Below, piece after piece: positions 1 to 64,000 of a stretch of DNA of 64,000 nucleotides. A program made the translations under genes and the position numbers. The notes beneath the pieces were generated by a model. The model saw only the letters and a list, made by a program, of their open reading frames with translations, did no database searches and was not told the DNA's origin. The stretch is from NCBI GenBank assembly GCA_042408925.1, contig JBHOQO010000139.1, forward strand, positions 3,655 through 67,654. The letters are read 5' to 3'. This DNA is from Chloroflexota bacterium. Lineage in GTDB: Bacteria > Chloroflexota > Limnocylindria > Limnocylindrales > CSP1-4. Every line of letters starts with the position of its first letter. Positions within the stretch are counted from its first letter, which is position 1.

Positions 1-2
1 GG

Positions 3-776
3 ATGGACCTCGACGACCTGCGGGCGGGCGCGCGGGCGGCCGTCCGGTCGCCCCACCTCGAGCTCCTCGGCGTCCACGCGTTCGGCGCCTCGAACGTCCT
101 CGACGCCTCGGCCGTGGCGGCCCACGTCGCCGCGACGATCGAGCTCGGGGCCGAGCTGGCCCGGAGCGTCGGGTTCCCGCTCCGGCTCGTCGACGTCGGC
201 GGCGGGCTCGGGATCCCGTACGAGCCGCACGAGGAATCGCTGGACCTCGTCGGGCTCGGGGCCCGGCTCCGCTCGCTCGCCGCCCGGCTCCGCGACGACC
301 CGGTCACCCGCGAAACCCGGGTCCTCTTTGAGCCGGGCCGCTTCCTCGTCGGTCCGGCGGGGGCGTACCTCGCCCGGGTCGTCGACCGGAAGTCGGTGAA
401 CGGGACGGCGGTCGTCGTCCTCGACGGCGGCGTCCACCACGTCCTCCGCCCAGCCCTCGTCGGCCAGGAGCACCGGGTCCGACCCGTCGCTGGTCGGGGG
501 GTGTCGGGGAGCAAGCAGTGGCCGGTCACCGTGGCCGGGCCGCTCTGCTCGGGCCTCGACGTCCTCGCCTCGGCGGCGGTCATGGTCGTGCCGGAGCCGG
601 GGGATCTCGTCGCGGTCCTCGACGTCGGCGCCTACGGCTTCACCGAATCGATGCCGTTCTTCCTCTCCCACCCGATTCCGGCCGAGGTCGCGGTCCGCGA
701 CGGCCGGGCGGAGCTGATCCGGCCCCGGATCGAGCCGGAGGCCTGGTTGGAGCAGCAGCGGCTCCCCGACTGGTAG
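3..776 (+). CDS. lysA: Diaminopimelate decarboxylase (Orn/DAP/Arg decarboxylase family 2), C-terminal portion; 5' end lies outside the window
   Basis: The translation carries the PLP-fold decarboxylase barrel and C-terminal domain motifs: VDVGGGLGIPY, GPLCSGLDVL and EPGDLVAVLDVGAYGFTESMPFFLSHP. The ORF is open at the window edge. Confidence 0.7.
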   Translation: MDLDDLRAGARAAVRSPHLELLGVHAFGASNVLDASAVAAHVAATIELGAELARSVGFPLRLVDVGGGLGIPYEPHEESLDLVGLGARLRSLAARLRDDPVTRETRVLFEPGRFLVGPAGAYLARVVDRKSVNGTAVVVLDGGVHHVLRPALVGQEHRVRPVAGRGVSGSKQWPVTVAGPLCSGLDVLASAAVMVVPEPGDLVAVLDVGAYGFTESMPFFLSHPIPAEVAVRDGRAELIRPRIEPEAWLEQQRLPDW

Positions 777-879
777 GGGCACGTCGCGTCGCCGAGCACG
801 CCGGCGATCGGGGCCGCTGGCCGGGCAGCAGCGGATCCCGGACTGGTAGGCGTCACGTCGCGGACACGGATCTTCTCAG

Positions 880-1230
880 ATACTCCCACGGCGAGTGAAC
901 CGCGCGACGGGCCCGGGAATTTCCACGCCGTCGACGCCGTCTCCGTGCTCGGCCGTGCTCGGCGAGGGCCCGATCCGGCCCTCCTGACTTCTGGAACACT
1001 CCCAGCGTGAGTAACGAGGAAAAACCGACTCGCGGTCTACTACCCCGGCGAGTATTCGAGAATTCCCGCCGCCGGCGGCGCGACCCTTACTACCCCCAGG
1101 AGTAATCGAGAATTCCGACCGGCTCCGGCGGCCACGCCGAGCCTTCGACTGTCTCGGCCGCGGCGTTCGTCGCAGGAGTCATCGAGGATTCCGACCGGCT
1201 CCGGCGGCCACGGTACCGGCCCGCCGAGGC
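880..1230. repeat. Degenerate tandem repeat array, about 5 units of 55-65 bp with core CTACCCC-GG-GAGTA-TCGAGAATTCCGACCGGCTCCGGCGGCCACG. It is intergenic between convergent genes.
   Basis: Direct reading shows repeated blocks: 'tactcccacggcgagtgaac', 'acactcccagcgtgagtaacgag', 'ctaccccggcgagtattcgagaattcc', 'ctacccccaggagtaatcgagaattccgaccggctccggcggccacg' and 'cgcaggagtcatcgaggattccgaccggctccggcggccacgg'. Confidence 0.6.
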
Positions 1231-1264
1231 CCGAGCGCGAACCCGGCCGCCGGGCCCGGCGACG

Positions 1265-1678
1265 TCAGCTCCGCATCCGCAGATCGATGCTGAAGTCGAC
1301 GAAGGCCCGCAGCCGGGCGAGGGCGTCCGCCCAGCCTTCGATGGCCGCCGCCCAGGCCTCGAGGCCGCCCGGGGCGTCGAGCGGAAACGGGCCGTCCTCG
1401 AGGACGAGCCGGCTGCCGTACCCGTCGCGCTCGAGCCGGATCGTCGCCGTCGTCACGACCGAGTCGTCCGGCCCCCAGGGGCGGCGGACGACGAGGGAGC
1501 GGCCCGGTTCGATCGAGAGGACGTCCCACCAGACCCGCTCGTGCGGCCAGATGAGCGTCGAGCGCGTTCCGGCGGCGAGGGACCCTTCGATCCGTTCCGG
1601 GAACCAGCGGACGATCTCCTCGGGATCGGAGAGGCAGCGGAGGACCCGCTCCGGCGAGGCCGAGAAGCGTCGCTCCAT
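1265..1678 (-). CDS. SRPBCC superfamily protein (Aha1/activator-of-Hsp90-ATPase-like domain)
   Basis: The C-terminal 138 aa of track ORF 1265..2278 (MERRFSASPERVLRCLSDPEEIVRWFPERIEGS...) fit the AHSA1/SRPBCC fold pattern. The upstream low-complexity Arg/Pro part of the ORF is treated as a GC artifact. The ATG is at about 1676-1678. Confidence 0.55.
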   Translation of the reverse strand: MERRFSASPERVLRCLSDPEEIVRWFPERIEGSLAAGTRSTLIWPHERVWWDVLSIEPGRSLVVRRPWGPDDSVVTTATIRLERDGYGSRLVLEDGPFPLDAPGGLEAWAAAIEGWADALARLRAFVDFSIDLRMRS

Positions 1679-1755
1679 GCGGACCCAGCGCCTCGGCTCC
1701 ACCCCGGGCGGCACGGCGGCCGCGCCCGCTTCGTCCGGCGACGGGCCGACCCCGC

Positions 1756-2343
1756 TCACAGGCCGAGCTCCCGCTCGACGGTCCGGAGCCCCGCGATCAC
1801 GTTCGCGACGTGGGTCTCGAACGGGACCCCGAGCTCCGCCGCGCCGGCGGTGAGCTGCTCGCGGTCGACCTGCCGGGCGAAGCCCTTGTCTCGCAGCTTC
1901 TTCGTCACCGCAGCGACGTCGACCTCGGCGAGGCGCTTGTTCGGCCGGACGAGGGCCACGGCGATGACGAAGCCGGCCATCTCGTCGCAGGCGTAGACGG
2001 TTCGGGCCAGGTCGCTCGTCCGCGGGTGGCCGGTGTGGTCGCCGTGTCCGAGGACGGCGTCGACGACGGGCTCCGGGTAGCCGAGCCGGCGGAGCTCTTC
2101 CACGCCCCGGAGCGGGTGCTCGTCGGGGTAGCGCTCGTAGTCGAAGTCGTGGAGGAGGCCGGCGATCCGCCAGAGCTCGAGATCGGGGTCCCGGACGCCG
2201 AAGTGGTTCGCCCCGTACCAGGCGACGGCGGCCTCGACGGCCAGGCCGTGCTTGCGGAGCGAGGGCGAGGTCGTCCACTCGCAGAGGAGGCGCCAGGCGT
2301 CCTCCCTCGTCGGGGTGCCGGTGGGCGCGTCGCGGTTCGCCAT
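1756..2343 (-). CDS. HD-domain metal-dependent phosphohydrolase (HDIG-type)
   Basis: HD motif: GLLHDFDYERYPDEHPLRG ... VLGHGDHTG ... YACDEMAGF. I trimmed the start to the internal ATG (MANRDAPTG) at about 2343; the N-terminal part of the track ORF is low-complexity. Confidence 0.6.
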   Translation of the reverse strand: MANRDAPTGTPTREDAWRLLCEWTTSPSLRKHGLAVEAAVAWYGANHFGVRDPDLELWRIAGLLHDFDYERYPDEHPLRGVEELRRLGYPEPVVDAVLGHGDHTGHPRTSDLARTVYACDEMAGFVIAVALVRPNKRLAEVDVAAVTKKLRDKGFARQVDREQLTAGAAELGVPFETHVANVIAGLRTVERELGL

Positions 2344-2474
2344 GGCGCGATCGAGGGTAGCACCCGCGGCGATCCGCGGCGGGCCGAACCGGGACCGTAG
2401 GAAACGCCAGGGCGCCGCGGCCGACGAACCGGCCGCGGCGCCCGTCACACGGTGGGGCAGCGAAGGAGCGACGC

Positions 2475-3530
2475 CTAGCGGATCAGGCCGAGGAAGAGCT
2501 GCGGATCCCCCGGCTGCGGCGGCCCCCCGACCCCCGCCGAGACCGACGGCAGGCCGTAGTACTCGCTGAAGACACCCGAGAGCCAGGAGACGGCCGGCCC
2601 GTTGCCCTCGTACCCGGTCAGGGTAAAGGCCGCCGCCCCGACGATCGTGAAGACGGCGTTGTTGCCGTTGCACGGATCGCAGCCCGAGACGACCGGAATG
2701 AGGACGGTCTGGCCGACCCACTTGTCGAGGCAGGCCCGGACGTCGTTCGCGTTCGTCGCGCCGGGGTCGCCCGGGAAGTCGGCCGGGAAGTCGAAGGCCG
2801 GGTTGTTCGGATTGCAGATGGCCGCGGCGAGGGCGCCGGCGTTGTTCGAGCCGGTCCAGGAGATCCAGCCAAAGTTGCCGGGGCCGAAGTTCGGGCTGCT
2901 TCCGCCACCCTTGGTGGTCCCGGTCTCGGTGAGGACGTACTCCCGGCCCGGCTCGAACGGCTGGGGCGGATTCGTCCCGATCGGAAGGAGGATCCCGCCT
3001 GGGACTCCGGTCAGTCGCCCCGCGATCGCCGTCGCGCCGGCCCCGACGGTCCAGCTCGTCTGCCCGACGACCCCGAGGAAGAACGTCCTGGGGCTCCGGG
3101 TCACCGTCACGGCGACACCCTGGGTATTCGGTGGCAGGCCGCTCGGCTCGTTCACGACCGGTCCGAGAACGTTCTCCTGCCGGTCGACAAAGTTCGCCGT
3201 CCAGGTACAGGGCGGCGTCCCGGAGGCGCGGCAGCCGTTGGCCTGGGCGATCGAATCGATCGCGGCATAGACGGTTGCGCTCGTCACCGTCGTCAGCGGT
3301 CCCGCTTGGTAGTGGTCGGCGACGATCTTCGTCCCGGCCAGGGCGGCGGTGTCGGCGACGTTCTGGGCCTCGCGGCGGTTCAGGAAGGCGAAGCCGCCGT
3401 CGATGACGAGCCCGACGAAGAGGATGATCGTGATGAGTCCGCCCACGAAGACGACGAGGACCTGACCTCGCTCGGAGTCGCCGAGCACCGGGCGGCGGAG
3501 GTGACCGGCGACAGCGGAGAAGCGCACCAT
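2475..3530 (-). CDS. TadG-like / putative Flp-pilus-assembly TadE/G-like protein (Tad N-terminal domain followed by a large extracellular region)
   Basis: The N-terminus SERGQVLVVFVGGLITIILFVGLVIDGGFAFLNRREAQNVADTAALAG matches the Tad-like pseudopilin N-terminal domain. Confidence 0.55.
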   Translation of the reverse strand: MVRFSAVAGHLRRPVLGDSERGQVLVVFVGGLITIILFVGLVIDGGFAFLNRREAQNVADTAALAGTKIVADHYQAGPLTTVTSATVYAAIDSIAQANGCRASGTPPCTWTANFVDRQENVLGPVVNEPSGLPPNTQGVAVTVTRSPRTFFLGVVGQTSWTVGAGATAIAGRLTGVPGGILLPIGTNPPQPFEPGREYVLTETGTTKGGGSSPNFGPGNFGWISWTGSNNAGALAAAICNPNNPAFDFPADFPGDPGATNANDVRACLDKWVGQTVLIPVVSGCDPCNGNNAVFTIVGAAAFTLTGYEGNGPAVSWLSGVFSEYYGLPSVSAGVGGPPQPGDPQLFLGLIR

Positions 3531-3540
3531 CGTGACCTCG

Positions 3541-3984
3541 CTAGTTGTTGACGACCATCCGGGAGGTGGCCGAGAGGGTTCGGGGGCCGACGAGCTGGCC
3601 GATGATCGGGGTTAGCATCCCGACCGTCGTATCGACCCGGACGACGAGGACGTTGTCCTTCGTGCAGATCGAGCGGGCCGTCCCAAAGACGTCCTCGCAG
3701 GTGACCGTCACCGTGGGGTTCGGGACGGCGGCCATGAGGGTTCGCGTCTTGGTGGCGATGTTCGTCCGATCGGCGGCGCTGATCGAGCGACCCTGGACGA
3801 TCCCCCAGCGGGCTCCCTCGCGGGCGGCCTCGGCGATCGCGTTGTTGATGTAGGCGAGCCGGCCGAGGTCGACGAGCCCGAAGAGGAGGAGGATGAACAG
3901 GGGGAAGACGAGGGCGAACTCGACGAGGGCCTGGCCGCGGGAGCGGCGCCGCTCGGCTCGGGTTCGGGTGGAGCGTCGGATCAT
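3541..3984 (-). CDS. TadE-like pseudopilin
   Basis: GQALVEFALVFPLFILLLFGLVDLGRLAYINNAIAEAAREGARWG is a classic TadE N-terminal motif. The protein is 147 aa. Confidence 0.65.
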   Translation of the reverse strand: MIRRSTRTRAERRRSRGQALVEFALVFPLFILLLFGLVDLGRLAYINNAIAEAAREGARWGIVQGRSISAADRTNIATKTRTLMAAVPNPTVTVTCEDVFGTARSICTKDNVLVVRVDTTVGMLTPIIGQLVGPRTLSATSRMVVNN

Positions 3985-3985
3985 C

Positions 3986-4963
3986 TCAGTTCACCTGGAC
4001 GTACTCGGTCTTCGTGATCGTCGTCGCGCAGGTGAGGTCTTTCGTGTCGCTGGTCGTCCGGATGGTCAGCGTCACGGTGAACTTGCCCTTCGACGACCAG
4101 CTGTGGCTGACCGTCGGCCAGCTCGTCGAGTCGGTCGAGTTGTCGCCGAAGGTCCAGAGCCAGCTCGTCGGTGCCGGGTTCGAGGTGCCGGTGAAGGTGA
4201 CGCTCTGGCCGACGTTGACCATGACCCGCCCGTTCGATCCGGGTGCCGGGTTCGAGGTGAAGTCGCCGGTCGGCTTCGTGCACATCGGCGAGGCGATCGG
4301 CGTCGGGGTCGGGACCGGGGTCGGGGTGGGCGTCGCCGTCGGGGTCGGCGTCGGGCTGTTGTACGCCGCCGGGTTGAAGACGACGGCGCTCGCCTGGGCG
4401 CCGAGGGTGACGGCGTTGCCGAAGAAGGCCCGAACGAGCGGCGTCAGGAGGGTGAACGACCGCTCGACGCGGACCCGGTACGTGTCGCCCTTGACGCAGG
4501 CAGCGAGGCTGCTCCGGGCGGTCCCGTCGGGGGCGAGGCAGGTCACGGTAACGGTCACGCCCGTGCCCGTCTCCTGGGTCACCCGGTACGTCACGTTGTT
4601 CGGGTTCGGGCAGGCGCTCGCCGTGTCGCAGTCGGGGTTCATCCCGCCGAAGATGGCGCCTTCGCGGGCGCCGTTCGTGATCGCGACGTAGGAGAAGAAC
4701 ATCCTGCCTGCGTCGATGGCCGTCCCGAGGAGGACGAGGAAGACGGGCAGGACGAGGGCGAACTCGACGAGGCTCTGGCCGCGGCCGGCTCGGTGGGCCG
4801 GCGGTCGATCGGCCGCGCCGACCCGTCCGAGGTGCCGCCTCAGGGCCGGGAAGGGTCGCCGGTCAGGGGCGCTTCGAGGGTGGTCGGCTGGGGTGGGCGG
4901 TGGGCCCGGCGGCCGGGTTCGTGGTCGGTGCAACATCGGCATCCCCGTGCGGTGCATGAACAC
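3986..4963 (-). CDS. TadE-like pseudopilin with a Pro/Thr linker and a C-terminal PKD domain
   Basis: TadE motif: GQSLVEFALVLPVFLVLLGTAIDAGRMFFSY. It is followed by a PTPTPTATPTPTPVPTPTP linker and a PKD-like segment (VTFTGTS...WTFGDNSTDSTSWPTVSHSWSSKGKFTVTL). The true start within the ORF is uncertain. Confidence 0.55.
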   Translation of the reverse strand: MFMHRTGMPMLHRPRTRPPGPPPTPADHPRSAPDRRPFPALRRHLGRVGAADRPPAHRAGRGQSLVEFALVLPVFLVLLGTAIDAGRMFFSYVAITNGAREGAIFGGMNPDCDTASACPNPNNVTYRVTQETGTGVTVTVTCLAPDGTARSSLAACVKGDTYRVRVERSFTLLTPLVRAFFGNAVTLGAQASAVVFNPAAYNSPTPTPTATPTPTPVPTPTPIASPMCTKPTGDFTSNPAPGSNGRVMVNVGQSVTFTGTSNPAPTSWLWTFGDNSTDSTSWPTVSHSWSSKGKFTVTLTIRTTSDTKDLTCATTITKTEYVQVN

Positions 4964-5161
4964 GCCGGAGATGCTCGACCGCTTCCCTTACGGCCGGCCT
5001 TGAAATGGTGCGCCGCCGCATAGCCCATTCGTTCATACGGGGCTGGTGCCATCAACGGCGGAACCGGCGACCCACCGGCATCGGTTTCGAGCTCCCCGAC
5101 ATGTGGAGGCCGACGATACCGGCCGGCCCTTGCAGGTTACCTTACAGGGCCGGCACGCCCC

Positions 5162-6694
5162 CTAACTTTCCGTCGGCGGCTCCGCCGGGAGGTAGACGCT
5201 GAAGGCCGCGCCCGGCTCGCCCGGTCGCGACGGCTCGAGGACGAGGTCGCCGCCCATCGCCCGGCAGAGCTCCCGCGACACGTAGAGCCCGAGCCCGCTG
5301 CCGTCCTCGGCCGTGCCGCCTCCGCGCCCGAACCGACTGAAGAGGCGCGGCCGATCGGCGTCGGCGATCCCGGGGCCCCGGTCGGCGACCGTCAGCCGAA
5401 GGCGGCCGCCCTCGACGTCGCGGGCGACCTCCACCTCGACGGCGGCGCCCCGGCCGTGCCTCGTGGCGTTGTCGAGGAGCGCCCAGAGGACCTGGTCGAG
5501 CTGGTCCGGATCGGCGATGGCGAGCCAGCCCTCGGAGCGGTCCTCGAGCCGGAAGGGGACGTCGCCGGCGGCGAGCGCCTCCCAGGCCCGCCGGACGCGC
5601 GGCCCGAGGGCGACGACTTCCGCCTGAGGCTTGAGGGCTCCCGATTCGAGCCGCGAGACGGTGAGGAGCTGGCGAACCATCCGCGAGAGGCGGTCGGCCT
5701 GCTCGACGATGATCCCGAGCCTTCGGTCGGCGCGTTCGCCGGCAAGCTGGTCGGCGTAGGCCCGGATCCGGGCGAGCGGGGTCTGGAGGTTGTGGCTGAC
5801 GCCCCGGAGGAAGTCGTCCTTCGCCGCATCGAGGGCCCGGAGCTGCTCGTTTTGGGCTTCGACTCGGGCGAAGAGCTCGGCGTTCCGGATCGCGATCGCG
5901 ACCTCGCGGGCGAAGAGCTCGAGGAGGTCCTGGTCGGCCCGCTCCCAGTGACGGGTCGCCGGGAGGCGACCGACGAGGACGCCGAGTCGCTCGTCCCCGA
6001 TCCGGAGCTCCGCGCGGACCGGTCGGCTCAGGCCCGGGACGACCTCTTCCTCCGGGACCCGGCCCGGGTCGCCGAGGACGACGCTCGCGTCGAGGAGGCC
6101 GAAGGCCTCGCGGGCATCGACGGCGGCGCGGCCGGCGAGGAACTCGACGCCGTCGCGGATCGAGATTTGTTCGATGGCGGCCCGGATCCGGGCGAGCTCG
6201 CGGTTCCGGCGCTCGAGGTCGGCGGCGAGGCGGTTGTGGCTTTCGGCGAGTCGGGCGATCTCGTCTTCGCCGCTGATCTCGAGAGGCGTCGAGAGGTCCC
6301 CGGCCGAGACGCGCTCGACGGCCGAAGCGATCCGCCGCAGGGGCGCACCGAGGTCGGCGGCGAGGGCGAAGGCGAGGAGGACGGCGACGACGATCGTCAC
6401 CGCCAGGGCGAGGAGGAGGAGGCGGAGGACGGTATCGTCGGAGAGCCCGGGGCGGCCGACGAGGAGGACGACGGCCCCGAAGGCGGTGAGGGGGAGGACG
6501 GCGGCGCCGACGAGGGCCAGGGTGAGGCGGACCCGGAAGGGAAGGCCGAGACGCGGCCGCCAGGTCTCGGCCTCGCCGCCGGGCTGCTCTTCGGCGGCGC
6601 CGGGTTCGAGCAGCACCCCGGACGAGCTCGTCGCGCCGAGGGTGCTCGGGCCGCTGGCTCTCGGGTCGGGGGCGCCCGGGGGTTCGGTCATCGC
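5162..6694 (-). CDS. Sensor histidine kinase (TM-HAMP-GAF-like-HisKA-HATPase)
   Basis: HisKA H-box FLRGVSHNLQTPLARIRAY; HATPase motifs DNATRHG and GSGLGLYVSREL; a hydrophobic TM segment and a HAMP-like segment. I set the start at the internal ATG (MTEPPGAPDP) at about 6694 to avoid overlap with the response-regulator gene. Confidence 0.7.
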   Translation of the reverse strand, partial: AMTEPPGAPDPRASGPSTLGATSSSGVLLEPGAAEEQPGGEAETWRPRLGLPFRVRLTLALVGAAVLPLTAFGAVVLLVGRPGLSDDTVLRLLLLALAVTIVVAVLLAFALAADLGAPLRRIASAVERVSAGDLSTPLEISGEDEIARLAESHNRLAADLERRNRELARIRAAIEQISIRDGVEFLAGRAAVDAREAFGLLDASVVLGDPGRVPEEEVVPGLSRPVRAELRIGDERLGVLVGRLPATRHWERADQDLLELFAREVAIAIRNAELFARVEAQNEQLRALDAAKDDFLRGVSHNLQTPLARIRAYADQLAGERADRRLGIIVEQADRLSRMVRQLLTVSRLESGALKPQAEVVALGPRVRRAWEALAAGDVPFRLEDRSEGWLAIADPDQLDQVLWALLDNATRHGRGAAVEVEVARDVEGGRLRLTVADRGPGIADADRPRLFSRFGRGGGTAEDGSGLGLYVSRELCRAMGGDLVLEPSRPGEPGAAFSVYLPAEPPTES

Positions 6695-6731
6695 CGCCTC
6701 CCTCCGTCCGCTGGCGGCTCGAGCGACCTGA

Positions 6732-7529
6732 TCACCGATCCGGGCCTCGGGCTGAGCGCTGCTCGTCCGACGCCGGGGTCGTCGGCGTCGTGTCGGCCGA
6801 TGAGGCGGGCGGACTGGCGACGAGTCGATACCCGACGCCACGGACGGTCAGGAGGTGCCGGGGTCGGTCGGGGTCCGGCTCGATCTTCTGGCGGAGCCGT
6901 CGCATCGTGACCCAGACGTAGGACGGGTCGGCATCGTCGGTCTCCGCCCAGCCGCGGGCGATGAGCGTCTCGGTCGGGACGGTCTGGCCGAGGTTCGCGG
7001 CGAGGGCGTAGAGGAGGCGCGACTCGGTCGGGGTGAGGGCGACGACGCGGCCGCGGACCGAGGCGGTCCGGCGGTGGAGGTCGAGGGAGAGGTCGGGCCC
7101 CAGGACGAGGCTCTGGCGGGGCACGCGATCGCCGAGCCGGCGGAGGACGCGGTTGATCCGGGCGCGGAGCTCGGGGTAGTGGAAGGGCTTGGTGACGTAG
7201 TCCTCGGCGACCTCGTCGAGGAGGTCGGCCTTGCTGTCGGCGGCGTCGATGGCCGAGAGGACGATGATCGGGAGGTCGGCGATCGCCTTGATCTCGCGGG
7301 CCAGGGACAGGCCGTCGAGTCGCGGCATCATCATGTCGAGGACGATGAGGTCGGGCCAGCCGGACCGAAGGCGGCGGAGAGCTTCCTGGCCGTCGCGGGC
7401 GGTGGCGACCGCGAAGCCGTCGTCGCGGAGCTGCTCGGCGAGGACGACGAGGAGGTTCGGGTCGTCGTCGACGAGCAGGATGCGCGGGGCGTTTGGGCCG
7501 TACGGTGCACCCGCCCTGCCGGGGAGCAT
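6732..7529 (-). CDS. OmpR-family response regulator (receiver plus winged-helix)
   Basis: Receiver domain: RILLVDDDPNLLVVLAEQLRDDGFAV...DLIVLDMMMPRLDG. Winged helix: VRGVGYRLV. Confidence 0.8.
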   Translation of the reverse strand: MLPGRAGAPYGPNAPRILLVDDDPNLLVVLAEQLRDDGFAVATARDGQEALRRLRSGWPDLIVLDMMMPRLDGLSLAREIKAIADLPIIVLSAIDAADSKADLLDEVAEDYVTKPFHYPELRARINRVLRRLGDRVPRQSLVLGPDLSLDLHRRTASVRGRVVALTPTESRLLYALAANLGQTVPTETLIARGWAETDDADPSYVWVTMRRLRQKIEPDPDRPRHLLTVRGVGYRLVASPPASSADTTPTTPASDEQRSARGPDR

Positions 7530-7599
7530 GGCCCGAGGATAGCAGCGCCCGGGGGCCGATCGGCGCTGCGGGCGCTGGGTGCGGGTCGGGCGGCCGTCA

Positions 7600-7812
7600 A
7601 CGTGACCTCACCTCCGCTCTATGGGTGCGCTCGGTGACGCCGTGGCTGGACACTTCGCCTGGGACGTGCCGTTCGGTGCGCTCGGTGACGCCGTAGCTGG
7701 ACATCTCGGCCAGCTCGGGACGTAGTCGCTCCAAGTGTCCAGCTAGGCCGTCACGGGCGGCGGGGAACGAACCCGGGACCTCCAAGTGTCCAGCTAGGCC
7801 GTCACGGACGGC
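7600..7812. repeat. Intergenic repeat cluster with 4 copies of a roughly 22-bp motif (GTGACGCCGT[A/G]GCTGGACA[C/T]YTCG): 2 direct and 2 inverted, spaced about 50 bp apart
   Basis: Read directly: 'ggtgacgccgtggctggacacttcg', 'ggtgacgccgtagctggacatctcgg', and two copies of 'caagtgtccagctaggccgtcacgg', which is the reverse complement of the same motif. The cluster lies in the promoter region of the two-component-system operon. Confidence 0.7.
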
Positions 7813-7852
7813 GGGGAACGCACACCCCGCGCACCCCCGCGCACCCCCGCCC

Positions 7853-8740
7853 CTACGGCGCTCGCGGGTCGACGAAGCGGCAGCGCGGCGCGACCGGGCA
7901 GGCCCTGCAGTTCGGCCGCCGCGCCTCGCAGATCCGCCGGCCGTGCGTGATCAGGTTGACGTGCGCCTCGTACACCTGGTCGGGCCGCAGCAGTTCCAGG
8001 TAGATGTCGTGGCACTCGTCGGCCGTCGCCGTCGCCGGCACGAGCCCGATCCGCTTCGAGACCCGCTCCACGTGCCGGTCGACCGGCATGAGCGGCATCC
8101 CGAAGCAGAACATGAGGATGACCGAAGCCGTCTTCTTGCCGATCCCGTCGATCGACGTCAGCCAGTCGCGGGCTGCGAGCGGCTCCATCGCCCCGAGAAA
8201 CTCGAGCGAGAAGTCGCCCCGCTCGTCCCGGATCCGGCGCAGCGCGGCGACCAATCGCGGCGCCTTCTGCCGGGCGAGCCCCCCGGGCCGGATCGCCTCC
8301 TCGACCTCCTCGATCGGCGCCTCGGCGATCGCCGCCCAGTCCGGCGCCGGCGCCAGCTCGATCCCGAGCCCGCCCCAGCCGTCGGGCGGCGTCCCGTTCG
8401 CCCGCCGGTCGCCGACGACCGGCCCCGAGCCAGGGAAGCGGGCCCGGAGCGACTCGAAGGCCTGCTCGGCGTTCGTGTCGGCGCTGTTCTGGGCGAGGAT
8501 CGTGAGGACGAGCTCGGACGTCGGATCGAGCCGACGGCGCCAGGTCGGTCGCCCGTAGAGCGTGGCGAGCGCGTCGAGGACGAACGCGACGAGACCGGGC
8601 CGGGTTCGTGCGAGGCGCCGAGCCCAGGTTCGGGCCGGGTTCGCGGGCCGGCGTCGGCGGGTCGGCCGCCGGACCGCACGGGCGGACCGTCTCGGTCGCT
8701 TCGAGCCCTCCGGCGGCGCCGTCTCGACCTCCTCGCTCAC
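7853..8740 (-). CDS. nth: Endonuclease III (HhH-GPD base-excision glycosylase with 4Fe-4S cluster), with a basic N-terminal tail
   Basis: HhH-GPD core: LVLTILAQNSADTNAEQAF...DGIGKKTASVILMFCFGMP. Cluster ligands C-x6-C-x2-C-x5-C: CEARRPNCRACPVAPRC. The proposed GTG start at 8738-8740 overlaps the upstream gene's TGA (GTGA); the rest of the 525-aa track ORF is low-complexity. Confidence 0.7.
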   Translation of the reverse strand: MSEEVETAPPEGSKRPRRSARAVRRPTRRRRPANPARTWARRLARTRPGLVAFVLDALATLYGRPTWRRRLDPTSELVLTILAQNSADTNAEQAFESLRARFPGSGPVVGDRRANGTPPDGWGGLGIELAPAPDWAAIAEAPIEEVEEAIRPGGLARQKAPRLVAALRRIRDERGDFSLEFLGAMEPLAARDWLTSIDGIGKKTASVILMFCFGMPLMPVDRHVERVSKRIGLVPATATADECHDIYLELLRPDQVYEAHVNLITHGRRICEARRPNCRACPVAPRCRFVDPRAP

Positions 8741-9981
8741 GCCCCCGAGTGTAGGGCGACCGAAGCCCCGAGGGAGACGCCGAGGGAGACGAGCCGGGCG
8801 ATCCGTTCGCCGCAGCGCTCGAGCGGCGCCGTCCCCGCCGCCATCGCCTCTGCCACCGAGATCGGCGCCTCGACGACCGGAACGACAACGACCCCGAACT
8901 CGCCGAGATCCCGGATCCCCTCCTCCGTCACCCCGCCCCCGACGGCGACGACGGCCCGCCCGGCCGCCCGAGCCCGTCGGGCGACCCCCATCGCCGTCTT
9001 GCCGAAGGCCGTCTGGGCGTCGATCCGGCCCTCGCCGGTGAGGACGAGGTCGGCCGCCTCGAGCTTCGACTCGAACCCCGTTTCGGCCATGACGAGCTCG
9101 ACGCCGGGCTCGAACCGGAGACTCCCGAAGCGCCCGGCGAGGCAGAGGAGGGCGAAGCCGACCCCGCCGGCCGCCCCCGCCCCCGGCGTCGTCCGTTCCC
9201 GACGGCCGGTCGCCGCCTCGAGCCGATCCGCCCAGCGCGCGAGCATCGCGTCGAGGACCGCGACGTCGCCCGGGGCCGCGCCCTTCTGCGGCCCGTACGT
9301 GGCGGCCGCGCCCGTCGGGCCGAGGAGCGGGTTGCCGACGTCGCAGGCGACCGAGAGCTCCACCTCGGCGAGCCGGGGATCGAGATCCGACAGGTCGACG
9401 GTCTCGAGGGCCTCGACGACCGCCGGCCAACCGCCCCCGCCCGGCAGCCCGTCAGCGGCGAGGAGGTCGCCCGATCGGCCCCGCAGCCGCGCCCCGAGGG
9501 CGACGAGGAGCCCGGCCCCGCCGTCGGTCGTCGCGCTCCCGCCGATCCCGAGGGTGATCCGCCGCGCCCCGCCGTCGAGGGCGGCCCGGAGGAGCTCGCC
9601 CGTCCCCCCCGTCGAGACCCGGAACGGATCGCGCTCGGAGGGCGCGAGCCGCGAGAGGCCCGAGGCCTCGGCGAGCTCGACGACCGCTCCCCGTGCCGCC
9701 CCCGCCGCTGCCTCGAGCCAGCGGGCCTCCACCTCCCGGCCGAGGGGGTCGCGGACCCGTGCCGCCCGCCACGCCCAGCCGCCGGCCGCCTCGATGGCGA
9801 CGAGCGTCCCTTCGCCCCCGTCGGCGAGCGGAGCGAGGAGGACCCGATCCCCCGGCCGGGCCCGCCCCCAGCCGGTCGCCAGGGCCCGAGCGACCTCGAC
9901 GGAGGTGAGCGACCCCTTGAACGAATCCGGCGCGACAAGGACGACGAGGCGAGGCTCGTGTCGAGCGGCCGAGCCCGCCAC
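8737..9981 (-). CDS. glxK: Glycerate kinase (GlxK/GarK family)
   Basis: Strong family motifs: VLVAPDSFKGSL, PLADGGEGT, TLGIGGSATTDGGAGLL, VACDVGNPLLGPTGAAATYGPQKGA, GAGAAGGVGFALL and LVLTGEGRIDAQTAFGK. The GTG start is at about 9979-9981. Confidence 0.8.
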   Translation of the reverse strand: MAGSAARHEPRLVVLVAPDSFKGSLTSVEVARALATGWGRARPGDRVLLAPLADGGEGTLVAIEAAGGWAWRAARVRDPLGREVEARWLEAAAGAARGAVVELAEASGLSRLAPSERDPFRVSTGGTGELLRAALDGGARRITLGIGGSATTDGGAGLLVALGARLRGRSGDLLAADGLPGGGGWPAVVEALETVDLSDLDPRLAEVELSVACDVGNPLLGPTGAAATYGPQKGAAPGDVAVLDAMLARWADRLEAATGRRERTTPGAGAAGGVGFALLCLAGRFGSLRFEPGVELVMAETGFESKLEAADLVLTGEGRIDAQTAFGKTAMGVARRARAAGRAVVAVGGGVTEEGIRDLGEFGVVVVPVVEAPISVAEAMAAGTAPLERCGERIARLVSLGVSLGASVALHSGA

Positions 9982-9986
9982 CGCCC

Positions 9987-12007
<2,021 letters not shown>

Positions 12008-12011
<4 letters not shown>

Positions 12012-13435
12012 GCGGGCCGACCCTCCGCCACGGGCGCTGCCACCGTCCCCTGCTCGGCCGGCCCGCGCTCGGCCGTCCAGCGCTCGACGAGGTACGGCTT
12101 GAGGAGCTCGAACTGGCGAGCCAGCCGCTCGACCCGCTCCTCGGCCTGTTCGGACGTGGCGGTCCGGTTCTCGACGACGAAGCCGCCGGCCCGGCCGAAG
12201 TAGATCGGGACGAGGGCGGCGACGAGCTCGGCCCGGGGGCGGTCGCGGTGCCCGGCGGCGACGATGAGGTCGTAGACGACCCGGGTCCAGATGTCGTCCG
12301 GGAAGCCGAAGGCGGCGGCCGCCTCGGCCATCTCGAGGGTCGACGGCCCGCCCGACCCGGCGGTCACGCTCGAGAGCCCGAGCCGGGTCCGGGCCTGGTC
12401 GGCGATCGTGCTCGCCTCGGCGGCGAGCTCGAGGACCGCCTCCGCCGTCGCCGGGGCGAGGATCTCCCGCCAGGTCGGGGCGAGGGTCAGGGCACCGGCC
12501 CCGAACTCGGCGAGGAGTCGGAGGGCGTTCACCTCGAGGGGCGGCGGCTCGAGGATCCGCTCGAAGCCGTAGACCGGGACCGGGTGGCTGCCCCGGATCG
12601 GGAGCCAGCGGTCGGCGTGCTCGATGGCGAGCCGGAGCGTCGTCCCGAGGACCTGCCGAAACATCGGCCCGAGGTCGGCCCCGGGGTCCTTCGGGTCGTG
12701 GACCTTCGCCCCGAGCCGGGTCTGGCAGACGGCGAAGCCGCCGATGAGGGCGTGGGTCGTCATCCAGATGTCGATCCCGAAGCGGCTGACGTCCTCGTCC
12801 CAGTCGTCGAGGCTCAGGTAGTGGCGGACGAGGTCGCCGGAAACGCCGAAGTCGCCGCCGATGGGCTGGCGGATCCGGCGCCCGTAGAGGGCCCGGGTCA
12901 GCGGGTAGGTGACGCTGTTCGTGATCGTGCCGTCGAACTTGTAGCGGGCGTAGAGGGGGGCGACGAAGTCGTAGCCGCCTTTGAGGATCGGGCCGGCGAG
13001 GAGCTCGATCCACTCGGGGAGGATCGAGCGGAGGTCGGAGTCGACGACGATGAGGGCCTCGACTTCGAGGGCGGCCGCGATTTCGAAGATCGTTCGGAGG
13101 GCGGCCCCCTTGCCGCCGACGCCGTCGATCTCCGGGTAGGTAAGGCTGAGGCGGGCGAGGCGGTTCGTCGGCCGGACGAGGAGGATCTGCTCGATGTAGT
13201 CGGGCGGCTCGGTCTCGACGACGACCCGCTGGGTCGCATCCGGGGAGCCGGCGTCGGCGTTGACGAGGACGGGCCGGAGGTCGGGGAAGTACTGGACGAG
13301 GCCGGCCTGGGCGGCGCGAACGACGTAGCCGATGGTCGCCGCGTTCTTGTAGCTCGGGATGCCGACCATGATGTCGGCTCGGCCAAGGCGCTCGACCTCG
13401 TCTCGGATCGCCGGGGTGAGGGTCGTCGCGGGCAC
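12008..13435 (-). CDS. GT81-like (GpgS/MpgS-family, GT-A fold) glycosyltransferase paralog with a roughly 170-aa C-terminal extension
   Basis: Collinear with the GpgS fold: IMVGIPSYKNAATIG (where GpgS has SLVLPTLNEEETIG), GKGAALRTIF (GKGEALWKSL), LIVVDSDLRSILPEW (DxD), APLYARYKFDGTITNSVTYPLTRALYG and QPIGGDFGVSGDLV (QPLSGEYA). The N-terminal Ser/Arg-rich part of the 619-aa track ORF overlaps the upstream gene and is treated as an artifact. The start is uncertain. Confidence 0.5.
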
Positions 13436-13517
13436 GGCTCCACCGTAGCACCCCGAGCGCGCGGCGTCCACGTGACCGACCGGATCGGCTGAGGTGCCGT
13501 GGGTCTGGCCGCGGCCG

Positions 13518-14276
13518 TCAGCGGCGAGGGATCGGGGCGAGGGTCCAGCCGCCGTTCGGGCGGCCCGGTTCGTAGCGGCTGTTCGCCGCCTTGTAGACGA
13601 CGGAGCGGAAGCCGAGCGCCCGCCAGGCGCCGAGCCAGGGCTCGATCGGGAGCCGGACGAACGCCGTCCGGCGGACGAGGGGCCCCTCGGCGAGGACGCT
13701 TTCGAGGAGCCGCTTTCGCTCGAGGAGCGGGACGTCGAGGAGCGGCTCGCCGTCGAGGGCGAGGAGGTCGATGGCGACGAAGGCGAGCCGGTCGCCCGGC
13801 CGGCGTTCGAGGGGCGGGCCGGCATCCTCGCGGCCGCGGCGTCGGCCGAAGACGAGCTGGGCGGCAAGCTCGCCGGCCGTCGGGACCTCGACCTCGCCCG
13901 GCAGGATCCCCTCGCCGCTCCGACTCGCCTGGAGCGTCAAGAACCCGTCGAGGACGGCGTCGGCGGCGCGGATCGCGGCGCGGAGGGCCTCGACGAGGGC
14001 CTCCAGCTCCGCACGGCCCGCCGCCGAGCTCGGATCGGGGTGGGCATCGGGACCGGTCAGGGCCGTTCCCTCGGCGTCGATGATCCGGAGGCCCGCCGCC
14101 TCGAGGTGGACGAGGACCCGTCGGCCCTCCCAGAGCGGCTCGACGATCGGGTCGACGATGTCGCGCGGACGCCGGTCGCCGAAGGCGGCCGGTCGCCAGG
14201 CGGCGCGGTCGGCGAGGGCGGTACGAGGCGCAAGATCCGGGTGGCCCACACTTGGATCGTACTCCCGGCGGGCCAC
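13518..14276 (-). CDS. ATP-dependent DNA ligase-like nucleotidyltransferase-domain protein with degenerate catalytic motif I (KxDG becomes LWEG); probable pseudo-enzyme
   Basis: Ligase motifs are recognisable: EPLWEGRRVLVHLEAAGLRIIDAEG (motif I position), AVLDGFL (III), LAFVAIDLLALDGEPLLDVPLLERKRLL (IIIa), RSVVYK (IV) and NSRYEPGRPNGGW (V). There is no OB domain. The start is uncertain. Confidence 0.45.
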   Translation of the reverse strand: MARREYDPSVGHPDLAPRTALADRAAWRPAAFGDRRPRDIVDPIVEPLWEGRRVLVHLEAAGLRIIDAEGTALTGPDAHPDPSSAAGRAELEALVEALRAAIRAADAVLDGFLTLQASRSGEGILPGEVEVPTAGELAAQLVFGRRRGREDAGPPLERRPGDRLAFVAIDLLALDGEPLLDVPLLERKRLLESVLAEGPLVRRTAFVRLPIEPWLGAWRALGFRSVVYKAANSRYEPGRPNGGWTLAPIPRR

Positions 14277-14295
14277 CGGGCGTGATGAGGGGGCC

Positions 14296-15294
14296 CTACG
14301 GTCCCTCGTACCCCGTCGGATGGTCGAGGAGCCAGGCCCAGGCCGAGCCAATCATCGCCTCGAGGGAGCTCCGGGCAGGGCGCCAGCCGAGGACCTCGGC
14401 CGCGCGCCGGTTCGAGGCGACGAGGATCGGCGGATCGCCGGGGCGGCGCGGGCCGACCCGCTGCGGGATCGGGCGGCCGACGACGGCCTCGGCGGCGGCG
14501 AGGACCTCGCGGACGCTGTAGCCGCGCTCGGTCCCGAGGTTGCAGACGAGGGGCGCCGCGGTCCGCGGGTCGTCGGGCGCGGTCGCCTCGAGGGCGGCCA
14601 GGTGGGCCTCGGCGAGATCGGCGACGTGGATGTAGTCGCGGATGCACGTCCCGTCCGGGGTCGGGTAGTCGTCGCCGTAGACGACGACCTCGGGGGCTCG
14701 TCCCTGGGCGGCGGCGAGGACGTTCGGGATGAGGTGGGTCTCGGGGACGTGCCATTCGCCGACCCGGTCGGTCGCCCCGGCGACGTTGAAGTACCGGAGG
14801 CTGACGCTCCGGAGGCCGTAGGCGTGGCCGTACCAGGAGAGGGCGGCTTCGAGGGTCCGCTTCGTCTCGCCGTACGGGTTGATCGGGCGGAGGGGAGCGT
14901 CCTCGGTGATCGGGACCGCGTCGGGGATCCCGTAGACCGCGGCCGTCGAACTGAGGACGAAGCGCCCGACGCCGGCCCGCCGACAGGCCTCGAGGAGGGC
15001 GATCCCGCCGGCGACGTTGTCGCGATAGTAGCGGGCCGGATCGGCGATCGATTCCCCGACGAGGGAGCGGGCGGCGCAATGGAGGACGGCCTCGATCCCC
15101 TCCTCGCCAAGGAGGTCGCCGACGGCCGCTTCGTCGGCGTACGTCCCGACGACGAGGCGGGCGGCCTCGGGGACCGCGAGCGCGTGGCCCGTCGTGAGGT
15201 CGTCGAGGACGACGACGGTGTGGCCCACCTCGACGAGGCGTTCGACGCTCGCGGCACCGACGTAGCCGGCGCCGCCGGTCACCAGGATGCGCAT
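14296..15294 (-). CDS. galE: UDP-glucose 4-epimerase
   Basis: MRILVTGGAGYVG Rossmann motif, the YxxxK active site in NPYGETKRTLE, and full-length similarity to the GalE pattern (332 aa). Confidence 0.85.
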   Translation of the reverse strand: MRILVTGGAGYVGAASVERLVEVGHTVVVLDDLTTGHALAVPEAARLVVGTYADEAAVGDLLGEEGIEAVLHCAARSLVGESIADPARYYRDNVAGGIALLEACRRAGVGRFVLSSTAAVYGIPDAVPITEDAPLRPINPYGETKRTLEAALSWYGHAYGLRSVSLRYFNVAGATDRVGEWHVPETHLIPNVLAAAQGRAPEVVVYGDDYPTPDGTCIRDYIHVADLAEAHLAALEATAPDDPRTAAPLVCNLGTERGYSVREVLAAAEAVVGRPIPQRVGPRRPGDPPILVASNRRAAEVLGWRPARSSLEAMIGSAWAWLLDHPTGYEGP

Positions 15295-15383
15295 CGGCGG
15301 AGCGAGCGGGGGTTCGGGCGGGCGATCGGAGCGAGCGCGAGGATCATTGAGCGGATGGTAGCCGGCCGGGATGGTGACGGGCC

Positions 15384-15839
15384 TCAGGGCCGGCGGAGGA
15401 GCCGGCCCAGCCAGCCGCGCCGTCGTCGCGCGGGGGCATCGGCGTCGCGCGGCGCGGGCGGCCGGGCGTCCGGGTGCGCTTCGGGTGCCGCCCGGGTCGC
15501 GGGTGCCACACCGGTCTCGGGTGCCGCCCCGGTCTCGGGTGCCGCCCCGGTCTCGGGTGCCGCCCCGGTTGCCGCCGCCCGGGTCGCTCGAACCTCCTCG
15601 AGGCGGGCGACGAGCCGCTGCGCCGCGACGTTCTCGGGATCGGCCGCCAGGGCCTGCCGTGCCAGCTCGAGCGCTCCCGCTTCGTCACCGCGCTCGAGGG
15701 CGACCCGAGCGAGCCCGACGATGGCGATGGCGTTCCCGGGGTCGGCGGCGAGGACCTGCCGGTACGTCTGCTCGGCCCGATCGAGGAGCCCGGCGACGAG
15801 GGCCCGCTCGGCGTCGAGGAGGAGCTCGATGGTCGTCAC
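15384..15839 (-). CDS. TPR-repeat protein with a C-terminal AAPETG tandem repeat
   Basis: TPR-like helices: YRQVLAADPGNAIAIVGLARVALERGDEAGALELARQALAADPEN. The C-terminal AAPETG x3 is encoded by an 18-bp tandem repeat at about 15485-15560. Confidence 0.45.
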   Translation of the reverse strand: MTTIELLLDAERALVAGLLDRAEQTYRQVLAADPGNAIAIVGLARVALERGDEAGALELARQALAADPENVAAQRLVARLEEVRATRAAATGAAPETGAAPETGAAPETGVAPATRAAPEAHPDARPPAPRDADAPARRRRGWLGRLLRRP

Positions 15840-15845
15840 GATCCG

Positions 15846-17250
15846 CTACGCCTCGTCGGCGGCCAGGGACCGGGCGAGGAGGAGGAGGGTCGGTCGCTCG
15901 TTCAGCGACGGGTCGGCGACGACCCGCTCGAGGAGGGCGTCGAGGATTCGACCGAGGCGCGGCCCCGGCTCCACACCGAGCTCGGCGATGAGGTCGTCGC
16001 CGTCGACGGCGAGGTCGCGTCGGTCGAGGACGACCGGGCCGGCGAGGATCGCCGCGACGCGCGCCTCGAGCTCGGCCACGCCGGTCGCTTCGGGCGGCAG
16101 GCCGCTCCCGACGTTGTCGGCCCGTCGCAAGGCGAAGAGCTCGTCGAGGGCGTCGGGGCCGATCCGGGCGATGAAGCGTCGGACGGCGGCGTCGCTCCAG
16201 CTCCCCTCGTAGGAGAACATGTGGTGACGGACGAGGTGGGCGACCCGCTCGATCGTCTCGCGGGGCAGCCGGAGGCGCCGGAGGATCACCTCGCTCAGCT
16301 CCGCCCCCCGGAGCTCGTGGCCCGGGAAGTGCCCCTCGGCGGCCGTTCCGGGCTTGCCGACGTCGTGGAGGAGGGCAGCGAGCCGGACGATCGGCCGCTC
16401 GGCCGGTGCGGCATCGACGGTCCGGAGCGTGTGGGCCCAGAGGTCGTCGCCGGGAACCTTGGCCTGGGGGACCCCGCGCTGGGCGGCGAGCTCGGGGAGG
16501 AGGCGTTCGAGAAGGCCGGTCGCCTCGAGGAGCCCGAGGCCGATGGACGGCCGGCGGGCGGCGAGGAGCTTCGTCAGCTCGGCCGCGATCCGTTCGCCCG
16601 AAAGGTGGCGGACGAGGTCGGCCCGCTCCCGGATCGCCGCGAGCGTGGCCGGCTCGATCTCGAACTCGAGGACGGCGGCGAGGCGGATCGCCCGGACCAT
16701 CCGGAGGGCGTCCTCCCCGAAGCGGTCGAACGGGTTGCCGACGGCCCGGATCCGGCGGGCGGCGAGGTCGGCGAGGCCGCCGTGGGGGTCGACCAGGCGG
16801 ATCTCGGCGGGCGTGCCGTCGGGGCTCGGCTCGGCGCCCCAGGCGAGGGCGTTGATCGTGAAGTCGCGGCGGGCGAGGTCGTCCTCGATCCGCTCGCCAA
16901 ACTCGACCCGGTGGGGGCGGCGGAAGTCGGCGTACTCGTGCTCGGAGCGGAAGGTCGTGATCTCGTGGACGCCGTCCCGGCGGCGGACGCCGACGGTCCC
17001 GAACTGGTTCTCGTACGACGCGTCGGGGAAGACCGCCAGGACCTCCTCGGGGCGGGCGGCGGTGGCGAGGTCCCAGTCGGCGGCCGGGCGGTCGAGGAGG
17101 ACGTCGCGGAGCGAGCCGCCGACGAGGTAGGCGGCGTGGCCGGCGGCCCAGAGCCGGCGGAGGAGGTCGAGGACGGGTTCGGGGACGGCGGCGGCGATCT
17201 TCGCCCGGGCGGCCTCGGGATCGAGCGGCTCGGCGGGCGTGTTCGGCTCG
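15846..17250 (-). CDS. cca: CCA-adding enzyme / poly(A) polymerase-family tRNA nucleotidyltransferase with a C-terminal HD domain
   Basis: Pol-beta nucleotidyltransferase head GGSLRDVLLDRPAADWDLAT; RDFTINALAW; HD region HLVRHHMF...LRRADNVGSG. The start is approximate; the upstream part of the track ORF runs through a 17-bp tandem repeat and the HNH gene in another frame. Confidence 0.65.
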
Positions 17251-17254
17251 GTCG

Positions 17255-17345
17255 GCCTTCGTCCTGTGGTGGGCCCTCGCCCCGCGGTCGACCCTCGCCC
17301 CGCGGTCGACCCTCGCCGCGCGGTCGACCCTCGCCGCGCGGTCGA
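17255..17345. repeat. 17-bp tandem repeat (CGCGGTCGACCCTCGCC) x4
   Basis: Read directly: 'ccgcggtcgaccctcgccccgcggtcgaccctcgccgcgcggtcgaccctcgccgcgcggtcgac'. Confidence 0.8.
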
Positions 17346-17368
17346 CTCGTCCCGTCCCCGACCGGCGC

Positions 17369-17884
17369 TCAGCTCCGGCCGAGGAAGAGGTACGTCCGCC
17401 ACGCCTCGTTCCGCGAATCGGCGAGGTACGGCGTGAACAGCGAGTAGACGTCGCTCCTCGGCTCGAAGGGCTGCCGGATCAGGCGCATCCGAGCCTCCTC
17501 GAGGGTCTTGCCGCCCTTGCGGTGGTTGCAGCTCTTGCAGGCCGTCACGAGGTTCTCCCAGGTGTGGCCGCCGCCGCGGTGGCGGGGCACGACGTGATCG
17601 AGGGTCAAATCGTTCGTCTGGCGGCCGCAGTACTGACAGGTGTAGTGGTCGCGGGCGAAGACCTCGCGACGGGCGAGCCGGACCCGCGGTCGCGGTCGCC
17701 GGACGAGGTGCTGGAGGCGGATTACGGACGGCGCCCGGAACTCGGTCCGCGGCGTCCGGACGACCTGGTGGTCGTATTCGATGACCTCGGCCTTGGCGCC
17801 CAGGATGAGCCGGAACGCGCGCGGCAGGTTGCACACGTTCAGCGGCTCGTAGTTCTGGTTCAGCACGAGGACGACGCCGTCCAT
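17369..17884 (-). CDS. HNH endonuclease
   Basis: HNH motif YTCQYCGRQTNDLTLDHVVPRHRGGGHTWENLVTACKSCNHRKGG, preceded by the conserved LVLNQNYEPLNV N-terminus. I trimmed the start to the internal ATG (MDGVVLVL). Confidence 0.7.
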   Translation of the reverse strand: MDGVVLVLNQNYEPLNVCNLPRAFRLILGAKAEVIEYDHQVVRTPRTEFRAPSVIRLQHLVRRPRPRVRLARREVFARDHYTCQYCGRQTNDLTLDHVVPRHRGGGHTWENLVTACKSCNHRKGGKTLEEARMRLIRQPFEPRSDVYSLFTPYLADSRNEAWRTYLFLGRS

Positions 17885-17989
17885 GATGGAGGCGATGGTA
17901 ATCGAGCCGAGCCCGGCGTGTTGTCCGCGCGGGTGCCGGTCGTCCTCGGCCGCGTCCGCGGCCCCGCCCCGTGCCGGCCCGCCGCGCCC

Positions 17990-18295
17990 AGCCATTCGTC
18001 CGGTGCATGGAATGTCGTGCGGCACCGGCCGCGACGCGCCACCTATTCACCCGGCGCATCTCCGCCCCGGTCGGCGGCCCTCCGCCGCTCCGCGCATTCC
18101 CGAGGCGAATACAAGCCGGCCCGCAACCGGCCGCGACCGACCGTGCATTCTCCCGGCGAATGGGCGACCAGGCCGGCCGCCCATCGGCGCCCGTACATTC
18201 ACCGCCCGCATGATCGACCGGGGTCGGCCGCGTCGCATCACGCCAGCATGCGCCCGATGAATGTCCGACGATCTCCGGACGTCAGTCCCGGGCTC
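17990..18295. repeat. Six-unit tandem array with about 51-bp period; each unit carries an imperfect CATTC-N7-8-GAATG inverted repeat
   Basis: Units begin near 17993 (cattcgtccggtgcatggaatg), 18044 (tattcacccggcgcatc), 18096 (cattcccgaggcgaata), 18146 (cattctcccggcgaatg), 18196 (cattcaccgcccgcatga) and 18247 (catgcgcccgatgaatg). The array lies in the roughly 500-bp gap between the HNH gene's 5' end and the liu operon's 3' end. Confidence 0.7.
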
Positions 18296-18391
18296 GGCCA
18301 CCCAGGGCCACTCCGCCGCCCCCGGCCCCCTTCGTGGCGCCGCTCCCGGCGACCGCCCGGCCGCCCGCAGCACCCGACCGCCTGCCGCCCC

Positions 18392-19381
18392 TCAGTCGGG
18401 CCGAACCGGCCACCCGCCGGCCTGGCCCACCTTCGAGGCCAGCGGCCGCCCGAGCGCCCCGCTGATGAAGCGACCCGCCTCGAGGACCCCCGCCAGGTCC
18501 ACCCCGTGCTCCCAGCCCTCGCCGTCGAGCAGGTAGACGAGGTCCTCCGTCGCCAGGTTGCCGGCCGCGCCCGGGGCGTACGGGCAGCCGCCCGTCCCGC
18601 CGCTCGAGGCGTCGAAGCAGCGGACGCCCGCGGCCAGGCCCGCCACCACGTTCGCGAGCGCCGTCCCTCGAGTGTCGTGGAGGTGGAGGGCGAGCCGGTC
18701 GAGTCCGATCCCGGCGTCCACCGCCCGCCCGACGAGGTCGCCGACCTGGCTGGGCACCCCGACCCCGATCGTGTCGCCGAAGCAGACCTCGTCGACCCCG
18801 AGCTCGAGGAGGCGGGCCCCGACGGCGACCGCCCGGGCCGGGTCGACCCGCCCCTCGTACGGGCAGCCGAAGGCGGTCGAGACGTAGCCGCGGACCCACC
18901 AGCCCCGCTCGCGGGCCGCGGCGACGACCGGGCCGAACGTCGCCAGGCTCTCGGCGACGGTCATCCCGATGTTGTGGCGGGTGAAGGCGTCCGTGGCGGC
19001 CGTGAAGACCGCGATCGCCTCGATCCCGGCCCGTTCCGCCCGCTCCAGGCCCCGGAGGTTCGGGACGAGGGCGACGTAGCGGATCCCCGGGCGCCGCGGG
19101 AGCCCGGCCGCGACCGCCTCGGCGTCGGCGAGCTGGGGGACGGCGCGGGGCGAGACGAAGCTCGTCGCCTCGATCTCCCGGAGTCCGGCGGCGACGAGCA
19201 GCTCAAGGTACCGGAGCTTCGCCGCGGTCGGGATCGGGGTCGCCTCGTTCTGGAGGCCGTCGCGCGGCCCGACCTCGTAGATCCGGACCCGACGGTCCGC
19301 GGCCGCCGGCGGGTCGGCGCCCGGTTGCCGGGCGGTCGGGTCGGGCCCGGTCCCTTCGGCTCCGGCCCCGATCCCGCCCAC
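18392..19381 (-). CDS. Hydroxymethylglutaryl-CoA lyase
   Basis: VRIYEVGPRDGLQNE, TSFVSPRAVPQ, the HLHDTRGTALANV motif and C-terminal GGCPYAPGAAGN are characteristic of HMGL. The start may be internal. Confidence 0.75.
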   Translation of the reverse strand: MGGIGAGAEGTGPDPTARQPGADPPAAADRRVRIYEVGPRDGLQNEATPIPTAAKLRYLELLVAAGLREIEATSFVSPRAVPQLADAEAVAAGLPRRPGIRYVALVPNLRGLERAERAGIEAIAVFTAATDAFTRHNIGMTVAESLATFGPVVAAARERGWWVRGYVSTAFGCPYEGRVDPARAVAVGARLLELGVDEVCFGDTIGVGVPSQVGDLVGRAVDAGIGLDRLALHLHDTRGTALANVVAGLAAGVRCFDASSGGTGGCPYAPGAAGNLATEDLVYLLDGEGWEHGVDLAGVLEAGRFISGALGRPLASKVGQAGGWPVRPD

Positions 19382-19400
19382 GACCTCGCTCCCGAGCGGC

Positions 19401-19676
19401 CTACAGCCGCGGCGGATCCGCGGTCCGGTCGAGCTCGGCGATGGCGACCTCGATCCGGGCGATCTCCTGGACGGCGGCGACCCACTCCTCGCTCCCGAGC
19501 GGCGCCGCGTTCCGACGCCGCCGTGCCGCGGCGTGGGCGGCGAGGAGCGCCTCGCGGGTGGGCCGCTCCCCGCCCGATGCGGCGGCGGTCGTCGGGGGAT
19601 CGGTGACTGGTGGTCGGTTCGGCGTCGGCATCGCGAATGTCGGTCCCGTCTGGCGATCGAGCTTCGGCTCGATCAT
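19401..19676 (-). CDS. Small hypothetical protein (about 91 aa) between the methylcrotonyl-CoA carboxylase alpha gene and the HMG-CoA lyase gene
   Basis: An ATG-initiated ORF MIEPKLDRQTGPTFAMPTPNRPP...EEWVAAVQEIARIEVAIAELDRTADPPRL fills the gap. No family was recognised, so this could be a GC artifact. Confidence 0.25.
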   Translation of the reverse strand: MIEPKLDRQTGPTFAMPTPNRPPVTDPPTTAAASGGERPTREALLAAHAAARRRRNAAPLGSEEWVAAVQEIARIEVAIAELDRTADPPRL

Positions 19677-19708
19677 CGTAGCGCCTCTAGCGCCTCGGCT
19701 GAGGAGCC

Positions 19709-21850
19709 TCAGGCCTCGATGAGGGCGATGAGGTCGCCCCGGGCGAGCTGGTCGCCGCGCCCCACGGCCAAGTCGACGACCCGGCCCGGCCCCGGAGCGG
19801 CGACGACGTGCTCCATCTTCATCGCCTCGAGGGTGACGATCGGGTCGCCGGCTTCGACGTGGTCCCCGACCGCGACGTGGACGACGCCGACGAGGCCCGG
19901 CATCGGCGCCTCCACGACCTGGGCGCCGCCGGCGTGGCCGCGCTCGGCCGTCCGGACCGCGGCCTCGACGTCGGGCGGTGGGGCGAGCCGGAAGGCGACC
20001 GAGCGGCCCGCAACGTCGACGTGGGCAACGAGTCCGTCGACGGCCGCGGCCGGGAGGGGCTCGCCCGCCACCGAGCGGTCGTCGGCCCCTCCACCCTCCG
20101 GGTCGAGGAGGACCGTTCGAGCGGTCCCGTCCTCGGCGACGAGTCGCAGGGACGCTCCGAACGGTCGCCAGCCGCCGCCCCACGGGTCGCCGCGCCGGGC
20201 TGCCTCGGCCTCGAGCGCGCCCCGCAGGGCCTCGCCGGCCGCCCGCCAGACCGCCTCGGCCTCGCCGGCCCTTCGAACCCGTTCGGCCCAGTCGTCCGGC
20301 GGCCAGATGGCGGCGAGCGTGTCGGTTCGGGCCAGCCCCTCGCGGACGACCGGCTGCCGAACGAGCCACCGGAGGAAGCGGAGGTTCGTGACGAGCCCGA
20401 GGAGGCGGGTCGCCTCGAGGGCCGCCGCCAGCCGATCGAGGGCGGCCTCGCGGTCGGGGCCGTGGGCGGCGATCTTGGCGAGGAGCGGGTCGAACCGTCC
20501 GCCCACGACCGAGCCGACCTCGACGCCCGCGTCGACCCGTATCCCCGGCCCCTCCGGCCAGGCGAGGTCGAGAATGCGACCCGTCGCCGGCAGGAAGCCC
20601 GCCTCGGCGTCCTCGGCGTAGAGGCGGACCTCGACGGCATGGCCGCCGGCCTCGAAGGCCCGAAGGACGTCGCCCTGGTCGAGCCCGAGCGGCTCGCCGG
20701 CGGCGACCCGGAGCTGGTCGGCGACGAGGTCGCGACCCGTGACCGCCTCGGTGACGGGGTGCTCGACCTGGAGGCGGGTGTTCATCTCGAGGAAGACGAA
20801 CCGGTTCGTCTCGTCGAGGAGGAACTCGCACGTTCCGGCTCCGACGTAGCCGACGGCCGACGCAAGCCGGAGGGCCGCCTCGCCGAGGGCCGCCCGCAGC
20901 TCCGGGGTCAGCCGCGGCGCCGGCGCCTCTTCGAGGATCTTCTGGTGGCGCCGCTGGAGCGAGCAGTCGCGCTCGCCCAGGTGGACGCCCCGACCGTGGG
21001 CATCGAAGAGGACCTGAACCTCGACGTGGCGAGGGTGCTCGAGGTAGCGCTCGAGGAGGAGGCGGTCGTCTCCGAAGGCCGCCCGGGCCTCCCGACGGGC
21101 CGCGGCGAGGACCGCTCCGAGACCCTCGAGGCTCCGGACGACCCGCATCCCCTTGCCGCCGCCGCCGGCCGCCGGCTTGACGATGAGCGGAGGGCCGAGT
21201 CGCTCGGCCGCGGCGAGGAGCGAGGCGTCGGATTGGTCGGCGGGGGCGTCGCCCTCGGCGACCGGGATTCCGAGGCGGCGGGCGAGCTCGCGGGCGCGGG
21301 CCTTGTCGCCCATCGCCTCGATCGCCTCGGGCGGCGGGCCGACCCAGCGGATCCCGGCGGCGAGGACGCGGCGGGCGAAGTCGGGATTCTCGGCGAGGAA
21401 GCCGTAGCCGGGGTGGAGGGCGTCGGCGCCGGCGGCGAGGGCGGCAACAACGACCTCCTCGGGGTCGAGGAGGTCGAGAGGTTCGGGCGATGCGGACGCG
21501 GGCAGGGCCGGCCGGCCGTCGTCGACGAGGGGAAGCACGGCTTCGATCCCGAGGCGGTGGCAGGTTCGGGCGATCCGGGCCGCGATCTCGCCCCGGTTCG
21601 CGACGAAGCAGCGGCGGATCGGGCGGGCGGGTGCCGTGGCCGTCGTCTGTGCGGCCCCACGAGCGGTCGATCCCGCAGCGCCGAGCGCGGCGAGGGCGGC
21701 GACGGGCACCCGCCACCGACCGCCGACCCGCCGGGCCGGGAGGCGGCCGGCAGCGATCCAGCGCTGGACGGTTCGGGTGCTCGTCCCCAGGCGGCGCGCC
21801 GCTTCGGACGGCGAGCACTCGAACCGATCGTCAGCCGGTCGCGCGGTCAT
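19709..21850 (-). CDS. Methylcrotonyl-CoA (acyl-CoA) carboxylase alpha subunit: biotin carboxylase plus BCCP, with an N-terminal excisionase/MerR-type HTH extension
   Basis: Biotin-carboxylase motifs: IRRCFVANRGEIAARI, the ATP-grasp fold, and C-terminal BCCP EAMKMEH. The first roughly 45 aa (RRLGTSTRTVQRWIAAGRLPARRVGGRWRVP) match HTH_17/excisionase-type DNA-binding helices. They sit in the same frame as the carboxylase with no intervening stop. Confidence 0.75.
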   Translation of the reverse strand: MTARPADDRFECSPSEAARRLGTSTRTVQRWIAAGRLPARRVGGRWRVPVAALAALGAAGSTARGAAQTTATAPARPIRRCFVANRGEIAARIARTCHRLGIEAVLPLVDDGRPALPASASPEPLDLLDPEEVVVAALAAGADALHPGYGFLAENPDFARRVLAAGIRWVGPPPEAIEAMGDKARARELARRLGIPVAEGDAPADQSDASLLAAAERLGPPLIVKPAAGGGGKGMRVVRSLEGLGAVLAAARREARAAFGDDRLLLERYLEHPRHVEVQVLFDAHGRGVHLGERDCSLQRRHQKILEEAPAPRLTPELRAALGEAALRLASAVGYVGAGTCEFLLDETNRFVFLEMNTRLQVEHPVTEAVTGRDLVADQLRVAAGEPLGLDQGDVLRAFEAGGHAVEVRLYAEDAEAGFLPATGRILDLAWPEGPGIRVDAGVEVGSVVGGRFDPLLAKIAAHGPDREAALDRLAAALEATRLLGLVTNLRFLRWLVRQPVVREGLARTDTLAAIWPPDDWAERVRRAGEAEAVWRAAGEALRGALEAEAARRGDPWGGGWRPFGASLRLVAEDGTARTVLLDPEGGGADDRSVAGEPLPAAAVDGLVAHVDVAGRSVAFRLAPPPDVEAAVRTAERGHAGGAQVVEAPMPGLVGVVHVAVGDHVEAGDPIVTLEAMKMEHVVAAPGPGRVVDLAVGRGDQLARGDLIALIEA

Positions 21851-22027
21851 GATCGCGACCCGGAGCCTGCCGGCGGCCCGATCACGCGCGTCATTCCGGG
21901 CTCCGTCGCTCGCTGCGCCGCCGCCGCCGGCTGGGGCACCAACGCTGGCTGCCGCTCGGTCATGGCTGTCGCGATTGTCGCGTTTGACGCGCCCGCTCGC
22001 AAGCCCGGCCGACGCTTCGAGCGAGGG

Positions 22028-22924
22028 TCAGTCGGTCGGCGCGCCGTCGTCGGGCGCCCAGCTCGGGCGGCGACGATCGAGGAACGCCCGGATCCCCTCC
22101 CGCGCCTCGGCGCTCGCCCGCTGCCGGGCGAGGACCCGGGCCGTGTGCCAGCGGGCCGAGCCGTAGGAGAGCCCGCGGACCTCCCTGACGATCGCCTTCG
22201 CCGCCCGGACGGCCGTGGGCCCGCCGGCCAGGATGTCGGCGACGACGGCGTCGACGGCCGTGTCGAGGGCCGCCGCTCCCTCGACGACCTCGTGGACGAG
22301 GCCGATCCGCTGGGCGCGGAGGGCATCGAAGCGCCGCCCGGTGACGAAGAGGGCTCGGGCCTCGCTCTCGCCGAGCTTGGCGACGACGAACGGCGCGATG
22401 ACAGCCGGCAGCAGCCCGAGCCGGACCTCGCTGAACCCGAACCGCGTCCCGCTCTCGGCGACGACGACGTCGGCGACGGCGCAGAGGCCGACGCCGCCCC
22501 CGAGGGCCGCGCCGTGGACCCGCGCCACGACCGGCACCGGGCAGGCGTCGATCGCCTCGAACATTTCGGCGATGGCGAGGGCGTCCTGCTCGTTCGCCTC
22601 GAGGTCGAGCTCGGCCGCCGCGAGCATCCCGCGGAGGTCGGCTCCCGCCGAGAAGACCGGGCCGTCGGCGGCGAGGACGACGGCCCGCAGCTCGCTCGGC
22701 GCCTCGCGGGCCAGGGCCGCGAAGGTGGACCGAAGGGCCCCGACGAGCTCGGCGTCGAAGGCGTTCCGGGTCTCGGGGCGGGCGAGGACGACCCGGGCGA
22801 CGCTGCCGCGGGGGCCGGTCCGCTCGACGCGAAGGGCAGGGCTCACCGCCCGGATCGTATCAGCCACGGGTCGGCCGCTCGGTGCCGTGCCGGCCCCTCG
22901 GTGCCGTGCCGGCCCCTCGGCCAT
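22028..22924 (-). CDS. Enoyl-CoA hydratase/isomerase (probable methylglutaconyl-CoA hydratase)
   Basis: Crotonase fold motifs: VVLARPETRNAF, AVVLAADGPVFSAGADL, HGAALGGGVGLCAVADVVVA and FGFSEVRLGLLP. The start is uncertain (ATG at about 22924 or GTG at about 22846). Confidence 0.7.
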   Translation of the reverse strand: MAEGPARHRGAGTAPSGRPVADTIRAVSPALRVERTGPRGSVARVVLARPETRNAFDAELVGALRSTFAALAREAPSELRAVVLAADGPVFSAGADLRGMLAAAELDLEANEQDALAIAEMFEAIDACPVPVVARVHGAALGGGVGLCAVADVVVAESGTRFGFSEVRLGLLPAVIAPFVVAKLGESEARALFVTGRRFDALRAQRIGLVHEVVEGAAALDTAVDAVVADILAGGPTAVRAAKAIVREVRGLSYGSARWHTARVLARQRASAEAREGIRAFLDRRRPSWAPDDGAPTD

Positions 22925-23129
22925 CGGTCCGGTGCCGTTTCTTCGGCCTTCGGCGCCGTGCCGGCTTGTCGGCGTTCCGGAGACGCGGCGATCCTCGTCG
23001 GGGTCGCCGGCCGTGCGGGCGCACACCGTTCCGAGAGCGCCGGCGCTGGTGACGCGCACCGACCGTGACGACTCCCGTCGTGGCCGGCCCCGGTGGACAC
23101 CGTTCCCAGAGCACCACCGTGCGGATGAC

Positions 23130-23147
23130 TGGACTTAGCTAAGTCCA
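23130..23147. promoter_or_regulatory. Perfect 18-bp palindrome TGGACTTAG|CTAAGTCCA, 19 bp upstream of the phd start; candidate TA autoregulatory operator
   Basis: Read directly at 23129-23148: 'ctggacttagctaagtccat'. Confidence 0.55.
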
Positions 23148-23165
23148 TCAGCTACGCTCCCACGC

Positions 23166-23399
23166 ATGCAGGTGAACATCCACGAAGCGAAGACGCACCT
23201 CTCACGGCTCGTCGATCGAGCGGCCGCCGGCGAGGACATCGTGATCGCCAGAGCCGGCCGGCCGGTCGCCCGCCTCGTCCGCTTCGAGCCGCCGCGTGAG
23301 GCCCGACGCCTCGGTATCTGGCGGGGTCAGGTCCGGATCGGCCCCGACTTCGACGCCGTCGATGACGCCCTCGCCGACCTCTTCGAAGGCGAGCGGTGA
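23166..23399 (+). CDS. Type II antitoxin, Phd/YefM family
   Basis: MQVNIHEAKTHLSRLVDRAAAGEDIVIARAGRPVARLV is a canonical Phd/YefM N-terminus. Its stop overlaps the toxin's GTG start (GTGA). Confidence 0.8.
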   Translation: MQVNIHEAKTHLSRLVDRAAAGEDIVIARAGRPVARLVRFEPPREARRLGIWRGQVRIGPDFDAVDDALADLFEGER

Positions 23400-23773
23400 G
23401 GCTCCTCCTCGACACGCACGCGTTTCTCTGGGCACTCGCCCTGCCGGATGAACTGCGACTCGAGGCGAGACGGGCGATCGAGGATCCCCGGAACGACGTC
23501 TTCGTCAGTGCCGCATCTGCCTGGGAGATCGCGATCAAGCGCGCCCTCGGACGCCTGGAGGCGCCCGACGATCTCGGTGATGCCATCGGAGCGGTCGGCT
23601 TCGTCGAGCTGCCGATCACGATCGGGCACGCGCTCGCCGTCGAGCGGCTGGCCCGCCACCATCGCGATCCCTTCGACCGGATGCTCATCGCCCAGGCCCT
23701 CGTCGAGGGCTTGATCATCGTCACCCGCGACGCTCGCTTCGAGCCGTACGGCGTGCCCGTCCTCCGTGCTTGA
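23396..23773 (+). CDS. vapC: Type II toxin VapC (PIN domain ribonuclease)
   Basis: MRLLLDTHAFLWAL..., with acidic residues in PIN positions (D6, E, D near the C-terminus: IVTRDARF). Confidence 0.8.
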   Translation: MRLLLDTHAFLWALALPDELRLEARRAIEDPRNDVFVSAASAWEIAIKRALGRLEAPDDLGDAIGAVGFVELPITIGHALAVERLARHHRDPFDRMLIAQALVEGLIIVTRDARFEPYGVPVLRA

Positions 23774-23821
23774 CGCGCCGGCTCGGCCGCGTGGCGCTGG
23801 CGCGGCGGGGGAGTTGGCTTT

Positions 23822-24000
23822 GTGCCCTCGGATGTTCGGCCGCGCTGCGGCGGCCCGCCCGAGTCGTTCGGCTACGGCTGCGCCCGTGGGTATCCCCTGC
23901 GAGTCGCGGCCGCCCGCCGGAGCCGGTCCATGACCGCCCGCCCGAGTCGTTCGGCTATGGCTGCCCCGGTGGGTGCCCCCTCCGAGCGGCGGCCGCCCGC
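23822..24000. repeat. Tandem duplication (about 90 bp x2) that copies the last roughly 24 codons plus stop region of tsaC/sua5
   Basis: Units at about 23822-23911 and about 23912-24000 are nearly identical: 'gcccgagtcgttcggcta[c/t]ggctgc[g/c]cc[c/g]gtgggt[at/gc]cccct[gc/c]gag[t/c][c/g]gcggccgcccgccggagccggtccatgaccgcccgcccgag'. The reverse complement encodes LGRAVMDRLRRAAA(A/T)RRG(H/Y)P. Confidence 0.7.
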
Positions 24001-25007
24001 CGGAGCCGGTCCATGACCGCCCGCCCGAGGCCGACCTCGGGGACGGGCTGGGCGACGATCCGATCGAGCTCGGCCGCGTCGAGGGCGTGGAGGGCGACGA
24101 AGAGGCGAGCTGCCGCCTCGACTGGGTCGCCGGTCGGGCTCAGGACTTCGACGGCGACGAAGGGACCGCCGACGGCCTCGGCGATGCGCCGTCCTTCGGC
24201 GTCGGCGGCGAGGAGGCCGAGTCGCTCGCCGGGCTTCGCCCGCGGCGTCGCGTCGGGCGCGAGCAGGACCAGCGTCGCCCGCGGGGCATAGTGGCCCGCT
24301 GCCCGGCCGGGGGAGAGGGATCGGGCCTCGTGCTCGGGCGGGATCTCGACCGGGCCGACGACCGCTTCGAGTGCCTCGAGGGGCGTGCCGCCCGGCCGGA
24401 GGAGGACGGCCCGGTTGGGGGCGAGGAGGAGGACGGTCGATTCGACGCCGATCCGGCATGGCCCGCCGTCGAGGATGAGGCCGACCCGGCCGTCGAGCTG
24501 GCGGGCGACGTGCTCGGCCCGGGTCGGGCTGACCCGGCCGAAGCGGTTCGCCGAGGGGGCGGCAATCGGGACGCCGGCGGCCCGGATGAGGGCGAGGGCC
24601 ACCGGGTGGTCGGGGATCCGGACCCCGACGGTCTCCAGGCCGGCGGTCACGACGCCCGGCACGACCCTCCGCTTCGGAACGACGAGGGTGAGGGGGCCCG
24701 GCCAGAAGCGCTGGGCGAGGGCTCGAAGGCGGGGGTCGGCGAGGGCTTCGGGCCGGACGACGGTTGCGAGGTCGGCGGGCTCGGCGAGGTGGACGATGAG
24801 GGGATCGAAGGCGGGGCGTTCCTTGATCTCGAAGATCCGGGCTGCGGCGAGCGGGTCGAGGGCGTTCGCCCCGAGACCGTAGACGGTCTCGGTCGGGAAG
24901 GCGACCGGCTCGCCGGCCCGGATCCTGGCGGCCGCCTCGGCGATCGCCGCGGGGTCGTCGCCGGGCAGGATCCGGGGTCGGGTCGAGGCGGGCTCGTCGG
25001 TCGTCAC
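23955..25007 (-). CDS. tsaC: L-threonylcarbamoyladenylate synthase (YrdC domain plus Sua5 C-terminal domain)
   Basis: YrdC motifs VAFPTETVYGLGANAL, IFEIKERPAFDPLIVH and SANRFG; the Sua5 C-terminal domain follows. Confidence 0.8.
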   Translation of the reverse strand: MTTDEPASTRPRILPGDDPAAIAEAAARIRAGEPVAFPTETVYGLGANALDPLAAARIFEIKERPAFDPLIVHLAEPADLATVVRPEALADPRLRALAQRFWPGPLTLVVPKRRVVPGVVTAGLETVGVRIPDHPVALALIRAAGVPIAAPSANRFGRVSPTRAEHVARQLDGRVGLILDGGPCRIGVESTVLLLAPNRAVLLRPGGTPLEALEAVVGPVEIPPEHEARSLSPGRAAGHYAPRATLVLLAPDATPRAKPGERLGLLAADAEGRRIAEAVGGPFVAVEVLSPTGDPVEAAARLFVALHALDAAELDRIVAQPVPEVGLGRAVMDRLRRAAAARRGHPPGQP

Positions 25008-25084
25008 GGCCCGAGTCTACGGTCGGGTCCGGGGTCGGCGGCGGACTCGGCGATCGTCGCCCTCGGACGGCCGAGCTCGCCGCT

Positions 25085-25540
25085 CCATCCCCGTGACGGC
25101 TTCCTGGACATCTGCGGACTCGGCCTTGCGCGGGTGTCGAGCGCGACGGCCTGGCTGGACATCTCACCTCGGTCGGGCCCTTCGGTGCGCGCCATGACGG
25201 CCTGACTTGACATTTGGTGGTGCCGTCTCGCTCGGCTGCTGCGCGTGACGGCCTGGCTGGACATCTCACCTCGGTCGGGCCCTTCGGTGCGCGCCGTGAC
25301 GGCCTGACTTGACATTTGGTGGTGCCTGCGGGCCTACGAGCGTGAACTGTCCAGCTACGGCGTCACGGCCGGCACCGGGCCGGTCCGAATGCGTGAACTG
25401 TCCAGCTACGGCGTCACGGCCGGGCTGCCCGAGCCCCTGAGCTGCGAACTGTCCAGCTACGGCGTCACGGCCGGGCTGCCCGAGCCCCTGAGCTGCGAAC
25501 TGTCCAGCTACGGCGTCACGGCCAGGACCTGACACGACCC
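25085..25540. repeat. Intergenic repeat cluster with about 9 copies of the same roughly 22-bp motif family seen at 7.6 kb (GTGACGGC-TGGCTGGACATCT and inverted GAACTGTCCAGCTACGGCGTCACGGCC), spaced about 51-52 bp apart
   Basis: Direct copies near 25092, 25141, 25194, 25245 and 25297; inverted copies near 25350, 25393, 25445 and 25497. Two larger roughly 105-bp units are duplicated (25137-25240 and 25243-25345). Confidence 0.75.
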
Positions 25541-25552
25541 CACGAACGAGCC

Positions 25553-26893
25553 TCAGCGCCTCGTGCCGCCCTCGCTCGTGCCCGTCAACTGGACCAGGCG
25601 TCGCTCGGCGATCCGAACGAGCCCGGAGGCCACGAGCCGATCGGCCCCAAGGACGCCGGCCCGGGCGAGCCCACCAGACGGTCGCCCACGCCCGAGCCAG
25701 CCGACCGCCGCCACGAGGTCGCAATCGAGCCCGGCCGCCAGCTCGGCGGCTCGGTGGATCAGGGCGGCTGAGATCGCCTCGGTCCCGCCCGGGGCCCCGG
25801 CCCCATCCTCGACCACGGCAAGGTGCCGAACGAGGCCGACCCGCCGCCGGGCGACGACGAGGGCTGCCCCGATCACCTCGCTGCCCGCGAGGGCGAGGAG
25901 GGCGGCGTGGCCGGGCAGATCGGGCAGCGCACGGAAGATCGCGCCGAGCGGGCCGGAGCCGCTCGACCTCCCGGCGAGGAGCGCACCGACGACCGCCGCA
26001 TCGTCGCGATCGGCCTCCCGGACGAGGACACGGCGAGCATCGATCTCGGGCGGGCGCTGAACCCGCTCGGGCTCGACGGCGAAGACCCCGAGCCGCCCGA
26101 CCGAGCGGGTCGCCGGCCGCGGCACGCCCTCCGGCAGCCCCTCCCGAGGGAGCGGCAACCAGCCGACCGAGCCGACCCGCCGGAACGTGCCGACGACCCG
26201 CTCGATGAGATGCGGAACCGTCCGGAGCCCGTCGACCCAGTTGAATGCCGGCCCCAGGAGCCGCGTCGAGGCGCCGATCGCCAGCTCACCGTCGTCGACG
26301 ATCTCGACGGGCCAGCCGAGTCGGGCCGCCGCCCGCCAGCGCTCCCGGTCGGCGAAGCGCTCGGCCGTCTCGATACGATCGAGAAGGAGGTGAACGGGCG
26401 CGTCGCTGTCGGAGCGCGGCGGTAGGACCCGGATCGGATCGCCCGGTCGAACCGGCCCTTCGACGAGGACCCGCGCATAGACCCGAGCGTCGGCGGGGTG
26501 GAGCTCGGCCGAGATCCGGGCGAAGCGACCGTCGGCGAAGGAGCCGGCGATCGTCTTGCAGGGGGTGACCGGCTTGCTCAGCTCCAGGACCAGGCGCTCG
26601 CCGACGGCGAGCCGGGTCCCGGGCGCGAGGAGCCCGAGCTCGATCCCTTCCGTCGTGAGGTTCTCGCCGCAGCTCCCGGGGACGATCGGGTGGCCCTCGG
26701 CGGCGACTCGGCGGATCGCCTCGACGGCGAAGAGGCAGACGGCCCGCAGCGGCCCCCCGTGCTCGGTCGGCTCGGCGTGGCCGTCGCCGACGAGCCCGAG
26801 CCGCCCGACCCAGGCCTCGGCGACGGGCCGTTTCGGCACGCCGCCCGGCGAGACATTGACCTGGAGGACCCGGCCGGTGGGTTCGTCAGCCAT
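25553..26893 (-). CDS. MOSC-domain protein (YiiM-like) with a long C-terminal region of unclear function
   Basis: The N-terminal roughly 160 aa fit MOSC: VLQVNVSPGG...GDGHAEPTEHGGPLRAVCLFAVE...GENLTTEG...LELSKPVTPCKTI. The C-terminal half has no family I can name with confidence. Confidence 0.55.
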   Translation of the reverse strand: MADEPTGRVLQVNVSPGGVPKRPVAEAWVGRLGLVGDGHAEPTEHGGPLRAVCLFAVEAIRRVAAEGHPIVPGSCGENLTTEGIELGLLAPGTRLAVGERLVLELSKPVTPCKTIAGSFADGRFARISAELHPADARVYARVLVEGPVRPGDPIRVLPPRSDSDAPVHLLLDRIETAERFADRERWRAAARLGWPVEIVDDGELAIGASTRLLGPAFNWVDGLRTVPHLIERVVGTFRRVGSVGWLPLPREGLPEGVPRPATRSVGRLGVFAVEPERVQRPPEIDARRVLVREADRDDAAVVGALLAGRSSGSGPLGAIFRALPDLPGHAALLALAGSEVIGAALVVARRRVGLVRHLAVVEDGAGAPGGTEAISAALIHRAAELAAGLDCDLVAAVGWLGRGRPSGGLARAGVLGADRLVASGLVRIAERRLVQLTGTSEGGTRR

Positions 26894-27063
26894 GCGCCGA
26901 GCATACGGAGCAAACGGGCGCCGTGCCCGACCGGGGTGGTCGGCTGCCTGCTCCTGCTATCGTCGATGGGACTTCGGCCCGGAAGGAGGAGGACGGTCTC
27001 GCGGATGGCACCGAACGGAGCGTCATCGAGCGCCAGCAACCGGCCGTGCGCCGACCGGCGGCG

Positions 27064-27870
27064 ATGATCACCGGCATCGACCACCTCGTCATCGCCGTCG
27101 GCGATCTCGATGAAGCGGCCGCAGCCGTCGCCCGGAGTGTCGGCCTGGCGGTCGTGCCGGGCGGTACACATCCCGACCACGGGACGGCGAACCGCCTCGT
27201 CTGGCTCGGCGACACGTACCTCGAGCTCGTCGCGGTCGTCGATCCCGACCGAGCCTGGCACTCCTGGTTCGGTCGCCTCGTCCTCGACCGGCTCGCGGCG
27301 GGTGGCGGTCTGGCGGCCCTCTGCCTCGCTTCGGATGACCTGGCCGCCGACATCGCCGCGGCCCGCGGACGGGGCGTCGACGTCGCCGGTCCGTTCCCGG
27401 GGGAGCGGCGTCGCCCGGACGGACGGGTCGTCCGCTGGCGGCTGGCACTCCCCGACCCTCTCGGGGTCGATGCCGCGCCCTTTCTCATCGAGCACGATCC
27501 GACGGCCGCCGAGTGGACGTCGATCGAGCGAGCCGAGCGGGCCGCGTTCGTCCACCCGGTCGGGGGGCCGGTTCGCCTCGAGCTCGTGGAGCTCCCGCTC
27601 GGTGACGTCCGACGAACCCAGGACCGCTACCTCCGGACGTGGGGCCTCCTCGCCCGCCCGTCGCTGGCGGGAGGAGGGGCACGGGATGTCAGCGTCGGCC
27701 GGCAGATCATCCGGCTCCGCCGTCGGGTCGGGGCCGAGTCGGAGCTGCCGACCGTCGGTCTCGCCGCACTGGCGCCACCGGGCTGGTCCCGAGCCGGTCA
27801 GCTACCCGGCACCGACGCTGCCGAGGTCCTCAGCCTCGAGTTCCGGTGGCGGCCGGCGGGCAGCGCCTGA
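27064..27870 (+). CDS. VOC-family (glyoxalase/bleomycin-resistance/dioxygenase fold) protein
   Basis: MITGIDHLVIAVGDLDEAAAAVARSVGLAVVPGGTHPDHGTANRLVWLGDTYLELVAVV shows the paired beta-alpha-beta-beta-beta module pattern typical of VOC proteins. I trimmed the start to the internal ATG. Confidence 0.55.
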   Translation: MITGIDHLVIAVGDLDEAAAAVARSVGLAVVPGGTHPDHGTANRLVWLGDTYLELVAVVDPDRAWHSWFGRLVLDRLAAGGGLAALCLASDDLAADIAAARGRGVDVAGPFPGERRRPDGRVVRWRLALPDPLGVDAAPFLIEHDPTAAEWTSIERAERAAFVHPVGGPVRLELVELPLGDVRRTQDRYLRTWGLLARPSLAGGGARDVSVGRQIIRLRRRVGAESELPTVGLAALAPPGWSRAGQLPGTDAAEVLSLEFRWRPAGSA

Positions 27871-27872
27871 CT

Positions 27873-28475
27873 TCAGCCCTCGACCCGCAGCTCGGCCAGG
27901 ACGAGGAGGTGGTAGCGGGGGCCGTCGCAGCCGTTCCCGAGGTAGCCGTCGGCGGTCGCGGAGAGCCGCCAGCTGCCGGGCGGGAGGCGGAGGAGCGGGT
28001 CGGCGAAGAAGGCCCGGTACCAGGCGGCGTTCGGGTCGTCGTTCGAGAAGCCGCCGGACTTTCGGTAGGGGACGACGACCGGGACGCCGCGCTCGAGGGT
28101 CCGGGGCACGCAGTCGGCCGTCGCCGCGCCCAGGAGCCGGATCGGGCCCTCCACCTGCTCGAGGCCGAAGAGGACGAGCCCCGAACCGGAACCGGAGACC
28201 TCGATGCGGTCCGCGGGGCCGAGATACGTCAGGCTCGCCTCCGCCTCGATCGGTTCGCCCGCCGCCCACGTCAGCCGCGGGAGGCGAAGGACGAGCTCCA
28301 ACCGGGCGTCGCGCGCCCGCGCTTCGACCGGGGCGGTGCCGTCCTCGGGGGCCCCGCTGGGGTTCTGGCTCGGACGAGCATCGCCGCAGGCGGCGCCGAG
28401 GAGGACGAGGCCGAGGGCGACGCCGAGGAGGCCGGCGCCGCGGGCCGCGGGCAACTGCAGGTTCGAAGGAGCCAT
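27873..28475 (-). CDS. Putative lipoprotein (signal peptide plus lipobox LLGAAC)
   Basis: MAPSNLQLPAARGAGLLGVALGLVLLGAACGD is followed by a roughly 160-aa domain of unknown function. I trimmed the start to the ATG at about 28473-28475. Confidence 0.5.
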   Translation of the reverse strand: MAPSNLQLPAARGAGLLGVALGLVLLGAACGDARPSQNPSGAPEDGTAPVEARARDARLELVLRLPRLTWAAGEPIEAEASLTYLGPADRIEVSGSGSGLVLFGLEQVEGPIRLLGAATADCVPRTLERGVPVVVPYRKSGGFSNDDPNAAWYRAFFADPLLRLPPGSWRLSATADGYLGNGCDGPRYHLLVLAELRVEG

Positions 28476-28504
28476 CGACCCTCCGACGACCTCGTCCCGC
28501 CGCG

Positions 28505-28523
28505 GGTTCCCGCAACCCGCCCG
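28505..28523. promoter_or_regulatory. GC hairpin / inverted repeat GCGGGTT-CCCGC-AACCCGC between the lipoprotein gene and the AbrB-type antitoxin gene
   Basis: Read directly: 'gcgggttcccgcaacccgc' (7-bp stem, 5-nt loop). It could be an operator or a structural element. Confidence 0.35.
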
Positions 28524-28579
28524 CCGAAAGGCAGCCCGGCACCACGGCTGGTGGATGGTCTCGTGGTATGTTCCGTGGC

Positions 28580-28822
28580 ATGAGGACGAGCGTTGACAGA
28601 GCCGGACGCCTCGTGATCCCGAGGCGCCTCCGCGAGCAAGTCGGCCTCGTCGGCGGCGGCGAGGTTGAGATCGAGCTCGACGGCCTCGGGCTCCGGATCG
28701 AGCCGATTGCCGGCGATGAGGTTCGTGAAGAGGCGGGCCTTCTTGTCGTCCCTGCTCGCGGCCGCCCGATCGACGTCGAGGCCGTTCGGGCCCTCGTCGA
28801 TGCCGACCGAACCCGACACTGA
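28580..28822 (+). CDS. AbrB/MazE/SpoVT-family (looped-hinge helix) antitoxin, VapB-like
   Basis: MRTSVDRAGRLVIPRRLREQVGLVGGGEVEIELDGLGLRIEP is the swapped-hairpin AbrB-fold signature. The ATG is at about 28580. Confidence 0.7.
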   Translation: MRTSVDRAGRLVIPRRLREQVGLVGGGEVEIELDGLGLRIEPIAGDEVREEAGLLVVPARGRPIDVEAVRALVDADRTRH

Positions 28823-29042
28823 GCCGCAGGCGGATCTGCTCCCGGCTACGGTCTTCCTCGACCCCGCAGACTCGGCCGCCCTCGGCGAGGAGCTCGCGCA
28901 ACTCGGGATCGGCGGCGGTGCCGTGTACGATGCCCTCGTGGGGGCGGCGGCCCGACGCGCCGGGACCCGGCTTCTCACCGCCGACGGTCGCGCCCTCCCC
29001 ACGTACGAGACCCTCGGGGTCAACGTCGAGCGCGTCGGGTGA
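28797..29042 (+). pseudogene. Truncated PIN-domain (VapC-like) toxin remnant: only the C-terminal half is present
   Basis: LLPATVFLDPADSAALGEELAQLGIGGGAVYDALVGAAARRAGTRLLTADGRALPTYETLGVNVERV corresponds to the second half of a PIN domain. The N-terminal (D-x-N/S) half is missing. Confidence 0.4.
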
Positions 29043-29124
29043 GGCGCAGTCGATCATGAGGGTCGACTGCCATCATCGCTAGAGCCAGCGGGCGCCCCAG
29101 CGCCCGGCGCTCCGCCTGACCGTC

Positions 29125-29478
29125 CTACCGGACGGGGCGGTGATGGCGGCGGGCGAGGAGGAAGACGGCGACACCCTCGACGAGTCCGAGGGCGGTGACG
29201 GCCGCCAAGGGCAGAAGATTCGTGTTCCCGCAGAAGTCGGTCGTGCTCCGGCAGGCGGCGTACGTGGACACCGATCCGTAGGCGAGGACGAGCCCCGCTC
29301 CCACGAGCAGGCCGCCAACGAACGCCGCCTGCGACGCATCGTGACGCCAGATGGCGACCGGACCGTACAACATCGCTCCGACAACCACGGCGATCGCGAG
29401 CGGTGGCATCAGGCTCAGACCGACTGCCACGAGTAGCCCCGCCGCAAGTCCGAGAATTGAACGCGCGAGGAGGGTCAT
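29125..29478 (-). CDS. Small integral membrane protein (3-4 TM helices) in the low-GC islet
   Basis: MTLLARSILGLAAGLLVAVGLSLMPPLAIAVVVGAMLYGPVAIW...FVGGLLVGAGLVLAYG...LPLAAVTALGLVEGVAVFLLA. The start is uncertain. Confidence 0.4.
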   Translation of the reverse strand: MTLLARSILGLAAGLLVAVGLSLMPPLAIAVVVGAMLYGPVAIWRHDASQAAFVGGLLVGAGLVLAYGSVSTYAACRSTTDFCGNTNLLPLAAVTALGLVEGVAVFLLARRHHRPVR

Positions 29479-29485
29479 CCTCGCA

Positions 29486-30319
29486 TCAGCCCCACTGTCC
29501 ATATCCCGCCTCGATGTCAACGTGCAACGGTAGGCACTCGTCAACCGAGTCGCTGGATTGCCCGACGGTCGCGTTGCCGTTGTAGGCACCCCAGACACGG
29601 TTGTAATAGTAGTAGGTGTACACGGTGGGTAGGGGAGCGCAGAACCACGAGTTGCTGAAGGTCGCGTGCGTCTCGCCGCGGTAGAACGTATTGCCGCTCA
29701 GATAGGTCCCGTACCCGCCGTGCTCCCCGAGCTGCCATCTGGTGGCAGTGTTCCAGAACCAGCCACCCGAGGTGCTCCCACCAGCAACCGTTGAGCCGTT
29801 GTAGCTCCAGGTGATCTGAGTGAGATCAGCGTTCACAAGGAGCCCAACTGCGTCTCTCCAGACCACGCGTTGCCAGGCGCTGCGGGTGCTCGTGACCAGC
29901 ACAGCCTGTTGTGCCGGGGCATTGCCTGTGACTAGAAGCTCGCGGACTGAGGTGATCGCTGAGCTCCATTGGCCGACATCGGTGGGTCCACCCGCGGGAC
30001 TTCCCTCCTCCATCAGCTTGCGGCAGCCCACTGGATCAAGCGCTATGCTCCGTAGGGTCCACCCAGCCGCCGGGATCTCCCGAACCTCAGTGGTGTACTG
30101 ATAGCGACACCCACCTCCTGCGAGTCGAGTTCCCTGCAGGATCCAAGTGCGCGAGTCAGTCAACGGCGGCAGCGCTGCTCGCGTGTAACTGAAACCACTA
30201 GCGAGTGTGGTCGCGGAGACCGTTGGACGCGACGCCCCGAGCGCCAGTCCGAGCGCTAGGGAAGCAAGCACTGCGCTTCGGAGCATCCTCCAAGATTGCC
30301 TCGTGTCTCGCCGCCTCAT
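29486..30319 (-). CDS. Secreted protein of unknown function (Sec signal peptide; Trp/Tyr/Gly/Thr-rich; 4 Cys) in the low-GC islet
   Basis: Signal peptide MRRRDTRQSWRMLRSAVLASLALGLALGASRP, then a Cys-containing mature region (GGGCRYQY, PVGCRK, NSWFCAP, DECLP) rich in W/Y/G. Local GC is visibly lower than the flanks. Confidence 0.5.
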   Translation of the reverse strand: MRRRDTRQSWRMLRSAVLASLALGLALGASRPTVSATTLASGFSYTRAALPPLTDSRTWILQGTRLAGGGCRYQYTTEVREIPAAGWTLRSIALDPVGCRKLMEEGSPAGGPTDVGQWSSAITSVRELLVTGNAPAQQAVLVTSTRSAWQRVVWRDAVGLLVNADLTQITWSYNGSTVAGGSTSGGWFWNTATRWQLGEHGGYGTYLSGNTFYRGETHATFSNSWFCAPLPTVYTYYYYNRVWGAYNGNATVGQSSDSVDECLPLHVDIEAGYGQWG

Positions 30320-30580
30320 CGAGTCCCTCCTATTGTTCTTACGACCGTGGACCGTACTCTCTCTGTCTCCCTCTGTCTGTCTGTCAAGTGACACCCAACG
30401 GCACGAGTCTTATGCCGAGCCCGTGCGACTTCGATCCAGCTCAAAGGCAGCGAGGCGTACTCTTGACGCAGGGTCGACAGCGATGCAACGTTGCCAGGCC
30501 GCAACCGGCTCTTGGACGCGGGATCGTGATCGCTGGGCGATGTTCTCGCCCGCCTCGCGCTGACCGAGCGGACGCCCGCC

Positions 30581-32221
30581 CTACATCCGGAAGACCCCGA
30601 AGCGCGTCTCCCGGATCGGGGCCTGGAGAGCGGCCTCGATCCCCATGGCCAGGACCCGCCGCGTGTCGAGCGGGTCGATGACCCCGTCGTCCCAGAGCCG
30701 GGCTGTTGCGTAGTACGGGTTGCCCTCCCGCTCGTACGTCTCGAGGATCGGTGCCTCGAAGGCCGCCCGCTCCTCCTCGGACGTCCACCGCCCACCCGGC
30801 AGCGACGCCTCCCGGACCGTCGAGAGGACCCGGGCTGCCTGGGCGCCGCCCATGACGCTGATCCGGGCGTTCGGCCAGGTCCAGAGGAAGCGCGGCGAGT
30901 ACGCCCGCCCGGCCATGGCGTAGTTCCCGGCCCCGAAGCTCCCCCCGACGATGACCGTGAACTTCGGGACCTCGGCGCAGGCGACGGCGGTCACCATCTT
31001 CGCCCCGTCCTTCGCGATCCCGCCGGCCTCGTAGTCGCGGCCGACCATGAAGCCGGTGATGTTCTGGAGGAAGACGAGGGGGATCTGCCGCTGGGCGGCG
31101 AGCTCGATGAAGTGGGCACCTTTGAGCGCCGACTGGGAGAAGAGGACGCCGTTGTTCGCCAGGATCGCGACCGGATAGCCCTCGAGGTGGGCGAAGCCGC
31201 AGACGAGGGTCTCGCCGTAGAGCGGCTTGAACTCGTGGAAACGGGAGCCGTCGACGAGGCGGGCGATGACCTCCCGAATGTCGAGGGAGCGACGGAGGTC
31301 GGTCGGGATCGCGGCGTAGAGGTGGGCGACGCCGGCCCTCGGGTCGCCCTCGGCCGGGACGGCCGGCGGTTCGGGCGGCCGGCGTTCCCAGGGCGGTTCG
31401 GGCGGGCGGCGGGCGAGGTGGCGAACGATGTCGCGCCCGAGGGCGATGGCGTGCTCGTCGTCGAGGGCTTCGTGGTCGACGACGCCCGAGCGGCGGGCGT
31501 GGACCTCCGCTCCGCCCAGTTCCTCGGCGCTCACCTCCTCGCCGGTTGCGGCCTTCACGAGCGGCGGCCCGCCGAGGAAGATCGTCCCGGTCCCGCGGAC
31601 GATGACGGTCTCGTCGCTCATCGCCGGGACGTAGGCCCCGCCGGCAGTGGAACTCCCCATGACGAGGGCGATCTGGGGGATCCCGGCCGCCGACATCCGG
31701 GCCTGGTTGTAGAAGATCCGCCCGAAGTGGTCGCGGTCGGGGAAGACGTCGGCCTGGAGGGGGAGGTAGGCGCCGCCCGAATCGACGAGGTAGACGCACG
31801 GGAGCCGGTTCTCGAGGGCGATCTCCTGGGCCCGGAGGTGCTTCTTCACCGTCATCGGGTAGTAGGTCCCGCCCTTCACGGTGGCGTCGTTGGCGACGAC
31901 GACGCAGAGGGTCCCCTCGATCCGGCCGATCCCGGTGACGATCCCCGCCCCGGGGGCCTCGTCGTCGTACATGCCGGTGGCGGCGAGGGGCGAGAGCTCG
32001 AGGAAGGCGCTCCCGGGGTCGAGGAGGCGCTCGATCCGTTCGCGGACCGGGAGCTTGCCGCGCTCGCGGTGGCGAGCGATCGCCCGCTCGTCGCCGGCGG
32101 CGCCTCGCTCGACGAGGGCGCGCTGGCGGGCGCGGAGGTCGGCGACGAGGGCGCGCATCGCCGCCTCGTTCGTCCGGGCCTCGGGGTCGGCGGGATCGAG
32201 GCGGCTCCGCAGGACGGCCAT
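30581..32221 (-). CDS. Methylcrotonyl-CoA carboxylase beta subunit (carboxyltransferase)
   Basis: Full-length match to the acyl-CoA carboxyltransferase beta pattern: [58 protein letters not shown] and [14 protein letters not shown]. Confidence 0.85.
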
Positions 32222-32460
32222 GGCGAGCCGATGATACGGGCCGGCGGCTGGTTCCGAGCCGCGTGGCCGTCCACGCGAAGGGCGGCGCCTTTGGTGCCTC
32301 CTCGGTCAGGGAGGCGGCCAGGAGTTCGGAGACGAGGCGCCCAAGCGACTTGCCTTCGCGGCGCTGCCGCTCCTTGAGTCGCCGCAGGACGACCGGGTCG
32401 ATGTCGATCGTCGTCCGCGTCATAAGCGTGACGATCGAGCAGACGTCATCAGATGTCAAG

Positions 32461-33027
32461 TCAGCGGCTGGTCGGGCTTGGGCCGCGCGTCGCCCAGAGC
32501 GGCCAGCCGTCGGGGCCGACTCGGAGGTCCGGGTGCGGCTCGTGGGGCTCCGGCGCTCGGCCCGCCCGGAGGTGGACGACCGAGACGCCGCGGACGGTGA
32601 GGGCGTCGGCGACGAGCCGCCGGTGGCAGCGGCGCCAGTCGAGCTCGGCGCACATGACCGCGAGCCGTTCGCTCGCTCGAGCCCGTCGGACGAGCGCCTC
32701 GACGGCGTCGCGGAAGATCGGGCTGTCGGTGTGGTCGGCGTAGCCGCGGAAGGCCCGGTCTTCCCAGGCGGTGTGGCGGGTCGGCCCGGGGCGGGGCGAG
32801 CGGCGGCCGCCGAGGCCCTCGCCGGCCCACTCGTAGGCGATGCCGAGGGCGGGCAGGTCGGCGGCGAGACGGTCCCGGGTCAGGTGCAGCGAACGGCGCG
32901 AGGTCGGGAAGCGGCGGATGTCGACGACGGTCCGGACGCCGGCGGTGCGGAGGGCCGCGGCGATCGCCTCGGTCGAGAGGGTGCCGTGGCCGATCGTCCA
33001 GATCGTCGGCGCTTCGCCGTTGGCCAC
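32461..33027 (-). CDS. DUF488-family protein
   Basis: IWTIGHGTLS...VVDIRRFPTSRR...AYEW...AVMCAE..WRRCHRRLVAD is the DUF488 signature arrangement. Confidence 0.6.
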   Translation of the reverse strand: MANGEAPTIWTIGHGTLSTEAIAAALRTAGVRTVVDIRRFPTSRRSLHLTRDRLAADLPALGIAYEWAGEGLGGRRSPRPGPTRHTAWEDRAFRGYADHTDSPIFRDAVEALVRRARASERLAVMCAELDWRRCHRRLVADALTVRGVSVVHLRAGRAPEPHEPHPDLRVGPDGWPLWATRGPSPTSR

Positions 33028-33057
33028 CGCAGGAAGAATCGACGCCGACCGGCGCCC

Positions 33058-34513
33058 TCAGGCCGCCCAGGCCACGTGCCAGACCCGCCAGAGGGCGGTC
33101 GGGTCCGAGGTCGGGTCGCCGTGGACGAGGACGAAGTCGGCCGGGCCGCCCTCGACGATGACTCCCGCCGTCGGTTCGCCGAGGAGCTCGCCGCCCCGCC
33201 AGGTCGCGGCCCCGAGGGCTTCCCACGGCTCGAAGCCGGCGGCGACGAGGGACTCGACCTCCCAGGCGAGCTGGTTCGCCCGGGCCGAGCCGCCCCCGAA
33301 GTCGGTCCCGGTGCAGACGGCGACGCCGGCCGCTCGGGCCGCCCGGACGCTCGCTTCGGCCCGCTCGAGGCGCTCGGCGATGGCCGTCCGACCGGAGGGG
33401 GAGGCGAACCGCTCGATGCGCGTCGTTCGGGCGAAGGTGAGCCAGGAGCGGAGGACGGTCAGGGTCGAGACGAGGGCGACGCCGTTCGCGGCCATCGTCC
33501 GGGCGACGGCGCCATCGAGGACGAAGCCGTGCTCGACGGCATCGACGCCGGCTGCCGCGGCGACGCCCGCCCCCTCGAGGTTCGTGGCGTGGGCGGTCAC
33601 CTTCGCGCCGCGGGCGTGGACCGCCTCGACGACCCGCCGGACCTCGGCCGCCGTCCAGGGGGAGCGGCCGGGATCGGGCCCGTCGAGGTAGAGCTTCACG
33701 AGATCGGCGCCCTCGTCGAGCTGGGCGAGGGCGGCCCGGAGGAGGCCGTCGGCGTCGTCGACGCCGATGGTGATCTCGGCGGGGCGGGTGCCGCTCCGGA
33801 CGAGCCAGGTCCCGGCGGCCCGGATCCGGGGCATCTCGGGCCGCTCCCGCCAGCGATCCCGGACCCCGAGGCTCAAGGCCCGGATCCGGCCGTCGACGGG
33901 ATCGCGGCCGCGCGGCGCGCCGACGTCCCGTGCCCACCGGACCCCGGCCGCCGTGAGGAGCCGCCCGTTCGCTTCGGCGTAGGCGAGGAGCCGCTCCGGC
34001 GGGTCGCTCCCCCGGTCGATCCAGTGGGCGCCCCCCGGGAGCGTCACGTGGCTGTGACAGTCGACGAGACCTGGCACGATGGTCGAGCCCGAGGCGTCGA
34101 CGATCTCGAGGCCCGACCGTGATCCGAGCGGCCCCTCGTCGTCGCTCGGACGGATCCAGCGGACGACGCCGTCCTCGACGAAGACGCTTACCCCGACCGT
34201 GAGGCGATCGGAGCGCCCGTCGGCGAGGGCGCCGTCCCGGTAGAGGACGCGCCGGCGGGCAGGCGGCGGACTCGGCGTCGGCCCGGCCGTGGCGGGCGAG
34301 GGGCTCGGGAGCTCGGTGGTCGTCTCGGCTGGGGAACGCGCGGGGCTGCCGTCGGCCGCCGAGGGGAGCGGGGTCGGCGCGACGAGGCTCGGTCGTCGGG
34401 GGTTCGGCGCCAGCTCGCAGCCGACGAAGAGGGCGGCGGACGCCGCGGCCGACCAGGCGAGGAAGCGTCGGCGCGCCAGATCGACGGACTCCCGATCGAG
34501 CGACCCGGTCATC
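33058..34513 (-). CDS. Amidohydrolase-family metal-dependent hydrolase with a Tat/lipoprotein-type signal
   Basis: Signal [19 protein letters not shown]; metal-binding DCHSHV; and the amidohydrolase C-terminal pattern (HATN..., [13 protein letters not shown]). I trimmed the start to the ATG at about 34511-34513. Confidence 0.65.
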
Positions 34514-34701
34514 GTGGTCGGAGCGTACACCACGGCCAAGAGCGCCGAGTGCGCCGCGCCGGCAGTCGCCGCCGGCAGTCGCCGCCGGCAGCCGCTGCCG
34601 GCAGTCGCCGCCGGCACCGATCGCCGGGATCGGCGAAGATGGGGGCCGTGCCGCCGCCGGCGGCCGAGCCCTCGGTGGAGGGAGCGCAGAGGGAGCGTCC
34701 C

Positions 34702-35817
34702 ATGAGCAGCGTTCGCGTCCTCGTCGGCACCCGGAAGGGTGCCTTCGTCCTGAGCGCCGACGGCGCCCGCCGGTCGTGGTCGATCGACGGCCCCCACTTC
34801 GGCGGCTGGGTCGTCCATCACGTCAAGGGCTCGCCCGCCGACCCGAACCGGATCTGGGCTGCCCAGTGGACGGACTGGCACGGCCAGGTGATCCAGCGCT
34901 CCGACGACGGCGGCCGGACGTGGCGGGCGGTCGGCAACGCCTTCCTCTACGACGGCGACGCCGGGACCCATCAGTGGTACGACGGCTCGCTCCGGCCCTG
35001 GGAGTTCAAGAAGGTCTGGCACCTCGAGCCGTCCCTCACCGACCCGGACGTCGTCTATGCCGGGGTGGAGGATGCCGCCCTCTTTCGTTCCTCGGACGGC
35101 GGCGAGACGTGGACGGAGCTCGCCGGCCTTCGGCGCCACGGAACCGGCCCGAGCTGGCAGCCGGGCGCGGGCGGCCTCTGCCTCCACACGATCATCCTCG
35201 ATCCCCGAACTCCGGACCGGATGGTCGTTGCCATCTCCGCGGCCGGAGCCTTCCGGACCGACGACGGTGGGGCGAGCTGGCAGGCGATCAACCGCGGTCT
35301 CCGCTCCGATTACCTTCCCGACGAGGACGCCGAGGTCGGCCACTGCGTCCACCACGTGGCCGCCCACCCGGCGCGGCCCGACGTCCTCTTCATGCAGAAG
35401 CACTGGGACGTCCTGCGGAGCGACGACGGCGGCCGGCAGTGGGTCGAGGTCAGCGGCAACCTGCCGTCGGACTTCGGCTTCGTCGTCGACGTCCACGCCC
35501 ACGAACCCGAGACGATTTTCGTCGTCCCGATCAAGAGCGACACGGAACACTACCCGCCCGAGGGTCGGCTGCGGGTCTATCGAAGCCGGACCGGCGGCCA
35601 CGAGTGGGAAGCCCTCACCGAGGGGCTTCCCCAGCGGGACTGCTACGTGAACGTCCTCCGCGATGCCATGGCGGTGGATCGCCTCGATCCGTGCGGGGTC
35701 TACTTCGGGACGACGGGCGGTCAGGTCTACGCCTCGGCCGACGGCGGCGACCACTGGACGGCGATCGCCGAGCACCTCCCGCCGGTCCTCTCCGTGGAGG
35801 TCCAGACACTGCCGTGA
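34702..35817 (+). CDS. BNR/Asp-box repeat protein (Ycf48/sortilin-like beta-propeller)
   Basis: Repeated SxDGGxTW motifs: [31 protein letters not shown] and SADGGDHW. Confidence 0.65.
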
Positions 35818-36176
35818 CGACGGGCGGGGCGAGCGGGTCGTCCGGGGTGGCGCCGGCGCCGGACGGGCGGCGACCGATCCGGGTCGTCCTGCCGCATCAC
35901 CTGCGCAGCCTGGCCGGGACGGGGGCCGAGGTCGTCGTCGAGGTTGCCGAACCGGTGACGATCGCCGCCGTCCTCGACGCCCTCGAGGCCCGCTACCCGC
36001 CGCTTCGGGGCACGATCCGCGACCTCCGGACGGGGGCGCGGCGGGCCTTCATCCGCTACTTCGCGGCCGGCGACGATCTCTCGTTCGAGGCGCCGGACGC
36101 GGTCCTCCCGGCCGCGGTCGTCGGGGGCGCCGAGCCGTTCCGGATCCTCGGGGCGATCGCCGGGGGCGACGGCTGA
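35814..36176 (+). CDS. MoaD/ThiS-family ubiquitin-like protein ending ...GAIAGG-DG
   Basis: [45 protein letters not shown]...[10 protein letters not shown]. The GTG start overlaps the upstream TGA (GTGA). Confidence 0.5.
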
Positions 36177-36259
36177 CGGTCGGCGACGGCCCGGCGGCCG
36201 GTGTTACCCTTCGCGTCAGCGTGACCGAAGCCGTCGCCCTCGAGTCCACGACGCCTCCG

Positions 36260-37129
36260 ATGCCGAGCGGTGACCGCCCCGGCCGAGGATCGAGACCCTC
36301 GTCGCCGCACGCCGAGGCCGTCCGCCTCCGGCTGGCCGACGCCTGGGGCGAGCTCGGCGCGGCCTGGGGCGTCGCCCCGGCCGTCGCCCGCGTCCACGCC
36401 TACCTGATGAGCCGCGCCTGCCCCCTGACCGAGCGCGAGGTCCGCGAGGCCCTCGGCCTCTCCCACCGGGCCACGAGCCGGGCGCTGGCCGAGGCCGTCG
36501 CCTGGGGCCTCGTCGAGCGGGTCGAGGAGCCCCGCCGGGTTGGACGGCGGGGGCCCCCGGGCGCTGCCTACGCCGCCGTCTCCGATCCCTGGCGCTGGTT
36601 CGGGCGGATCGTCGCCGAGCGCAAGACCCGCGAGGGGGACCCGATCGTGGGAGCCCTCCAGGGCGCCCTCACCGACGCCGACGCCCTCGCCGCCGCCCAC
36701 CCCGACGACGCCGAGCTCGTGGGCCTCCGGGACTGGCTCTCCGCGTTTCTCGCCTTCGTCCGACTCTTCGACCGGGCCGTCGGCCTCCTGCCGCGGCTCG
36801 AACCGCGCTCCCTGGAGCGGGTCATGCGCCTCCTCGGGGAGGTCCCCGACGAGACCGTCCTCCGCCTCGTCCATCTCCTCGATAATCTCGACGACGAGGA
36901 CGTCCTCGCCCTCGTCACGAGCCTCTCGCGCCTGTCGCCGGAACGAGCGCGGCAAGCGACGAAGCTCATGTCCGGCGTCCTCCGGACGGTCGGCGGGCCT
37001 CTGGGACGCCAGCCCGGCCGGCCCGCGAGGGGCCCTCGACGGCCAGCGTGCGATAATCAAGCCGAACCCCGTTCGCCCGCGCGGGCTCGAACGGGTCCTT
37101 CCCGAGATCGGCCGGCGGGCGGCCGGTAG
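36260..37129 (+). CDS. Winged-helix transcriptional regulator (MarR/GbsR-like)
   Basis: HTH segment [36 protein letters not shown] in an otherwise helical protein. Confidence 0.45.
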
Positions 37130-37154
37130 TACAGGCAGAGGAACGCACGCAGCG

Positions 37155-38042
37155 ATGAGCGTCGAAACGTCCACCTGGGCCACGAAGAAGGGCCTGGCCC
37201 AGATGCTGAAGGGCGGCGTCATCATGGACGTCGTCACGCCCGAACAGGCCAAGATCGCCGAAGATGCCGGTGCTGTGGCCGTCATGGCCCTCGAGCGGGT
37301 GCCGGCGGACATCCGGGCCGCCGGCGGGGTCGCCCGGATGTCGGACCCGGCCCTCATCGAGCAGATCATGGCCGCCGTTTCGATCCCCGTCATGGCGAAG
37401 TGCCGGATCGGCCATTTCGTCGAGGCCCAGATCCTCGAGGCGATCGGCGTCGACTACATCGACGAATCCGAAGTCCTCACGCCGGCCGACGAGACGAACC
37501 ACATCGACAAGCACGCCTTCAAGGTCCCCTTCGTCTGCGGCTGCCGGAACCTCGGCGAGGCCCTCCGGCGGATCAACGAAGGGGCGGCCATGATCCGGAC
37601 GAAGGGCGAGGCCGGGACCGGGAACGTCGTCGAGGCGGTCCGCCAGCTCCGCACCGTTCTGGCCGAGATCCGGCGCCTCCAGTCGATGCGGGAGGACGAG
37701 CTCTACGTCGCCGCCAAGGAGCTCGACGCCCCGTACCACCTCGTCAGGGAGGTCGCCGAGACCGGCCGGCTGCCGGTCGTCAACTTCGTGGCCGGCGGGA
37801 TCAGCACCCCGGCCGACGCGGCCCTCGTCATGCAGCTCGGCGCCGAAGGCGTCTTCGTTGGCTCGGGGATCTTCAAGAGCGAGGACCCGGCCCGCATGGC
37901 GTCCGCCATTGTCCAAGCGACGACCCACTACGACGACCCGAAGATCCTGGCCGAGGTGAGCAAAGGGCTCGGCGCCCCGATGCGTGGGATCGCCCTCGAG
38001 ACGATCCCCGAGGCGGAGCGCCTCGCCGTTCGGGGTTGGTGA
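37155..38042 (+). CDS. pdxS: Pyridoxal 5'-phosphate synthase, lyase subunit
   Basis: Near-complete match to the PdxS pattern: [66 protein letters not shown] and [11 protein letters not shown]. Confidence 0.9.
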
Positions 38043-38047
38043 CGGGA

Positions 38048-38160
38048 CCGTTGCGCTGCGGACGGGACCACGGAGCTGGTGACGGGACCGTTGCGCTGCG
38101 GACGGGACCACGGAGCTGGTGACGGGACCACGGAGCTGGTGACGGGACGACCGCGCCGAC
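38048..38160. repeat. 40-bp tandem repeat (GGTGACGGGACCGTTGCGCTGCGGACGGGACCACGGAGCT), about 2.6 copies immediately after pdxS
   Basis: Read directly at 38048-38160. Confidence 0.75.
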
Positions 38161-38206
38161 GAAGGGTCCACCGTCGGGCTGGACGGAGATCCGACCCGGG
38201 AGGTCG

Positions 38207-38878
38207 ATGGTGAAGATCGGGGTCCTCGCCCTGCAAGGTGCCTTTGCCGAACACCTCGCCGTCCTCGAGACCCTCGGCGTCGAGGGGGTGCCGGTTCGGC
38301 TGCCCCGCGATCTCGAGGGCGTGAGCGGCCTCATCCTGCCGGGCGGCGAGAGCACGACGATGCGCACCCTCATCGATCGCTGGGGGCTCCGCGAGCCACT
38401 CCTCGACCTCGCCCGGTCCGGGGCCCCGATCTTCGGCACCTGCGCCGGGATGATCCTTCTCGCCCGACAGATTCGCGACGGCGATCCTCCGGTCCTGCCG
38501 CTCCTCGACGTCGTCGTCAAGCGGAACGCCTTCGGTCGCCAGCTCGACTCTTTCGAGACAGACTTGGCCGTGCCTCTTCTCGGCGACCAGCCCGTCCACG
38601 CTGTCTTCATTCGGGCTCCGATCATCGAGGCGACCGGCCCCGGGGTCGAAATCCTCGCCCGCCTCGAGGATGGCCGGATCGTCGCCGTTCGGGAGCGGAA
38701 CGTCCTCGCCACGGCCTTCCATCCCGAACTCGCCGGCGAGACCCGTTTCCACCGCCTCGTGGCGACCATGGCCGCCGAGCACGCCGAACCCGGCGAGGGG
38801 GCTGGACGTCGTCGGCACCCCCTCCGTCGCACGAGCGTTGCTGACGAATCGGTCGGGGAGGGCGACCCGGAGCGATGA
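38207..38878 (+). CDS. pdxT: Pyridoxal 5'-phosphate synthase, glutaminase subunit
   Basis: [36 protein letters not shown] and TAFHPEL (class I glutamine amidotransferase triad). Confidence 0.85.
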
Positions 38879-38948
38879 CGACGAGAGCGGGCCACGCCTG
38901 CCGCTCGGAGCGGCACGTTGGCCGGTGCAGGCGGCCCAAGGAGGAGCG

Positions 38949-40010
38949 ATGACGACCCGAACGGCCCGCGTCCGCCTTGCCCGCCTCACCGATCTGGCCG
39001 CCCTCGGGGAGCTGTCGCGGATGTGCCAGGGCGAGGCGAACGGAACCCGCTCCCTCGGCCTGCCGGTGGCCGGGCCGCCGATCCGAGCCTTCAGCCTCTT
39101 CCGGCTGCCCCTCGGGGCCTTCCGGCCGAACGACCTCCTCTACGTCTACGAAGACCGAGGCCGCGTCGCCGGCCTCCTCCGGGTGGAGCGGGAGAGCTTC
39201 CGCGACGAGTGGACGATCGTCGAGCTCGATGCCGTCTGCGCGAGCGAGGCCGGTGACATCCGCTTCCGGCTCGTCCAGCACCTCATCCGCGACGGGGTTC
39301 GACGCGGCGCCATCCGCTTCCACGTCGCCTGCGCCGACGTCGACGAGAACGTTGAGCTCTTCATGCAGGCCGGCTTCGTCCGGTATGGCGACGAGAAGAT
39401 CCTCTTCCGGCAACCGCGGGAGCCGCTCCCCAAGCCGTGGTCGACGGAAGCGACCGCCGCGGCCCGGATCCGCGAGGCGACCCCCCTCGATGCCCAGGCC
39501 CTCCACCGTCTCTACGCCGCAGCGACGCCGCCGCCCGTCCAGCGGCTCGAGATGTACCGCCTCGCCGACTGGGAGCGCCAGGGTCTCCAGTGGCGGGTCC
39601 CTCGGAGCTCCCTCGCCCCGATCCTCCGCTTCGCCGACATCGAGGCCTACGTTCAGACGTCCGAGGGCGGCGGCTCCGACGGGACGGGCCTCGACGGTCT
39701 CGTCCAGGTCGGCGTCGCCCGCGAGGACCAGCCTCACTACCTGAAGGTCCTCGTTCGCCCGGGCGTCGACGCGAGTCCGCTCATCGGCTTCGGGCTCGGC
39801 CTCATCGCGGCTCGGACCGGACGGGGGGAGGGGCGGACAGGAGAGCGCCACGACCATGGGGTCATCGCTCCCGTTCGGACCTACGAATCGCCCGTCGATC
39901 GGCGCCTCGAGGAGGCGGGCTTCGAGACGGTTGCGACGGTCACCCTCCTCCTCAGGGAGGCCCTCGTCCGGGTCGCCGAGCCGGCCCTTGTGCCGGCAGG
40001 GGTGCGCTGA
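38949..40010 (+). CDS. GNAT-family N-acetyltransferase (two-domain)
   Basis: GNAT-like core: [16 protein letters not shown]...[56 protein letters not shown] trimmed the start to the internal ATG at about 38949. Confidence 0.55.
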
Positions 40011-40146
40011 TGGCGGACCGAAGCCCGATGCCCGAGCCGGAACGCCGAACGCCGTCGCGAGGCGCCACCGCGTCGACAGGACGGGCGATGGCGACGACAA
40101 TGTGGATCGCCGGCCGGTCACCGACGACCGGCCGAGGGAGGCGAGC

Positions 40147-42468
40147 GTGAACGGAAACGAGCGGCGCCGCGAGGCGATCGACGATCTCGATGCCCTCCTC
40201 GCGGCCCTCCCGCCCGAGATCGTCGAGGCCGTCCATGCCATTCCGAACCGAGAGGATCTCATCGAGGTCGTCCTCGATCTCGGTCGTCGACCGGAGGCGC
40301 GCTTCCCGGACTCCGAAATCACCCTCCTCGACCGAGAGGTAACGGAGGCGGACATCGCCTACGTCGTCGACCACATCGGCACCTTTGGTGACGACAACCG
40401 AGCCGGGATCGAGCGGACCCTCCACCGGATCAGCGCCATCCGGAACCGGAACGGCAAGATCGTCGGGCTGACCTGCCGCATCGGGCGGGCCGTCTTCGGG
40501 ACCATCGAAATCATCGAGGACCTCGTCGCCTCGGGGCGGTCCATCCTCATCATGGGCCGGCCGGGGATCGGCAAGACGACGATGCTCCGCGAAGCCGCCC
40601 GTGTCCTGGCCGACGACTTCGGGAAGCGGGTCGTTGTCGTCGACACCTCGAACGAGATCGCTGGCGACGGCGACATCCCGCACCCGGCCATCGGCAAGGC
40701 CCGCCGAATGCAGGTTCGAACCCCCTCGCTCCAGCACGAGGTCATGATCGAGGCCGTCGAGAACCATATGCCCCAGGTCATCGTCATCGACGAGATCGGG
40801 ACCGAGCTCGAGGCCCAGGCGGCCCGGACGATCGCCGAACGGGGTGTCCAGCTCATCGGCACCGCCCACGGGAACACCCTCGAGAACCTCATGCTCAACC
40901 CGACCTTGTCGGACCTCATCGGCGGGATCCAGACGGTGACCCTCGGCGACGAAGAGGCGCGCCGTCGCCGAACCCAAAAGAGCGTCCTCGAGCGGAAGGC
41001 GCCGCCGACCTTCGACGTCGTCGTCGAGATCCAGGACCGTGACCGGGTCATCGTCCACACCGACGTCGCCGAGACCGTCGATGCCCTCCTCCGGGGCGAC
41101 CCGATCGCTCCGGAGCTCCGCTGGCGGGACGAGGCTGGCGTCCACCGGACCCAGGCCCGGCTCCGGCCATCACCCCGCGAGTCGGCGGTCGGGGAGCGGT
41201 TCGCCGGACTCGTCGGCAGCGGGCCCTCGTGGCGGACCGAGCCGGGCTGGCGGGGAGCGAGCGTCTATCGGCTCCCGTCGGGGATCGAGCGAGCCGGCGG
41301 GACGGGTCGCGGGGGCGGCTGGCGGCCGGTCCGGGATCGGGAGCTTCGAGCGGTCGGTGGTGAGGGGCCCTTCACCGGCGGCGGCTTCGCCGATCGGGGC
41401 CCGCTCGAGCGGGGCGAAGAGGCGGCCCCCGAGCTGCGAGCCCGCGACCTCCGGGAGCTCGAACGGCAGCGGAGCTGGCGCGAGCAGGCGAGCCGGGCCA
41501 TCGAGGCGCTCCGGGCCGACGAAGGGACGTGGCCCGTGAACGCCGTCGGCGCGGGAGGTCCGGTCGTCGGCACACCGGATCGGGCGGTCGCGCCCGAACG
41601 GGCGGCGGCACCAGAACGGGCGGTCGCGCCCGAACGGGCGGCGGCACCAGAACGGGCGGTCGCGCCCGAACGGGCGGTGGCGCCCGAACGGGCGGCGGCA
41701 CCAGGACCGGGTGCGGCGGAGGGTCTCGAACCCTCGCCGGCAGCTGATGGCGGGTCGGCCGTCGAGCTCGGCGGCCGGCACGGTCGACCAGACGGTCTCG
41801 AGGAGCGGACCGCTGTCGAGGCCCGGGCGGAGTCGCCAGGGGGGACCGGGTTCGGTGCCACACCGGGCGAGGTGACCGCCGTCTCCGAGGAGCTCGAGGA
41901 AGCCCTCGTCGCCGACGACGAGGCCGTTGCCGATCGCGAGCGAGCGGAAGCGATCGCCACCGAGGGGGAGATGCTCCGCGTTCGCGACGGGATCCTGCCG
42001 ACCCTCCGGCTCCTGCCCTACGGGATCAGCCGGAAGCGGCTCGAGCAGGCGATCCGGGAGCTCCAGCTGCCGGTCATCATCGCTCGCGACATCGACGAGG
42101 CCGATGTCGTCATGACCCTCCGGAGCGAATACCGTCAGAAGGCCGGCCTTGTTCGGGAGGCAGAAGAGCGCGGCATCCCGATCTACGTCCTGAAGTCGAA
42201 CACGATCCTCCAGATGCAGTCCTCGCTCACCTCGATCTTCTCCCTCGAGGTCGATCCGCGCGAGGCGGCGCTCCGGGAGGCGGAGGAGGCGATCGGGATC
42301 GTCCTCGAGCGGGCCGAGCCCGTCGAGCTCTCGCCCCAGAACGCCTACATCCGCCGGTTGCAGCACCAGATGGCGGAGCGGGCGAACATCGTCTCGCGCT
42401 CCCGGGGTCGGGAGCCGTACCGGCGGGTTCGTCTCTACCCGGATCCGGCTCGGACGAACTGGCGGTAG
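40147..42468 (+). CDS. R3H-domain / AAA-type P-loop ATPase (Ycf45/SpoIIIAA-like) with an internal tandem-repeat insertion
   Basis: P-loop [15 protein letters not shown]; DxD VIVIDEIG; C-terminal R3H-like domain ([23 protein letters not shown]). An 18-bp tandem repeat (about 41575-41702) encodes [12 protein letters not shown] x7. The GTG start is at about 40147. Confidence 0.6.
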
Positions 42469-42585
42469 GGCGGCCGCGGTCTTGGCGGGCGGGGTCTCGG
42501 CGGGCGATCAGCGCAGCGGGCGCCTCCCCTGGGCTTCGATCGCCAGCCCTCGGCCGCACGCTCAAGCGCACGCTCCTGTCTGTGT

Positions 42586-42792
42586 ATGCTCGATCGACGG
42601 GTGCACATCCTCCTCGACGCCGACCGGTATCGCCGCCTGGTGGCGGAAGCGGCCGCCCGGGGGACGTCCGTGGCGGCCATCGTCCGCGACGCCATCGATC
42701 GCGCCTTGCCAGGAGATCCGGCTGCCGCGCCGCCGCCGCTCGACGGATCCTCGACGCTCCGGACACGCCCGTACCCGACGTCGAAGACCTGA
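42586..42792 (+). CDS. Ribbon-helix-helix (CopG/VapB-like) protein; apparently an orphan antitoxin
   Basis: RVHILLDADRYRRLVAEAAARGTSVAAIVRDAIDRAL is an RHH beta-alpha-alpha motif. No adjacent toxin ORF was recognised. Confidence 0.45.
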   Translation: MLDRRVHILLDADRYRRLVAEAAARGTSVAAIVRDAIDRALPGDPAAAPPPLDGSSTLRTRPYPTSKT

Positions 42793-42879
42793 AGGCTGAA
42801 CTGCGGTCGATCCGCTCACGGGGCAGATGATCGTTCCCGACGTCGAGACCCGAGCGAGACGAGGGCGCTGCCCGGGCCG

Positions 42880-44328
42880 CTACCGGAGCTCGTGCCGGAG
42901 CGCCGAGCGGGCCGCGTGCCAGCCGCACATCCCGTGGACACCGGGACCCGGTGGGGTCGCCGACGAGCAGAGGTAGAGCCCCGACCCGATCCGGTACGGA
43001 TCCGACGACGGCAGCGGCCGGAAGAAGACCTGGCGGAGGTCGACGAGTCCGCCGCCAATGTCGCCGCCCACGCAATTGCTGTCGTAGCGTTCCATGCCCG
43101 CTGCATCGATCGTGTGCCGGGACATGATCCGCTCCCGAAAGCCCGGGGCGAAACGTTCGACCTGGGTCTCGATGGCGACCGTCATGTCGACCGTGGAGCC
43201 GTTCGGGACGTGGCAGTAAGCCCAGGCGGTGTGGCGGCCGGCGGGAGCCCGGGACGGATCGAAGCGGGACGGCTGGACGAGGATGACGAAGGGTCGCTCG
43301 GGGTGGCCGCCGGTCGCGACGGTCGCCTCGGCGGCGGCGATCTCCTCGAGGCGCCCGCCGAGGTGGACCGTGCCGGCCCCTTCGACCCCGGGTGCCGACC
43401 AGGGGATCGGCCCCTCGAGGGCCCAGTCGACCTTGAAGACGCCGGGTCCGTACCGGTACCGCTGGAGCCAGCGCCGCTGCCAGCCCCCGAGCCGTGGGCC
43501 GGCGATGCGGAGCGCCTCGCGTGGGGCGACGTCGAGGAGGACGACCCGCGCCGAGGGCAGCTCGGCGATCGACTCGACCCGGTGCCCGGTCGTGAGTTCG
43601 CCACCGAGGGCAACGAGTTCCTCGACGAGGGCTGCGGCGACCGTCCCGCTGCCGCCCCGAGCGACTGGCCACCCGACGCTTTGGGCCAAGGCTCCGAGGA
43701 CGAGCCCGAAGGCGGCCGAGGGCGATCGATCGAGGCGGAGCATCGAGTGCGCGGCGAGGCCGGCGAAGGCGGCCTGGGCGGGGGCGGTTTCGAAGGCGGC
43801 CCGGGCGAAGCACGTCGCCGGCAGGAGGGCCAGCAGGCCGAAGCGGGCCAAGGCGAGGGGATAGCGGGGGCGTCGGAGAAGGGGACCGAGGAGGGCCGAC
43901 AGAAGCCGCTCGAGGTCGGCGGCGAGGGGGCCGAAGACCCGCCTCCATCGCCGTCGGTCGCGTCCGAGACGGGCGGCCGTCACCTCGACCGAGGTTCCGG
44001 CGATGACCGCCGTGCCGTCGTCGAAGGGATGGGCGAAGGGCGCCTCGGGATGGAGCCATTCGACGCCGTGCCGGGCGGGGTTGTGGGCCCGGAAGAAGGG
44101 GGAGATCGGAGCGAAGGGGTGGACGGCCGCGCAGACGTCGTGGACGAAGCCTGGCAGGGTCAGCTCCGCCGAGCGAAGCCCGCCGCCGGCGGTCGCTGCG
44201 GCCTCGACGACCCGGACCGATCGGCCGGCCTGGGCGAGCTCGATGGCCGCCGCCAGGCCGTTCGGTCCCGCCCCGACGACGAGGGCATCGAGGCCGGCCG
44301 CCAGCGACCGACCCGCCGGACGGGCCAT
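42880..44328 (-). CDS. NAD(P)/FAD-dependent oxidoreductase (phytoene-desaturase-like)
   Basis: Dinucleotide-binding motif ALVVGAGPNGLAAAIELAQAGRSVRVVEA and family-wide length of about 480 aa. Confidence 0.65.
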   Translation of the reverse strand: MARPAGRSLAAGLDALVVGAGPNGLAAAIELAQAGRSVRVVEAAATAGGGLRSAELTLPGFVHDVCAAVHPFAPISPFFRAHNPARHGVEWLHPEAPFAHPFDDGTAVIAGTSVEVTAARLGRDRRRWRRVFGPLAADLERLLSALLGPLLRRPRYPLALARFGLLALLPATCFARAAFETAPAQAAFAGLAAHSMLRLDRSPSAAFGLVLGALAQSVGWPVARGGSGTVAAALVEELVALGGELTTGHRVESIAELPSARVVLLDVAPREALRIAGPRLGGWQRRWLQRYRYGPGVFKVDWALEGPIPWSAPGVEGAGTVHLGGRLEEIAAAEATVATGGHPERPFVILVQPSRFDPSRAPAGRHTAWAYCHVPNGSTVDMTVAIETQVERFAPGFRERIMSRHTIDAAGMERYDSNCVGGDIGGGLVDLRQVFFRPLPSSDPYRIGSGLYLCSSATPPGPGVHGMCGWHAARSALRHELR

Positions 44329-44333
44329 GCCTC

Positions 44334-44888
44334 TCAGGGCCGGGCGCGCGTCGCGGCGAGGGCTCCCCGGTCGAACCAGATCCGCTCGCCGAGGAAGCGC
44401 CCCGTCGCCGGATCCCAGGGAAAGAGGATGAGGATCTCGAGATCGATGGGCAGTCCGGAGGCCGGCGCCCCGGCCCAGGGTCCGAGGTTCGTCCCCGTCA
44501 AGCGAGCCGCCTCGAAGACGCCCTGCGGCCCGACGACGATCTCCCGGAGGGCGAAGCGGTTATCGGGGAAGGCGGCGAAGAGCTCGCCGTAGAAGGCCAG
44601 GGCACCCTCGTGGCCCTCCCAGCGCTGGCCGGTCGGCACGATCTCGTAGACGCAGTCGGGGGCGAGGGTGGCGACGAGACCGTCGATGTCGCGCCGGTCC
44701 TCGGCAATGGAGTGGCGGACCCAGAGGCGCTTGATCCGCCGGAGCTCGACCGGGTCGAAGTCCCGCCCGAGGCGGGCCCGGACCGCGGCCGTCTCGCTAC
44801 CCCGAGAGGCGGCGAGCTCGTCGGAGCGGGACCCCGCCCGCCGCCCGCGACCGGGGACGCTCACTCGGTGGCGCCGGTGAAGGTCCAT
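44334..44888 (-). CDS. SnoaL-like / NTF2-fold protein
   Basis: The alpha+beta barrel pattern (DIDGLVATLAPDCVYEIVPTGQRWEGHEGALAFY) is typical of SnoaL-like polyketide-cyclase-fold proteins. The start probably lies inside the ORF, because it overlaps the PmbA gene's 3' end. Confidence 0.45.
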   Translation of the reverse strand: MDLHRRHRVSVPGRGRRAGSRSDELAASRGSETAAVRARLGRDFDPVELRRIKRLWVRHSIAEDRRDIDGLVATLAPDCVYEIVPTGQRWEGHEGALAFYGELFAAFPDNRFALREIVVGPQGVFEAARLTGTNLGPWAGAPASGLPIDLEILILFPWDPATGRFLGERIWFDRGALAATRARP

Positions 44889-46243
44889 GATCCGATCCGG
44901 ACGGCCGGCACGGCGACCCCACCGAGAAACCCCCGCACGGTTCGCTGCTCCCGCCCGATGGCCTCGACCCCGGCCAGGGCGTCGAGATAGCTCTGGGTGT
45001 AGCGGAGATTCCGGACCGGGCCGACGATCCGTCCGTCCTCGACGAGGAACGTCCCGTCGCGGGTCATCCCGGTCACGATGGCGAGCTTCGGGTGGACGGG
45101 GTTCGTGTAGTGGAAGCGGGTCACGAGGAGGCCGCGGTCGAGACCGCCGAGGAGCTCCTCACGGCTTGCCGCCCCAGCTTCCAGGAGCATGTTCGTCGGG
45201 AAGGGGCCCCAGGGGTTGGGTGCCGGCAGACCGTGGCCCGTCGAGCGCCGACCCGCCCGGGCCGCCGTCTGGGCGTCGTAGACGACGTCCCGGCAGATAC
45301 CCTTCTCGACGAGGGTGACGGGCGTCTTCGGGACGCCCTCGTAATCGAAGGAGGCCGGGAGGGTGGCCGGGTTCGTCGCGTCGTCGCGGATGGTGACGAG
45401 CTGGCTCCCGATCCGTCGGCCGGGCTCGAAGAAGGAGCGGCCCTCCTGGACGGCGAGGGCCGAGAAGCCGAGGGAGCCGAGCATGTCGAGGAGGTCGACG
45501 ACGGCGTACTCCTCGAGGACGACCGGGTAGTCGCCCGGGGCGAGGGCGATCGGGTTGGCCGCTGCCCGAGCCTTCGCCGCCGCCTCGCGGCCGATGGCCG
45601 CCGGGTCGATCGCCTCCACCGACGTCGCCGCCGCCTCGGCGTAGCCGGAGCCCCCGTCGGGACCGATGGCGACGACGAGGAGGTGGCTCGCTGTGCGGGC
45701 CTCGGCCGCCCGGATGCCCTTCGAGTTGGCGACGGCGACCCCTTCGACGCCGGTGGCGAACGAACCGAAGGCGAGAACTCCCTCCGCGTCGGCAGCGGCG
45801 ATGACTGCTCGGGCACCGTCGGCTCGGAGTTCTGGTGTCGCCTCGAGCGTCGCCTCAGCGAAGGCCGTCGGGAGCAACGAGACCGGAGCCGGTTCCGGGA
45901 GGCCGCCCCAGTCGGCGAGCTCGACGGCGTTCCGAGCGATGGCGGCGGACCGCTCGACGAGGGCGCGGAGGCCATCGGCGTCGGTCCGCCCCGAGGCGGC
46001 GACGCCGACCCGGCGCCCGAGGACGAAGCGGAGGCTGGAGCGGATGTTCTCCTCGGCGACGTTCTGGTGGATCTCGCTGTTCGCGAAGCGGGTGAGGGCC
46101 GAAGCCTCGGCGATGACGACCGCCTCGGCCTCCGTCGCCCCGGCCCGGGTGGCGTCGGCAACGAGCCGCTCGGCGAAGGCGATGAGGGCTTCAGGGTCGT
46201 GGGCGGTCGGCGCCGTCGTCCCGGCGCTCATCCGTGCCTCCAC
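44861..46243 (-). CDS. pmbA: TldE/PmbA metalloprotease-family protein
   Basis: Paralogous to the adjacent TldD. PmbA/TldD family motifs are present (GYAEAAATS...LVTRFHYTNPVHPKL...IGSWTFTGA). Confidence 0.75.
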   Translation of the reverse strand: MEARMSAGTTAPTAHDPEALIAFAERLVADATRAGATEAEAVVIAEASALTRFANSEIHQNVAEENIRSSLRFVLGRRVGVAASGRTDADGLRALVERSAAIARNAVELADWGGLPEPAPVSLLPTAFAEATLEATPELRADGARAVIAAADAEGVLAFGSFATGVEGVAVANSKGIRAAEARTASHLLVVAIGPDGGSGYAEAAATSVEAIDPAAIGREAAAKARAAANPIALAPGDYPVVLEEYAVVDLLDMLGSLGFSALAVQEGRSFFEPGRRIGSQLVTIRDDATNPATLPASFDYEGVPKTPVTLVEKGICRDVVYDAQTAARAGRRSTGHGLPAPNPWGPFPTNMLLEAGAASREELLGGLDRGLLVTRFHYTNPVHPKLAIVTGMTRDGTFLVEDGRIVGPVRNLRYTQSYLDALAGVEAIGREQRTVRGFLGGVAVPAVRIGSWTFTGATE

Positions 46244-47685
46244 TTCCCGACCCCGACCTGGACGTTCCGGAACCGGGCCCCCGGGACTCCGTGGCCGACG
46301 TGGGCCACCTGGCCCGGCTCGCCCTTCCCGCAGTTCGGGGTCCCGAGCATCCGGTAGCTCCGCTCGTCGCCGACGGCGTCACAGGAGCGCCAGAACTCGG
46401 GGGTGATGCCGGTGTAGGTCGGGTTCTTGTAGAGCCGACCGAGCTTGCCGTTGCGGATCTCGTAGGCGACCTCCGTCGCGAACTGGAAATTCAGACGTCG
46501 GTCGTCGATCGACCAGCTCCGGTTGAAGGCGAGGTAGAGCCCCTCGTCGGTGTCGGCGACGATGTCCTCGAGGCTCATGCCGGGCTTCGGAAGGAGATTG
46601 ATGTTCGTCATCCGAATGAGCGGGATCCGGTTCCAGCCGTCGGCCCGCACCGCGCCACCCGAGCGGCGGCCGATCCGTGGGGCGGTCTCCCGGCTCGAGA
46701 GGTAGCCGACGAAGATTCCCTCCTTGACGAGGGGCACAGCCTGGGCGGCGACCCCTTCGTCGTCCCAGCCGAAGGTCCCGAGGCCACCCGGGGCTGTCGC
46801 GTCGGCGACGATGTCGACGAGCTCGCTCCCGTAGCGGAAGCCAGCCTCGAGCTTGTCGACGGTGAGGAAGCTCGTCCCGGCGTAGCTCGCTTCGGTGCCG
46901 AAGACCCGGTCGAGCTCCGTCGGGTGGCCGCAGCTCTCGTGGACCTGGAGGTAGAGCTGCGAGGGGTCGAGGACGATGGTGAAGCGCCCCGAGGGGCACT
47001 GGGGTGCCGACAGGAGGGCGACGGCTTCCTCGGCCACGGCCGGAGCGCGGCCGACGAGGTCGAGACCTCGAACGTACTCGTAGCCCGCCGCCTGCCAGCC
47101 ACCGCCGGCGTCGGGGTAGCTTCGGCGCTGGTGCTCGTCGCCCTCGACGGCGTTCGCCTCGATCCCGGCGCCGACGTGGGTGATGACCTGCTCGGTGTAG
47201 CTGCCCTCGAGGTCGGCGTACGTCTTCCATTCCCGTTGGGCCCCGTACATCGCCTCGCTGAAGGCGAGGGGGGCTGCTCGCCGCATCGCCTCATCGGCGG
47301 CGAGGAGGTCGGCGATCTTCGTCTCGAGGGGGACGGCAAAGGGGTCGTCGGTCACGGGGGTCTCGTAGCGACCGACGGCTGGTGGCCGGTCGTCGAGGAC
47401 GACGGGGCGGCGAAGGGCGGTCGCCGAGGCTCGGGCGATGCGGACGGCGCGAGCCGCGGTCTCGTCGGCGGCGGCCGGCTCCAGGCGATGGGTGGCCGCG
47501 AAGCCCCAGGCCCCCTCGACGATGACCCGGACGCCGAGGCCCTCGGTCTCGCTCAGGGCGACGGCTTCCACGCGGCCGCTCTTGACCGAGATCGACTCCT
47601 CGAGGCGACGGACAATCCGAACATCGGCGTAGGCCGCCCCCCGGAGTCGGGCGGTCTCGAGGGCGCGCTCGGTCAGCTCACGCAC
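46228..47685 (-). CDS. tldD: TldD metalloprotease
   Basis: The HESCGH metal-binding motif and GxC motif are present: LQVHESCGHPTELD ... GTPNCGKG. Confidence 0.85.
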   Translation of the reverse strand: MRELTERALETARLRGAAYADVRIVRRLEESISVKSGRVEAVALSETEGLGVRVIVEGAWGFAATHRLEPAAADETAARAVRIARASATALRRPVVLDDRPPAVGRYETPVTDDPFAVPLETKIADLLAADEAMRRAAPLAFSEAMYGAQREWKTYADLEGSYTEQVITHVGAGIEANAVEGDEHQRRSYPDAGGGWQAAGYEYVRGLDLVGRAPAVAEEAVALLSAPQCPSGRFTIVLDPSQLYLQVHESCGHPTELDRVFGTEASYAGTSFLTVDKLEAGFRYGSELVDIVADATAPGGLGTFGWDDEGVAAQAVPLVKEGIFVGYLSSRETAPRIGRRSGGAVRADGWNRIPLIRMTNINLLPKPGMSLEDIVADTDEGLYLAFNRSWSIDDRRLNFQFATEVAYEIRNGKLGRLYKNPTYTGITPEFWRSCDAVGDERSYRMLGTPNCGKGEPGQVAHVGHGVPGARFRNVQVGVGKWRHG

Positions 47686-47855
47686 GGACCGGCGTGGGGT
47701 CCGGGGGCCGAGACGTGGCGGCTCGGCGCTCGGGCGTGCTGGATTTGTCGGCCATCGGCTGGGTCAGCCTACCACGGCCGGCCCGCCCCCCGGGATACGC
47801 CTATCGACTGATCCGCCCCGGCCGCCCTGGCCGGCACTCCGGTACGCTGGGTGCC

Positions 47856-48545
47856 GTGAGCGGTTCGCGGCCGCGGCGCGGCTGGTTCGTCACCTTCGAG
47901 GGGCCCGACGGGGCCGGCAAGACCCTTCAGGCTCGCCGGCTCCACGATCTCGCCGTCGAGGCGGGCGTGCCCGTCGTCCTGACCCGCGAGCCCGGTGGAA
48001 CCGCCCTCGGCGAAGCGATCCGGGATCTGCTCCTCGCTCGTGGTCCGGCGTTCGCCGACCCGCGAGCCGACGCGCTCCTTTTCAATGCGGCCCGAGCTCA
48101 GCTCGTGGCCGAGGTCGTTGGACCGGCCCTGGAGCGGGGCGCGCTCGTCGTCTCGGCCCGCTTCGCCGATTCGACTCTCGCCTACCAGGGCTATGGTGCC
48201 GGGCTGCCCCTCGACGAGCTCCGGGCCGTCGCCGCCTTTGCCACCGGCGGCCTCGTCCCGGACCTGACGATCCTCCTCGATCTGCCCGTCGCCGACGGCC
48301 TTCGCCGCAAGGCGGCGAGCGCCGACGAGAACCGCTTCGAGGCCGACGTCGACGCTGCCTTCCACGAGCGGGTTCGGGCCGGCTTCCTCGCCCTCGCGGC
48401 CGCCGAGCCGACGCGCTTCGTCGTCGTCGATGCGCGAGCCGATCCAGACGCAGTGTTCGGCGCTGTTCTCCGAGCCCTCGAACGGCTGCCCGACCTGGCC
48501 CGGCGCCTCCTGGGACCGCGGGTTCTGGCGGGACGGAAGGGCTGA
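47856..48545 (+). CDS. tmk: Thymidylate kinase
   Basis: P-loop FVTFEGPDGAGKT, the TREPGGT motif and LID region. The GTG start is at about 47856. Confidence 0.8.
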   Translation: MSGSRPRRGWFVTFEGPDGAGKTLQARRLHDLAVEAGVPVVLTREPGGTALGEAIRDLLLARGPAFADPRADALLFNAARAQLVAEVVGPALERGALVVSARFADSTLAYQGYGAGLPLDELRAVAAFATGGLVPDLTILLDLPVADGLRRKAASADENRFEADVDAAFHERVRAGFLALAAAEPTRFVVVDARADPDAVFGAVLRALERLPDLARRLLGPRVLAGRKG

Positions 48546-48706
48546 CGTCGATCGGGTCCCGAGGCCGGGCCGGGTCGGAGCGGGCAGGTCCTCGGGAGCA
48601 GCCCTCGGTGCCGTCCTCGGTGCCGTCCTCGGGAGCAGCCCTCGGTGCCGTCCTCGGGAGCAGCCCTCGAAGCGGTCGGCGCTGGCGTTCGAGCGCGCTC
48701 CCTGCT

Positions 48707-49674
48707 TCAGTCGGTCGTCGGGGTCGATGGCGCCGCTGCGAGGCGGTTTCGGGCGACCGCGAGGAGTTCGTCGCCGGTCGTGCCGTCGGCGGGGAAGCGG
48801 GCGACACCGGACCGCACCCGGATCGGTGTGCCGGCCACGGGCGGTAGGGCGGCGACCCCGTCGGCGATCCGTTCGGCGACGGCCGCACCGGCCGAACCCG
48901 GAGCGACGACCCCGAACTCGTCGCCGCCGAGCCGGGCGACGGTGTCGACGAAGCGGACCGACTCGGCGAGGACCGCAGCCACGGCTCGCAGCGCGTCGTC
49001 GCCGGCAGCACGACCGGCGCTGGAGTTGAGGGTGGCGAACTCGTCGATATCGAAGACGACGACCGACACCTCACCGCCCTGCCGGCTGGCGCGGGCGAGC
49101 TCCAGCTCGAGGACGCGCCCGAAGGTGCGGGCGTTCGCGAGGCCGGTCAGGGGGTCAGTGTGGGCGAGGCGCTCGAACCAGTCGGCCCGCTCGGCGACGA
49201 GCGAAGCGAGTCGGGCTCGGTCGATGGTAACGGCGGCGAGATCGGCGAGGGCGGTGAGGGTCGCCCTGACATCCTCGGCAAGCTCGGGTCGACGGCGCCG
49301 CCAGGCGAGAGCGCCGACGATCTGCTCGACGCCGTCGCGGCGGATCGCGAGGGGAAGCTCGGTCGAGATGAGGCCGCTCACCGGATCAGGTCGCTGCCAG
49401 TTCGGTCGGCCGTCGCGGGCAGCGACGACGGTCGGATGGTCGGGTCGGGTGACGGTCCGGGCGAGCTCATCGGCGGCGAGGCGGCCGACGGGGCGGCCGG
49501 AGGCGTCGACGGCGACGGCGAGGGAGGGGGCGGGTTGATCGGGATCCCAGACGAGGGCGAAGCCGTCGACGGCTTCCGCCTCCCGACAGCCGGCGGCGAG
49601 GATCGCCGTCAGCGCCGTGTCGAGGTCGTCCCGGGCGAGCGCCGCCGCCAGTGCTGTCAGGTCCTTCGCCAGCA
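48707..49674 (-). CDS. GAF-domain diguanylate cyclase (GGDEF)
   Basis: GGDEF active site ARLGGDEFGVV; RxxD-like upstream; N-terminal GAF-like region. I trimmed the start to the internal ATG (MLAKDL) at about 49674. Confidence 0.7.
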
Positions 49675-49839
49675 TTCGTGAGTCCCTCCACCGGTGGGCT
49701 GGTGTGGCCGGCTCCGCGGAACCGTGCTCCTCGTCGGGCCATGATACGGGGTGGCCGCGCCCTCGGTCGGGCATTCGTCCGGCACGACCCTCGAACCGTG
49801 GCACCGGACACGAACTCCTCGCCGCCGACCCGCCGGCGT

Positions 49840-50260
49840 GTTCACGGAACACCAAAGGGGCCGTATCCCCCGACCGCACCTCCCCCACACCCGCCGTTCG
49901 GTGTTCGTCGCACAGCAAAGCCGCCGAATCGGTCGTTCCCGTCATCTCCTCACCCCCGGTTTGGTGTTCTGAGCGCACGGCCCCCAGACGGGGAGCGGGC
50001 GTGGCCCCGGGCGGGGTCCGGGGGCTGCCCCTGGGCGGAGCGGTGAGCGCACGGTCCCCGGGCGGAGGGGGGGTGGTCGCCCGCGTCGTCGAGCGGCGGG
50101 TCACCGAGCGCACGGCCCCCAGACGGGGAGCGGGCGTGGCCCCACGCGGGGAGCGGGCGTGGCCCCGGACGGGGAGCGGGCGTGGCCCCCCAGGCGGAGT
50201 GGGCTCGGGGCCGCCCCGGCAGGCGTCCTTCGGAGCGGCCGCCCTTCGAGGGGGCGGAAC
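49840..50260. repeat. Repeat-rich divergent intergenic region: GTGTTC-N3-GAACAC palindrome and relatives, plus tandem GGGGAGCGGGCGTGGCCCC units
   Basis: Read directly: 'gtgttcacggaacac' (about 49838), 'ggtgttcgtcgcacag', 'ggtgttctgagcgcacgg'; 'gagcgcacggcccccagacggggagcgggcgtggcccc' x2; 'ggggagcgggcgtggcccc' x4. Confidence 0.65.
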
Positions 50261-50298
50261 GGCTGTGCCGCCCCCGACCCGATCCCTATACTCGAACG

Positions 50299-50628
50299 AT
50301 GAAGCTCGTCGTTGCCATCGTCCACAACGAGGACGCTGGTGCCCTCGTCGATGCCCTGCTGGAGCGCGAGTACCGGGCGACGCGGCTCCACAGCTCCGGC
50401 GGCTTCCTGAAGCAGTCGAACGCGACCGTCATCGTCGGTGTCGAGGATCACCAGGTCGACGACGTCCTCGCCATCGTCCGCGAGAACTGCACCGCCCGGA
50501 CCCAGGTCGTGAACCCCATGCCGCCGATCATGGAGCCCGGCGAGTTCTTCATGCCCTATCCCCTGGAGGTCGAGGTCGGCGGGGCGACCGTTTTCGTCTT
50601 GCCCGTCGAACGCTTCGAGCGTCTCTAG
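50299..50628 (+). CDS. darA: c-di-AMP receptor, PII-like signal-transduction protein DarA/PstA (YaaQ, DUF970)
   Basis: MKLVVAIVHNEDAGALVDALLEREYRATRLHSSGGFLKQSNATVIVGVEDHQVDD...PYPLEVEVGGATVFVLPVERFERL is near-identical in pattern to Bacillus DarA. Confidence 0.85.
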   Translation: MKLVVAIVHNEDAGALVDALLEREYRATRLHSSGGFLKQSNATVIVGVEDHQVDDVLAIVRENCTARTQVVNPMPPIMEPGEFFMPYPLEVEVGGATVFVLPVERFERL

Positions 50629-50629
50629 C

Positions 50630-51145
50630 GTGGCCCGGCGCCCCGACCTCGTCGAGTGCTGGGTCTTCCGCGTCCCCGCCCCCGGTGCTCCGGCCGAGTT
50701 CCTCCTCATCCGCCGCGCTCCCGACCGCATCTTCGCCGGCCTTTGGCAGTGCGTGACCGGCGGCATCGAGCCGGGCGAGCGGGTCCCGCTCGCCGCCCTC
50801 CGGGAGGTCGAGGAAGAGACGGGTCTCGGGCGCGAGGCGCTGGAAGGGTTCTACGACCTCGATCAGACGTACGAGTTCTACGACGAGGGCACCGACGCCG
50901 TCGTGACCGCCGTCGCCTTCGCCGTCCGGGTTCGCCCGGATGCCGAGCCCCGGCTCTCGACCGAGCACGACGCCTGTCGATGGGCGACCCGGGACGAGGC
51001 CCTTGCCCTCGCCGTCTGGCCAGCCTACGCTGAATCCGTCGAGCGGATCGAGCGCCGCCTCCTCGATCCGGCGACCGCTCGGTGGTTCGAGCTCACGCCC
51101 GACGGAGCCCGAGTCGCCAGGCGACCGGAGCGTCCGACGCGGTAG
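50630..51145 (+). CDS. NUDIX hydrolase
   Basis: Nudix box GGIEPGERVPLAALREVEEETGL. Confidence 0.7.
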   Translation: MARRPDLVECWVFRVPAPGAPAEFLLIRRAPDRIFAGLWQCVTGGIEPGERVPLAALREVEEETGLGREALEGFYDLDQTYEFYDEGTDAVVTAVAFAVRVRPDAEPRLSTEHDACRWATRDEALALAVWPAYAESVERIERRLLDPATARWFELTPDGARVARRPERPTR

Positions 51146-51179
51146 ACTGCCGAACCACGACGACAGCGGAGGACCCCGA

Positions 51180-52418
51180 TTGCTCGATCGCAGCGGCACC
51201 CCCGGCGGCCTCGAGCCGCCGCCGACATCGATCCCGGTCTCCACGCCGACATCACCCGATCTCGGCGCTCGTCGGCGGGCGTTTCGGAGCAAAGTCGATT
51301 CGATCCGACCGACGTACGGCTTCGACGACGTCTCGCTGGCGCCCGGGACGGACACCATCGAACCCGCCGACGTCGAGCTGGCCCAGACCTTTTGCGGTCT
51401 CCGGCTCGAGATTCCCGTCCTGGCAGCGGCGATGGATGCCGTCGTCGACGTTCGGCTGGCCGCGACCCTCGCCCGTCTCGGCGGCCTCGCCGTCCTCAAT
51501 CTCGAAGGGGTCCAGACCCGCTACGACGATCCGGACGCCGTCCTGGCCCGGATCGCGGCCGCCAAGGACGACGAGGTCCAGGCGGTCCTGACCGAGGCCT
51601 ACGCAGCGCCGATTCGGGAGGACCTCGTCGCTCGACGGATCGACGAGCTCCACGCTGCCGGCGCGGCGGCCGCCGTCGCCGCGACCCCGGCCGCCGCCCG
51701 CCGCTGGGGCCCCTTCTGCGCTGAGCATGGGGCCGACCTCTTCCTCGTCCAGTCCCAGGTCTCGTCGGCTCGCCACCTGGCGACCGGCTACGAGCCGCTC
51801 TCCCTCGCCGAGTTCACCCGCTTCATGCCGATCCCCGTTGCCGTCGGGAACACGACGAACGCCGAGGCGGCCTTCGCTCTCATGGAGCAGGGGGCGGCGG
51901 CGATCTTCGTCGGGGTCGGCCCCGGAGCCGCCTGCACGACCCGCGAGGTTCTCGGGATCGGCGTTCCCCAGGTCACGGCCATCAGCGACGTCGCTGCTGC
52001 CCGGGACGCCTACCTCGCCGAGACCGGACGGTACGTGCCCGTCGTCGCCGACGGCGGGATGCGCCGCGGCGGCGAGATCGCGAAGGCGATCGCCGCCGGG
52101 GCCGATGCGGTCATGCTCGGTTCGCCCCTCGCGCGGGCCGAGGAGGCGCCGGGTCGAGGGATGAACTGGGGGATGGCGGCGCCCTCGCCGGTCCTGCCTC
52201 GCGGGACGCGGATCCGGGTCGGAACCGCCGGGCCGCTCGAACGGATTCTCTTCGGGCCGGCCCGGGTGACCGACGGCTCGGAGAACCTCGTCGGTGCCCT
52301 TCGCCAGTCGATGGCTGCCCTCGGCGCCCGGACGATTCGCGAGATGCAGGCGGTGGAGATCGTCTACGCCCCGGCGATCGTCAGCGAAGGCAAGAGCTGG
52401 CAGCTCCGTCGCGGCTGA
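51180..52418 (+). CDS. guaB3: IMPDH/GMPR-family protein lacking a CBS pair (GuaB3-type)
   Basis: TIM-barrel IMPDH-family motifs: YGFDDVSLAPG, IPVLAAAMDAV, the catalytic loop GVGPGAACTTREVLGIGVPQ, and GGMRRGGEIAKAIAAGADAVMLGS. The putative TTG start is at about 51180. Confidence 0.65.
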   Translation: MLDRSGTPGGLEPPPTSIPVSTPTSPDLGARRRAFRSKVDSIRPTYGFDDVSLAPGTDTIEPADVELAQTFCGLRLEIPVLAAAMDAVVDVRLAATLARLGGLAVLNLEGVQTRYDDPDAVLARIAAAKDDEVQAVLTEAYAAPIREDLVARRIDELHAAGAAAAVAATPAAARRWGPFCAEHGADLFLVQSQVSSARHLATGYEPLSLAEFTRFMPIPVAVGNTTNAEAAFALMEQGAAAIFVGVGPGAACTTREVLGIGVPQVTAISDVAAARDAYLAETGRYVPVVADGGMRRGGEIAKAIAAGADAVMLGSPLARAEEAPGRGMNWGMAAPSPVLPRGTRIRVGTAGPLERILFGPARVTDGSENLVGALRQSMAALGARTIREMQAVEIVYAPAIVSEGKSWQLRRG

Positions 52419-52508
52419 GCCTCGGTCGATCCACGGTTGGGAGCGGGACGCGAACAGGAGTCCCGGAAGCCGAGCTCGGAGGCCGGCCTCGATCTCGTCG
52501 CCGAGGCG

Positions 52509-52868
52509 ATGGTGGCGACCGGCCGAGCTGCCCGGCTCGTGACGAGAGGCCGGCGGACCGGCCGCCCGGTCCCCGTCGCCGTCGGCTTCGTCGAGGAGCC
52601 TGACGGATCGCTCCTCGTCGCCGCCGGCCGCCCCGACGCCGACTGGGCCCTCAACCTCCTCGCCGAACCGCGTTGTCGGGTCGCCATCGGCGAAGACTCC
52701 TTCGATGCCGAAGCCGAGCCCCTGAAGGGCGCTGACGCCGGCCGGGCGGTTCGGGAGCTCATCCTCCGCTACGGGACCCCGGCTGAACGGCTCGGGTCCG
52801 GGCCTGCCTTTCGGCTCCGGCCTCGAATCCCCCGGGCTCCGTCGCGGCCGGCGGGGCCGCTATCCTGA
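52509..52868 (+). CDS. Deazaflavin (F420)-dependent nitroreductase-family protein (DUF385)
   Basis: RLVTRGRRTGRPVPVAVGFVEEPDGSLLVAAGRPDADWALNLLAEPRCRVAIGEDSF matches the RTGxxR...NL motif arrangement of the DUF385 split-barrel family. Confidence 0.5.
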   Translation: MVATGRAARLVTRGRRTGRPVPVAVGFVEEPDGSLLVAAGRPDADWALNLLAEPRCRVAIGEDSFDAEAEPLKGADAGRAVRELILRYGTPAERLGSGPAFRLRPRIPRAPSRPAGPLS

Positions 52869-52898
52869 TCCCATGGCGAAGCCAGGAGCCTGCGACCG

Positions 52899-54695
52899 GT
52901 GACGGACCGACCCGACGAGGAGCCGAGCGCCCCGCCCGTCGCCCACGACCCTCCCGCCGAGGGAGGAGCGAGGCCGACGACCAGGGGCCGAACCGTCCAC
53001 GGCGAGCCGGCGAACGCCGGTCACCGCGTCCTCGCCCCTGACGACGCCGAGGTCGAGGTCTACCTCGAAACCGCCCTCAAGGCCCCGCCACCGGCCCGTC
53101 CCGCCGACGATCGGCCGGGGAGTGGTCGGGCAGAGCCCGACACCGTCGTCGTCCTCGACTTCGGCAGTCAGTACGCTCAGCTCATCGCGCGCCGAGTTCG
53201 GGAGCTGAACGTCTATTCCGAGCTCCTGCCCTTCGATACCCCCTGGCCGGAGATCGAGCGGCGCCGGCCGAAGGCGATCATCCTCTCCGGTGGGCCGGCC
53301 TCGGTCTACGAGCCCGGCGCGCCGCGACCCGACCCCGCCATCTGGACCGGCCGGGTCCCGGTCCTCGGGATCTGCTACGGCCTCCAGCTCATGGCCCACG
53401 AGCTCGGCGGGGACGTCGCCCCGGCGACGAAGCGGGAGTACGGACCGGCCTCGGTCACGATCACCGCCGACGATGGCCTCTTCGCCGGGCTCGAGCGGGA
53501 GCAGCCGGTCTGGATGAGCCACGGCGATTCGATCCTCCGCCCGCCGCCCGGCTTCCACGCCACGGCCCAGACCTCGGCAACCCCCTACGCCGGCCTCGCC
53601 GACCCGGCCAGGCGTCTCTACGGCATCCAGTTCCACCCCGAGGTCGTCCACACCCCGCGCGGCCGGGACATCCTTCGGAACTTCGTCCTCGGCGTCGCCG
53701 GCGCCCGGCCGACGTGGACGCCGGCGAACTTCATCGAGCAGGCGATCGAGGACATCCGGCGCCGGGTCGACGAGCACGCCCGGGCGACGGGCTCGGAGGG
53801 GAAGGTCATCTGCGCCCTGTCGGGCGGCGTCGATTCGGCCGTCGCGGCGACCCTAGTCCACCGGGCCGTCGGCGACCGGCTGACCTGCATCTACGTCGAC
53901 CACGGCCTCATGCGCAAGAAGGAGTCGGAGCTCCTCCGCCAGACCTTCGAGCGGAACCTCGGGATGCACCTCGTCATGGTCGACGCCAAGGAGCGCTTCC
54001 TCGCCCGTCTCGCCGGCGTCGTCGATCCCGAGCAGAAGCGGAAGATCATCGGCGACGAGTTCATCCGGGTCTTCGAGGAGCAAGCGGCGAAGCTCGGCCG
54101 GATCGACTTTTTGACACAGGGAACGCTCTACCCGGACGTCATCGAGTCGACCGCTCCCGAGACGAAGGCGGCGGCGAAGATCAAGACCCACCACAACGTC
54201 GGCGGCTTACCGCCGGACCTCCGCTTCCAGCTCATCGAACCGCTCCGCTATCTCTTCAAGGACGAGGTCCGGGCGGTGGGCCTGGAACTCGGCCTGCCCG
54301 AGGCGATGGTCATGCGGCAACCCTTCCCGGGTCCTGGACTCGCCATCCGGATCATCGGCGAGGTGACGGCGGAGCGCCTCGAGACCCTCCGCGAGGCGGA
54401 CTGGATCGTCATCGACGAGATCAAGGCGGCCGGTCTCTACCGGAGCCTCTGGCAGAGCTTCGCCATCCTCACCCCTGTCCGATCGGTCGGGGTCATGGGC
54501 GATGGTCGGACGTACGCGAACGTCGTCGCCGTTCGGGCGGTCACCTCCGAGGACGGCATGACCGCCGACTGGGCGAAGCTGCCCTACGACGTCCTGGCCC
54601 GGATCAGCTCCCGGATTGTCAACGAGGTACCCGGGGTGAACCGGGTCGTCTACGACATCAGCAGCAAGCCGCCGGCGACGATCGAGTGGGAATGA
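52899..54695 (+). CDS. guaA: GMP synthase (glutamine-hydrolysing), with a roughly 85-aa N-terminal extension
   Basis: GATase domain [20 protein letters not shown]...GICYGLQLM; ATP-PPase SGGVDSAV; C-terminal dimerisation domain. A GTG start at 52899 gives the extension, and I found no in-frame alternative start closer to the GATase domain. Confidence 0.85.
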
Positions 54696-54873
54696 GCGAG
54701 CCGAGCTGAGTAGCAGCCGCCGCTGCCTGCCGCGGCGGCTGCCTACCTCGTCGGCTGCCTACCGCGGCGGCCCGGCACCGCCTGTCGGTCGGTCCCCGTG
54801 CGCCGCCGGGGGCGATGGCGGCCGGGACGATCGGGCCATGACGCGCCGGCCGCGGGGCAGTATCGTTCGCACC

Positions 54874-55326
54874 ATGAGCGTGGAGGCCTCGGGCTCGCAG
54901 ACGAACAGCGCGAGGTGCACCTGGTGCTCTGCGCCGGTCACGCCCGGCACAGAGCGCTGTCCAGCTTGCGGGGCCACCCTCCAGGCAGCCGAGGAGCCAC
55001 AGCTGCCCGGGGTGACCGCCGTCGACCCCCAGGCGGTCCTCTGGAGCGTCCGCTCGATGGAGCGACGCCGACGAAGCAAGCTCCTGACGTGGCTGAGCGG
55101 CGACGCCGAACCTGAGGCCACGACGCCGGCGGCTCCGGGAGCCCTCGATCCGCCACCGCCGGATGTCCAGCGTGAGATGCTCCGGTTGGCGATGGCGGCG
55201 GAGCTCTCGGATCTCTCGGCGGAGGTCGGGGCCATCGCGGCCGACGAGCTCATCGAGGGAGGGCGGCTCCCCGACGACCCGGGCGCTCGCCCGAGCTCCT
55301 CCCGAGGCGAGCCGGGCGCTCCGTAG
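54874..55326 (+). CDS. Zinc-ribbon hypothetical protein
   Basis: CTWCSAPVTPGTERCPACGATL is a C-x2-C ... C-x2-C ribbon. The remainder is low complexity. Confidence 0.35.
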   Translation: MSVEASGSQTNSARCTWCSAPVTPGTERCPACGATLQAAEEPQLPGVTAVDPQAVLWSVRSMERRRRSKLLTWLSGDAEPEATTPAAPGALDPPPPDVQREMLRLAMAAELSDLSAEVGAIAADELIEGGRLPDDPGARPSSSRGEPGAP

Positions 55327-55513
55327 GACGCGACCCGAGGGGAGTTCCGCGGGCGGCGAGGACCCGCTCGGAGGGGGCGGCATCGTCGAGCGACCCGAGC
55401 GGGGCTGGAGCACACGACGGCCGCGCAGAAGACGGCCGCGCAGAACCGGTGCCAGCGGCACGCGGCAGCCGGGCGAGACCGGGGCTGGCGGCCGCGGCGG
55501 CTAGACTGGGGGC

Positions 55514-57040
55514 GTGGTTGCCGACGACCGACCCGCTACGGACCGCGAGCCGGGCATCACCCGGGATCAGCTCCTCGTCAGCCTCGGCGTCATGGCGGGG
55601 ATCGCCGTCGCGGCCCTCGACTCGACCGTCGTCGGCACGGCGATGCCGACCATCATCGGGCAGCTCGGGGGGATCGAGCACTACGGCTGGGTCTTCGCCG
55701 CCTACCTCCTCACTGCGACGACGACCGTCCCGATCTTCTCGACCCTGGCCGACCAGCATGGCCGCAAGCCGATCTTCCTCGTCGGCCTGGCGCTTTTCGT
55801 CGGTGGCTCCGCGCTCTGCGGCCTCAGTGGTTCGATGCCCGAACTCATCGCCTTCCGGGCCATCCAGGGTCTCGGAGCCGGGGCCGTGCAGCCGATCGCT
55901 TTCACGATCGTCGGCGACATCTTCGAGCCCCGCCAGAGGGCGCGGATGCAGGGTCTCTTCAGCAGCGTCTGGGGCGTGGCCGCCGTCGTGGGCCCGCTCC
56001 TTGGTGGGATCATCACTGGGACGGTCGGTTGGCGATGGGCCTTCTACCTCAACGTCCCGGTCGGCTTCCTGGCCGCGATGCTCATCACGACCTTCCTTCG
56101 CGAGGGCGGTGAGCGTCGCCGGCACCGGCTCGACCTCGTCGGCGCGACCACCCTGACCGCCGGCGTGGCCCTTCTCCTTCTCTTCGCTTCGGAGGTCAGC
56201 GAGTCCCGGTCGGTGACGCCGACGGTCGCCCTGACGATCTTGGTGTCGATCGTGCTCCTGGCGGCCTTCGTTCGGAACGAGGGGCGAGCGTCCGAACCCC
56301 TCATCTCACCTGCCCTCCTCCAGCGTCCGATCGTTGCGGCTGGCCTGGTCGTCGGGTCGCTGGCCGGCATCGTGATGTTCGGCGTGACGGCCTACGTGCC
56401 GCCCCTCGTGCAGGGTGTCATGGGCGGCACGCCCCTCGAGGCCGGTCTCGCCGTTGGAGCGATGAGCCTCGGCTGGCCGATCGGCTCCATCGTGGCCGGC
56501 CGGGCGATCCTCCGCGTCGGCATTCGGCCGGTCGTCCTCGCCGGGACGTTCTTCCTCGTCCTCGGTAGCGGGTCCTTGATCGGGGCAGGAGCGGTGGCGT
56601 CCGTCTTGGTGGCGGCCGGTGCGGCCGCCGTGGTCGGCCTGGGAATGGGCCTCACGACGACCCCCCTGCTCGTCGGTGTCCAGACCACGGTGGCGTGGAA
56701 CGAGCGGGGACGGGCAACCGGGCTCCTCCAGTTCAGCCGGACGATCGGTGGCGCGGTCGGAACTGGCTTGCTCGGGGCCCTCCTGGCCGCGGCCGTCGGT
56801 CCGACGGCGAGCGCCATCCTCGATCCGATCGCCAGGCTCCAGATCCCGGCCGTCGATCTCGAGGCCGTTCGGGTCGCCCTCGCGGCTGGGCTGACCTCCA
56901 TCCACGCGGCGCTCGCTGCGGCTGCCATCGGCGCGTGGCTGCTTGCCATTCGCCTCGTGCCCGCCGACCGCATCGGCCAGCGGGACCTGGCCCCGGTCGC
57001 GCCTCGCGAGCCCGGCCAGGGCCCGGCACTGGAGCCCTGA
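55514..57040 (+). CDS. MFS transporter (DHA2/EmrB-like, 14 TMS)
   Basis: DHA2 N-terminal motifs: LDSTVVGTAMPTIIGQLGG, GWVFAAYLLTATTTVPIFSTLADQHGRK and GLGAGAV. About 14 hydrophobic segments. Confidence 0.8.
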   Translation: MVADDRPATDREPGITRDQLLVSLGVMAGIAVAALDSTVVGTAMPTIIGQLGGIEHYGWVFAAYLLTATTTVPIFSTLADQHGRKPIFLVGLALFVGGSALCGLSGSMPELIAFRAIQGLGAGAVQPIAFTIVGDIFEPRQRARMQGLFSSVWGVAAVVGPLLGGIITGTVGWRWAFYLNVPVGFLAAMLITTFLREGGERRRHRLDLVGATTLTAGVALLLLFASEVSESRSVTPTVALTILVSIVLLAAFVRNEGRASEPLISPALLQRPIVAAGLVVGSLAGIVMFGVTAYVPPLVQGVMGGTPLEAGLAVGAMSLGWPIGSIVAGRAILRVGIRPVVLAGTFFLVLGSGSLIGAGAVASVLVAAGAAAVVGLGMGLTTTPLLVGVQTTVAWNERGRATGLLQFSRTIGGAVGTGLLGALLAAAVGPTASAILDPIARLQIPAVDLEAVRVALAAGLTSIHAALAAAAIGAWLLAIRLVPADRIGQRDLAPVAPREPGQGPALEP

Positions 57041-57064
57041 TCGGAGCTCGGTCGACCTCGATCG

Positions 57065-57523
57065 ATGGCCCAGCGCCTGCCGCCGCCCGGGCCCTCGCAC
57101 CTGAAGCCGCTCGCTCTGTCCGTCGCCGGCCGGAGCCTCGAGGTTGGGATGACTCGACCGAGCGCGTCCGACGACGGCTGGTGGCTCGCCGTCCTCTGGG
57201 TCGCCGATGCCGACGGTGTCGTCAGCTTCCGTGATCTCGCCTCGCCGGCCGGGCCGCCGCCGGAGCCGCCGGCCGCCCGTCTCGGGCCGATCCTGGCCGG
57301 TGGGCTGTCCGGTCTCATCCGCGAGGAAGGCGGTCGATTGGCCATTCGTCTCGCACCGGTCGTGCCGCCCGACGATCCAACCCGTCCTTGGCGCTCGCCG
57401 GCCGCGGTCCGCCTCGCCATCGGCTTCGAGCCGCTCCGGGCGGCGACGATGGCGCCGAACGAGCTCGCCCTCGCCGTCCTCGACGCCTTTCGGCGGGCGG
57501 TTGCCCGGCTTTCCGAGCGCTGA
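57065..57523 (+). CDS. Hypothetical protein
   Basis: ATG-initiated ORF between the MFS gene and the UPF0182 gene. No family was recognised. Confidence 0.3.
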   Translation: MAQRLPPPGPSHLKPLALSVAGRSLEVGMTRPSASDDGWWLAVLWVADADGVVSFRDLASPAGPPPEPPAARLGPILAGGLSGLIREEGGRLAIRLAPVVPPDDPTRPWRSPAAVRLAIGFEPLRAATMAPNELALAVLDAFRRAVARLSER

Positions 57524-57596
57524 GGCGGTGGGCCGCTCCCACGCCGACCGCTCCACCGGGTGGCACCCCTGGCCCGGCGGGTAGACTGGCCCGACG

Positions 57597-60500
57597 ATGC
57601 GCGATCTCTTCGACGAGTTCCTCGAGGAACTCCGCCGGGAAGCCGAGCGCCGCCGCCGGGAAGCCGGGCGCCGCCGGGAAGCCGAGCGCCGCCGGGAAGC
57701 CACGGAAGGTGGCGGTTCGGCTGCCGAGGCCCACCCGTCCGACGATCTCGACGAGGCTCCGGCTCCGACCGAGGAGGCCGAGGGGACGACCCGCAACCGG
57801 GGAGAGACCCGGGGACAGGAGGGCAGCGAGGGGCGGGAGGAGACGCCTGGGGATCGGGAAGAGCCCCTCGTCATCCGGGTCGGGGGTGGGTCCGGCCGGG
57901 GTCGCCCACCGCGACGCCGATCTCCCGGCGGCCCGAACGACGGCGCCCCGACCGGCGGCGAGATCCTCCGAGGCTTCCTTCGCCGCCTCGGGTTCGTGGC
58001 CGTCTTCGGCGGTGCCCTTCTCGTCGTCGCCCTCTTCGCCTTCGGCCTCGACCTGTGGACCGACGCCATCTGGTTCGAGAGCGTCGGCTACGCGGCGGTC
58101 TTCTGGACCCGGCTCTCGGCCCAGGGGACCCTGTTCCTCGCCGTCCTCGTCACCGCCACACTCGTCATCCTCGGCAACCTCTGGCTGGCCGGGCGGCTCA
58201 CGCCGCCGCCGGGCGTGGGCCGAAGCGCCGTCGCGGCCTTCCTCGAACGTCTCACCGAGGTCGCCCGGGCCGCTGAACGTGACCCCTTCTCGGGCGGCGG
58301 TTGGTACCGGGGCCGCCCCGTCGGCCCGCGCCCCGTCGATGCGGGCTTCGAGCCCCCGAACCTCGTCCCCGTCGCCATCGTCACCCTCGCCGCCGTCGGC
58401 CTCCTCCTCGCCTTCGGCCTGGCGGGCTCGGCCGGTGCTCGCTGGGAGCTCGTCCTCCTCTGGCTGAACCGGGTGCCCTTCTCGCCGGCCGGCGAGGGTG
58501 CCGTCGTCGACCCCATCTTCGGGCGCGACATCGGATTCTTTCTCTTCGACCTTCCCTTCTTCCGGCTCGTCCAGTCGATCGCGAACGGGATCGTCCTGGG
58601 CTCCGTCGTCGTCGCCCTCGGCCGCTACCTCGCGGCGAGCCTCCAGGGGGCCGTCCCGTTCACGACCCCGATGCGGGTCCACCTCGGCGTCCTCGGCGCT
58701 CTCTACCTCCTGTCCGTCGCCGTCGGCTACCAGCTCGACAAGTACGAGCTCGTCTACAGCACCCAGGGGGTCGCCACGGGCGTCTCCTACACCGACGAAG
58801 CGGCCCGCTTCGTCGCCCTCGACACGCTGACGGTCATCGCCGCCCTCGCCGCGGCGTTCCTCGTCGGGGGTGCCTTCACCCGTTTCATCTGGCCCCTCGG
58901 CGGCGCCCTCGTCGTCTGGTTCGGGGCGTCCATCGTCCTCGGGACGATCTACCCCGAAGTCGTCCAGCGCTTCATCGTCGTCCCGAACGAGCTCGCTCGG
59001 GAGGAGCGGTACATCGCCAACAACATCGCCATGACCCGCCTCGCCTACGGCCTCGATACGTGGGAGCAGCGGCGCTACCAGGGGGAGGGTTCCCTCGACG
59101 AGGCGAAGGTCGCCGCCGAACAGGCAACCTTCCGGAACGCCCGCCTCTGGGACTACCGGCCCTTGCGGATCACCCTCGACCAGCTCCAGACGATTCGCCG
59201 CTACTACGAGTTCGTCGACGTCGACACCGACCGCTACCGCATCGATGGGGAGCTCCGACAGGTCATGCTCTCGGCCCGCGAGCTGGCGAAGGAGCGGAAC
59301 CCGCAAGCGACGAGCTGGGTGAACCTGAAGATCACCTACACCCACGGGGTCGGCGTCGCGATGGTACCGGTGAACGAGGTGACCCCCGAGGGGCAGCCTC
59401 GCCTCCTCATTCGGGACATGCCGCCGGTCTCGAGCTCGGGGGCCCCGCGCCTCGACGAATTCCGGATCTACTTCGGGGAGCGGCCGAGCGACTACGTCAT
59501 CGTCGGCGCCGTCCAGTCGGAGTTCGACTACCCGGCCGGAACAGAGGACGGGAGCGCCGACCTTGGGACCCGAACCCGCTGGCGGGGGACGACGGGGATC
59601 CGGCTCGACACGACCTTCGCTCGCCTCCTCTTCGCCCTCCGGTTCCGCGACCTCAACCTCCTCATCAGCGACCAGATCACCGCCGAGAGCCAGCTCCTCT
59701 TCCACCGCTCCCTCGGCGACCGGCTGCCCCGAATCGCGCCCTTCCTCCGCTACGACAAGGACCCGTACGTCGTCGTCCACGACGGGCGGCTCGTCTGGAT
59801 CCAGGACGCCTTCACGGTGAGCTCCCGTTTCCCCCACGCCGAGCCCTTCGATCCGACGACCCTCGGTCCAGAGACGGGGCTCGGATCGGCAAGCTTCAAC
59901 TACATTCGAAACAGCGTGAAGGTCGTCGTCGATGCCTACGACGGAACGACGACCTTCTACGTCGCCGATCCGAACGATCCGCTCATCCGGGCCTACGAAC
60001 GCATCTTCCCGACCCTCTTCCGACCGATCGCCGAGATGCCGGCTGACCTCCGGGCCCACGTTCGCTACCCCGAGGAGCTCTTCAACGTCCAGACCCGGGT
60101 CTTCGCCCTGTACCACGTCACGAGCCCGGCCGCCTTCTACAACCGCGAGGACCTCTGGACCGTTCCGGCCGAGGCGCCGAGCCCGGGCCAGCAGAACCTG
60201 CCGATGGAGGCGTACTACGTCGTCATGCGGATGCCCGGCGAACCGGAGCCGGAGTTTCTCCTCCTCCAGCCGATGGTGCCGGTGAACCGACCGAACATGA
60301 TCGCCTGGGTCGCAGCTCGGAACGACGGCGAGGCGTACGGCCAGGTCCGCTACTACCAGTTCCCCGAAGAAACGACGGTCTTCGGGCCGACCCAGATCGC
60401 GGCCCGGATCGACCAGGACCCGGTCATCAGTGCCCAGATCACGCTCTGGAGCCAGGCCGGCAGCGAGGTCATCCGGGGCAATCTCATCGTCGTTCCGGTC

Positions 60501-60950
60501 CAGGACGCCATCATCTACCTCCAGCCGATCTACCTCCAGTCCACGGGGAGCGCCTTCCCGGAGTTCCGGAAGATCGTCGTCGCCTCGCCGACCAGGGTCG
60601 TCTGGGGTGACAGCCTGGCCGAGGCGCTCCGCCTCCTCATCGCCCCCGGGCCGAGCCCGTCCCCGGGCCAGACGCCGTCTCCGGGTCCGACGCCGTCTCC
60701 GGGTCCGACGCCGTCTCCGGGTCCGACGCCGTCCCCGGGTCCGACGCCGTCCCCGGGCCCCTCGGTCGGGCCCGAGCCGTCGCTACCGAGCGACGTGGCG
60801 GGCCTCGTGGAGTACGCGAATCGCCACTTCCAGCTCGCCCAGGAGGCCCTCCGGAGCGGCGACTTCGCCCGCTACGGCGAAGAGATCCGGCTCGTCGAGG
60901 AGGCCCTCCGTCGCCTCGATGCCCTCGTTCGCCTTTCCCCGGCGCCGTAA
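57597..60950 (+). CDS. UPF0182-family large membrane protein (COG1615), with a C-terminal (PSPGPT)n repeat
   Basis: N-terminal multi-TM region, then a large conserved extracytoplasmic domain typical of UPF0182. An 18-bp tandem repeat at about 60655-60770 encodes PSPGQTPSPGPTPSPGPTPSPGPTPSPGPTPSPGP. Confidence 0.8.
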   Translation: MRDLFDEFLEELRREAERRRREAGRRREAERRREATEGGGSAAEAHPSDDLDEAPAPTEEAEGTTRNRGETRGQEGSEGREETPGDREEPLVIRVGGGSGRGRPPRRRSPGGPNDGAPTGGEILRGFLRRLGFVAVFGGALLVVALFAFGLDLWTDAIWFESVGYAAVFWTRLSAQGTLFLAVLVTATLVILGNLWLAGRLTPPPGVGRSAVAAFLERLTEVARAAERDPFSGGGWYRGRPVGPRPVDAGFEPPNLVPVAIVTLAAVGLLLAFGLAGSAGARWELVLLWLNRVPFSPAGEGAVVDPIFGRDIGFFLFDLPFFRLVQSIANGIVLGSVVVALGRYLAASLQGAVPFTTPMRVHLGVLGALYLLSVAVGYQLDKYELVYSTQGVATGVSYTDEAARFVALDTLTVIAALAAAFLVGGAFTRFIWPLGGALVVWFGASIVLGTIYPEVVQRFIVVPNELAREERYIANNIAMTRLAYGLDTWEQRRYQGEGSLDEAKVAAEQATFRNARLWDYRPLRITLDQLQTIRRYYEFVDVDTDRYRIDGELRQVMLSARELAKERNPQATSWVNLKITYTHGVGVAMVPVNEVTPEGQPRLLIRDMPPVSSSGAPRLDEFRIYFGERPSDYVIVGAVQSEFDYPAGTEDGSADLGTRTRWRGTTGIRLDTTFARLLFALRFRDLNLLISDQITAESQLLFHRSLGDRLPRIAPFLRYDKDPYVVVHDGRLVWIQDAFTVSSRFPHAEPFDPTTLGPETGLGSASFNYIRNSVKVVVDAYDGTTTFYVADPNDPLIRAYERIFPTLFRPIAEMPADLRAHVRYPEELFNVQTRVFALYHVTSPAAFYNREDLWTVPAEAPSPGQQNLPMEAYYVVMRMPGEPEPEFLLLQPMVPVNRPNMIAWVAARNDGEAYGQVRYYQFPEETTVFGPTQIAARIDQDPVISAQITLWSQAGSEVIRGNLIVVPVQDAIIYLQPIYLQSTGSAFPEFRKIVVASPTRVVWGDSLAEALRLLIAPGPSPSPGQTPSPGPTPSPGPTPSPGPTPSPGPTPSPGPSVGPEPSLPSDVAGLVEYANRHFQLAQEALRSGDFARYGEEIRLVEEALRRLDALVRLSPAP

Positions 60951-61086
60951 CCCACCCGCCGCCTCCGCCGGAGGACGAACGGCTCTGGCGGTCCCCGAGG
61001 CTCGAAGCTCGGAGGCGCGAGCCTCGGAAACGGTCGGCGGTGCCGTCGTTGCCAGCGTCCTCTTCGTCCTCGAACGGCCGGGCCTC

Positions 61087-61980
61087 GTGCCCCTCGGCCT
61101 GGCCGGTTTCCTCGTCCGGGGCGGCATCGTCCCACTCCTCCTGCCCATCGTCGTCTTGCCGACGCCCGTCGGTTTGGCCACGATCTTCGGGCCCGACATC
61201 GTCTCCGTTGCCCTCGCCGGGCCGAACCCGGGCATCATCCGGCTGGCGATCATCGGCACCCTCATCGCCGGCCTCTGGCTCGTCGCCAGCGGCGTCCTCG
61301 GCGCGGCTACCGACGTGGCCCTCATCGAGGCGGCTGGGGAAGCGCGCCAGGAGCGGTTCGAGGCTGTCGGGGCGGCGATGGAGGGACTGAGTCGAAGGCG
61401 TCTCATCGTCCGGGTGGCCATCGTTCGCTGGCTCGCTCACCTCCCCCTCGTCGTCGCCCTGGCCTGGGGGGTCGTGCGGATCATTGAGGCGACGTACGCC
61501 GAGCTCGTCCTCCCCTCGGACACGGCGACCCCGCTCGTCCTCCGGGTCCTCGCCGCGAGCCCCGATGCCGTCACGGCTGTCGCCCTCGCCTGGCTCGTCG
61601 GCGAGACGTGGGGCGGCCTGGCTGCCCGCTTCGTCGTCCTTGGCGGTCGCTCGGTCGTTGGCTCCCTCTGGGCAGGGCTTCGATGGCTCGCCGTCGCTCC
61701 GCTGCGCGGGTTGGCGACCATGGTCGTCACGATGGTCGTGCTCGGCCTCGTCGTCGGGGCCGGGATCGCTGGCTCCTCGACGGTCTGGTCGAGCCTCCGG
61801 CCGATCGTCCGCATTGACCCGGGCGGTTTCGGCATGGGGGCGGCGGTGCTCCTCCTCGTCGGAGTCTGGCTCGTCGGGGCCGCCGTCGTGGGGCTGATCG
61901 TGACCTGGCGAGCCGTCGTGTGGAGTCTCGTCGTCGACGTCGGGACGGAGCGGCACCGCCCCGGGAACCCGATCCGGTGA
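61087..61980 (+). CDS. Hypothetical polytopic membrane protein
   Basis: Multiple hydrophobic helices (GLAGFLVRGGIVPLLLPIVVLPTPVGL..., LAIIGTLIAGLWLVASGVLGAA...). The start is uncertain. Confidence 0.3.
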   Translation: MPLGLAGFLVRGGIVPLLLPIVVLPTPVGLATIFGPDIVSVALAGPNPGIIRLAIIGTLIAGLWLVASGVLGAATDVALIEAAGEARQERFEAVGAAMEGLSRRRLIVRVAIVRWLAHLPLVVALAWGVVRIIEATYAELVLPSDTATPLVLRVLAASPDAVTAVALAWLVGETWGGLAARFVVLGGRSVVGSLWAGLRWLAVAPLRGLATMVVTMVVLGLVVGAGIAGSSTVWSSLRPIVRIDPGGFGMGAAVLLLVGVWLVGAAVVGLIVTWRAVVWSLVVDVGTERHRPGNPIR

Positions 61981-62095
61981 TGAGACGAGGGAGCCAGGGC
62001 GCCGGATCCGAAAGGGGCCACTTCCGTCGGCGGCTCGGATCTGGCAGGCTTGTCCTGGCCTCGGCGAACGACGATCCGCCGGGGATGCGGAGGAT

Positions 62096-63013
62096 GTGAT
62101 GACGAGCGCCATGAAATGCCCGGCGTGCGGCAGCTCGGTCGCCAGCGGTCGCCTCTCGTGCCCGGCCTGCGGGGCGATCCTGGCCGCCGTCCGGGGTGGG
62201 CCGCGGGACGTCAGTCTGACCGGTGCTGGCCGTTCGAGCGGCCCGGCATCGTCGGCAACAGGGCCTCCGACCGAAGCGACCGCTGGTCAAGGCCCGAGCC
62301 CGGCGAGTGACCTCGCCGGCAGCTCCGCGCCGCCACCTCCCAGGGTCGACCGAGCGCTCGGCCTCGGACCGCCGCCGATTCGCCGCGATTGGGCAGGACC
62401 CGAGCCCTCCTCCGCGCTCGCCGAGTCGGTGCCCGGGTCCTATCTGCCGCCGAGCGCGATCTCCTCGTCGCCGCGAGCCGAACCGTCCCCATCCGCCTCG
62501 CTGGGCCGGGGCGAGACCCAGGCGTCCGGGGTGCCGGTCACACCGGGCGGCACCCCGGGCTCGAGCTCCATGGGGCGACCCTCCGCCCTCACCCTCCGCG
62601 CGCTCGGAGAGCCGACGGCGAGCTGGCTCGTCGTCGCCGGCTCGGCCCTCGGGCTCGTCGCCTTCCTCTTGCCCTGGTCCCCGAACGGGGTCATCGGCAG
62701 CCCGGGCGACGGGGGCTACCTCGGCCGGTGGGGACTGGCGAACGGTGCCTACATCGTCGTCATGGCGGCCGCCTTCGGCTGTCTCGCCGTCCAACTGCTG
62801 GAGACGCGGTTGCCGGCCGCCGTGCGCGACGGCGTCCTCCCGCTCGCCCTCGGGGGCTTCCTCCTCGGCCTGGCGTGGACCTACGTCGCGGGGCCCTTCG
62901 GAGCGGACCTCGGTGTCCAGGCGACCATCGTCGGCGGCCTCCTTCTCGTCCTGGGCGGCGGCCTTGGGGTCCGGACCGCGGCGTCACGCTCGGCCGGACC
63001 TCCCACGTCGTAA
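62096..63013 (+). CDS. Zinc-ribbon membrane protein (N-terminal double C-x2-C, Pro/Ser-rich linker, C-terminal TM helices)
   Basis: MMTSAMKCPACGSSVASGRLSCPACGAIL; C-terminal hydrophobic helices. Confidence 0.45.
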   Translation: MMTSAMKCPACGSSVASGRLSCPACGAILAAVRGGPRDVSLTGAGRSSGPASSATGPPTEATAGQGPSPASDLAGSSAPPPPRVDRALGLGPPPIRRDWAGPEPSSALAESVPGSYLPPSAISSSPRAEPSPSASLGRGETQASGVPVTPGGTPGSSSMGRPSALTLRALGEPTASWLVVAGSALGLVAFLLPWSPNGVIGSPGDGGYLGRWGLANGAYIVVMAAAFGCLAVQLLETRLPAAVRDGVLPLALGGFLLGLAWTYVAGPFGADLGVQATIVGGLLLVLGGGLGVRTAASRSAGPPTS

Positions 63014-63103
63014 GGCAGACGAGCAAGCCGCCGCTCGCCTGTTACACTGCCCGGCAGCCGTCTTCCGGGCAGGAGCGGCGGGCACGGAGGCACCTGGCCC
63101 CTG

Positions 63104-63796
63104 ATGATCGATCTTCAACCGCTCTTCGACTCGATCGGCGAGATCCTCGCCAGCCCGATCGTCCAGCTCGCCGTCCAGGCGACGGCGCTCTACGTCGTCG
63201 TCGTCTGGCTGGCGGCAGCGTACTGGGCCTTCCGCGACATGCAGCTTCGGACGGAGAACCCGATCCTGCCCTATGTGGCTGCGAGCTTCATCGTCCTCTT
63301 CACGCCGGTCTTCTTTCCCCTCGCCGTCTTCGTCTACCGGGTCATCCGACCACAGGAGAAGATCGACGAGGTGTACGAACGGACGCTGGCCGAGGAAGCG
63401 CTCCTCAACGAGGTCGAAGCCGTTCCCCACTGCCCGACCTGCCAGCGGCGCGTCCATCCGGAGTGGATCATCTGCCCGACCTGCCGGACCCGGCTGAACC
63501 GGGTCTGCCCGAACTGCTCCCGCCTCGTCGGCCTCGACTGGTCCCTTTGCGCCTGGTGTGGCAAGGACTTCGAGCGGCGCGATGTCGTGGCGGCGACCCT
63601 CGAGCCGCTGCCGGGCGGGCGCGAGGCGCTTCCGGCGGGTCGGGCGAGCCCGCTCCCGCGACTCGCCAGCGACCCGACGGCCGCCCTCGCCGCCGGGAAC
63701 GGCCCCGTCGACGTCGAGGCGCGAACGGGGATCCGCGCGAGCACCCGGCGCTCGGCCCGATCGGCCGGCTCGGCTGACCCACTCCCGGAGCGTTGA
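63104..63796 (+). CDS. Membrane protein with double zinc-ribbon
   Basis: Two TM helices, then CPTCQRRVHPEWIICPTCRTRL and CPNCSRLVGLDWSLCAWCG. Confidence 0.5.
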   Translation: MIDLQPLFDSIGEILASPIVQLAVQATALYVVVVWLAAAYWAFRDMQLRTENPILPYVAASFIVLFTPVFFPLAVFVYRVIRPQEKIDEVYERTLAEEALLNEVEAVPHCPTCQRRVHPEWIICPTCRTRLNRVCPNCSRLVGLDWSLCAWCGKDFERRDVVAATLEPLPGGREALPAGRASPLPRLASDPTAALAAGNGPVDVEARTGIRASTRRSARSAGSADPLPER

Positions 63797-64000
63797 CCGG
63801 GTCGGAGCGACGTCCCGAAGGCTCGACGAGCTCCCGGCGCCGACCTCCCGGCCTCTTTTCCTTCACCATCGAGGGTCGACGGGCGCCCGGTCTCTTCGTC
63901 GTCGGCTGGCTGGCGTCGGTCGCCGGGGCAGGGCTTCTCATCGTCGGGCTCGGAGCAAGCGGCTTCCCGGCGACCGTTCTCGGCCTCGCGGGGCTGGCGG

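Follow-up and report, generated by a model that had tools for sequence, protein, structure and literature searches.

A likely Ggs-family glucosylglycerate synthase gene coupled to a Usp-GpgS fusion gene in a Limnocylindria-type Chloroflexota genome

The question raised by this locus is what is made by a gene that lies directly upstream of a gpgS gene and whose product resembles GpgS over its catalytic part, then continues well beyond it. Glucosylglycerate, the product considered below, is a stress-protective solute. An earlier note on this DNA read the pair as two GT81-type enzymes side by side, pointing to either a two-step glycoside pathway or distinct donor and acceptor specificities, and considered a glucosyl- or mannosyl-3-phosphoglycerate synthase paralog plausible. 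Here, we studied the gene in the context of the whole 64,000-nucleotide stretch (hereafter, the window) and of its relatives in other genomes. We consider it probable that the gene encodes a retaining GT-A enzyme of the glucosylglycerate synthase (Ggs) family, which would use NDP-glucose and D-glycerate to make glucosylglycerate alongside the route through GpgS. What we show is the homology of the protein, its predicted fold, its conserved residues, and its genomic setting; from these we infer the substrates, product, and physiological role.

The gene and its neighbors

The ggs-like gene occupies positions 12008..13435 on the minus strand, where an open reading frame runs from a GTG at 13435 to a TGA at 12010-12008 and encodes a protein of 475 aa with end-to-end homology to Ggs of Persephonella marina, in a window with a base composition of ~73% G+C. 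The earlier note had placed a gene at these positions and had quoted three motifs, all of which are present in the protein (GKGAALRTIF at residues 108-117, VVDSDL at 130-135, and QPIGGDFG at 190-197). The GTG start is kept in a relative (L001) together with a GGTGG(A/G)G stretch directly 5' of it, and alignment with distant homologs covers the window protein from residues 1-6 onward. A longer N terminus is ruled out because L001 carries a stop codon upstream; the alternative upstream start at 13471 was rejected, as it finds no support in that relative. A scan for sigma-70 promoters returned no match, and the only terminator-like site found is at chance level.

The stop codon of the gene is shared with the start of the next one in a GTGA overlap read directly from the sequence (12008..12011, minus strand), with the ggs stop at 12010-12008 and the downstream GTG start at 12011-12009. 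This overlap, which the earlier note had also recognized, is an identical 4 nt in all four relatives compared (L001, L002, L125, and L126). The downstream gene (9987..12011, minus strand) encodes a Usp-Usp-GpgS fusion of 674 aa, in which the Usp part takes up residues ~1-335 and the GpgS part residues 338-651. Pfam Usp is matched in two stretches (E 6.4e-24), and the NCBIfam model NF010496 scores 371.5 bits, above its cutoff of 262. The name gpgS given to this neighbor was thus right, in that it is a genuine GpgS, and incomplete, in that two Usp domains precede the enzyme in the fusion. The third gene, a glycerate kinase of the GlxK/GarK type (8737..9981, minus strand; Pfam Gly_kinase PF02595, E 2.9e-116), starts with a GTG at 9981, 5 nt past the usp-gpgS stop. 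With only a 4-nt overlap and a 5-nt gap between them, ggs, usp-gpgS, and the glycerate kinase gene are packed into one compact unit. All four relatives, which stand at 75-80% protein identity, keep the order ggs, Usp-Usp-gpgS, glycerate kinase, HhH-GPD, interrupted in some of them by an inserted GNAT gene or toxin-antitoxin pair.

Elsewhere in the window, phmmer searches with the HAD-type GpgP and the MOFRL kinase of Persephonella as queries gave no match. Pfam searches of 20 other long ORFs in the window found housekeeping functions only and no histidine-phosphatase GpgP candidate, and no enzyme that would supply D-glycerate was evident among the window ORFs scanned.

Membership in the Ggs family

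When P. marina Ggs was used as the query, a single ORF in the window was matched, namely, the ggs-like ORF (309.6 bits). The two proteins are 37% identical over 452 columns (E 1e-108), in an alignment that spans residues 3-453 of 475 in the window protein and 11-416 of 417 in Ggs. The query, which was recovered by searching with an Aquificales family protein, is the P. marina EX-H1 sequence P0442 (ACO03168.1 / WP_012675407.1 / UniRef100_C0QRQ1), named "glucosylglycerate synthase Ggs" at NCBI, and we take it to be the enzyme characterized by Fernandes et al. in 2007. That study (J Bacteriol 189:4014) reportedly showed that the enzyme joins ADP-glucose and D-glycerate to glucosylglycerate in a single reaction, and is said to have found P. 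marina ggs clustered with gpgS and gpgP in an operon-like arrangement. To our knowledge, this is the only Ggs ever characterized, and we know of no solved Ggs structure. GgS is likewise described as condensing ADP-glucose and D-glycerate by PMC3736172.

The family to which the window protein belongs is large. A word-index search returned 7,905 homologs, including one NCBI protein that is 100% identical and many that are 76-80% identical, from MAGs of Chloroflexota / Candidatus Limnocylindrales; several of the latter bear the JGI name "glucosylglycerate synthase." An exhaustive search of representatives at 50% identity yielded 2,397 clusters with E<=1e-3, of which 603 reach E<=1e-30. Members are typically ~410-430 aa long and spread over many bacterial and archaeal phyla, and cluster look-ups among the family turned up no characterized member. 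The most AT-rich family representative (P0219) was tried as a path to Persephonella and rejected, as it sits in a CPR-like context (Mur ligase, FemAB, and PolA) without glucosylglycerate genes. In a crude neighbor-joining tree with no bootstrap, the Ggs family is cohesive, a long branch sets it apart from GpgS and MGS (mannosylglycerate synthase), and the Limnocylindria clade is one branch inside the family. Within the set of sequences used for this tree, pairwise identities are >=33% inside the family, as compared with 22-27% over only ~135-177 alignable positions between the family and GpgS or MGS.

Taken at the level of sequence, the window gene is most likely a member of the Ggs (EC 2.4.1.268) family, a known kind of enzyme, and because gpgS adjoins it as in P. 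marina, the result is a sound annotation and no new kind of system. It gives a specific assignment to a gene whose annotation, within an uncultured lineage of soil and freshwater Chloroflexota, has been "hypothetical" or "GT family 2." At 37% identity, the donor or acceptor could differ from that of P. marina Ggs.

Predicted fold and active site

The window protein is predicted to consist of two domains. AlphaFold2 secondary structure and matches to the GT-A parts of GpgS and MGS define a GT-A catalytic domain at about residues 18-290 (12566..13384, minus strand), as the earlier note had proposed in calling the enzyme GT-A and GT81-like, and an all-helical domain that is family-wide and MGS-like follows at about residues 300-457 (12065..12538, minus strand). 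The model, built from an alignment of 60 sequences, has a mean pLDDT of 86.4 and a pTM of 0.87; its C-terminal domain is helical (about residues 304-457 in the model) and confident, and residues 464-475 are unreliable. The helical region had earlier been singled out as a C-terminal extension of about 170 residues. It is indeed present relative to GpgS, and helical, and yet it is no peculiarity of this protein: distant members (36-49% identity) align with the window protein from residues 1-6 to 453, and the "extension" is therefore a conserved family domain of the MGS type. In the family alignment (A1), conservation continues through W383, P410, and Y412 to about residue 453. What is specific to the clade is an insertion of ~36 aa in the helical domain, at about residues 343-380 (12296..12409, minus strand), which, in alignment A1, is confined to sequences of the Limnocylindria type and appears as a 30-aa gap, the one large gap, relative to P. 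marina Ggs. The other clade-specific part is a low-confidence tail of ~20 aa.

The best Foldseek match of the model in the PDB is MGS of Rhodothermus marinus (2y4j/2bo4; E 3e-13, 450-466 columns, 15-16% identity), with TM scores of 0.70-0.73 when normalized by MGS. Mycobacterial GpgS comes next (~E 2e-9, ~285 columns, 24-27% identity), followed by MpgS of Rubrobacter xylanophilus, so that both enzymes with which the earlier note had suggested a structural comparison were matched, MpgS more weakly, and MGS proved closest. By whole-protein fold, the predicted architecture of the Ggs family thus matches that of MGS. A profile of the family searched against PDB sequences gave MGS at E 4.9e-7 and GpgS at E 1.3e-6, and the similar values place the family at about equal distance from GT78 and GT81 in sequence. 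The collinearity with GpgS that the earlier note had seen is significant, if weak: NF010496 matches residues 18-268 of the window protein on profile positions 29-266 of 307 with 49.6 bits (E 2.8e-13), short of its cutoff of 262, and M. tuberculosis GpgS 4y6n is matched at E 2.2e-6. Pfam yields only a sub-threshold GT2 match for the window protein. The significant similarity to the founders of GT81 (GpgS / R. xylanophilus MpgS), together with the GT-A fold, probably places the protein in the same CAZy family as GpgS, GT81.

Equivalent active site residues were identified from HMMER and MAFFT alignments, and roles were assigned from the structure paper on M. tuberculosis GpgS (PMC2581804). Conservation was counted over 504 full-length, non-independent family members. 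The key catalytic and acceptor residues (K109, D132, D134, R164, T172, QPIGG(D/E), D222, K244, and H246) are kept in 91-99% of this sample, and all are present in the window protein. The DxD motif, D132-S133-D134 (13034..13042, minus strand), is a putative metal/NDP site that aligns with D134-S-D136 of GpgS and D100-A-D102 of MGS (D132 kept in 481/504 members, D134 in 473/504), and H246 (12698..12700, minus strand; 460/504), which aligns with GpgS H258 and MGS H217, is a putative second metal ligand. K109 corresponds to GpgS K114 and MGS K76, D132 to D134 and D100, and D222 to E232 and D192; these Lys/Asp/Glu positions form an ion-pair network that contacts O3, O4, and O6 of the sugar (PMC2581804). 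The GpgS/MGS alignment also reveals an acceptor motif with a short loop of MGS length, R164-Y-K-F-D-G-T-I-T172 (12920..12946, minus strand), in which R164 (499/504) aligns with R131 of MGS. A role of R131 in the binding of glycerate by MGS was reportedly established by Flint et al. in 2005. I171 and T172 (the latter kept in 473/504) align with V186/T187 of GpgS and I138/T139 of MGS, which bind the glycerate carboxylate, V186 through its main chain (PMC2581804). On these alignments, the window protein seems fit for catalysis, and its pocket resembles that of MGS, as would suit an acceptor without a phosphate. That it should be an inactive or regulatory companion of Usp-GpgS, a reading for which only the conserved 4-nt overlap with usp-gpgS and the clade-specific insertion speak, is hardly credible when all catalytic residues are intact and conserved across the family. 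The question of a pseudoenzyme, raised by the earlier note in terms of the GT-A fold, the DxD motif, and the acceptor residues, is answered in the same way, as all three are present.

The donor-sugar loop, Q190-P-I-G-G-D195 (12851..12868, minus strand), aligns with QPLSGE of GpgS and QPLGGE of MGS. At the position of GpgS Ser210 it has a Gly, as in MGS, and the same Gly is found in the Ggs family, P. marina Ggs included. Ser210 of PLSGE has been proposed to rigidify the loop and exclude mannose, whereas the Gly of MGS permits it (PMC2581804), and so the sequence leaves room for mannose. This flexible MGS-type Gly, along with a whole-protein fold closest to MGS, could suggest that the Ggs-family scaffold uses a GDP-mannose donor here and has an activity like that of mannosylglycerate synthase, known from GT78. 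Pfam MGS_GT (PF21969) is also weakly matched by some family members, e.g., by the relative P0027 with 24.4 bits, below the gathering score of 27, and has no match in the window protein at E<=0.1. We nonetheless regard a mannose donor as quite unlikely, given that P. marina Ggs, which transfers glucose (PMC3736172), has an identical RQPIGGDFG loop, that the coupled gene encodes a glucosyl-3-phosphoglycerate synthase and not MpgS, and that identity to MGS is only 15-16%.

The acceptor side bears on the claim, made in the earlier note, that the gene might be a divergent GpgS/MpgS paralog still using 3-phosphoglycerate. The weak yet significant similarity to GT81 GpgS would fit such a paralog, as would the DxD, Lys, His, and carboxylate-binding Thr common to both. 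However, the score for the GpgS equivalog model lies far from its cutoff (49.6 vs. 262 bits), and the short Arg-to-Thr loop that the Ggs family shares with MGS is 9-13 residues longer in the two aligned GpgS sequences, in which the beta6-alpha6 loop has been proposed to contact the rest of 3-phosphoglycerate (PMC2581804). Further, the window protein reads K-V-H-D-P-K-D where both aligned GpgS sequences carry RxHRNR/Q, lacks the PLSGE Ser, has the architecture and loop lengths of MGS, and adjoins a gene that already encodes a genuine GpgS. The paralog claim is thus not supported, and we hold a 3-phosphoglycerate acceptor to be very improbable.

Going by the crystal structures of the homologous GpgS and MGS, our preferred reading, a Ggs-family enzyme acting on free glycerate, would entail a metal-dependent, retaining transfer that yields the compatible solute 2-O-alpha-D-glucosyl-D-glycerate in one step. 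D132-x-D134 and H246 would hold a divalent metal bridging the NDP diphosphate, K109, D132, and D222 would hold the sugar hydroxyls, and the QPIGGD loop would lie beneath the anomeric carbon. The glycerate carboxylate would be held by the I171 main chain and by T172 and R164, so that the 2-OH of glycerate would attack from the face of the leaving group, and the helical C-terminal domain would pack on the GT-A domain, as in MGS. The coupling to Usp-GpgS and the presence of the glycerate kinase would therefore point to two parallel routes to glucosylglycerate, one from glycerate and one from 3-phosphoglycerate, with the kinase linking the two acceptors. It is plausible that the Usp domains of Usp-GpgS are a stress input. 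Such a dual-route operon (Ggs, Usp-GpgS, and glycerate kinase) predicts that glucosylglycerate is made under osmotic or nitrogen stress.

Gene neighborhoods and comparison with known systems

At the Persephonella locus the order is a HAD Hydrolase_3 phosphatase (GpgP-like), a DUF4147/MOFRL glycerate kinase, ggs, and gpgS, from which it follows that the functional set is the same in both places, with GpgS of another type and a glycerate kinase of unrelated origin. In two Aquificales MAGs (L044/L012) a ggs-family gene is followed by a gene for a GpgS of ~404 aa, for which NF040724 is the best NCBIfam model (348-353 bits over the full length, below its cutoff of 700) and which is matched by the Persephonella GpgS at 759-774 bits. 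More broadly, a degenerate two-motif DNA pattern run over the GTDB species genomes found >=120 loci, each with a family ORF; the two Aquificales MAGs are among the matches listed, and P. marina itself is not. The neighborhood counts, taken within 8-kb blocks, are lower bounds, and the sample is skewed toward genomes with AGR arginine codons, which the pattern required. A gpgS gene shares the block with the family gene, without exception on its strand, in at least 32 of 124 family loci, and is directly adjacent in at least 15; a MOFRL glycerate kinase occurs in at least 18 of the 124 and a GpgP-like HAD phosphatase in at least 17. Neighbor clustering with Pfam, applied to 121 loci, identified as the commonest neighbor among the loci listed a ~241-aa protein with a mechanosensitive-channel helix (at least 42), followed by gpgS (at least 29), the HAD phosphatase (at least 17), a ~1000-aa GH13-family protein (at least 12), GT4 (at least 11), and GT5 glycogen synthase (at least 8). 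The Ggs family thus combines a large size and the whole-protein fold of MGS with a set of recurrent neighbors, namely, gpgS, phosphatases resembling GpgP, glycerate kinases of two unrelated kinds, and a gene similar to those of mechanosensitive channels.

The recurrence of GT4 genes near family members in other phyla, the tight translational coupling to gpgS in the window, and the existence in Petrotoga and Rhodopirellula of glycosides of the type in question (PMC3736172) might be taken to favor a second-step enzyme that elongates the glucosyl-3-phosphoglycerate or glucosylglycerate arising from the neighboring GpgS, e.g., to di-glucosylglycerate or mannosylglucosylglycerate. We find this distinctly improbable: the protein keeps the residues with which MGS and GpgS hold the carboxylate of glycerate just below the donor, MggA, the MGG enzyme, belongs to a GT4 retaining family and is not GT-A, and the characterized homolog uses free glycerate (both PMC3736172). 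The conserved partner, moreover, is a glycerate kinase and no disaccharide-related gene. Of the two options first suggested for the gene pair, a distinct acceptor is therefore the better reading, and a second pathway step is disfavored by the full-length homology to a single-step Ggs.

A wider reading, which we consider unlikely while granting it some weight, is that the Limnocylindria-type Ggs is no mere duplicate of the Persephonella enzyme, being part of a stress-sensing module with Usp-GpgS or having a shifted specificity, and that the Ggs family links GT78 and GT81. The shift could concern the donor, with GDP-mannose as one candidate, or the acceptor, with glucosylglycerate as another, and the Gly that the donor loop shares with MGS would permit it; in evolutionary terms, GT78 (MGS) and GT81 (GpgS) would descend from one two-domain glycerate glycosyltransferase ancestor, with the Ggs family as the structural link. 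The features behind this reading are the ~36-aa insertion and the obligatory GTGA coupling to the tandem-Usp-GpgS fusion.

Current understanding is not overturned by these findings. The pairing of ggs with gpgS is visible at the Persephonella locus, and the 2007 study of P. marina by Fernandes et al. is said to have described it. The window protein shares with P. marina Ggs the motifs GKG, DSDL, RYKFDGTITN, RQPIGGDFG, FGIDIWMTT, and LGAKxH and the same two-domain length plan, and in both cases the gene adjoins gpgS and lies near a glycerate kinase gene. The differences are that the window protein is 58 aa longer, owing to the ~36-aa insertion and the ~20-aa tail; that its partner GpgS is of the actinobacterial type with two Usp domains, as compared with the ~403-aa type in Persephonella; that the glycerate kinase is of the GlxK type instead of the MOFRL type; that no gpgP adjoins ggs in the window, whereas a GpgP-like phosphatase is present at the Persephonella locus; and that the host is a high-GC, Limnocylindria-like member of the Chloroflexota and not a marine thermophile. 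By its name, a Thermococcus protein given as a "GT81 Glucosylglycerate synthase" (PMC8790579) points to the CAZy family of GpgS for Ggs as well; Thermococcus members of the Ggs family are found among the loci listed (L053, L065, L067, and L104).

Among the enzymes with structures, GpgS (GT81; Rv1208 4Y6N/3E25 and M. hassiacum 7P5L) shares with the window protein the GT-A fold at 24-27% identity, the DxD motif, and the equivalents of Lys114, His258, and Thr187, whereas the window protein lacks the PLSGE Ser, the long beta6-alpha6 loop, and RxHRNR/Q of the aligned GpgS sequences. MpgS of Rubrobacter xylanophilus (GT81; 3F1Y/3KIA) uses a phosphorylated acceptor, lacks the MGS-type C-terminal domain, and is a weaker match than either MGS or GpgS. 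MGS of Rhodothermus marinus (GT78; 2BO4, 2Y4J) shares the two-domain fold at only 15-16% identity, and its donor is GDP-mannose. Besides Ggs, MGS is the enzyme that transfers a sugar to D-glycerate without a phosphate group, and in one step.

Substitutions at catalytic positions in the Ggs family

In the alignment of 504 full-length members of the Ggs family (homologs of the glucosylglycerate synthase Ggs of Persephonella marina), about 15-20 carry joint substitutions at several catalytic positions, namely K109R, D132S, D134T/N, and H246Q in the numbering of the window protein. Judged from sequence, these multiply substituted members may represent a divergent or inactive subgroup; the Ggs-like protein of the window (12008-13435, minus strand) is not among them.

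Genes and repeats around the window ggs

[quoted passage not shown] In the WOR-3 locus L008, ggs is adjoined by a GpgS of the same type as that of the window, in which the GT2 domain begins ~34 residues into the ORF and therefore leaves no space for Usp domains.

Directly upstream of ggs lies a short ORF of about 230-277 aa (13518-14351, minus strand), whose only match is a weak one (31 bits) to the adenylation domain of ATP-dependent DNA ligase, and whose size is below that of a complete ligase. In L001 and L002 this place is taken by the same ligase-like ORF; L125 and L126 have there an ORF of comparable length that carries no annotation. The window also holds two 18-nt tandem repeat arrays, each of about five copies with matches of 88-91%. 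One (15482-15569) codes for hexapeptide repeats that lie in the tail of a small minus-strand TPR protein (15384-15839); the other (17249-17346) is in a long ORF, upstream of a PolyA_pol/CCA-adding enzyme domain.

Recurrent neighbors in other loci

Among the loci listed, the commonest neighbor of Ggs-family genes across phyla is a protein of ~241 aa (L106 2982-3704 and at least 41 other loci), whose sole Pfam match is MS_channel_1st_1, a conserved TM helix of mechanosensitive channels; it is absent beside the window ggs-like gene. By Pfam, a gene adjoining ggs in two loci (L013 3191-5425 and L050 1957-4236) encodes an amino-acid permease of the APC family that carries Usp domains at its C-terminus; in a third locus (L056 3860-6094), an ORF of similar size adjoining ggs was matched by the Usp query only.

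Two types of glycerate kinase

The glycerate kinase adjoining ggs and gpgS in the window (8737-9981, minus strand) is of the GlxK type (PF02595). Persephonella and at least 17 other loci have instead a DUF4147/MOFRL glycerate kinase (as at L124 6701-7999), unrelated to the GlxK type, which looks like a non-homologous replacement inside the same gene cluster.

Follow-up and report, generated by a model that had tools for sequence, protein, structure and literature searches.

What kind of protein is made when the nucleotidyltransferase domain of a DNA ligase is kept as a gene of its own but without the lysine that serves as nucleophile? This question is raised by an open reading frame, here called pLig (pseudo-ligase), within a stretch of Limnocylindria DNA of 64 kb, the window. 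The original prediction described it as an ATP-dependent ligase-like domain between galE and a solute operon, and both parts of that description hold: a TIGR01179 match lies upstream and glucosylglycerate genes lie downstream. We translated pLig as 252 aa from a GTG at 14276 to a TGA stop at 13518-13520. An alternative GTG at 14249, giving 243 aa, is the start in the public gene call P0001, a database protein that is 100% identical to pLig of the window. The GC3 (0.90) and GC2 (0.55) values are like those of the adjacent genes. A longer ORF with a TTG at 14351 was rejected as the pLig start because it overlaps the end of galE, and two plus-strand ORFs, 13494..14285 and 13771..16212, were rejected as they have no homologue support. 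A scan of 13300-14500 for promoters and terminators found none, such a scan being uninformative for this organism, and searches of the PADLOC (defence systems) and PHROGs (phage) libraries gave no matches.

The ligase relationship of pLig is far beyond chance. PF01068 matched with 31.4 bits (E 1.9e-7), above its gathering score of 26.2, TIGR02779 matched with an E of 3.6e-11, and a profile of the pLig family matched mycobacterial LigD in the PDB with an E of 1.3e-12. At the same time, pLig scores below the cutoffs of the more specific profiles, with 42.8 against the curated equivalog cutoff of 227.75 for TIGR02779, 24.1 against 373.2 bits for TIGR02776, and 33.4 against 989 bits for NF007210. 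The AF2 model of pLig has a pLDDT of 85.7 and a pTM of 0.79, and Foldseek searches with it returned ligase nucleotidyltransferase domains (best E 1.2e-12, probability 1.0). Among the PDB matches listed, 50 of 50 were DNA ligases, the top ones ATP-dependent (E 1e-12 to 1e-8); viral DNA ligases and capping enzymes were also matched in the structural search. The model supports the assignment of pLig to the ligase nucleotidyltransferase (adenylation domain) fold, as had been predicted.

Positions of pLig, its sequence elements and neighbouring genes in the window
Feature	Position	Strand	Basis
pLig (pseudo-ligase) CDS	13518..14276	-	ORF list and sequence, GC3, database identity, PF01068, AF2
W27-R28-P29 N-terminal motif, preceding the first strand of the nucleotidyltransferase core	14190..14198	-	Family alignment and census
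Degenerate motif I, EPLWEGRR, aa 46-53	14118..14141	-	HMMER alignments, census, entropy
Degenerate motif III, LDGFLT, aa 109-114	13935..13952	-	Alignment to solved ligases (vvEGELV / VLDG), census
Motif IIIa region, FVAIDLLALDG, aa 166-176	13749..13781	-	Alignment to LigD FWAFDLLYLDG, census
PLLERKR helix start, aa 183-189	13710..13730	-	Alignment, entropy
Degenerate motif IV, GFRSVVYK, aa 222-229	13590..13613	-	Alignment, census, entropy
NSRYEPGRPNGGW and motif V remnant W-T-L-A-P, aa 232-248	13533..13583	-	Alignment, census, stop position
galE, UDP-glucose 4-epimerase GalE, upstream of pLig	14296..15294	-	TIGR01179 E 1.1e-110
Ggs-like glycosyltransferase, downstream of pLig	12008..13471	-	NF010496 E 2.8e-13; PDB GpgS 4y6n E 2e-6
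Usp-GpgS, second gene downstream	9987..12011	-	NF010496 E 2.8e-111, above cutoff; PF00582 twice

Motif I of ligases, E-x-K-x-D-G-x-R, had been read in pLig as having lost both its lysine and its aspartate. HMMER pairs EPLWEGRR of pLig with EGKWDGYR of M. tuberculosis LigD, and thus the changes of Lys to Leu48 and of Asp to Glu50 are genuine, with E46, W49, G51, and R53 kept. Across the family, the census of the lysine site is dominated by Leu (137), followed by Val (24) and Ala (15), while the W, G, and R of the motif are invariant. Only 1 of 210 family sequences carries Lys here. The original prediction suggested looking for orthologs that retain the lysine; the one relative with it, P0145 (EPKWSGVR), lacks the Asp and all other catalytic residues.

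In alignments to LigD and archaeal ligases the remaining motifs follow the same pattern, and three of the losses go beyond those first noticed. In motif III, Asp-Gly is retained while the Glu that contacts ribose and metal has become Phe112; the family has Tyr (155), Val (27), Phe (12), or His (12) at this site and Glu in no case. In motif IIIa, Ile169 of pLig takes the place of the aromatic that stacks on adenine; most relatives have Val there, and D170 and D175, which follow, are invariant. In motif IV, G-W-E-G-V-I-A-K has become GFRSVVYK, so that Glu-Gly is replaced by Arg-Ser; the metal-binding Glu corresponds to Arg224, which is variable in the family. Lys229 of this motif is kept and nearly invariant (Lys in 211 and Arg in 19 sequences; entropy 0.20 bits). 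Also conserved are W27-R28-P29 (nearly invariant, with W in 167, R in 185, and P in 192 of the aligned sequences in the census) and PLLERKR, which is invariant in the family and is the counterpart of a structural ...RR..LLE element in real ligases. Both strings quoted in support of the prediction occur in pLig: aa 164-191 read LAFVAIDLLALDGEPLLDVPLLERKRLL and aa 232-244 read NSRYEPGRPNGGW.

Near the C terminus of pLig the SxYxPG...W scaffold is kept, and the LigD alignment ends at its Trp. Motif V, W-x-K-x-K, is W-T-L-A-P, with both lysines gone (Leu246 and Pro248), and these sites are unconserved across the family, in which neither holds a conserved Lys. Because the chain ends at aa 252, 8 residues past the motif V Trp, there is no OB domain and no motif VI; the ORF 3' of pLig encodes a glycosyltransferase rather than an OB domain. 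Overall, 5 of the 6 catalytic motifs of ligases are degenerate or absent.

Homologues of pLig number more than 1000, all of them 214-277 aa long. Grouped at 50% identity, they give 101 clusters when limited to E<=1e-30 and about 100-370 clusters overall. The gene is present with the same layout in 414 species genomes, and nearly all of the best 80 loci are labelled Chloroflexota or Limnocylindria. The gene is conserved throughout Limnocylindria, a class of Chloroflexota that forms an abundant, uncultured lineage of soil and freshwater. No intermediates between the family and true ligases were visible, and with the pLig family profile true ligases reach only about 50 bits.

Among 159 full-length members about 34 residues are near-invariant. 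Entropy is 0.3 bits or less at E46, W49, G51, R53, D110, D170, and K229, whereas at the former catalytic sites it is 1.9-3.1 bits, corresponding to the 49th-90th percentile of variability. The median dN/dS of pLig was 0.31 over 60 genome pairs. Six adjacent genes gave 0.10-0.19 in these pairs, which puts the rate of pLig at 2-3 times that of its neighbours. The gene is under purifying selection, indicating that it is not a decaying pseudogene and that it has a function.

The missing lysine could in principle reflect a pseudogene in decay, an ORF read in the wrong frame, or a misread sequence of a true ligase gene, and a genome of 75% GC with many spurious long ORFs, together with the label DNA ligase that some relatives carry in databases, lends such accounts some initial appeal. 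However, the frame, the length, and the substitutions recur in hundreds of independent assemblies, and the GC3, the dN/dS, the near-invariant residues, and the confident AF2 model are those of a real gene. We sought KxDG in the other frames and from other starts over the locus and found it in none; since the minus-strand frame of pLig is kept in hundreds of homologues, another frame or start cannot restore the motif. These data refute the artefact readings, to which we give virtually no credence. Instead, because the loss of the lysine and of the other catalytic residues is common to the whole class, pLig is a conserved pseudo-ligase, as originally proposed, and neither a functional ligase nor a product of faulty sequencing: the fold is kept, the nucleophile is gone from essentially the whole family, and selection maintains the gene. 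It thus combines homology to an enzyme family, absence of the catalytic residues, and purifying selection, which define a pseudoenzyme, and it would be inactive to judge from its sequence. Given established ligase chemistry, pLig, which lacks the nucleophile, the ligands for phosphate and metal, and the OB domain, is predicted to make no lysyl-AMP intermediate and hence to seal no nicks.

Could pLig nonetheless be an enzyme of another kind? The retained fold with its set of invariant polar residues and the context of nucleotide-sugar metabolism speak for a nucleotidyltransferase or phosphotransferase that uses a non-canonical nucleophile or direct transfer (K229, K188, or Y235 might be considered), perhaps on a sugar or glycerate of the operon. 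Yet every site at which the superfamily handles the alpha-phosphate or the catalytic metal is variable in the family, no new invariant acidic or basic residue has arisen in the motifs as a substitute, and the OB domain and motif VI, which would orient a leaving group, are missing. In the covalent nucleotidyltransferase superfamily neither a non-canonical nucleophile nor direct transfer has a precedent that we know of, and the literature searched offered none. We regard an active enzyme as very improbable.

The surroundings of the gene are conserved. The order galE, pLig, Ggs-like glycosyltransferase, Usp-GpgS, glycerate kinase is kept in the loci examined, and the glucosylglycerate operon is nearly always 3' of pLig. 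The Ggs-like protein is a distant GpgS paralogue of 475-487 aa, relatives of which are named 'glucosylglycerate synthase' by JGI, and Usp-GpgS consists of tandem universal-stress-protein domains fused to glucosyl-3-phosphoglycerate synthase. On the upstream side, only 17 nt separate galE from the pLig start in the window, but 43 of 71 loci have more than 500 nt here, and in most relatives other genes intervene. On the downstream side, the median gap between the pLig stop and the Ggs-like gene is 59 nt; 66 of 83 loci have 150 nt or less, and in 9 loci there are overlaps of 1-4 nt. The two genes are probably co-transcribed. One locus (L034) retains an intact pLig but has no galE, Ggs-like gene, or GpgS, indicating that pLig does not need adjacent glycosyltransferase genes. 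Furthermore, the family members all belong to a single class in which gene order is strongly conserved, and the link between pLig and the operon may thus be inherited synteny rather than functional coupling.

The proximity to the Ggs-like gene, at times with overlap, would fit a purely structural or assembly subunit with an empty pocket, which binds a partner such as the Ggs-like protein or Usp-GpgS. Such a subunit would use a family-specific surface, for which R202, R208, P210, W214, W218, R219, and N232 are proposed; these include invariant Arg and Trp residues that are specific to the family and lie outside the classic motifs. The lack of constraint at the former active-site positions agrees with this reading, as does the fast evolution of pLig, which is often seen in adaptors. 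However, pLig persists in L034 where both candidate partner genes are missing from the locus, a fusion of pLig to a partner was not found among about 270 sequences, and the near-invariance of E46, R53, and K229 is left unexplained. We therefore consider an assembly subunit unlikely. (In the same set of about 270 sequences no pLig domain fusion of any kind was found; the longer matches P0214, P0255, P0256, P0212, and P0213 were rejected as fusions, being read-through or wrong-frame gene calls.)

The closest relatives of pLig are ligase domains of the NHEJ type (TIGR02779 and LigD structures), about ten basic residues are conserved in the family, and a gene for an HhH-GPD glycosylase shares the block in most loci, L034 included. 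Taken together, these features could point to DNA repair, with pLig as a degenerate LigD paralogue that binds nicks, ends, or damage without catalysis and works with the HhH-GPD glycosylase, encoded last in the gene string, or with Ku/LigD encoded elsewhere. To recognise nicks, however, ligases need lysyl-AMP and a clamp, be it an OB domain or another one, and pLig has neither; its overall pI of 6.4 is not that of a basic protein. Between pLig and the HhH-GPD gene lie 4-6 kb with metabolic genes. In addition, the window contains no second ligase-like ORF, and Pfam scans detected neither Ku nor LigD POL or PE domains, either in 25 ORFs of the window or at the context loci. A role in DNA repair is accordingly improbable.

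The reading we favour is that pLig is a non-catalytic module for ligand binding or for an adaptor role, which would have descended from the adenylation domain of a LigD-type ATP-dependent DNA ligase as a stand-alone protein without an OB domain and which would form the leading cistron of the glucosylglycerate operon, expressed ahead of the Ggs-like protein, Usp-GpgS, and glycerate kinase. In ligases, adenine N6 is contacted by the Glu at -2 of motif I, the ribose by the motif I Arg, and adenine N1 by the motif IV Lys (PMC7470946). These adenine and ribose readers are near-invariant in the pLig family, whereas every ligand for phosphate or metal has drifted. The adenine and ribose side of the old pocket (E46, R53, K229, and a hydrophobic sandwich) thus appears to have been kept and the side that handles phosphate and metal freed from constraint, and from this contrast we infer that non-catalytic binding is the most likely function. 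The near-invariance of the three readers lends some support to the idea, also part of the original prediction, of an adenylate-binding scaffold, and recognition of an adenine nucleoside may persist. On the other hand, these residues could be retained for the stability of the fold rather than for a ligand, and the change of the motif IIIa aromatic to Val or Ile and the loss of the ribose-contacting Glu weaken the case for nucleotide binding.

Candidate ligands of such a module would contain an adenine nucleoside or nucleotide: ATP, ADP, AMP, NAD, or ADP-glucose. ADP-glucose is considered since single-step glucosylglycerate synthase prefers it as a substrate. A bolder version, to which we assign only a slim chance, makes pLig the first pseudo-ligase metabolic sensor, with a half-site that binds an adenine nucleotide or ADP-glucose and so controls the adjacent glucosylglycerate pathway (compatible solute and nitrogen stress). 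If true, a nucleotide-sensing regulator of glucosylglycerate synthesis would be a new reuse of a DNA-repair domain.

Databases tag relatives of pLig 'ATP-dependent DNA ligase' or even 'LigD'. Such labels would wrongly credit Limnocylindria with extra ligase or NHEJ capacity, and the lysine-less, OB-less status of the family corrects the annotation. The literature searched for lysine-less bacterial ligase homologues does not describe the pLig family, nor did we find in it a conserved, selected, stand-alone pseudoenzyme among covalent nucleotidyltransferases; nothing relevant emerged on Limnocylindria either. The family is therefore a natural experiment that could show which residues serve the fold or ligand recognition and which serve chemistry.

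Compared to known systems, pLig is closest in sequence and profile to the LigD/LigC ligase domain (M. tuberculosis Rv0938 LigDom, PDB 1vs0 and 6nhx; TIGR02779). The two share the nucleotidyltransferase fold and a scaffold of E-x-x-W-x-G-x-R, LDG, F-x-A-x-DLL-x-LDG, ER+R..L, the motif IV Lys, and S-R-Y-x-P-G...W. In contrast, the LigD nucleophile K481 (numbering from alignments) and Asp483, Glu530, Glu613, Lys635, and Lys637 are all replaced in pLig, which also lacks the OB, POL, and PE domains, has no Ku nearby, and is restricted to one clade. ATP-dependent DNA ligases in general (PF01068; archaeal and human Lig1/3/4 structures) match pLig by gathering score and Foldseek, but pLig, with its one domain of about 230 aa, lacks their DNA-binding and OB domains. 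The nucleotidyltransferases of mRNA capping enzymes and RNA ligases have the same superfamily fold and rank lower in the structural search; their likeness in sequence is much weaker than that of DNA ligases, and they use the motif I Lys that pLig lacks. Pseudokinases and other pseudoenzymes offer an analogy, not a homology. Pseudokinases belong to another fold and superfamily, and nucleotide binding by pLig is only hypothetical; even so, in both cases the fold and some ligand-recognition residues are kept while catalytic residues are lost, and both evolve under purifying selection with a relaxed dN/dS.

The original prediction described a DNA-ligase-like domain in pLig, the pseudo-ligase gene of the window, and the resemblance to ligases is well beyond chance. 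PF01068 (DNA_ligase_A_M) matched aa 69-269 of the long version of the ORF above its gathering score (E 1.9e-7, 31.4 bits vs 26.2), and NCBIfam ligase models gave partial matches far under their cutoffs, the best being TIGR02779 (NHEJ ligase) at 42.8 vs 227.75 bits. A single-sequence search of the PDB retrieved mycobacterial LigD ligase domains (E 1e-5); with A1, the profile of 31 relatives, these matched at E 1.3e-12, and the motif I region was now covered. The AlphaFold2 model built from A1 was confident (mean pLDDT 85.7, pTM 0.79), with poor parts only in loops 123-130 and 145-150. When this model was compared with the PDB by Foldseek, ATP-dependent DNA ligases (archaeal, LigD, human Lig1/3/4) made up 50/50 of the matches listed, with E 1.2e-12 to 1e-7, probability 1.00 and a query TM-score of ~0.57. 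Against viral models, DNA ligases ranked first and capping enzymes next. As modelled, pLig has the proposed ligase nucleotidyltransferase fold.

The GC content of the window is ~75%, and spurious ORFs are numerous. The pLig frame has GC values of 0.83/0.55/0.90 at codon positions 1/2/3, a coding signature like that of its neighbours, and is the one kept across hundreds of homologues. Both peptide strings quoted originally were found in it, at aa 164-191 and 232-244. The identical public protein P0001, of 243 aa, begins at a second in-frame GTG, at 14249. Starting from a TTG instead would extend the ORF to 14351; this longer version was rejected, as it overlaps the end of galE (stop 14296) and relatives give it no support.

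Motif correspondences between pLig and real ligases were taken from HMMER alignments; the LigD residue numbers were derived from the chain alignments and the LigD literature. The alignment to LigD bore out the reading of KxDG as LWEG, with Leu for Lys and Glu for Asp, and both motif V lysines are gone. Because the protein terminates 8 residues past W244, it has neither an OB domain, as had been noted, nor motif VI. A ligase lacking the nucleophile, the phosphate/metal ligands and the OB domain can neither form lysyl-AMP nor seal nicks. By this chemistry pLig, judged from its sequence, would do neither. The original observation is correct and, if anything, was understated.

Features of the pLig region in the window and motifs of pLig
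Feature	Position	Strand	Description
pLig ORF	13518..14276	-	GTG at 14276 to TGA at 13518-13520
Ggs-like gene	12008..13471	-	Just downstream of pLig; glycosyltransferase, 475-487 aa
Usp-GpgS	9987..12011	-	Glucosyl-3-phosphoglycerate synthase with two universal stress protein domains fused N-terminally
Glycerate kinase	8737..9363 and beyond
TPR gene	15384..15839	-	GAAPET-type repeats in the C-terminal tail, encoded by the tandem repeat
18-nt tandem repeat	15482..15569		In TPR gene; 4.9 copies, 91% matches
Region upstream of block	17369..34077	-	HNH nuclease gene, then apparent leucine / methylcrotonyl-CoA catabolic set
Very long ORF	9987..13451	-	Rejected as wrong-frame or read-through, typical in 75% GC DNA
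Motif I	E46-P-L48-W-E50-G-R-R53		Real ligase E-G-K-W-D-G-Y-R; Lys481 to Leu, Asp483 to Glu
Motif III	D110-G-F112		Real ligase D-G-E; Glu530 to Phe
Motif IIIa	F-V-A-I169-D170-L-L		Real ligase F-W-A-F-D-L-L; stacking aromatic to Ile
Motif IV	G-F-R224-S-V-V-Y-K229		Real ligase G-W-E-G-V-I-A-K; Glu613 to Arg, Lys retained
Motif V	W244-T-L-A-P		Real ligase W-x-K-x-K; neither Lys present

A search of 5.8 billion proteins gave >1000 matches to pLig, the best 120 of which are all 214-277 aa long and 42-100% identical over ~90% of their length; the best matches are named 'hypothetical protein', 'ATP-dependent DNA ligase' or 'LigD'. When 1.84 billion cluster representatives were searched exhaustively with a profile, 101 clusters passed a threshold of E<=1e-30 and 369 passed one of E<=1e-10; since true ligases score only roughly 50 bits, they are expected only above ~1e-8 in this library. 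When one genome from each GTDB species was scanned by pattern, relatives were confirmed in 414 genomes. Labels in 79 of the best 80 loci were Chloroflexota, Chloroflexi, Chloroflexia, Anaerolineaceae, Limnocylindria or Limnocylindrales; a Verrucomicrobiia label on one locus and a Binatia label on one protein match are taken to be binning or labelling noise.

Loss of the motif I Lys is a family trait: when the 267 sequences retrieved were aligned with the family HMM, this position was L in 137, V in 24, A in 15, M in 6, Q in 5, H in 5, and others. The sole Lys is in protein P0145 (EPKWSGVR), where Asp and all other catalytic residues are still missing. The W, G and R on either side of it do not vary across the family. 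Over 159 full-length members, Shannon entropy at the ex-catalytic positions (motif I Lys/Asp, motif IV Glu-Gly, motif V Lys/Lys) runs from 1.9 to 3.1 bits, which ranks them between the 49th and 90th percentiles for variability in 217 columns, whereas E46, W49, G51, R53, D110, D170 and K229 have <=0.3 bits. Throughout this conserved, selected family, nucleophile, phosphate/metal ligands and OB domain are absent.

In real ligases, a hydrogen bond joins the motif I acidic residue to adenine N6, N1 is contacted by the motif IV Lys and the ribose hydroxyls by the motif I Arg, and the base is sandwiched by a motif IV aliphatic and a motif IIIa aromatic; the alpha-phosphate and metal are handled by the motif I/V lysines and acidic residues of motifs I, III and IV (PMC7470946, structural review). 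Because the entropy pattern follows these roles, we infer that base- and ribose-reading residues are strongly constrained in pLig and that all chemistry residues have been released. pLig would be a non-catalytic binding module, possibly one that can still recognise a ligand of the adenine nucleoside or nucleotide type. The conserved residues could instead be structural, and the motif IIIa aromatic is Val or Ile across the family, a caveat for the nucleotide-pocket reading. A rival to the non-catalytic module is an enzyme of non-canonical mechanism.

Over 60 genome pairs with pLig proteins 70-93% identical, the median dN/dS (NG86) of pLig was 0.31, vs 0.11 for the Ggs-like gene, 0.10 for Usp-GpgS, 0.16 for GalE, 0.19 for the CCA enzyme, 0.17 for glycerate kinase and 0.14 for HhH-GPD. 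pLig is therefore clearly under purifying selection, with constraint 2-3 times more relaxed than that of its neighbours, a pattern that rules out a decaying pseudogene or artefact. Class-wide, identity is 37-46% for pLig proteins but 72-86% for the Ggs-like protein encoded next to them. Such fast but constrained evolution is in keeping with a pseudo-enzyme or adaptor whose functional surface is limited.

The genomic context of the family is nearly fixed. The nearly constant order, which the window follows on the minus strand, is HNH nuclease, CCA-adding enzyme, TPR protein, GalE, a variable insert, pLig, Ggs-like glycosyltransferase, Usp-Usp-GpgS, GNAT (some loci only), glycerate kinase, HhH-GPD glycosylase, response regulator and histidine kinase; the original placement between galE and the solute genes, here those for glucosylglycerate, thus holds. 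The gap from the pLig stop to the Ggs-like start has a median of 59 nt and is <=150 nt in 66/83 loci, with 1-4 nt overlaps in 9, whereas GalE lies >500 nt away in 43/71 loci and, at the relative's locus L001, is separated from pLig by an opposite-strand MFS gene. The tightest linkage is therefore to the downstream glucosylglycerate genes, of which pLig is probably the leading cistron and with which it would be expressed. Because all genomes come from one class, the synteny may be mere inheritance. It is unusually rigid over long range, since the upstream order recurs in distant relatives (L001-L003); the apparent catabolic set there comprises HMG-CoA lyase-like, biotin carboxylase, enoyl-CoA hydratase and carboxyltransferase genes, with Sua5 and MOSC-domain genes interspersed.

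Alternatively, pLig might serve the glycosyltransferases purely as a protein-protein scaffold. At L034, a lake MAG locus (VGPE01000020.1, 1..3749), CCA enzyme, TPR, pLig, glycerate kinase and HhH-GPD follow in order; the locus lacks all three of galE, the Ggs-like gene and Usp-GpgS, and pLig has the TPR gene on one side and glycerate kinase on the other. This pLig is nevertheless intact, scoring 289.8 bits against the family HMM, with WRP changed to VRP, which suggests independence from adjacent glycosyltransferase genes. Another rival is a repair-related non-catalytic factor binding DNA ends or nicks.

The operon of Ggs-like gene, Usp-GpgS and glycerate kinase appears to encode one-step and two-step glucosylglycerate routes; none of the cluster genes scanned was identified as a GpgP phosphatase. 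The Ggs-like protein had no Pfam-A match over threshold, its C-terminal ~200 residues are without an assigned domain, and its resemblance to GpgS is weak (NF010496, E 2.8e-13; PDB 4y6n, E 2e-6). Its gene is among the block's most conserved (72-94% identity class-wide, dN/dS ~0.11), and JGI names its relatives 'glucosylglycerate synthase'.

Database proteins P0015, P0018, P0026, P0075, P0115 and others of the family are annotated 'ATP-dependent DNA ligase' or 'bifunctional non-homologous end joining protein LigD', a systematic misannotation given that Lys and the OB, POL and PE domains are missing. Public gene calls are sometimes chimeric with a wrong frame of the downstream glycosyltransferase; the long 'homologues' P0214, P0255, P0256, P0212 and P0213, with Arg/Pro-rich tails, were rejected as read-through or wrong-frame products.

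Nothing similar to pLig was found in PADLOC or PHROGs, and the literature searched (full text, including a recent comparative Limnocylindria paper) held no description of pLig or of a lysine-less bacterial ligase homologue. In practice the family matters for annotation, its interest for biology is moderate, and its function, as far as the residues tell, is not that of a ligase. pLig most resembles the LigD/LigC-type ATP-dependent ligases, whose adenylation domain is homologous to it. However, it lacks features that define a DNA ligase (motif I Lys, the catalytic residues of motifs III/IV/V and the OB domain), scores under the equivalog cutoffs and so does not belong among the DNA ligases. It fits the operational definition of a pseudo-enzyme, and its relatives are a real, clade-wide family of stand-alone, lysine-less and OB-less ligase domains.

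Follow-up and report, generated by a model that had tools for sequence, protein, structure and literature searches.

The window, by which we mean the whole 64-kb stretch of DNA analysed here, has a G+C content of 73%, and its real genes show a GC3 above 0.9. Homologs of the HNH protein described below name its lineage as Chloroflexota, Candidatus Limnocylindrales-like. The feature under study, an array of short palindromic sites, lies in a non-coding spacer of 506 bp (17885..18391) between the stop codon of the HMG-CoA lyase gene and the start codon of an HNH endonuclease gene. The former (liuE, 18392-19381, minus strand) matches the Pfam model HMGL-like with an E-value of 2e-41 and is the last gene of a leucine-catabolic run. 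The latter (17369-17884, minus strand) starts with an ATG at 17884 and encodes a protein of 171 aa with the Pfam assignment HNH/HNH_5, to which the metagenome protein P0001 is 100% identical. A gene of the CCA-adding/poly(A) polymerase family follows on the same strand, from about 17240 down to 15846. The initial annotation had placed the array upstream of the HNH-cca genes and downstream of the liu operon, which is correct, all of these genes being located on the minus strand; the label liu is right as well, because methylcrotonyl-CoA carboxylase subunits and an enoyl-CoA hydratase are encoded farther upstream. The rest of the window is ordinary chromosome and includes Tad pilus genes, a two-component system, Sua5, PdxS and TldD/PmbA.

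The coding signal of a GC3 above 0.9 is absent from every frame of 17885-18391. Across 17960-18290, GC3 values of 0.63-0.83 were obtained for the three frame phases on both strands, and since no frame has the GC3 signal of the flanking genes, the open reading frames crossing the array are artefacts, as had been assumed for those of the plus strand. A protein-coding tandem repeat, in which 51 bp would correspond to 17 codons, is ruled out by the same profile. No sigma-70-like promoter was found at 17300-18700, and one weak terminator-like pattern overlaps an array unit. A replication origin was rejected because the GC-skew profile has no switch at the array. We take the half-site of the array to resemble DnaA boxes of the TCATTCAC type; a cluster of such boxes was rejected, given that the CAC part is not conserved and that arrays are present at many loci. 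A search of the literature on the CATTC/GAATG motif and on repeats of Limnocylindria returned nothing relevant.

The array in the liuE-HNH spacer

The array consists of six dyads of 17 bp, read on the plus strand, with the consensus YATTCRC-N3-GYGAATR. The dyads start between 17993 and 18247 at start-to-start distances of 51, 51, 51, 50 and 51 bp, in agreement with the six units and the period of roughly 51 bp originally described. The half-sites CATTC and GAATG had also been recognised correctly, whereas the spacer between them, given as N7-8, is N7 in all six dyads. The degenerate arms TATTC and CATGC/GCATG are present as described.

A dyad weight matrix built from 48 sites, with the window's own six included, gives the six dyads 20-24 bits, and elsewhere in the 64 kb the score does not exceed 15.5 bits. 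Its near-invariant positions are A2, T3 and C5 in the left arm and G13, A15 and T16 in the right arm. Dyad 1 (17993..18009, CATTCGTCCGGTGCATG, 21.6 bits) lies 108 bp from the HNH start codon and is window-specific, without a counterpart in the orthologous contigs L010 and L036. Dyad 2 (18044..18060, TATTCACCCGGCGCATC, 20.3 bits; orthologs L010:351 and L036:3688) is the weakest by arm mismatches. It is followed by dyad 3 (18095..18111, CATTCCCGAGGCGAATA, 23.8 bits; L010:235 and L036:3573), by dyad 4 (18146..18162, CATTCTCCCGGCGAATG, 24.1 bits; L010:184 and L036:3522), which has perfect arms, by dyad 5 (18196..18212, CATTCACCGCCCGCATG, 21.0 bits; L010:133 and L036:3460) and by dyad 6 (18247..18263, CATGCGCCCGATGAATG, 22.0 bits; L010:82 and L036:3409), the last of which is 128 bp away from the liuE stop codon. 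At dyad 1, a second GAATG at 18010-18014 provides an overlapping alternative right arm.

The occurrence of the sites is not random. CATTC-N7-GAATG has five matches with at most one mismatch in the 64 kb, and all five fall within a single stretch of 271 bp, which is the array. First-order Markov simulations of the window give a chance expectation of 0.33 matches per 64 kb, with no more than one match in any 300 bp over 300 runs. The array went unreported by Tandem Repeats Finder, since conservation is limited to the dyads and does not extend to the spacers of 33-35 bp between them. A 10-bp periodicity of A/T was not evident in these spacers; they show a mild preference for C-G-A-G beside the dyad and have a very GC-rich centre. 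A small element of 48 bp with inverted ends and a target duplication of 3 bp was ruled out, as both ends of the array are complete dyads and not half-sites.

Conservation, dispersal and helical phasing

An array is found in the same spacer in three orthologous contigs (the JGI contigs L010 and L011, and L036). The HNH proteins of L010 and L011 are identical to that of the window, and the one of L036 has 168 of 172 residues identical. Among the window, L010 and L036, 19-27% of the HNH third codon positions are changed, the protein being 98-100% identical. In the three-way alignment of these loci the dyads match one to one and the 51-bp register is kept, with invariant columns making up 39 of 49 in the arms, 7 of 35 in the dyad centres and 47 of 136 in the spacers (Fisher P = 5e-8). 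Judged from these columns, the arms and the spacing of the array are under selection where the array exists.

Conservation of the unit number in related genomes had been proposed as a check. Array and register are indeed retained in L010 and L036, but the window array has one dyad more than these two, and it is without a stretch of 65 bp which both have between two dyads (51 bp in the window as against 116 bp). Relatives with 85-87% identical HNH proteins have no dyads at all; their gene order liuE-HNH-cca is kept and their spacer measures only about 40-210 bp. Arrays are also absent from the distant Chloroflexota relatives L001-L009. As relatives have the same gene order but no array, the HNH-cca genes do not need it, and the array is the gain of one subclade.

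A second orthologous pair (L019 and L069), in which the enzyme is 86% identical, is located downstream of fumC/aspA. Three dyads at distances of 50 and 115 bp are retained in both contigs while the spacers diverge, and the long gap contains a conserved orphan half-site.

One scan of metagenomes for pairs of adjacent dyads at a distance of 50-53 bp returned 60 loci, and about 10 independent loci of high G+C content (0.66-0.75), all of them metagenomic, carry arrays of 3-9 dyads of the same type. Arrays occupy convergent spacers in L042 (Ppx/CHAD), L047 (ABC permease/metK) and L052 (M24 peptidase/HTH_17), tandem spacers at the window locus, in L054 (after pspA) and in L019/L069 (after fumC-aspA), and a divergent spacer in L016 (pyrG/XRE). 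Many of them begin 20-40 bp past a stop codon, those of L019/L069 directly after fumC. The window holds one array; contig L019 has two, 3.8 kb apart, and more than one array-bearing contig came from one sample. In about 205 kb of high-GC sequence scanned, positions with the score of a site are almost confined to the arrays. Between loci the spacers are unrelated and the copies share only about 10 arm bases, and recent duplications of units are visible in L016 and L197. A viral origin was rejected, there being no high-GC viral contig with arrays. The window array is a member of a family of phased arrays scattered in the intergenic DNA of high-GC, Limnocylindria-like Chloroflexota, with neighbouring genes in any orientation.

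The distance between neighbouring dyads is 50-52 bp in 29 of 38 cases, an excess which is partly one of ascertainment because the scan pattern demanded a pair 50-53 bp apart, inflating the share of 51 bp and missing single sites. The rule of integral turns for the other distances (61, 62, 71-73, 82-83, 115-116, 126 and 176 bp) is unaffected by this: with 10.4 bp per turn, 15 of 16 deviate by at most 0.17 turn from an integer, and the sole exception involves a site of doubtful status that lies within a gene. If a turn takes 10.5 bp, a period of 51 bp drifts by about 0.14 turn per unit, and a strict location on the same face needs about 10.2 bp. The initial suggestion that 51 bp corresponds to about five turns, and that dimers could thus be arranged cooperatively on one face, is borne out to the extent that the phasing is kept across orthologs as well as across unrelated loci, as cooperative binding of a dimeric protein to a single face would predict.

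Duplex sites and a candidate binding protein

Pairing between the arms of the palindromic sites was compared with shuffled controls. With a 7-bp stem model of 48 dyads, 78.4% of the cells pair, as against 77.9% with partners shuffled, and the covariation score is 0.151 both before and after shuffling. At least one mismatched arm pair is present in 34 of the 48 dyads, deviations to CATGC or GCATG are never compensated in the partner arm, and dyad positions 6 and 12, which are R and Y, vary independently. The spacers have no more folding potential than shuffled sequence (mean z = -0.42). A search of 16500-20000 against Rfam gave no match for the array and only sub-threshold chance matches elsewhere in this region. 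The arms are complementary because the two half-sites each match the consensus, and the lack of base-pair covariation in them leads us to regard the dyads as protein sites in duplex DNA and not as hairpins. Such sites are characteristic of a two-fold symmetric DNA-binding dimer that reads the ATTC and GAAT arms, whose centres are 12 bp apart, and ignores the sequence between them. An intrinsic terminator or structured RNA was rejected for the lack of covariation and of an Rfam family and for there being one weak terminator-like pattern only.

Dyads of 17 bp are standard for dimers of the XRE type, e.g. at the lambda operators and in the DdrO RDRM motif. A protein of about 250 aa, in which an N-terminal XRE/Cro-type helix-turn-helix (HTH) is fused to a C-terminal domain of the PD-(D/E)XK nuclease fold, is the most likely candidate for binding the arrays, a suggestion that derives from the position of its gene, which adjoins an array in four lineages. 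The gene abuts the array in L016 and L019, both of which were found through the motif scan alone. L016 has the largest array, located beside the XRE-family gene; in L019 the homolog is 46-49% identical and its gene ends exactly where the first array of the contig begins. Finding 2 of about 10 array loci beside this gene has a Poisson probability of about 2e-5 if the gene is single-copy and of 5e-4 if there are five copies. The contigs encoding P0232 (four contigs) and P0233 (two contigs), which were fetched through the protein, have 4-9 dyads each. The first of these dyads falls within the variable 3' tail of the gene, some 100-125 bp ahead of its stop codon, and the others follow downstream; their arm variants are those of the window array. 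The arrays of P0232 and P0233 are probably one inherited event, and the independent support therefore amounts to three or four placements. Three homologs from the project whose HNH loci are without arrays have no array beside them. The window contains no copy of the gene, and its presence elsewhere in this genome is assumed.

The AlphaFold2 model of the candidate has a mean pLDDT of 87. In this model, the N-terminal part is structurally closest to the HTH domains of HigA2, C.AhdI and HipB, and the C-terminal part, which no Pfam or NCBIfam model covers, has its matches in XisH, AF1548 and the restriction-like endonuclease domain of R2 proteins. E102, D115, E130 and K132 are invariant in 31 sequences and represent the PD-(D/E)XK motif with D...ExK intact. 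The family comprises about 876 clusters at 50% identity (E <= 1e-30), and no homologs were found on 72,556 plasmids. In most lineages the gene has E1-beta on one side and E2 on the other, within an operon for a 2-oxoacid dehydrogenase, and both orientations occur. A difficulty for this candidate is the paradox of an active nuclease that would act on conserved sites in the cell's own DNA.

Alternatively, the true ligand might be a different dimeric regulator, for which the XRE gene is just a target among others. Two arrays have an HTH_17 domain nearby, in one case in an MCC-alpha fusion two genes from the window array and in the other in the L052 neighbour. HTH_17 proteins were rejected as the ligand, however, because the relationship between these two is distant and the HTH_17-MCC fusion is common with or without arrays.

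Proposed mechanism, alternatives and implications

We favour, with moderate confidence, the interpretation that the array represents six operator-like duplex sites, each for one HTH dimer; the bound dimers would line one face of the DNA as a nucleoprotein array, and the XRE-nuclease is the putative ligand. Each 17-bp dyad would be bound by one dimer of a sequence-specific HTH protein, which would read the outer arms and tolerate any sequence in the central 7 bp. The repeat of 50-51 bp, i.e. five helical turns, would bring all dimers to one face of the helix, and dimers so placed might contact each other or wrap the DNA. The resulting nucleoprotein filament of about 270 bp would fill the spacer between liuE and HNH, and its binder would be the XRE-HTH/PD-(D/E)XK protein encoded elsewhere in the genome. 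The analysis establishes the sites themselves, the selection on their arms and spacing, the phasing, the lack of hairpin covariation, the dispersed family and the association of gene and array; binding by this protein, oligomerisation along the array and catalysis, as well as the role of the complex, are what we infer. Regarding this role, two guesses can be made: the complex might be an architectural block or insulator between transcription units, here the liu run and HNH-cca, or it might be the site at which the nuclease domain nicks or cuts the unconserved centre of the dyads.

Four other explanations have to be weighed against these putatively bound duplex sites. The best of them, although unlikely, holds that the arrays are selfish or domesticated repeats of the REPIN/RAYT kind, seeded and amplified by a single-copy HTH-nuclease that nicks or cuts the dyad centre, and inserted, here upstream of HNH, without a host function. 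In REPIN-RAYT systems, single-copy enzyme genes are flanked by repeats, which also form structured tandem clusters (PMC3337134). Likewise, the presumably single-copy gene of a putative DNA-cleaving enzyme has on its flanks the repeats thought of here as its cognates, an arrangement like that of RAYT genes and REPINs, and the repeat type matches the lineage (PMC3337134). As with REP/BIME and REPIN elements, the sites are extragenic palindromes next to genes of any orientation, often in structured tandem arrays (PMC3337134). The gain of the array at the HNH locus in one lineage only, the recent unit duplications in L016 and L197 and the conserved catalytic residues would fit this explanation, too. 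REPs, however, are near-identical hairpin units of 20-40 nt, and the enzyme that handles them, as single strands, is an HUH Y1 transposase. The present arrays lack an HUH transposase and have an XRE-HTH + PD-(D/E)XK enzyme in its place, hairpin covariation is missing, and the copies share about 10 arm bases with wholly different spacers between loci, whereas REPIN copies are near-identical. Furthermore, orthologous arrays persist at 86% enzyme identity, these old arrays are under purifying selection on arms and spacing, and the complete dyads at the array ends exclude a 48-bp element with inverted ends. REPIN-RAYT is thus the nearest system in genomic logic, and the array-flanked gene would be analogous, not homologous, to RAYT.

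A classical operator array, with a local repressor or activator bound cooperatively to the six dyads and controlling a promoter of HNH-cca, is in our estimation improbable. Operators of the XRE/Cro type do provide cooperative binding through multiple sites, and the known ones (lambda OR/OL, DdrO RDRM, C-boxes of restriction-modification controllers) resemble the array in being dyads of about 17 bp with conserved outer arms and a free centre, so that they are the nearest relatives in site chemistry. The array is also suitably placed, as it precedes the HNH start by 108-379 bp in the direction of transcription, and its dyads are conserved in the three closest orthologous loci. However, the known operators lie at promoters and have 2-3 sites about 2 turns apart, whereas here 3-9 sites are spaced by 5 turns, often distant from promoters or between convergent genes, and the candidate carries a nuclease fold. 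The role of an operator for HNH-cca is contradicted by the relatives with 85-87% identical HNH, which keep liuE-HNH-cca without dyads, by like arrays between convergent genes (L042, L047, L052) or right after a stop codon (fumC in L019/L069), where there is no promoter, and by the lack of a sigma-70-like promoter in the region scanned around the array.

The initial annotation had also considered partition or the loading of a replication protein. A partition centromere or replication-protein loading site of the sopC/iteron type is very improbable, even though sopC is the nearest known system in architecture. In the F plasmid, sopC has 12 direct repeats, each of them 43 bp long and containing an inverted repeat of 16 bp to which SopB binds (PMC3177203). 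It shares with the array the tandem units of fixed length, the one HTH-protein dimer per unit (putative here), the phasing by whole turns and the location beside the gene of the binder (PMC3177203). A DNA-binding gene followed by an array of its sites also recalls parB-parS. In addition, the half-site ATTCAC presumably resembles the heptamers of the ParB family, which we counted in favour of partition. On the other hand, the units of sopC are near-identical over their full length, and each replicon possesses a single centromere, accompanied by sopA and sopB, whereas here conservation is confined to about 10 arm bases, and there are apparently several arrays to a genome and two on one contig (L019), in a chromosomal setting. 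ParA, ParB or Rep genes were found neither near the array nor elsewhere among the scanned genes of the window, whose context is one of chromosomal housekeeping. The candidate ligand, moreover, is an XRE-nuclease and not a ParB or RHH protein, and it lacks homologs among the plasmids searched.

Least probable of all is an RNA or single-strand DNA hairpin element, be it a REP/BIME-like 3'-end stabiliser, a series of tandem terminators or an array of small RNAs, for although every site is palindromic, many arrays start 20-40 bp after a stop codon and one terminator-like pattern overlaps a unit, arm pairing equals shuffled pairing without covariation, 34 of 48 sites are mismatched in a 5-bp A/U-rich stem, the centre evolves freely, positions 6/12 vary independently, and the spacers are no more structured than shuffles and have no Rfam match.

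Some further comparisons can be made. BldC, a winged HTH protein of Streptomyces, is similar in that an A/T-rich tetrad within GC-rich DNA is the key element, with AATTxxxx(C) for BldC and YATTCRCC(N) for the half-site described here (PMC5859096). The number of repeats is variable in both, and protein-DNA filaments, known for BldC, are proposed here (PMC5859096). BldC, however, binds head-to-tail direct repeats with a pitch of 9-10 bp, as opposed to inverted half-sites in sites 51 bp apart. A CRISPR array was rejected on account of the roughly 10 conserved bases per unit, the degenerate repeats and the spacers, which orthologous loci have in common and which align with each other; cas domains were not detected in the neighbouring genes. 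The T-N11-A box of LysR-type regulators was rejected as well: ATTC-N7-GAAT would fit, but no LTTR gene flanks any array and the spacing is 5 turns instead of 2-3. Taken together, the array would best be described as a variant of known array types, which departs from the sopC, REP/REPIN and XRE-operator families in a feature that defines each of them.

To return to the duplex sites putatively bound by HTH dimers, a more far-reaching possibility, which we regard as tentative and on balance doubtful, is that the arrays and the XRE-HTH/PD-(D/E)XK protein constitute a previously undescribed two-part genome system of Chloroflexota, i.e. a vertically inherited, sequence-guided nuclease together with its own family of helically phased dyad arrays, scattered over intergenic DNA. 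The nuclease would then assemble along the array and nick or cut the unconserved dyad centres, and array turnover, local recombination or boundaries of chromosome domains would follow. Such a system would have a logic similar to that of REPIN-RAYT, with another enzyme fold, with duplex instead of hairpin sites and with higher-order phasing.

Limnocylindria and their high-GC relatives among the Chloroflexota abound in soil and freshwater, almost none of them have been cultured, and to our knowledge their chromosome organisation and regulation are essentially unstudied. The analysis yields a concrete cis element for these organisms, a 17-bp dyad with 5-turn phasing that appears to have been kept by selection over long divergence, along with a specific candidate partner, a protein without an assigned function. 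If the pair is confirmed, it would represent either a new system that structures or insulates the nucleoid or a partnership of nuclease and repeats of a new kind, comparable to REPIN-RAYT, and in both cases it would account for long intergenic spacers that form a class without annotation in these genomes.

Sequence features around the window array

The six-dyad array in the HMG-CoA lyase/HNH spacer of the window is enclosed in its entirety by a perfect 11-bp inverted repeat, GCCGAGCCCGG / CCGGGCTCGGC (17906-17916 and 18288-18298). Chance alone would give about 0.3 pairs of this kind in the same GC-rich stretch, and the inverted repeat is not kept at the orthologous loci L010 and L036. In addition, an 18-bp tandem repeat of the unit CGGTCGACCCTCGCCCCG (17249-17346; 5.4 copies, 88% matches) occupies the spacer from the HNH stop to the cca start and lacks a coding GC3 signal.

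In the leucine-catabolic gene run, the methylcrotonyl-CoA carboxylase alpha subunit (19709-21850, minus strand) has an N-terminal HTH_17, an excisionase/MerR-like DNA-binding domain (residues 13-55), fused to biotin carboxylase. A DNA-binding domain is unusual in a metabolic carboxylase; the fusion is shared by more than 100 Limnocylindria/Chloroflexota protein fragments. This minus-strand run is interrupted mid-way by a Phd/YefM antitoxin and PIN (VapC) toxin pair on the plus strand (23166-23773).

Repeats at other loci

At L016, where a nine-dyad array lies in the pyrG/XRE spacer, three tandem copies of the 34-bp unit GCCGACGCGCCCCCTCGTGTGCCGCCGGTC (L016:4818-4905) directly precede the array, two of whose 51-bp units are identical, including their spacers. 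The orthologous fumC-linked arrays share a conserved orphan half-site, ATTCACGC (L019:7155-7175; L069:3483-3499), halfway along a 115-bp gap, which is thereby divided into 58 and 57 bp.

A different 50-bp tandem repeat family (L037:1237-1790; L057:1569-1840; also on L027, L039, L050, L051, L055, L060-L062 and L070) was retrieved by the metagenome scan only because it fits the search pattern of two adjacent dyads 50-53 bp apart. Its hosts are mid-GC (0.54-0.61) soil metagenome contigs, and its unit consists of a GATTCCC-N3/4-GGGAATG hairpin and a purine-rich spacer that is also conserved. An array can hold as many as 12 copies, and each sample contains many arrays.

The XRE-nuclease gene and its adjoining repeats

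The gene of the XRE-nuclease, the candidate array ligand, is found within a 2-oxoacid dehydrogenase operon (L195:1-6774, L199:1-4508, L202:1-6732, L203:1-4074), between the E1-beta and E2 genes in the order lpd-E1a-E1b-[XRE]-E2-epimerase-lipA. Its orientation there differs among lineages, both directions being seen, and it looks like an old insertion in this operon.

Next to the gene of the homologue P0232, the dyads are contained within 31-bp palindromes, GGTCAYG-CATTC-N7-GCATS-SGTGACC (L195:3829-3990; L197:1331-1495). A unit was evidently duplicated recently, since L197 has one more of them than L195.

Downstream of the XRE-nuclease gene in L203, whose lineage is without arrays, there are three 22-bp tandem repeats of the unit GCTCGTACGCGGGCGGCCGAAT (L203:3925-3995), every one containing a CGAATG half-site; these repeats may represent a different or ancestral arrangement of the sites.

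Follow-up and report, generated by a model that had tools for sequence, protein, structure and literature searches.

An excisionase-type winged helix-turn-helix fused to the methylcrotonyl-CoA carboxylase alpha subunit of Limnocylindria-like Chloroflexota, and a candidate operator at its own promoter

The fusion gene and its neighbourhood

[quoted passage not shown] The fusion gene, its parts and its neighbours are as follows.

19709..21850, minus strand: fusion gene, ATG start, 713 aa; HTH_17, flexible tether and MCC alpha (biotin carboxylase (BC), central region and BCCP)
21686..21814, minus strand: HTH_17/excisionase-type winged HTH, aa 13-55; Pfam 49.0 bits
21620..21685, minus strand: low-complexity Ala/Thr tether from HTH to BC, aa 56-77
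20312..21619, minus strand: biotin carboxylase (ATP-grasp) module, aa 78-513, with the canonical IRRCFVANRGEIA at its start; PF00289, PF02786, PF02785
19718..19918, minus strand: BCCP (biotinyl) domain, aa 645-711, EAMKME biotinylation motif (K678); PF00364, 58.7 bits
22028..~22840, minus strand: enoyl-CoA hydratase, ECH_1 (methylglutaconyl-CoA hydratase-like, LiuC position); PF00378, 145.8 bits; start codon uncertain
19401..19631, minus strand: small ORF of 76 aa in the gap between the alpha and lyase genes, conserved, with tblastn matches in most loci
18392..19381, minus strand: HMG-CoA lyase (HMGL-like, LiuE position); PF00682; NF004283, 375.7 bits (cutoff 246)
30581..32221, minus strand: MCC-type carboxyltransferase beta (LiuB position); PF01039, 508.6 bits; 8.7 kb from alpha

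The HTH_17 profile (PF12728) scores 49.0 bits in the full protein and 54.8 bits when the first 67 aa are searched alone (gathering cutoff 27), and from this domain the reading frame stays open into the BC module with zero intervening stops. The linker, GAAGSTARGAAQTTATAPARP, is Ala/Thr-rich; its residues 60-72 are predicted to be disordered (pLDDT below 50 in the AF2 model, the full-length mean being 89), and among orthologs the tether varies in both sequence and length (about 15-40 aa). Downstream of it, the Pfam matches are Biotin_carb_N (78-177), CPSase_L_D2 (182-389), Biotin_carb_C (407-513) and Biotin_lipoyl (645-711), and the biotinyl-lysine motif AMKM (A676-M677-K678-M679) is invariant in the ortholog alignment. 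A 445-bit alignment to the MCC alpha subunit of P. aeruginosa (3u9s) spans residues 1-629 in the numbering of a query without HTH and linker. These matches identify the predicted product as the alpha subunit (LiuD/MccA) of 3-methylcrotonyl-CoA carboxylase, for which carboxylation activity is predicted. The preliminary description of this DNA had read an in-frame excisionase-type N-terminus joined through an Ala/Thr linker to a complete BC and BCCP, and that reading is borne out. Current annotations call such proteins 'excisionase family DNA binding protein' or 'biotin carboxylase N-terminal domain-containing protein', and neither name tells what the fusion proteins are.

As had also been described, the alpha gene is flanked by enoyl-CoA hydratase (ECH) and HMG-CoA lyase genes, per their PF00378 and NF004283 matches, and the beta subunit is indeed encoded roughly 9 kb away. 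In the PDB, the carboxyltransferase (CT) of the window matches MCC beta 3u9r best (761 bits); M. tuberculosis AccD1 gives 745 bits and human MCCB 735, with GCC beta at 455 and PCC beta at about 250. The beta gene adjoins the cluster in relatives and has been displaced by inserted genes in the window, and the window shares the order ECH, alpha, small ORF, HMG-CoA lyase with more than 60 loci, ECH being syntenic in nearly all. The 76-aa ORF retrieved no match in a Pfam scan; it probably shares a transcription unit with the alpha and lyase genes. The scanned ORFs of the window include no isovaleryl-CoA dehydrogenase, and no second regulator gene adjoins the cluster. The fusion locus shows no recombinase, att site or mobile-element context and belongs to a conserved chromosomal catabolic cluster.

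The winged helix-turn-helix and its conservation

The NCBIfam profile TIGR01764 ('excise') also matches the N-terminal domain, at 43.9 bits (cutoff 28.8); the HTH match far exceeds what chance would give, and some 200 independent homologs share the domain. It consists of a helix at residues 14-21, a recognition helix at 25-33, a beta-hairpin wing at 40-49 and a short C-terminal helix, the peptide TVQRWIAAGRLPARRVGGRWRV corresponding to residues 27-48. No coiled coil or effector domain follows the HTH, since wing and short helix lead through the disordered linker directly into the BC domain. The AF2 model of the isolated domain (pLDDT 92.7; H7-14, H18-27, E33-35/E38-42 and H43-48 in model numbering) retrieved Xis, BldC, RacA and RdfS with Foldseek at TM 0.75-0.88, the best fold match being Pukovnik Xis (4j2n, TM 0.88; E = 1e-6 with the family profile), and the nearest PDB sequences are Xis, RacA and BldC. 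DNA-bound BldC aligns with the model at TM 0.82, rmsd 1.2 A and 36% identity (Foldseek), and its base and backbone contacts K26, R30 and W31 and its basic wing align with the invariant R26, R30 and W31 and the RRVGGRWR of the fusion HTH. The domain resembles a BldC/Xis-type winged HTH (wHTH), and its sequence and modelled fold predict sequence-specific DNA binding.

The preliminary description had left the presence of the same fusion in orthologs to be checked, and the fusion (PF12728 plus BC domains) was found in 117 of the 120 best homologs (60-65% identity; MAGs of Limnocylindria/Chloroflexota). All 74 metagenome loci that could be judged, retrieved using the HTH alone, likewise encode an in-frame BC fusion within a carboxylase subunit of 660-740 aa. 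In the representative protein library, high-identity HTH matches all lie at residues ~4-46 of their proteins, and the distant relatives are multi-HTH_17 proteins. This comparison, which draws on MAGs and metagenome loci, shows the fusion to be the ancestral and conserved state of these orthologs in Limnocylindria-like Chloroflexota. Column identity averages 81% in the HTH versus 63% over the whole protein, and by this measure purifying selection is shown to be stronger on the HTH than on the enzyme. Two close relatives, both syntenic orthologs, have lost the HTH without obvious harm, so its function is dispensable.

The HTH might still be a relic or a mis-annotation, as the preliminary description had offered as an alternative, with translation from the GTG at codon 48 yielding an ordinary MCC alpha. 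The two relatives without the HTH fit such an account, as does the window itself, where the ancestral start codon is out of frame and the ATG at 21850 is preceded by no clear Shine-Dalgarno sequence; composition alone does not settle the coding status of the HTH region, over which GC3 and frame statistics are too noisy at such a length, and we therefore turned to comparative evidence. The HTH has 18 columns that are invariant across 26 orthologs of ~60% identity, and all 18 are intact in the window protein, while a sister sequence at least 90% identical has the same N-terminus, open frame and start, and the fusion itself is conserved in about 200 independent sequences. The GTG, which is the sole internal in-frame start before the ANRGEIA motif, falls inside the wing strand, and initiation there would retain a 30-aa tail without known function; the next in-frame start, at codon 105, deletes this essential motif. 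Given also that the HTH is better conserved than the enzyme, and is thus not a relic, we find a downstream start extremely improbable.

A repeat element at the promoter and within the gene

Between the ECH gene and the HTH-coding region, the following features were assigned.

21997..22002, minus strand: -35-like hexamer TTGCGA, read from the sequence, 17 nt upstream of the -10 hexamer GACAAT
21967..21991, minus strand: candidate operator O1, CGCGTCA-AA-CGCGACA-AT-CGCGACA, three direct units with a 9-nt period
21847..21963, minus strand: upstream ORF of 38 codons (MTERQPALV...GSRS, then stop), which starts at the ancestral operator-adjacent ATG and whose TGA overlaps the ATG at 21850 (ATGA)

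In each of the 84 loci with the HTH, a 17-nt element, ATGCGACAATCGCGACA, recurs almost without change; it contains two units with a 9-nt period, the repeat unit being (A/T)(A/T)-YGCGACA, and it overlaps the -10 region and start of the gene's own promoter. In the window it forms the last 17 nt of O1 (21967-21983), and these overlap both the -10 hexamer GACAAT (21974-21979) and the putative start of transcription. In all 84 loci the element precedes the ATG, however long the intergenic spacer is (35 bp to 2 kb). The -35 hexamer is moderately conserved, with TTGC kept at matching spacing across 78 unique loci, and cross-locus conservation alone shows the alpha gene to have a putative sigma70-like promoter of its own. 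A generic sigma70/terminator scan of 21600-22200 called nothing, and the promoter was missed there because 8 of 12 positions match and the cutoff is 9. In the relatives the promoter lies 0-6 nt upstream of the ATG, so that a leaderless or near-leaderless mRNA is predicted. The conservation of O1 must owe a part to promoter function (the TG extension, the A and T of the -10 hexamer and the CA of the start site), and the GC-rich discriminator could have been selected for other reasons. Within the -10 region, positions at which recognition by sigma70 is not expected share one base in 75-78 of the 78 unique sequences.

With a PWM, O1 scores 31.0 bits and is the sole site above 9 bits in the window, the runner-up reaching 8.9. 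No other comparable site exists in 639 kb of HTH-bearing loci except for the intragenic copies described below, and no site reaches 20 bits in a 1.12-Mb control made of contig loci that the HTH and BC-start profile had matched via its generic ANRGEIA pattern, none of the listed matches covering the HTH. The element is absent from the two HTH-less syntenic orthologs (n = 2), which score -13.5 and -15.8 bits. In one of these (L001) the invariant bases are gone, and a -35/-10-like arrangement can be read by eye.

The preliminary description had suggested that the HTH acts as a LiuR-type regulator with targets upstream of 22924 and 32221, and the HTH could in principle serve the whole leucine-catabolic regulon (beta, hydratase, isovaleryl-CoA dehydrogenase etc.). 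The MerR-like LiuR regulates the ILV degradation genes of Proteobacteria (PMC7238569), the cluster has no adjoining regulator gene, and the fusion HTH has weak similarity to the MerR family, with PF00376 at 28.1 bits in the full protein (cutoff 28.2), PF13411 as a partial match under its cutoff, and the MerR_1 profile matched at positions 2-36 of 69 only. However, neither proposed target carries a copy of the element, and upstream of the ECH and CT genes it is missing from the window as well as from flanks of 10 kb in relatives, the single strong site of the window lying between the ECH and fusion genes. The MerR dimerisation and effector module is also missing from the HTH region, and at the candidate site direct repeats cover the -10 hexamer and the spacer measures 17 nt, in place of a palindrome in a 19-20-nt spacer. 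We consider regulation of the whole regulon by this domain very unlikely, and the proposed LiuR-type assignment falls together with its targets.

In most family members, an inverted array of two or three units (O2) is found ~128 bp downstream of O1 and within the HTH-coding region, the O1-O2 spacing being 127-129 bp in 67 of 75 loci. Codon usage shows that codons otherwise seldom used keep this putative second site in place: at O2, 16 of 36 cases have TTA against a background of 0.1% and 18 of 21 have ATT against 5%, and third-position entropy is 0-0.65 bits within the array versus 1.5-1.9 bits at invariant residues directly upstream. O2 retains the unit bases but not the A and T that define the -10 hexamer of O1, so conservation of the unit can be separated from promoter function. 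An antisense promoter at O2 was also considered and was rejected, as the same A and T are missing there.

The synonymous-site constraint at O2 suits an RNA element equally well as a DNA element, and the self-complementarity of the CGCG and ACGCGT units makes it difficult to tell a direct from an inverted arrangement, or a DNA from an RNA element. O1 and O2 might pair in transcripts reading through from ECH, or a local ACGCGT hairpin might form, such pairing occluding the start region or pausing the ribosome while the HTH has its role elsewhere and leaves these sequences unbound. The O1-O2 duplex energy averages -23.2 kcal/mol versus -16.9 for shuffled O1, and in several MFE folds CGCGACAC pairs with GTGTCGCG, or a local ACGCGU/ACGCGU hairpin appears. 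Nevertheless, O1-O2 covariation is missing, with only single stray double changes seen: O1 position 12 varies (A/C/T) while its partner remains T (mismatches in 25 of 74), position 3 sets A against A in 64 of 74, and spacer positions are mostly mismatched. The T of CGT and the T at array index 7 are explained by identity to the CGCGACA unit and left unexplained by pairing, and the element disappears along with the HTH, an outcome not expected of an RNA element that acts independently of the HTH. The -35/-10 geometry, moreover, would put the mRNA start at or beside the ATG and thereby O1 outside the transcript. Because covariation is absent, RNA pairing was rejected as the main explanation, and we regard it as decidedly improbable.

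The HTH may instead bind DNA without dedicated regulation, as a nucleoid tether or in a RacA/Xis-like architectural role, or make protein or filament contacts, with O1 being a strong lineage-specific promoter. Xis, RacA and terminase small subunits, which bind DNA without a regulatory role, are among its nearest solved relatives, MCCs of other organisms have been described as forming filaments, and two relatives dispense with the domain. A promoter alone, however, leaves unexplained the invariance at the non-sigma70 bases, the inverted O2, which rare codons keep although its -10-defining bases are missing, and the loss of the invariant bases in the HTH-less L001 with its -35/-10-like arrangement. 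The element is also unique to the alpha gene within the 639 kb and 1.12 Mb scanned. We judge this account, too, to be unlikely.

The preliminary description missed that the 5' end of the gene is rearranged in the lineage of the window. The ancestral promoter and start codon sit 113 nt upstream of the ATG at 21850, and the 38-codon upstream ORF, which gave no match in a Pfam scan, is specific to this lineage and sets the ancestral start apart from the HTH, making the lineage atypical. A sister locus (L166) retains the ORF with a GTG start and an 18-nt in-frame deletion. The ATGA overlap of this ORF with the HTH start presumably provides translational coupling. O1 is intact in the window and has a third unit, and the intragenic array O2 is absent; with O2 missing and the promoter displaced, regulation in this lineage may be weakened or different. 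In the two sister sequences nearest to it, HTH and operator are both gone.

Possible autoregulation and related systems

We favour, as rather probable, a reading in which the enzyme is its own repressor, a 'trigger enzyme' whose tethered HTHs would bind O1 and repress the alpha gene. The HTHs would bind the units head-to-tail, like BldC on its 9-bp repeats, and would then cover the -10 hexamer and start site, repressing transcription of the alpha, small ORF and HMG-CoA lyase genes. Since a single wHTH is expected to bind weakly, occupancy would be set by the number of HTHs held together, and it could report how abundant the alpha oligomer or the alpha6beta6 holoenzyme is, or its state of assembly, with substrate possibly modulating it; at the inverted downstream array, a loop or a roadblock is possible. 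A self-regulating enzyme had been suggested in the preliminary description, and this part of the suggestion gains strong comparative support from an own-promoter element that is absent where the HTH is lost, whereas the part that made the domain a LiuR-type liu regulator does not stand.

A more elaborate and doubtful version has the assembled carboxylase as a loop-forming repressor. The alpha6beta6 enzyme would present three tethered BldC-like HTHs at either end, one alpha trimer sitting on the promoter units and the opposite, symmetry-related trimer on the intragenic inverted array about 128 bp downstream, and the output of the alpha/lyase operon would report holoenzyme amount, assembly, substrate-driven conformation or filament state. 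If true, a metabolic megacomplex would be a multivalent transcription factor, with one operator written in the codons of its own DNA-binding domain.

The fusion is conserved throughout a largely uncultured soil and freshwater lineage, and the predicted operator is unusually clean, with one own-promoter site per genome neighbourhood and a second copy in the coding sequence. The system offers a natural case of how a monomeric BldC/Xis-type wHTH could gain affinity and signal dependence when displayed multivalently on an oligomer, and the natural 'knock-outs' (the joint loss of HTH and operator, and the remodelled 5' end of the window) help to date and dissect it.

Enzymes that double as transcription factors, or trigger enzymes, are textbook cases of direct metabolic feedback, yet they are few, among them BirA (a biotin ligase-repressor) and PutA (a proline dehydrogenase with an RHH domain). 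We know of no biotin-dependent carboxylase with a dedicated DNA-binding domain, and literature searches found no prior description of a carboxylase-HTH fusion. The 'helix-turn-helix' of a Legionella MCC paper was considered as a precedent and set aside, being a structural motif in the beta subunit. What is new in this analysis is the operator-like 17-nt element predicted on the fusion gene's own promoter in all 84 HTH-bearing loci. A further enzyme of this kind is RbkR, a riboflavin kinase-regulator (PMC5397151). Like the trigger enzymes, the fusion protein holds catalytic and DNA-binding modules on one polypeptide, and with BirA it shares biotin biology. It differs in enzyme class and in its HTH, which is Xis/BldC-like and not a BirA wHTH, RHH or MarR-like domain, and because the host enzyme is a large alpha6beta6 oligomer its DNA binding would be multivalent.

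BldC of Streptomyces (6ama/6amk), a developmental regulator from a family of MerR-like wHTH proteins, binds 9-bp direct-repeat units head-to-tail through its wHTH alone, with a unit consensus of AATTxxxx(C) (PMC5859096). Both domains are minimal winged HTHs without a coiled coil, the fusion HTH retains the basic wing and the residues equivalent to Arg30 and Trp31, and the candidate site of the fusion family can likewise be read as direct repeats of 9-bp period, each unit with an A/T patch and a putative G/C contact. In contrast, BldC is a free-standing protein of 68 aa with a large regulon, while the fusion HTH is the N-terminus of a 700-aa enzyme subunit with an apparently single target at its own promoter. 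The units also differ (AATTxxxxC in BldC, AT plus CGCGACA in the fusion-family candidate), and oligomerisation of the fusion protein may come from the enzyme instead of from wHTH-wHTH contacts. Among phage/ICE excisionases, Pukovnik Xis (4j2n) and RdfS (8dgl) are the best sequence and fold matches to the fusion HTH, and members of that family are described, at least in the account of PMC11963761, as oligomerising on DNA; the fusion locus differs in having no recombinase, att site or mobile-element context.

LiuR, which binds a palindromic 'ILV box' upstream of several operons (PMC7238569), has the leucine pathway and the MerR-like wHTH superfamily fold in common with the fusion HTH, but it is a separate, dimeric, full-length MerR protein, whereas the fusion HTH is attached to an enzyme and has candidate direct repeats at one promoter only. 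In E. coli acetyl-CoA carboxylase, the carboxyltransferase binds its own mRNA via the AccD zinc finger, and this autoregulation has been proposed to couple enzyme level with metabolic state (PMC2831308). There, as proposed here, a component of a biotin-dependent carboxylase feeds back on its own subunits through nucleic-acid binding. The E. coli case, however, is one of translational repression by a CT beta zinc ribbon on coding-region RNA, whereas the fusion candidate would act on transcription, through a wHTH carried by a BC-BCCP alpha subunit and a defined promoter element.

The fusion protein and its genomic neighbourhood

[quoted passage not shown] Pfam places PF12728 (HTH_17) at residues 13-55 with 49.0 bits (gathering cutoff 27) and gives 54.8 bits for the isolated N-terminus, while the NCBIfam excisionase-family domain TIGR01764 scores 43.9 against a cutoff of 28.8. 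The joint between the HTH and the biotin carboxylase (BC) is Ala/Thr-rich and free of stop codons, and the following domains were found by Pfam in the rest of the protein.

Domains following the HTH in the fusion protein
residues 78-177, Biotin_carb_N
residues 182-389, ATP-grasp domain
residues 407-513, Biotin_carb_C
residues 645-711, biotinyl domain

The alpha subunit aligned to the methylcrotonyl-CoA carboxylase (MCC) alpha subunit 3u9s from end to end. The carboxyltransferase beta subunit, described as encoded at a distance, is found at 30581..32221 (-) and scores 761 bits against P. aeruginosa MCC beta, 455 against geranyl-CoA carboxylase beta and ~250 against PCC beta. By these sequence comparisons, both subunits are MCC-type. 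The proposed liu flanks were likewise recovered: an enoyl-CoA hydratase gene (ECH) is the upstream neighbour, and the gene on the downstream side scores above the subfamily cutoff for HMG-CoA lyase (375.7 vs 246).

The order common to relatives is carboxyltransferase, (MOSC), ECH, HTH-BC-BCCP, small ORF, HMG-CoA lyase, HNH and CCA-adding enzyme, and no transcription-factor gene adjoins the cluster. The window keeps this order, but three additional elements lie between carboxyltransferase and ECH, which is why the beta subunit, cluster-adjacent in relatives, is here 8.7 kb from the alpha subunit.

23150-23773 (+), PIN-domain toxin with an upstream antitoxin-sized ORF
23955-25007 (-), Sua5/YrdC
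26923-27870 (+), glyoxalase-like gene

L001, a syntenic relative whose carboxylase lacks the HTH, has two PIN/PhdYeFM pairs at the corresponding place. A small ORF of 59-88 aa is always located between the MCC alpha gene and the HMG-CoA lyase gene.

window 19401-19631 (-), small ORF
L085:12023-12235, small ORF in a relative
L083:12154-12333, small ORF in a relative
L084:12031-12219, small ORF in a relative
L002:8172-8438, small ORF in a relative lacking the HTH

Its core reads TRExLLxxHAxARRRRNAAxLGSxE..A..EIARIEVxIAEIER..DPPR and retrieved no match in Pfam. Since it is also found in an HTH-less relative, the small ORF is independent of the HTH; its product may serve as an epsilon-like accessory subunit or as an assembly factor.

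An HNH-domain gene (17369-18025 (-)) and a CCA-adding enzyme/poly(A) polymerase-family gene (15846-~17400 (-)) always come after HMG-CoA lyase, in the same order in L002 and L083-L085, and a MOSC-domain gene is usually present between carboxyltransferase and hydratase. The long ORF 15846-18059 (-) that contains the CCA-adding enzyme has low-complexity, tandem peptide repeats upstream (…STARRGSTARRGSTAGRGSTAGRG…), and its N-terminal part overlaps the HNH gene in a different frame; the CCA gene therefore probably begins well 3' of the listed ATG.

Conservation and structure of the HTH domain

It had been suggested as an alternative that translation starts downstream and that the HTH is a relic. 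The proposed comparison with orthologs bears on this directly: 117 of the 120 best database homologs combine PF12728 with BC domains. These best 120 are 60-65% identical, and those few with names come from Candidatus Limnocylindria/Limnocylindrales or Chloroflexota MAGs; all sequences compared are of MAG or metagenome origin, and the taxonomic breadth comes from a handful of named records. In an alignment of 26 N-termini, the ~45-residue HTH has 18 invariant and 8 near-invariant columns and is followed by a linker variable in sequence and length (~15-40 aa) and then by the canonical BC start. Averaged over columns, identity amounts to 81% in the HTH as against 63% across the whole protein, and all invariant HTH residues are intact in the window protein. 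When the HTH alone was used as the seed for a metagenome scan, 80 loci were retrieved, and the HTH continues in-frame into BC in 74/74 loci that could be judged, i.e., those not ended by a contig edge.

Within the window, in-frame starts are found at codon 1 (ATG 21850), codon 48 (a GTG within the wing strand) and codon 105, the last of which falls past the essential ANRGEIA motif; there is no start codon further upstream in the fusion frame. A second, independently sequenced protein of at least 90% identity begins with the same N-terminus. Because the fusion is the rule in the ortholog group, the HTH is conserved, the internal starts are unsuitable and this close sister shares the N-terminus, we reject the relic or mis-start reading.

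In a 50%-identity representative library, the high-identity HTH matches all lie at residues ~4-46 of their proteins, and more distant relatives carry 2-8 tandem HTH_17 copies per protein. The nearest non-fusion relatives (P0147-P0159 and others) are 250-620 aa long with 4-7 tandem HTH_17 domains; such proteins are covalent arrays of the domain kind that BldC assembles non-covalently.

The full-length AlphaFold model has a mean pLDDT of 89, with ~92 for the winged helix (residues 11-55) and <50 for a disordered tether (residues 60-72) that precedes the BC domain; modelled alone, the HTH domain reaches 92.7. In a Foldseek search of the PDB, the top match was mycobacteriophage Pukovnik Xis (TM 0.88, 41% identity); DNA-bound BldC (TM 0.81-0.83, rmsd 1.2 A, 36% identity) came next, ahead of RacA, RdfS and MerR-family N-domains, and sequence searches were concordant with this ranking. 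In BldC, DNA is contacted by Arg30, which bonds in bidentate fashion with a guanine at a YpG step, together with Trp31, Lys26 and a basic wing (PMC5859096); in a pairwise alignment, these contact residues correspond to the family-invariant R30, W31, R26 and RRVGGRWR. The N-terminal extension of the window lineage, MTARPADDRFECSP (21809-21850 (-), residues 1-14), resembles the BldC N-terminus MTARTPDAEPLLTP in a phmmer alignment; the usual N-terminus of family members is MxxELSPSE, and this likeness is probably due to chance.

A candidate operator on the fusion gene's own promoter and its intragenic copy

Bifunctional enzyme-regulators are a known kind of protein, and N-terminal HTH_17 domains on larger proteins are known generally. 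The architecture itself is already in public annotations, which name the fusion 'excisionase family DNA binding protein' or 'biotin carboxylase N-terminal domain-containing protein'. The main new finding is a conserved DNA element on the fusion gene's own promoter; the searchable literature yielded no account of a biotin-dependent carboxylase that carries a DNA-binding domain, nor of an operator for such a fusion.

This element, O1, was found by extracting the spacer from the ECH stop to the fusion start across all loci. It reads (A)TGCGACAATCGCGAC(A) and ends 0-6 nt before the ATG in 84/84 HTH-bearing loci, at spacer lengths from 35 bp up to 2 kb. Among the 78 unique sequences from which its position matrix was built, a moderately conserved -35, TTGC(C), lies exactly 17 nt 5' of GACAAT/GACGAT/GACACT; the second base (A) and the sixth (T) of this -10 hexamer never vary, and most sequences have TG before it. 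The promoter would be of the sigma70 extended -10 type, giving a leaderless mRNA or one with a 3-4-nt leader, and transcription is predicted to start at the operator-adjacent ATG or at most 4 nt away (~21963-21967 in the window). A generic promoter scan did not call it, since 8/12 consensus positions are matched and the cutoff is 9. Part of the conservation of O1 (TG, the -10 A and T, CA at the start) must reflect promoter function. Contacts of sigma70 with the -10 are not expected to constrain the G, C, G, C of GCGAC or the downstream CGCGAC; these G, C, G, C and the whole downstream CGCGAC are invariant in 75-78 of the 78 sequences, and the non-sigma70 bases are conserved far above the -35. 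As sequence, O1 can be read as a pair of direct YGCGACA units that repeat every 9 nt and are separated by A/T.

With the 17-nt matrix, sites upstream of fusion genes score 19.8-33.3 bits (median 29), and the other recurrent matches in 639 kb of fusion loci lie solely within the fusion gene. No site of 20 bits or more was found in a 1.12-Mb control of loci around HTH-less BC genes, 44 of which exceed 62% GC. The 64-kb window has a single site (31.0 bits, 21967-21983; runner-up 8.9); the regions upstream of ECH and carboxyltransferase, put forward earlier as targets, carry no such element. Outside the loci scanned, distant members of a regulon may exist.

Genuine loss of the HTH has occurred in the two proteins most closely related to that of the window, which are 79% and 77% identical to it and have the same synteny.

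L001 (5831-6001), HTH-less relative
L002 (5957-6001), HTH-less relative

In one, 43 bp separate ECH and BC; in the other, the 170-bp gap holds no HTH-like frame. Upstream of these BC genes, the O1 matrix gives scores of -13.5 and -15.8 bits. Inspected by eye, L001, whose protein has a short N-terminal tail, retains a -35/-10-like TTGCGT, ~17-18 nt, CACAAT, and the invariant unit bases are gone. In this small sample of two, joint loss of HTH and element is what an HTH/operator pair would predict, and both loci are natural deletion variants useful for comparison.

The recurrent internal matches lie at +105 to +135 of the fusion genes on the opposite strand (L083-L165), where the peptide RVAxDAxDAF closes the HTH domain. 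This site, O2, repeats the promoter element in inverted orientation inside the coding sequence of the HTH's C-terminal helix, 127-129 bp from O1 in 67/75 loci. Its coding DNA, CGT GTC GCG xxT GAC GCG wTw GAC GCG, is under ~27 nt of synonymous-site constraint and reads CGCGTC(N3)CGCGTCA(N2)CGCGACA on the other strand. Against a GC3 of 0.87 for the fusion genes, the array uses codons rare elsewhere (TTA, ATT, TTT, TCT, CGT).

Codon usage in the O2 array and elsewhere in the fusion genes
TTA (Leu): array 16/36; elsewhere 0.1%
TTG (Leu): array 15/36; elsewhere 2.8%
ATT (Ile): array 18/21; elsewhere 5%
CGT (Arg47): array 65/74
T at third position, array index 7: 73/74, irrespective of the residue (S, F, I, N or T)

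Third-position entropy is 0-0.65 bits within the array and 1.5-1.9 bits at the invariant residues just upstream (L-P-A-R-R-V-G-G-R), which served as an internal control. O2 retains the unit bases but lacks the defining A and T of the O1 -10 hexamer; unit conservation is thus separable from promoter function, and an antisense promoter at O2 was discarded for want of these two bases.

Being inverted, O1 and O2 might instead pair in a read-through RNA, or the final two O2 units (ACGCGT x2) might form a local 6-bp ACGCGU/ACGCGU hairpin. The O1-O2 duplex energy is -23 kcal/mol vs -17 when O1 is shuffled, and the pairing occurs in some MFE folds. However, the two sites do not covary: O1 position 12 varies (A/C/T) while its partner stays T (25/74 mismatches), A clashes with A at position 3 in 64/74, and spacer positions are mostly mismatched, so that what is conserved is identity to a common unit rather than complementarity. 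Moreover, O1 would lie outside the mRNA if transcription starts as the promoter geometry predicts. For these reasons, we prefer to read O1 and O2 as two copies of a putative protein-binding site and regard RNA pairing as a minority rival.

In the window, a perfect O1 lies 113 nt 5' of the annotated ATG (sequence of 21960-21995: CGCGTCAAACGCGACAATCGCGACA).

21967-21991, O1 with a third in-register unit, CGCGTCA-AA-CGCGACA-AT-CGCGACA
21997-22002, -35, TTGCGA
21847-21963 (-), upstream ORF of 38 codons, its TGA overlapping ATG 21850 (ATGA)
L166 about 627-725, the upstream ORF in the sister locus

The element-adjacent ATG (21963) encodes M-T-E, like the ancestral start, and ~134 nt of additional sequence shifts it out of the HTH frame. 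This suggests a leaderless, coupled upstream ORF created by a ~134-nt insertion, and fusion expression probably relies on translational coupling. The sister locus L166 (at least 90% identical) is arranged alike, except that its upstream ORF starts with GTG and is shortened by an 18-nt in-frame deletion, so the upstream ORF is a real feature of the lineage. The intragenic array is absent at 21686-21715 of the window, where the peptide is RVPVAALAAL in common codons. This absence and the complete loss in the nearest relatives suggest a regulatory device under remodelling or erosion in the window's sub-clade, although the HTH itself keeps its invariant residues.

Proposed mechanism and comparison with known systems

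BldC protomers bind head-to-tail on 9-bp direct-repeat units via the winged HTH (wHTH) alone (PMC5859096). By analogy, we propose that the tethered HTHs of alpha subunits would bind the YGCGACA units lying across -10/+1 and thereby repress the transcription unit of alpha-subunit gene, small ORF and HMG-CoA lyase gene. A lone wHTH is expected to be a weak binder, with occupancy set by the number of HTHs held together, so occupancy would track how much alpha oligomer or alpha6beta6 holoenzyme is present or its state of assembly; substrate may modulate occupancy as well. The inverted O2 could serve looping or a roadblock, and looping by the holoenzyme is a speculative picture that we consider improbable.

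The earlier suggestion of a LiuR-type MerR regulator did not hold. MerR/LiuR proteins proper have their own coiled-coil/effector module; in contrast, the HTH domain of the fusion has neither, and the MerR profile scores 28.1 on the full protein, just under its cutoff of 28.2. Nor is this a BldC-family protein in the strict sense, since it is not free-standing but part of an enzyme and its unit sequence differs. Within the enzyme family, the E. coli carboxyltransferase, whose zinc finger represses translation of its own mRNAs with relief by acetyl-CoA (PMC2831308), is a partial precedent for such autoregulation. Like BirA, PutA and RbkR, the fusion would belong to the trigger enzymes, a concept taken here as in the RbkR study (PMC5397151). 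Most likely, its action on DNA resembles that of BldC, and its role at the systems level that of BirA or PutA.
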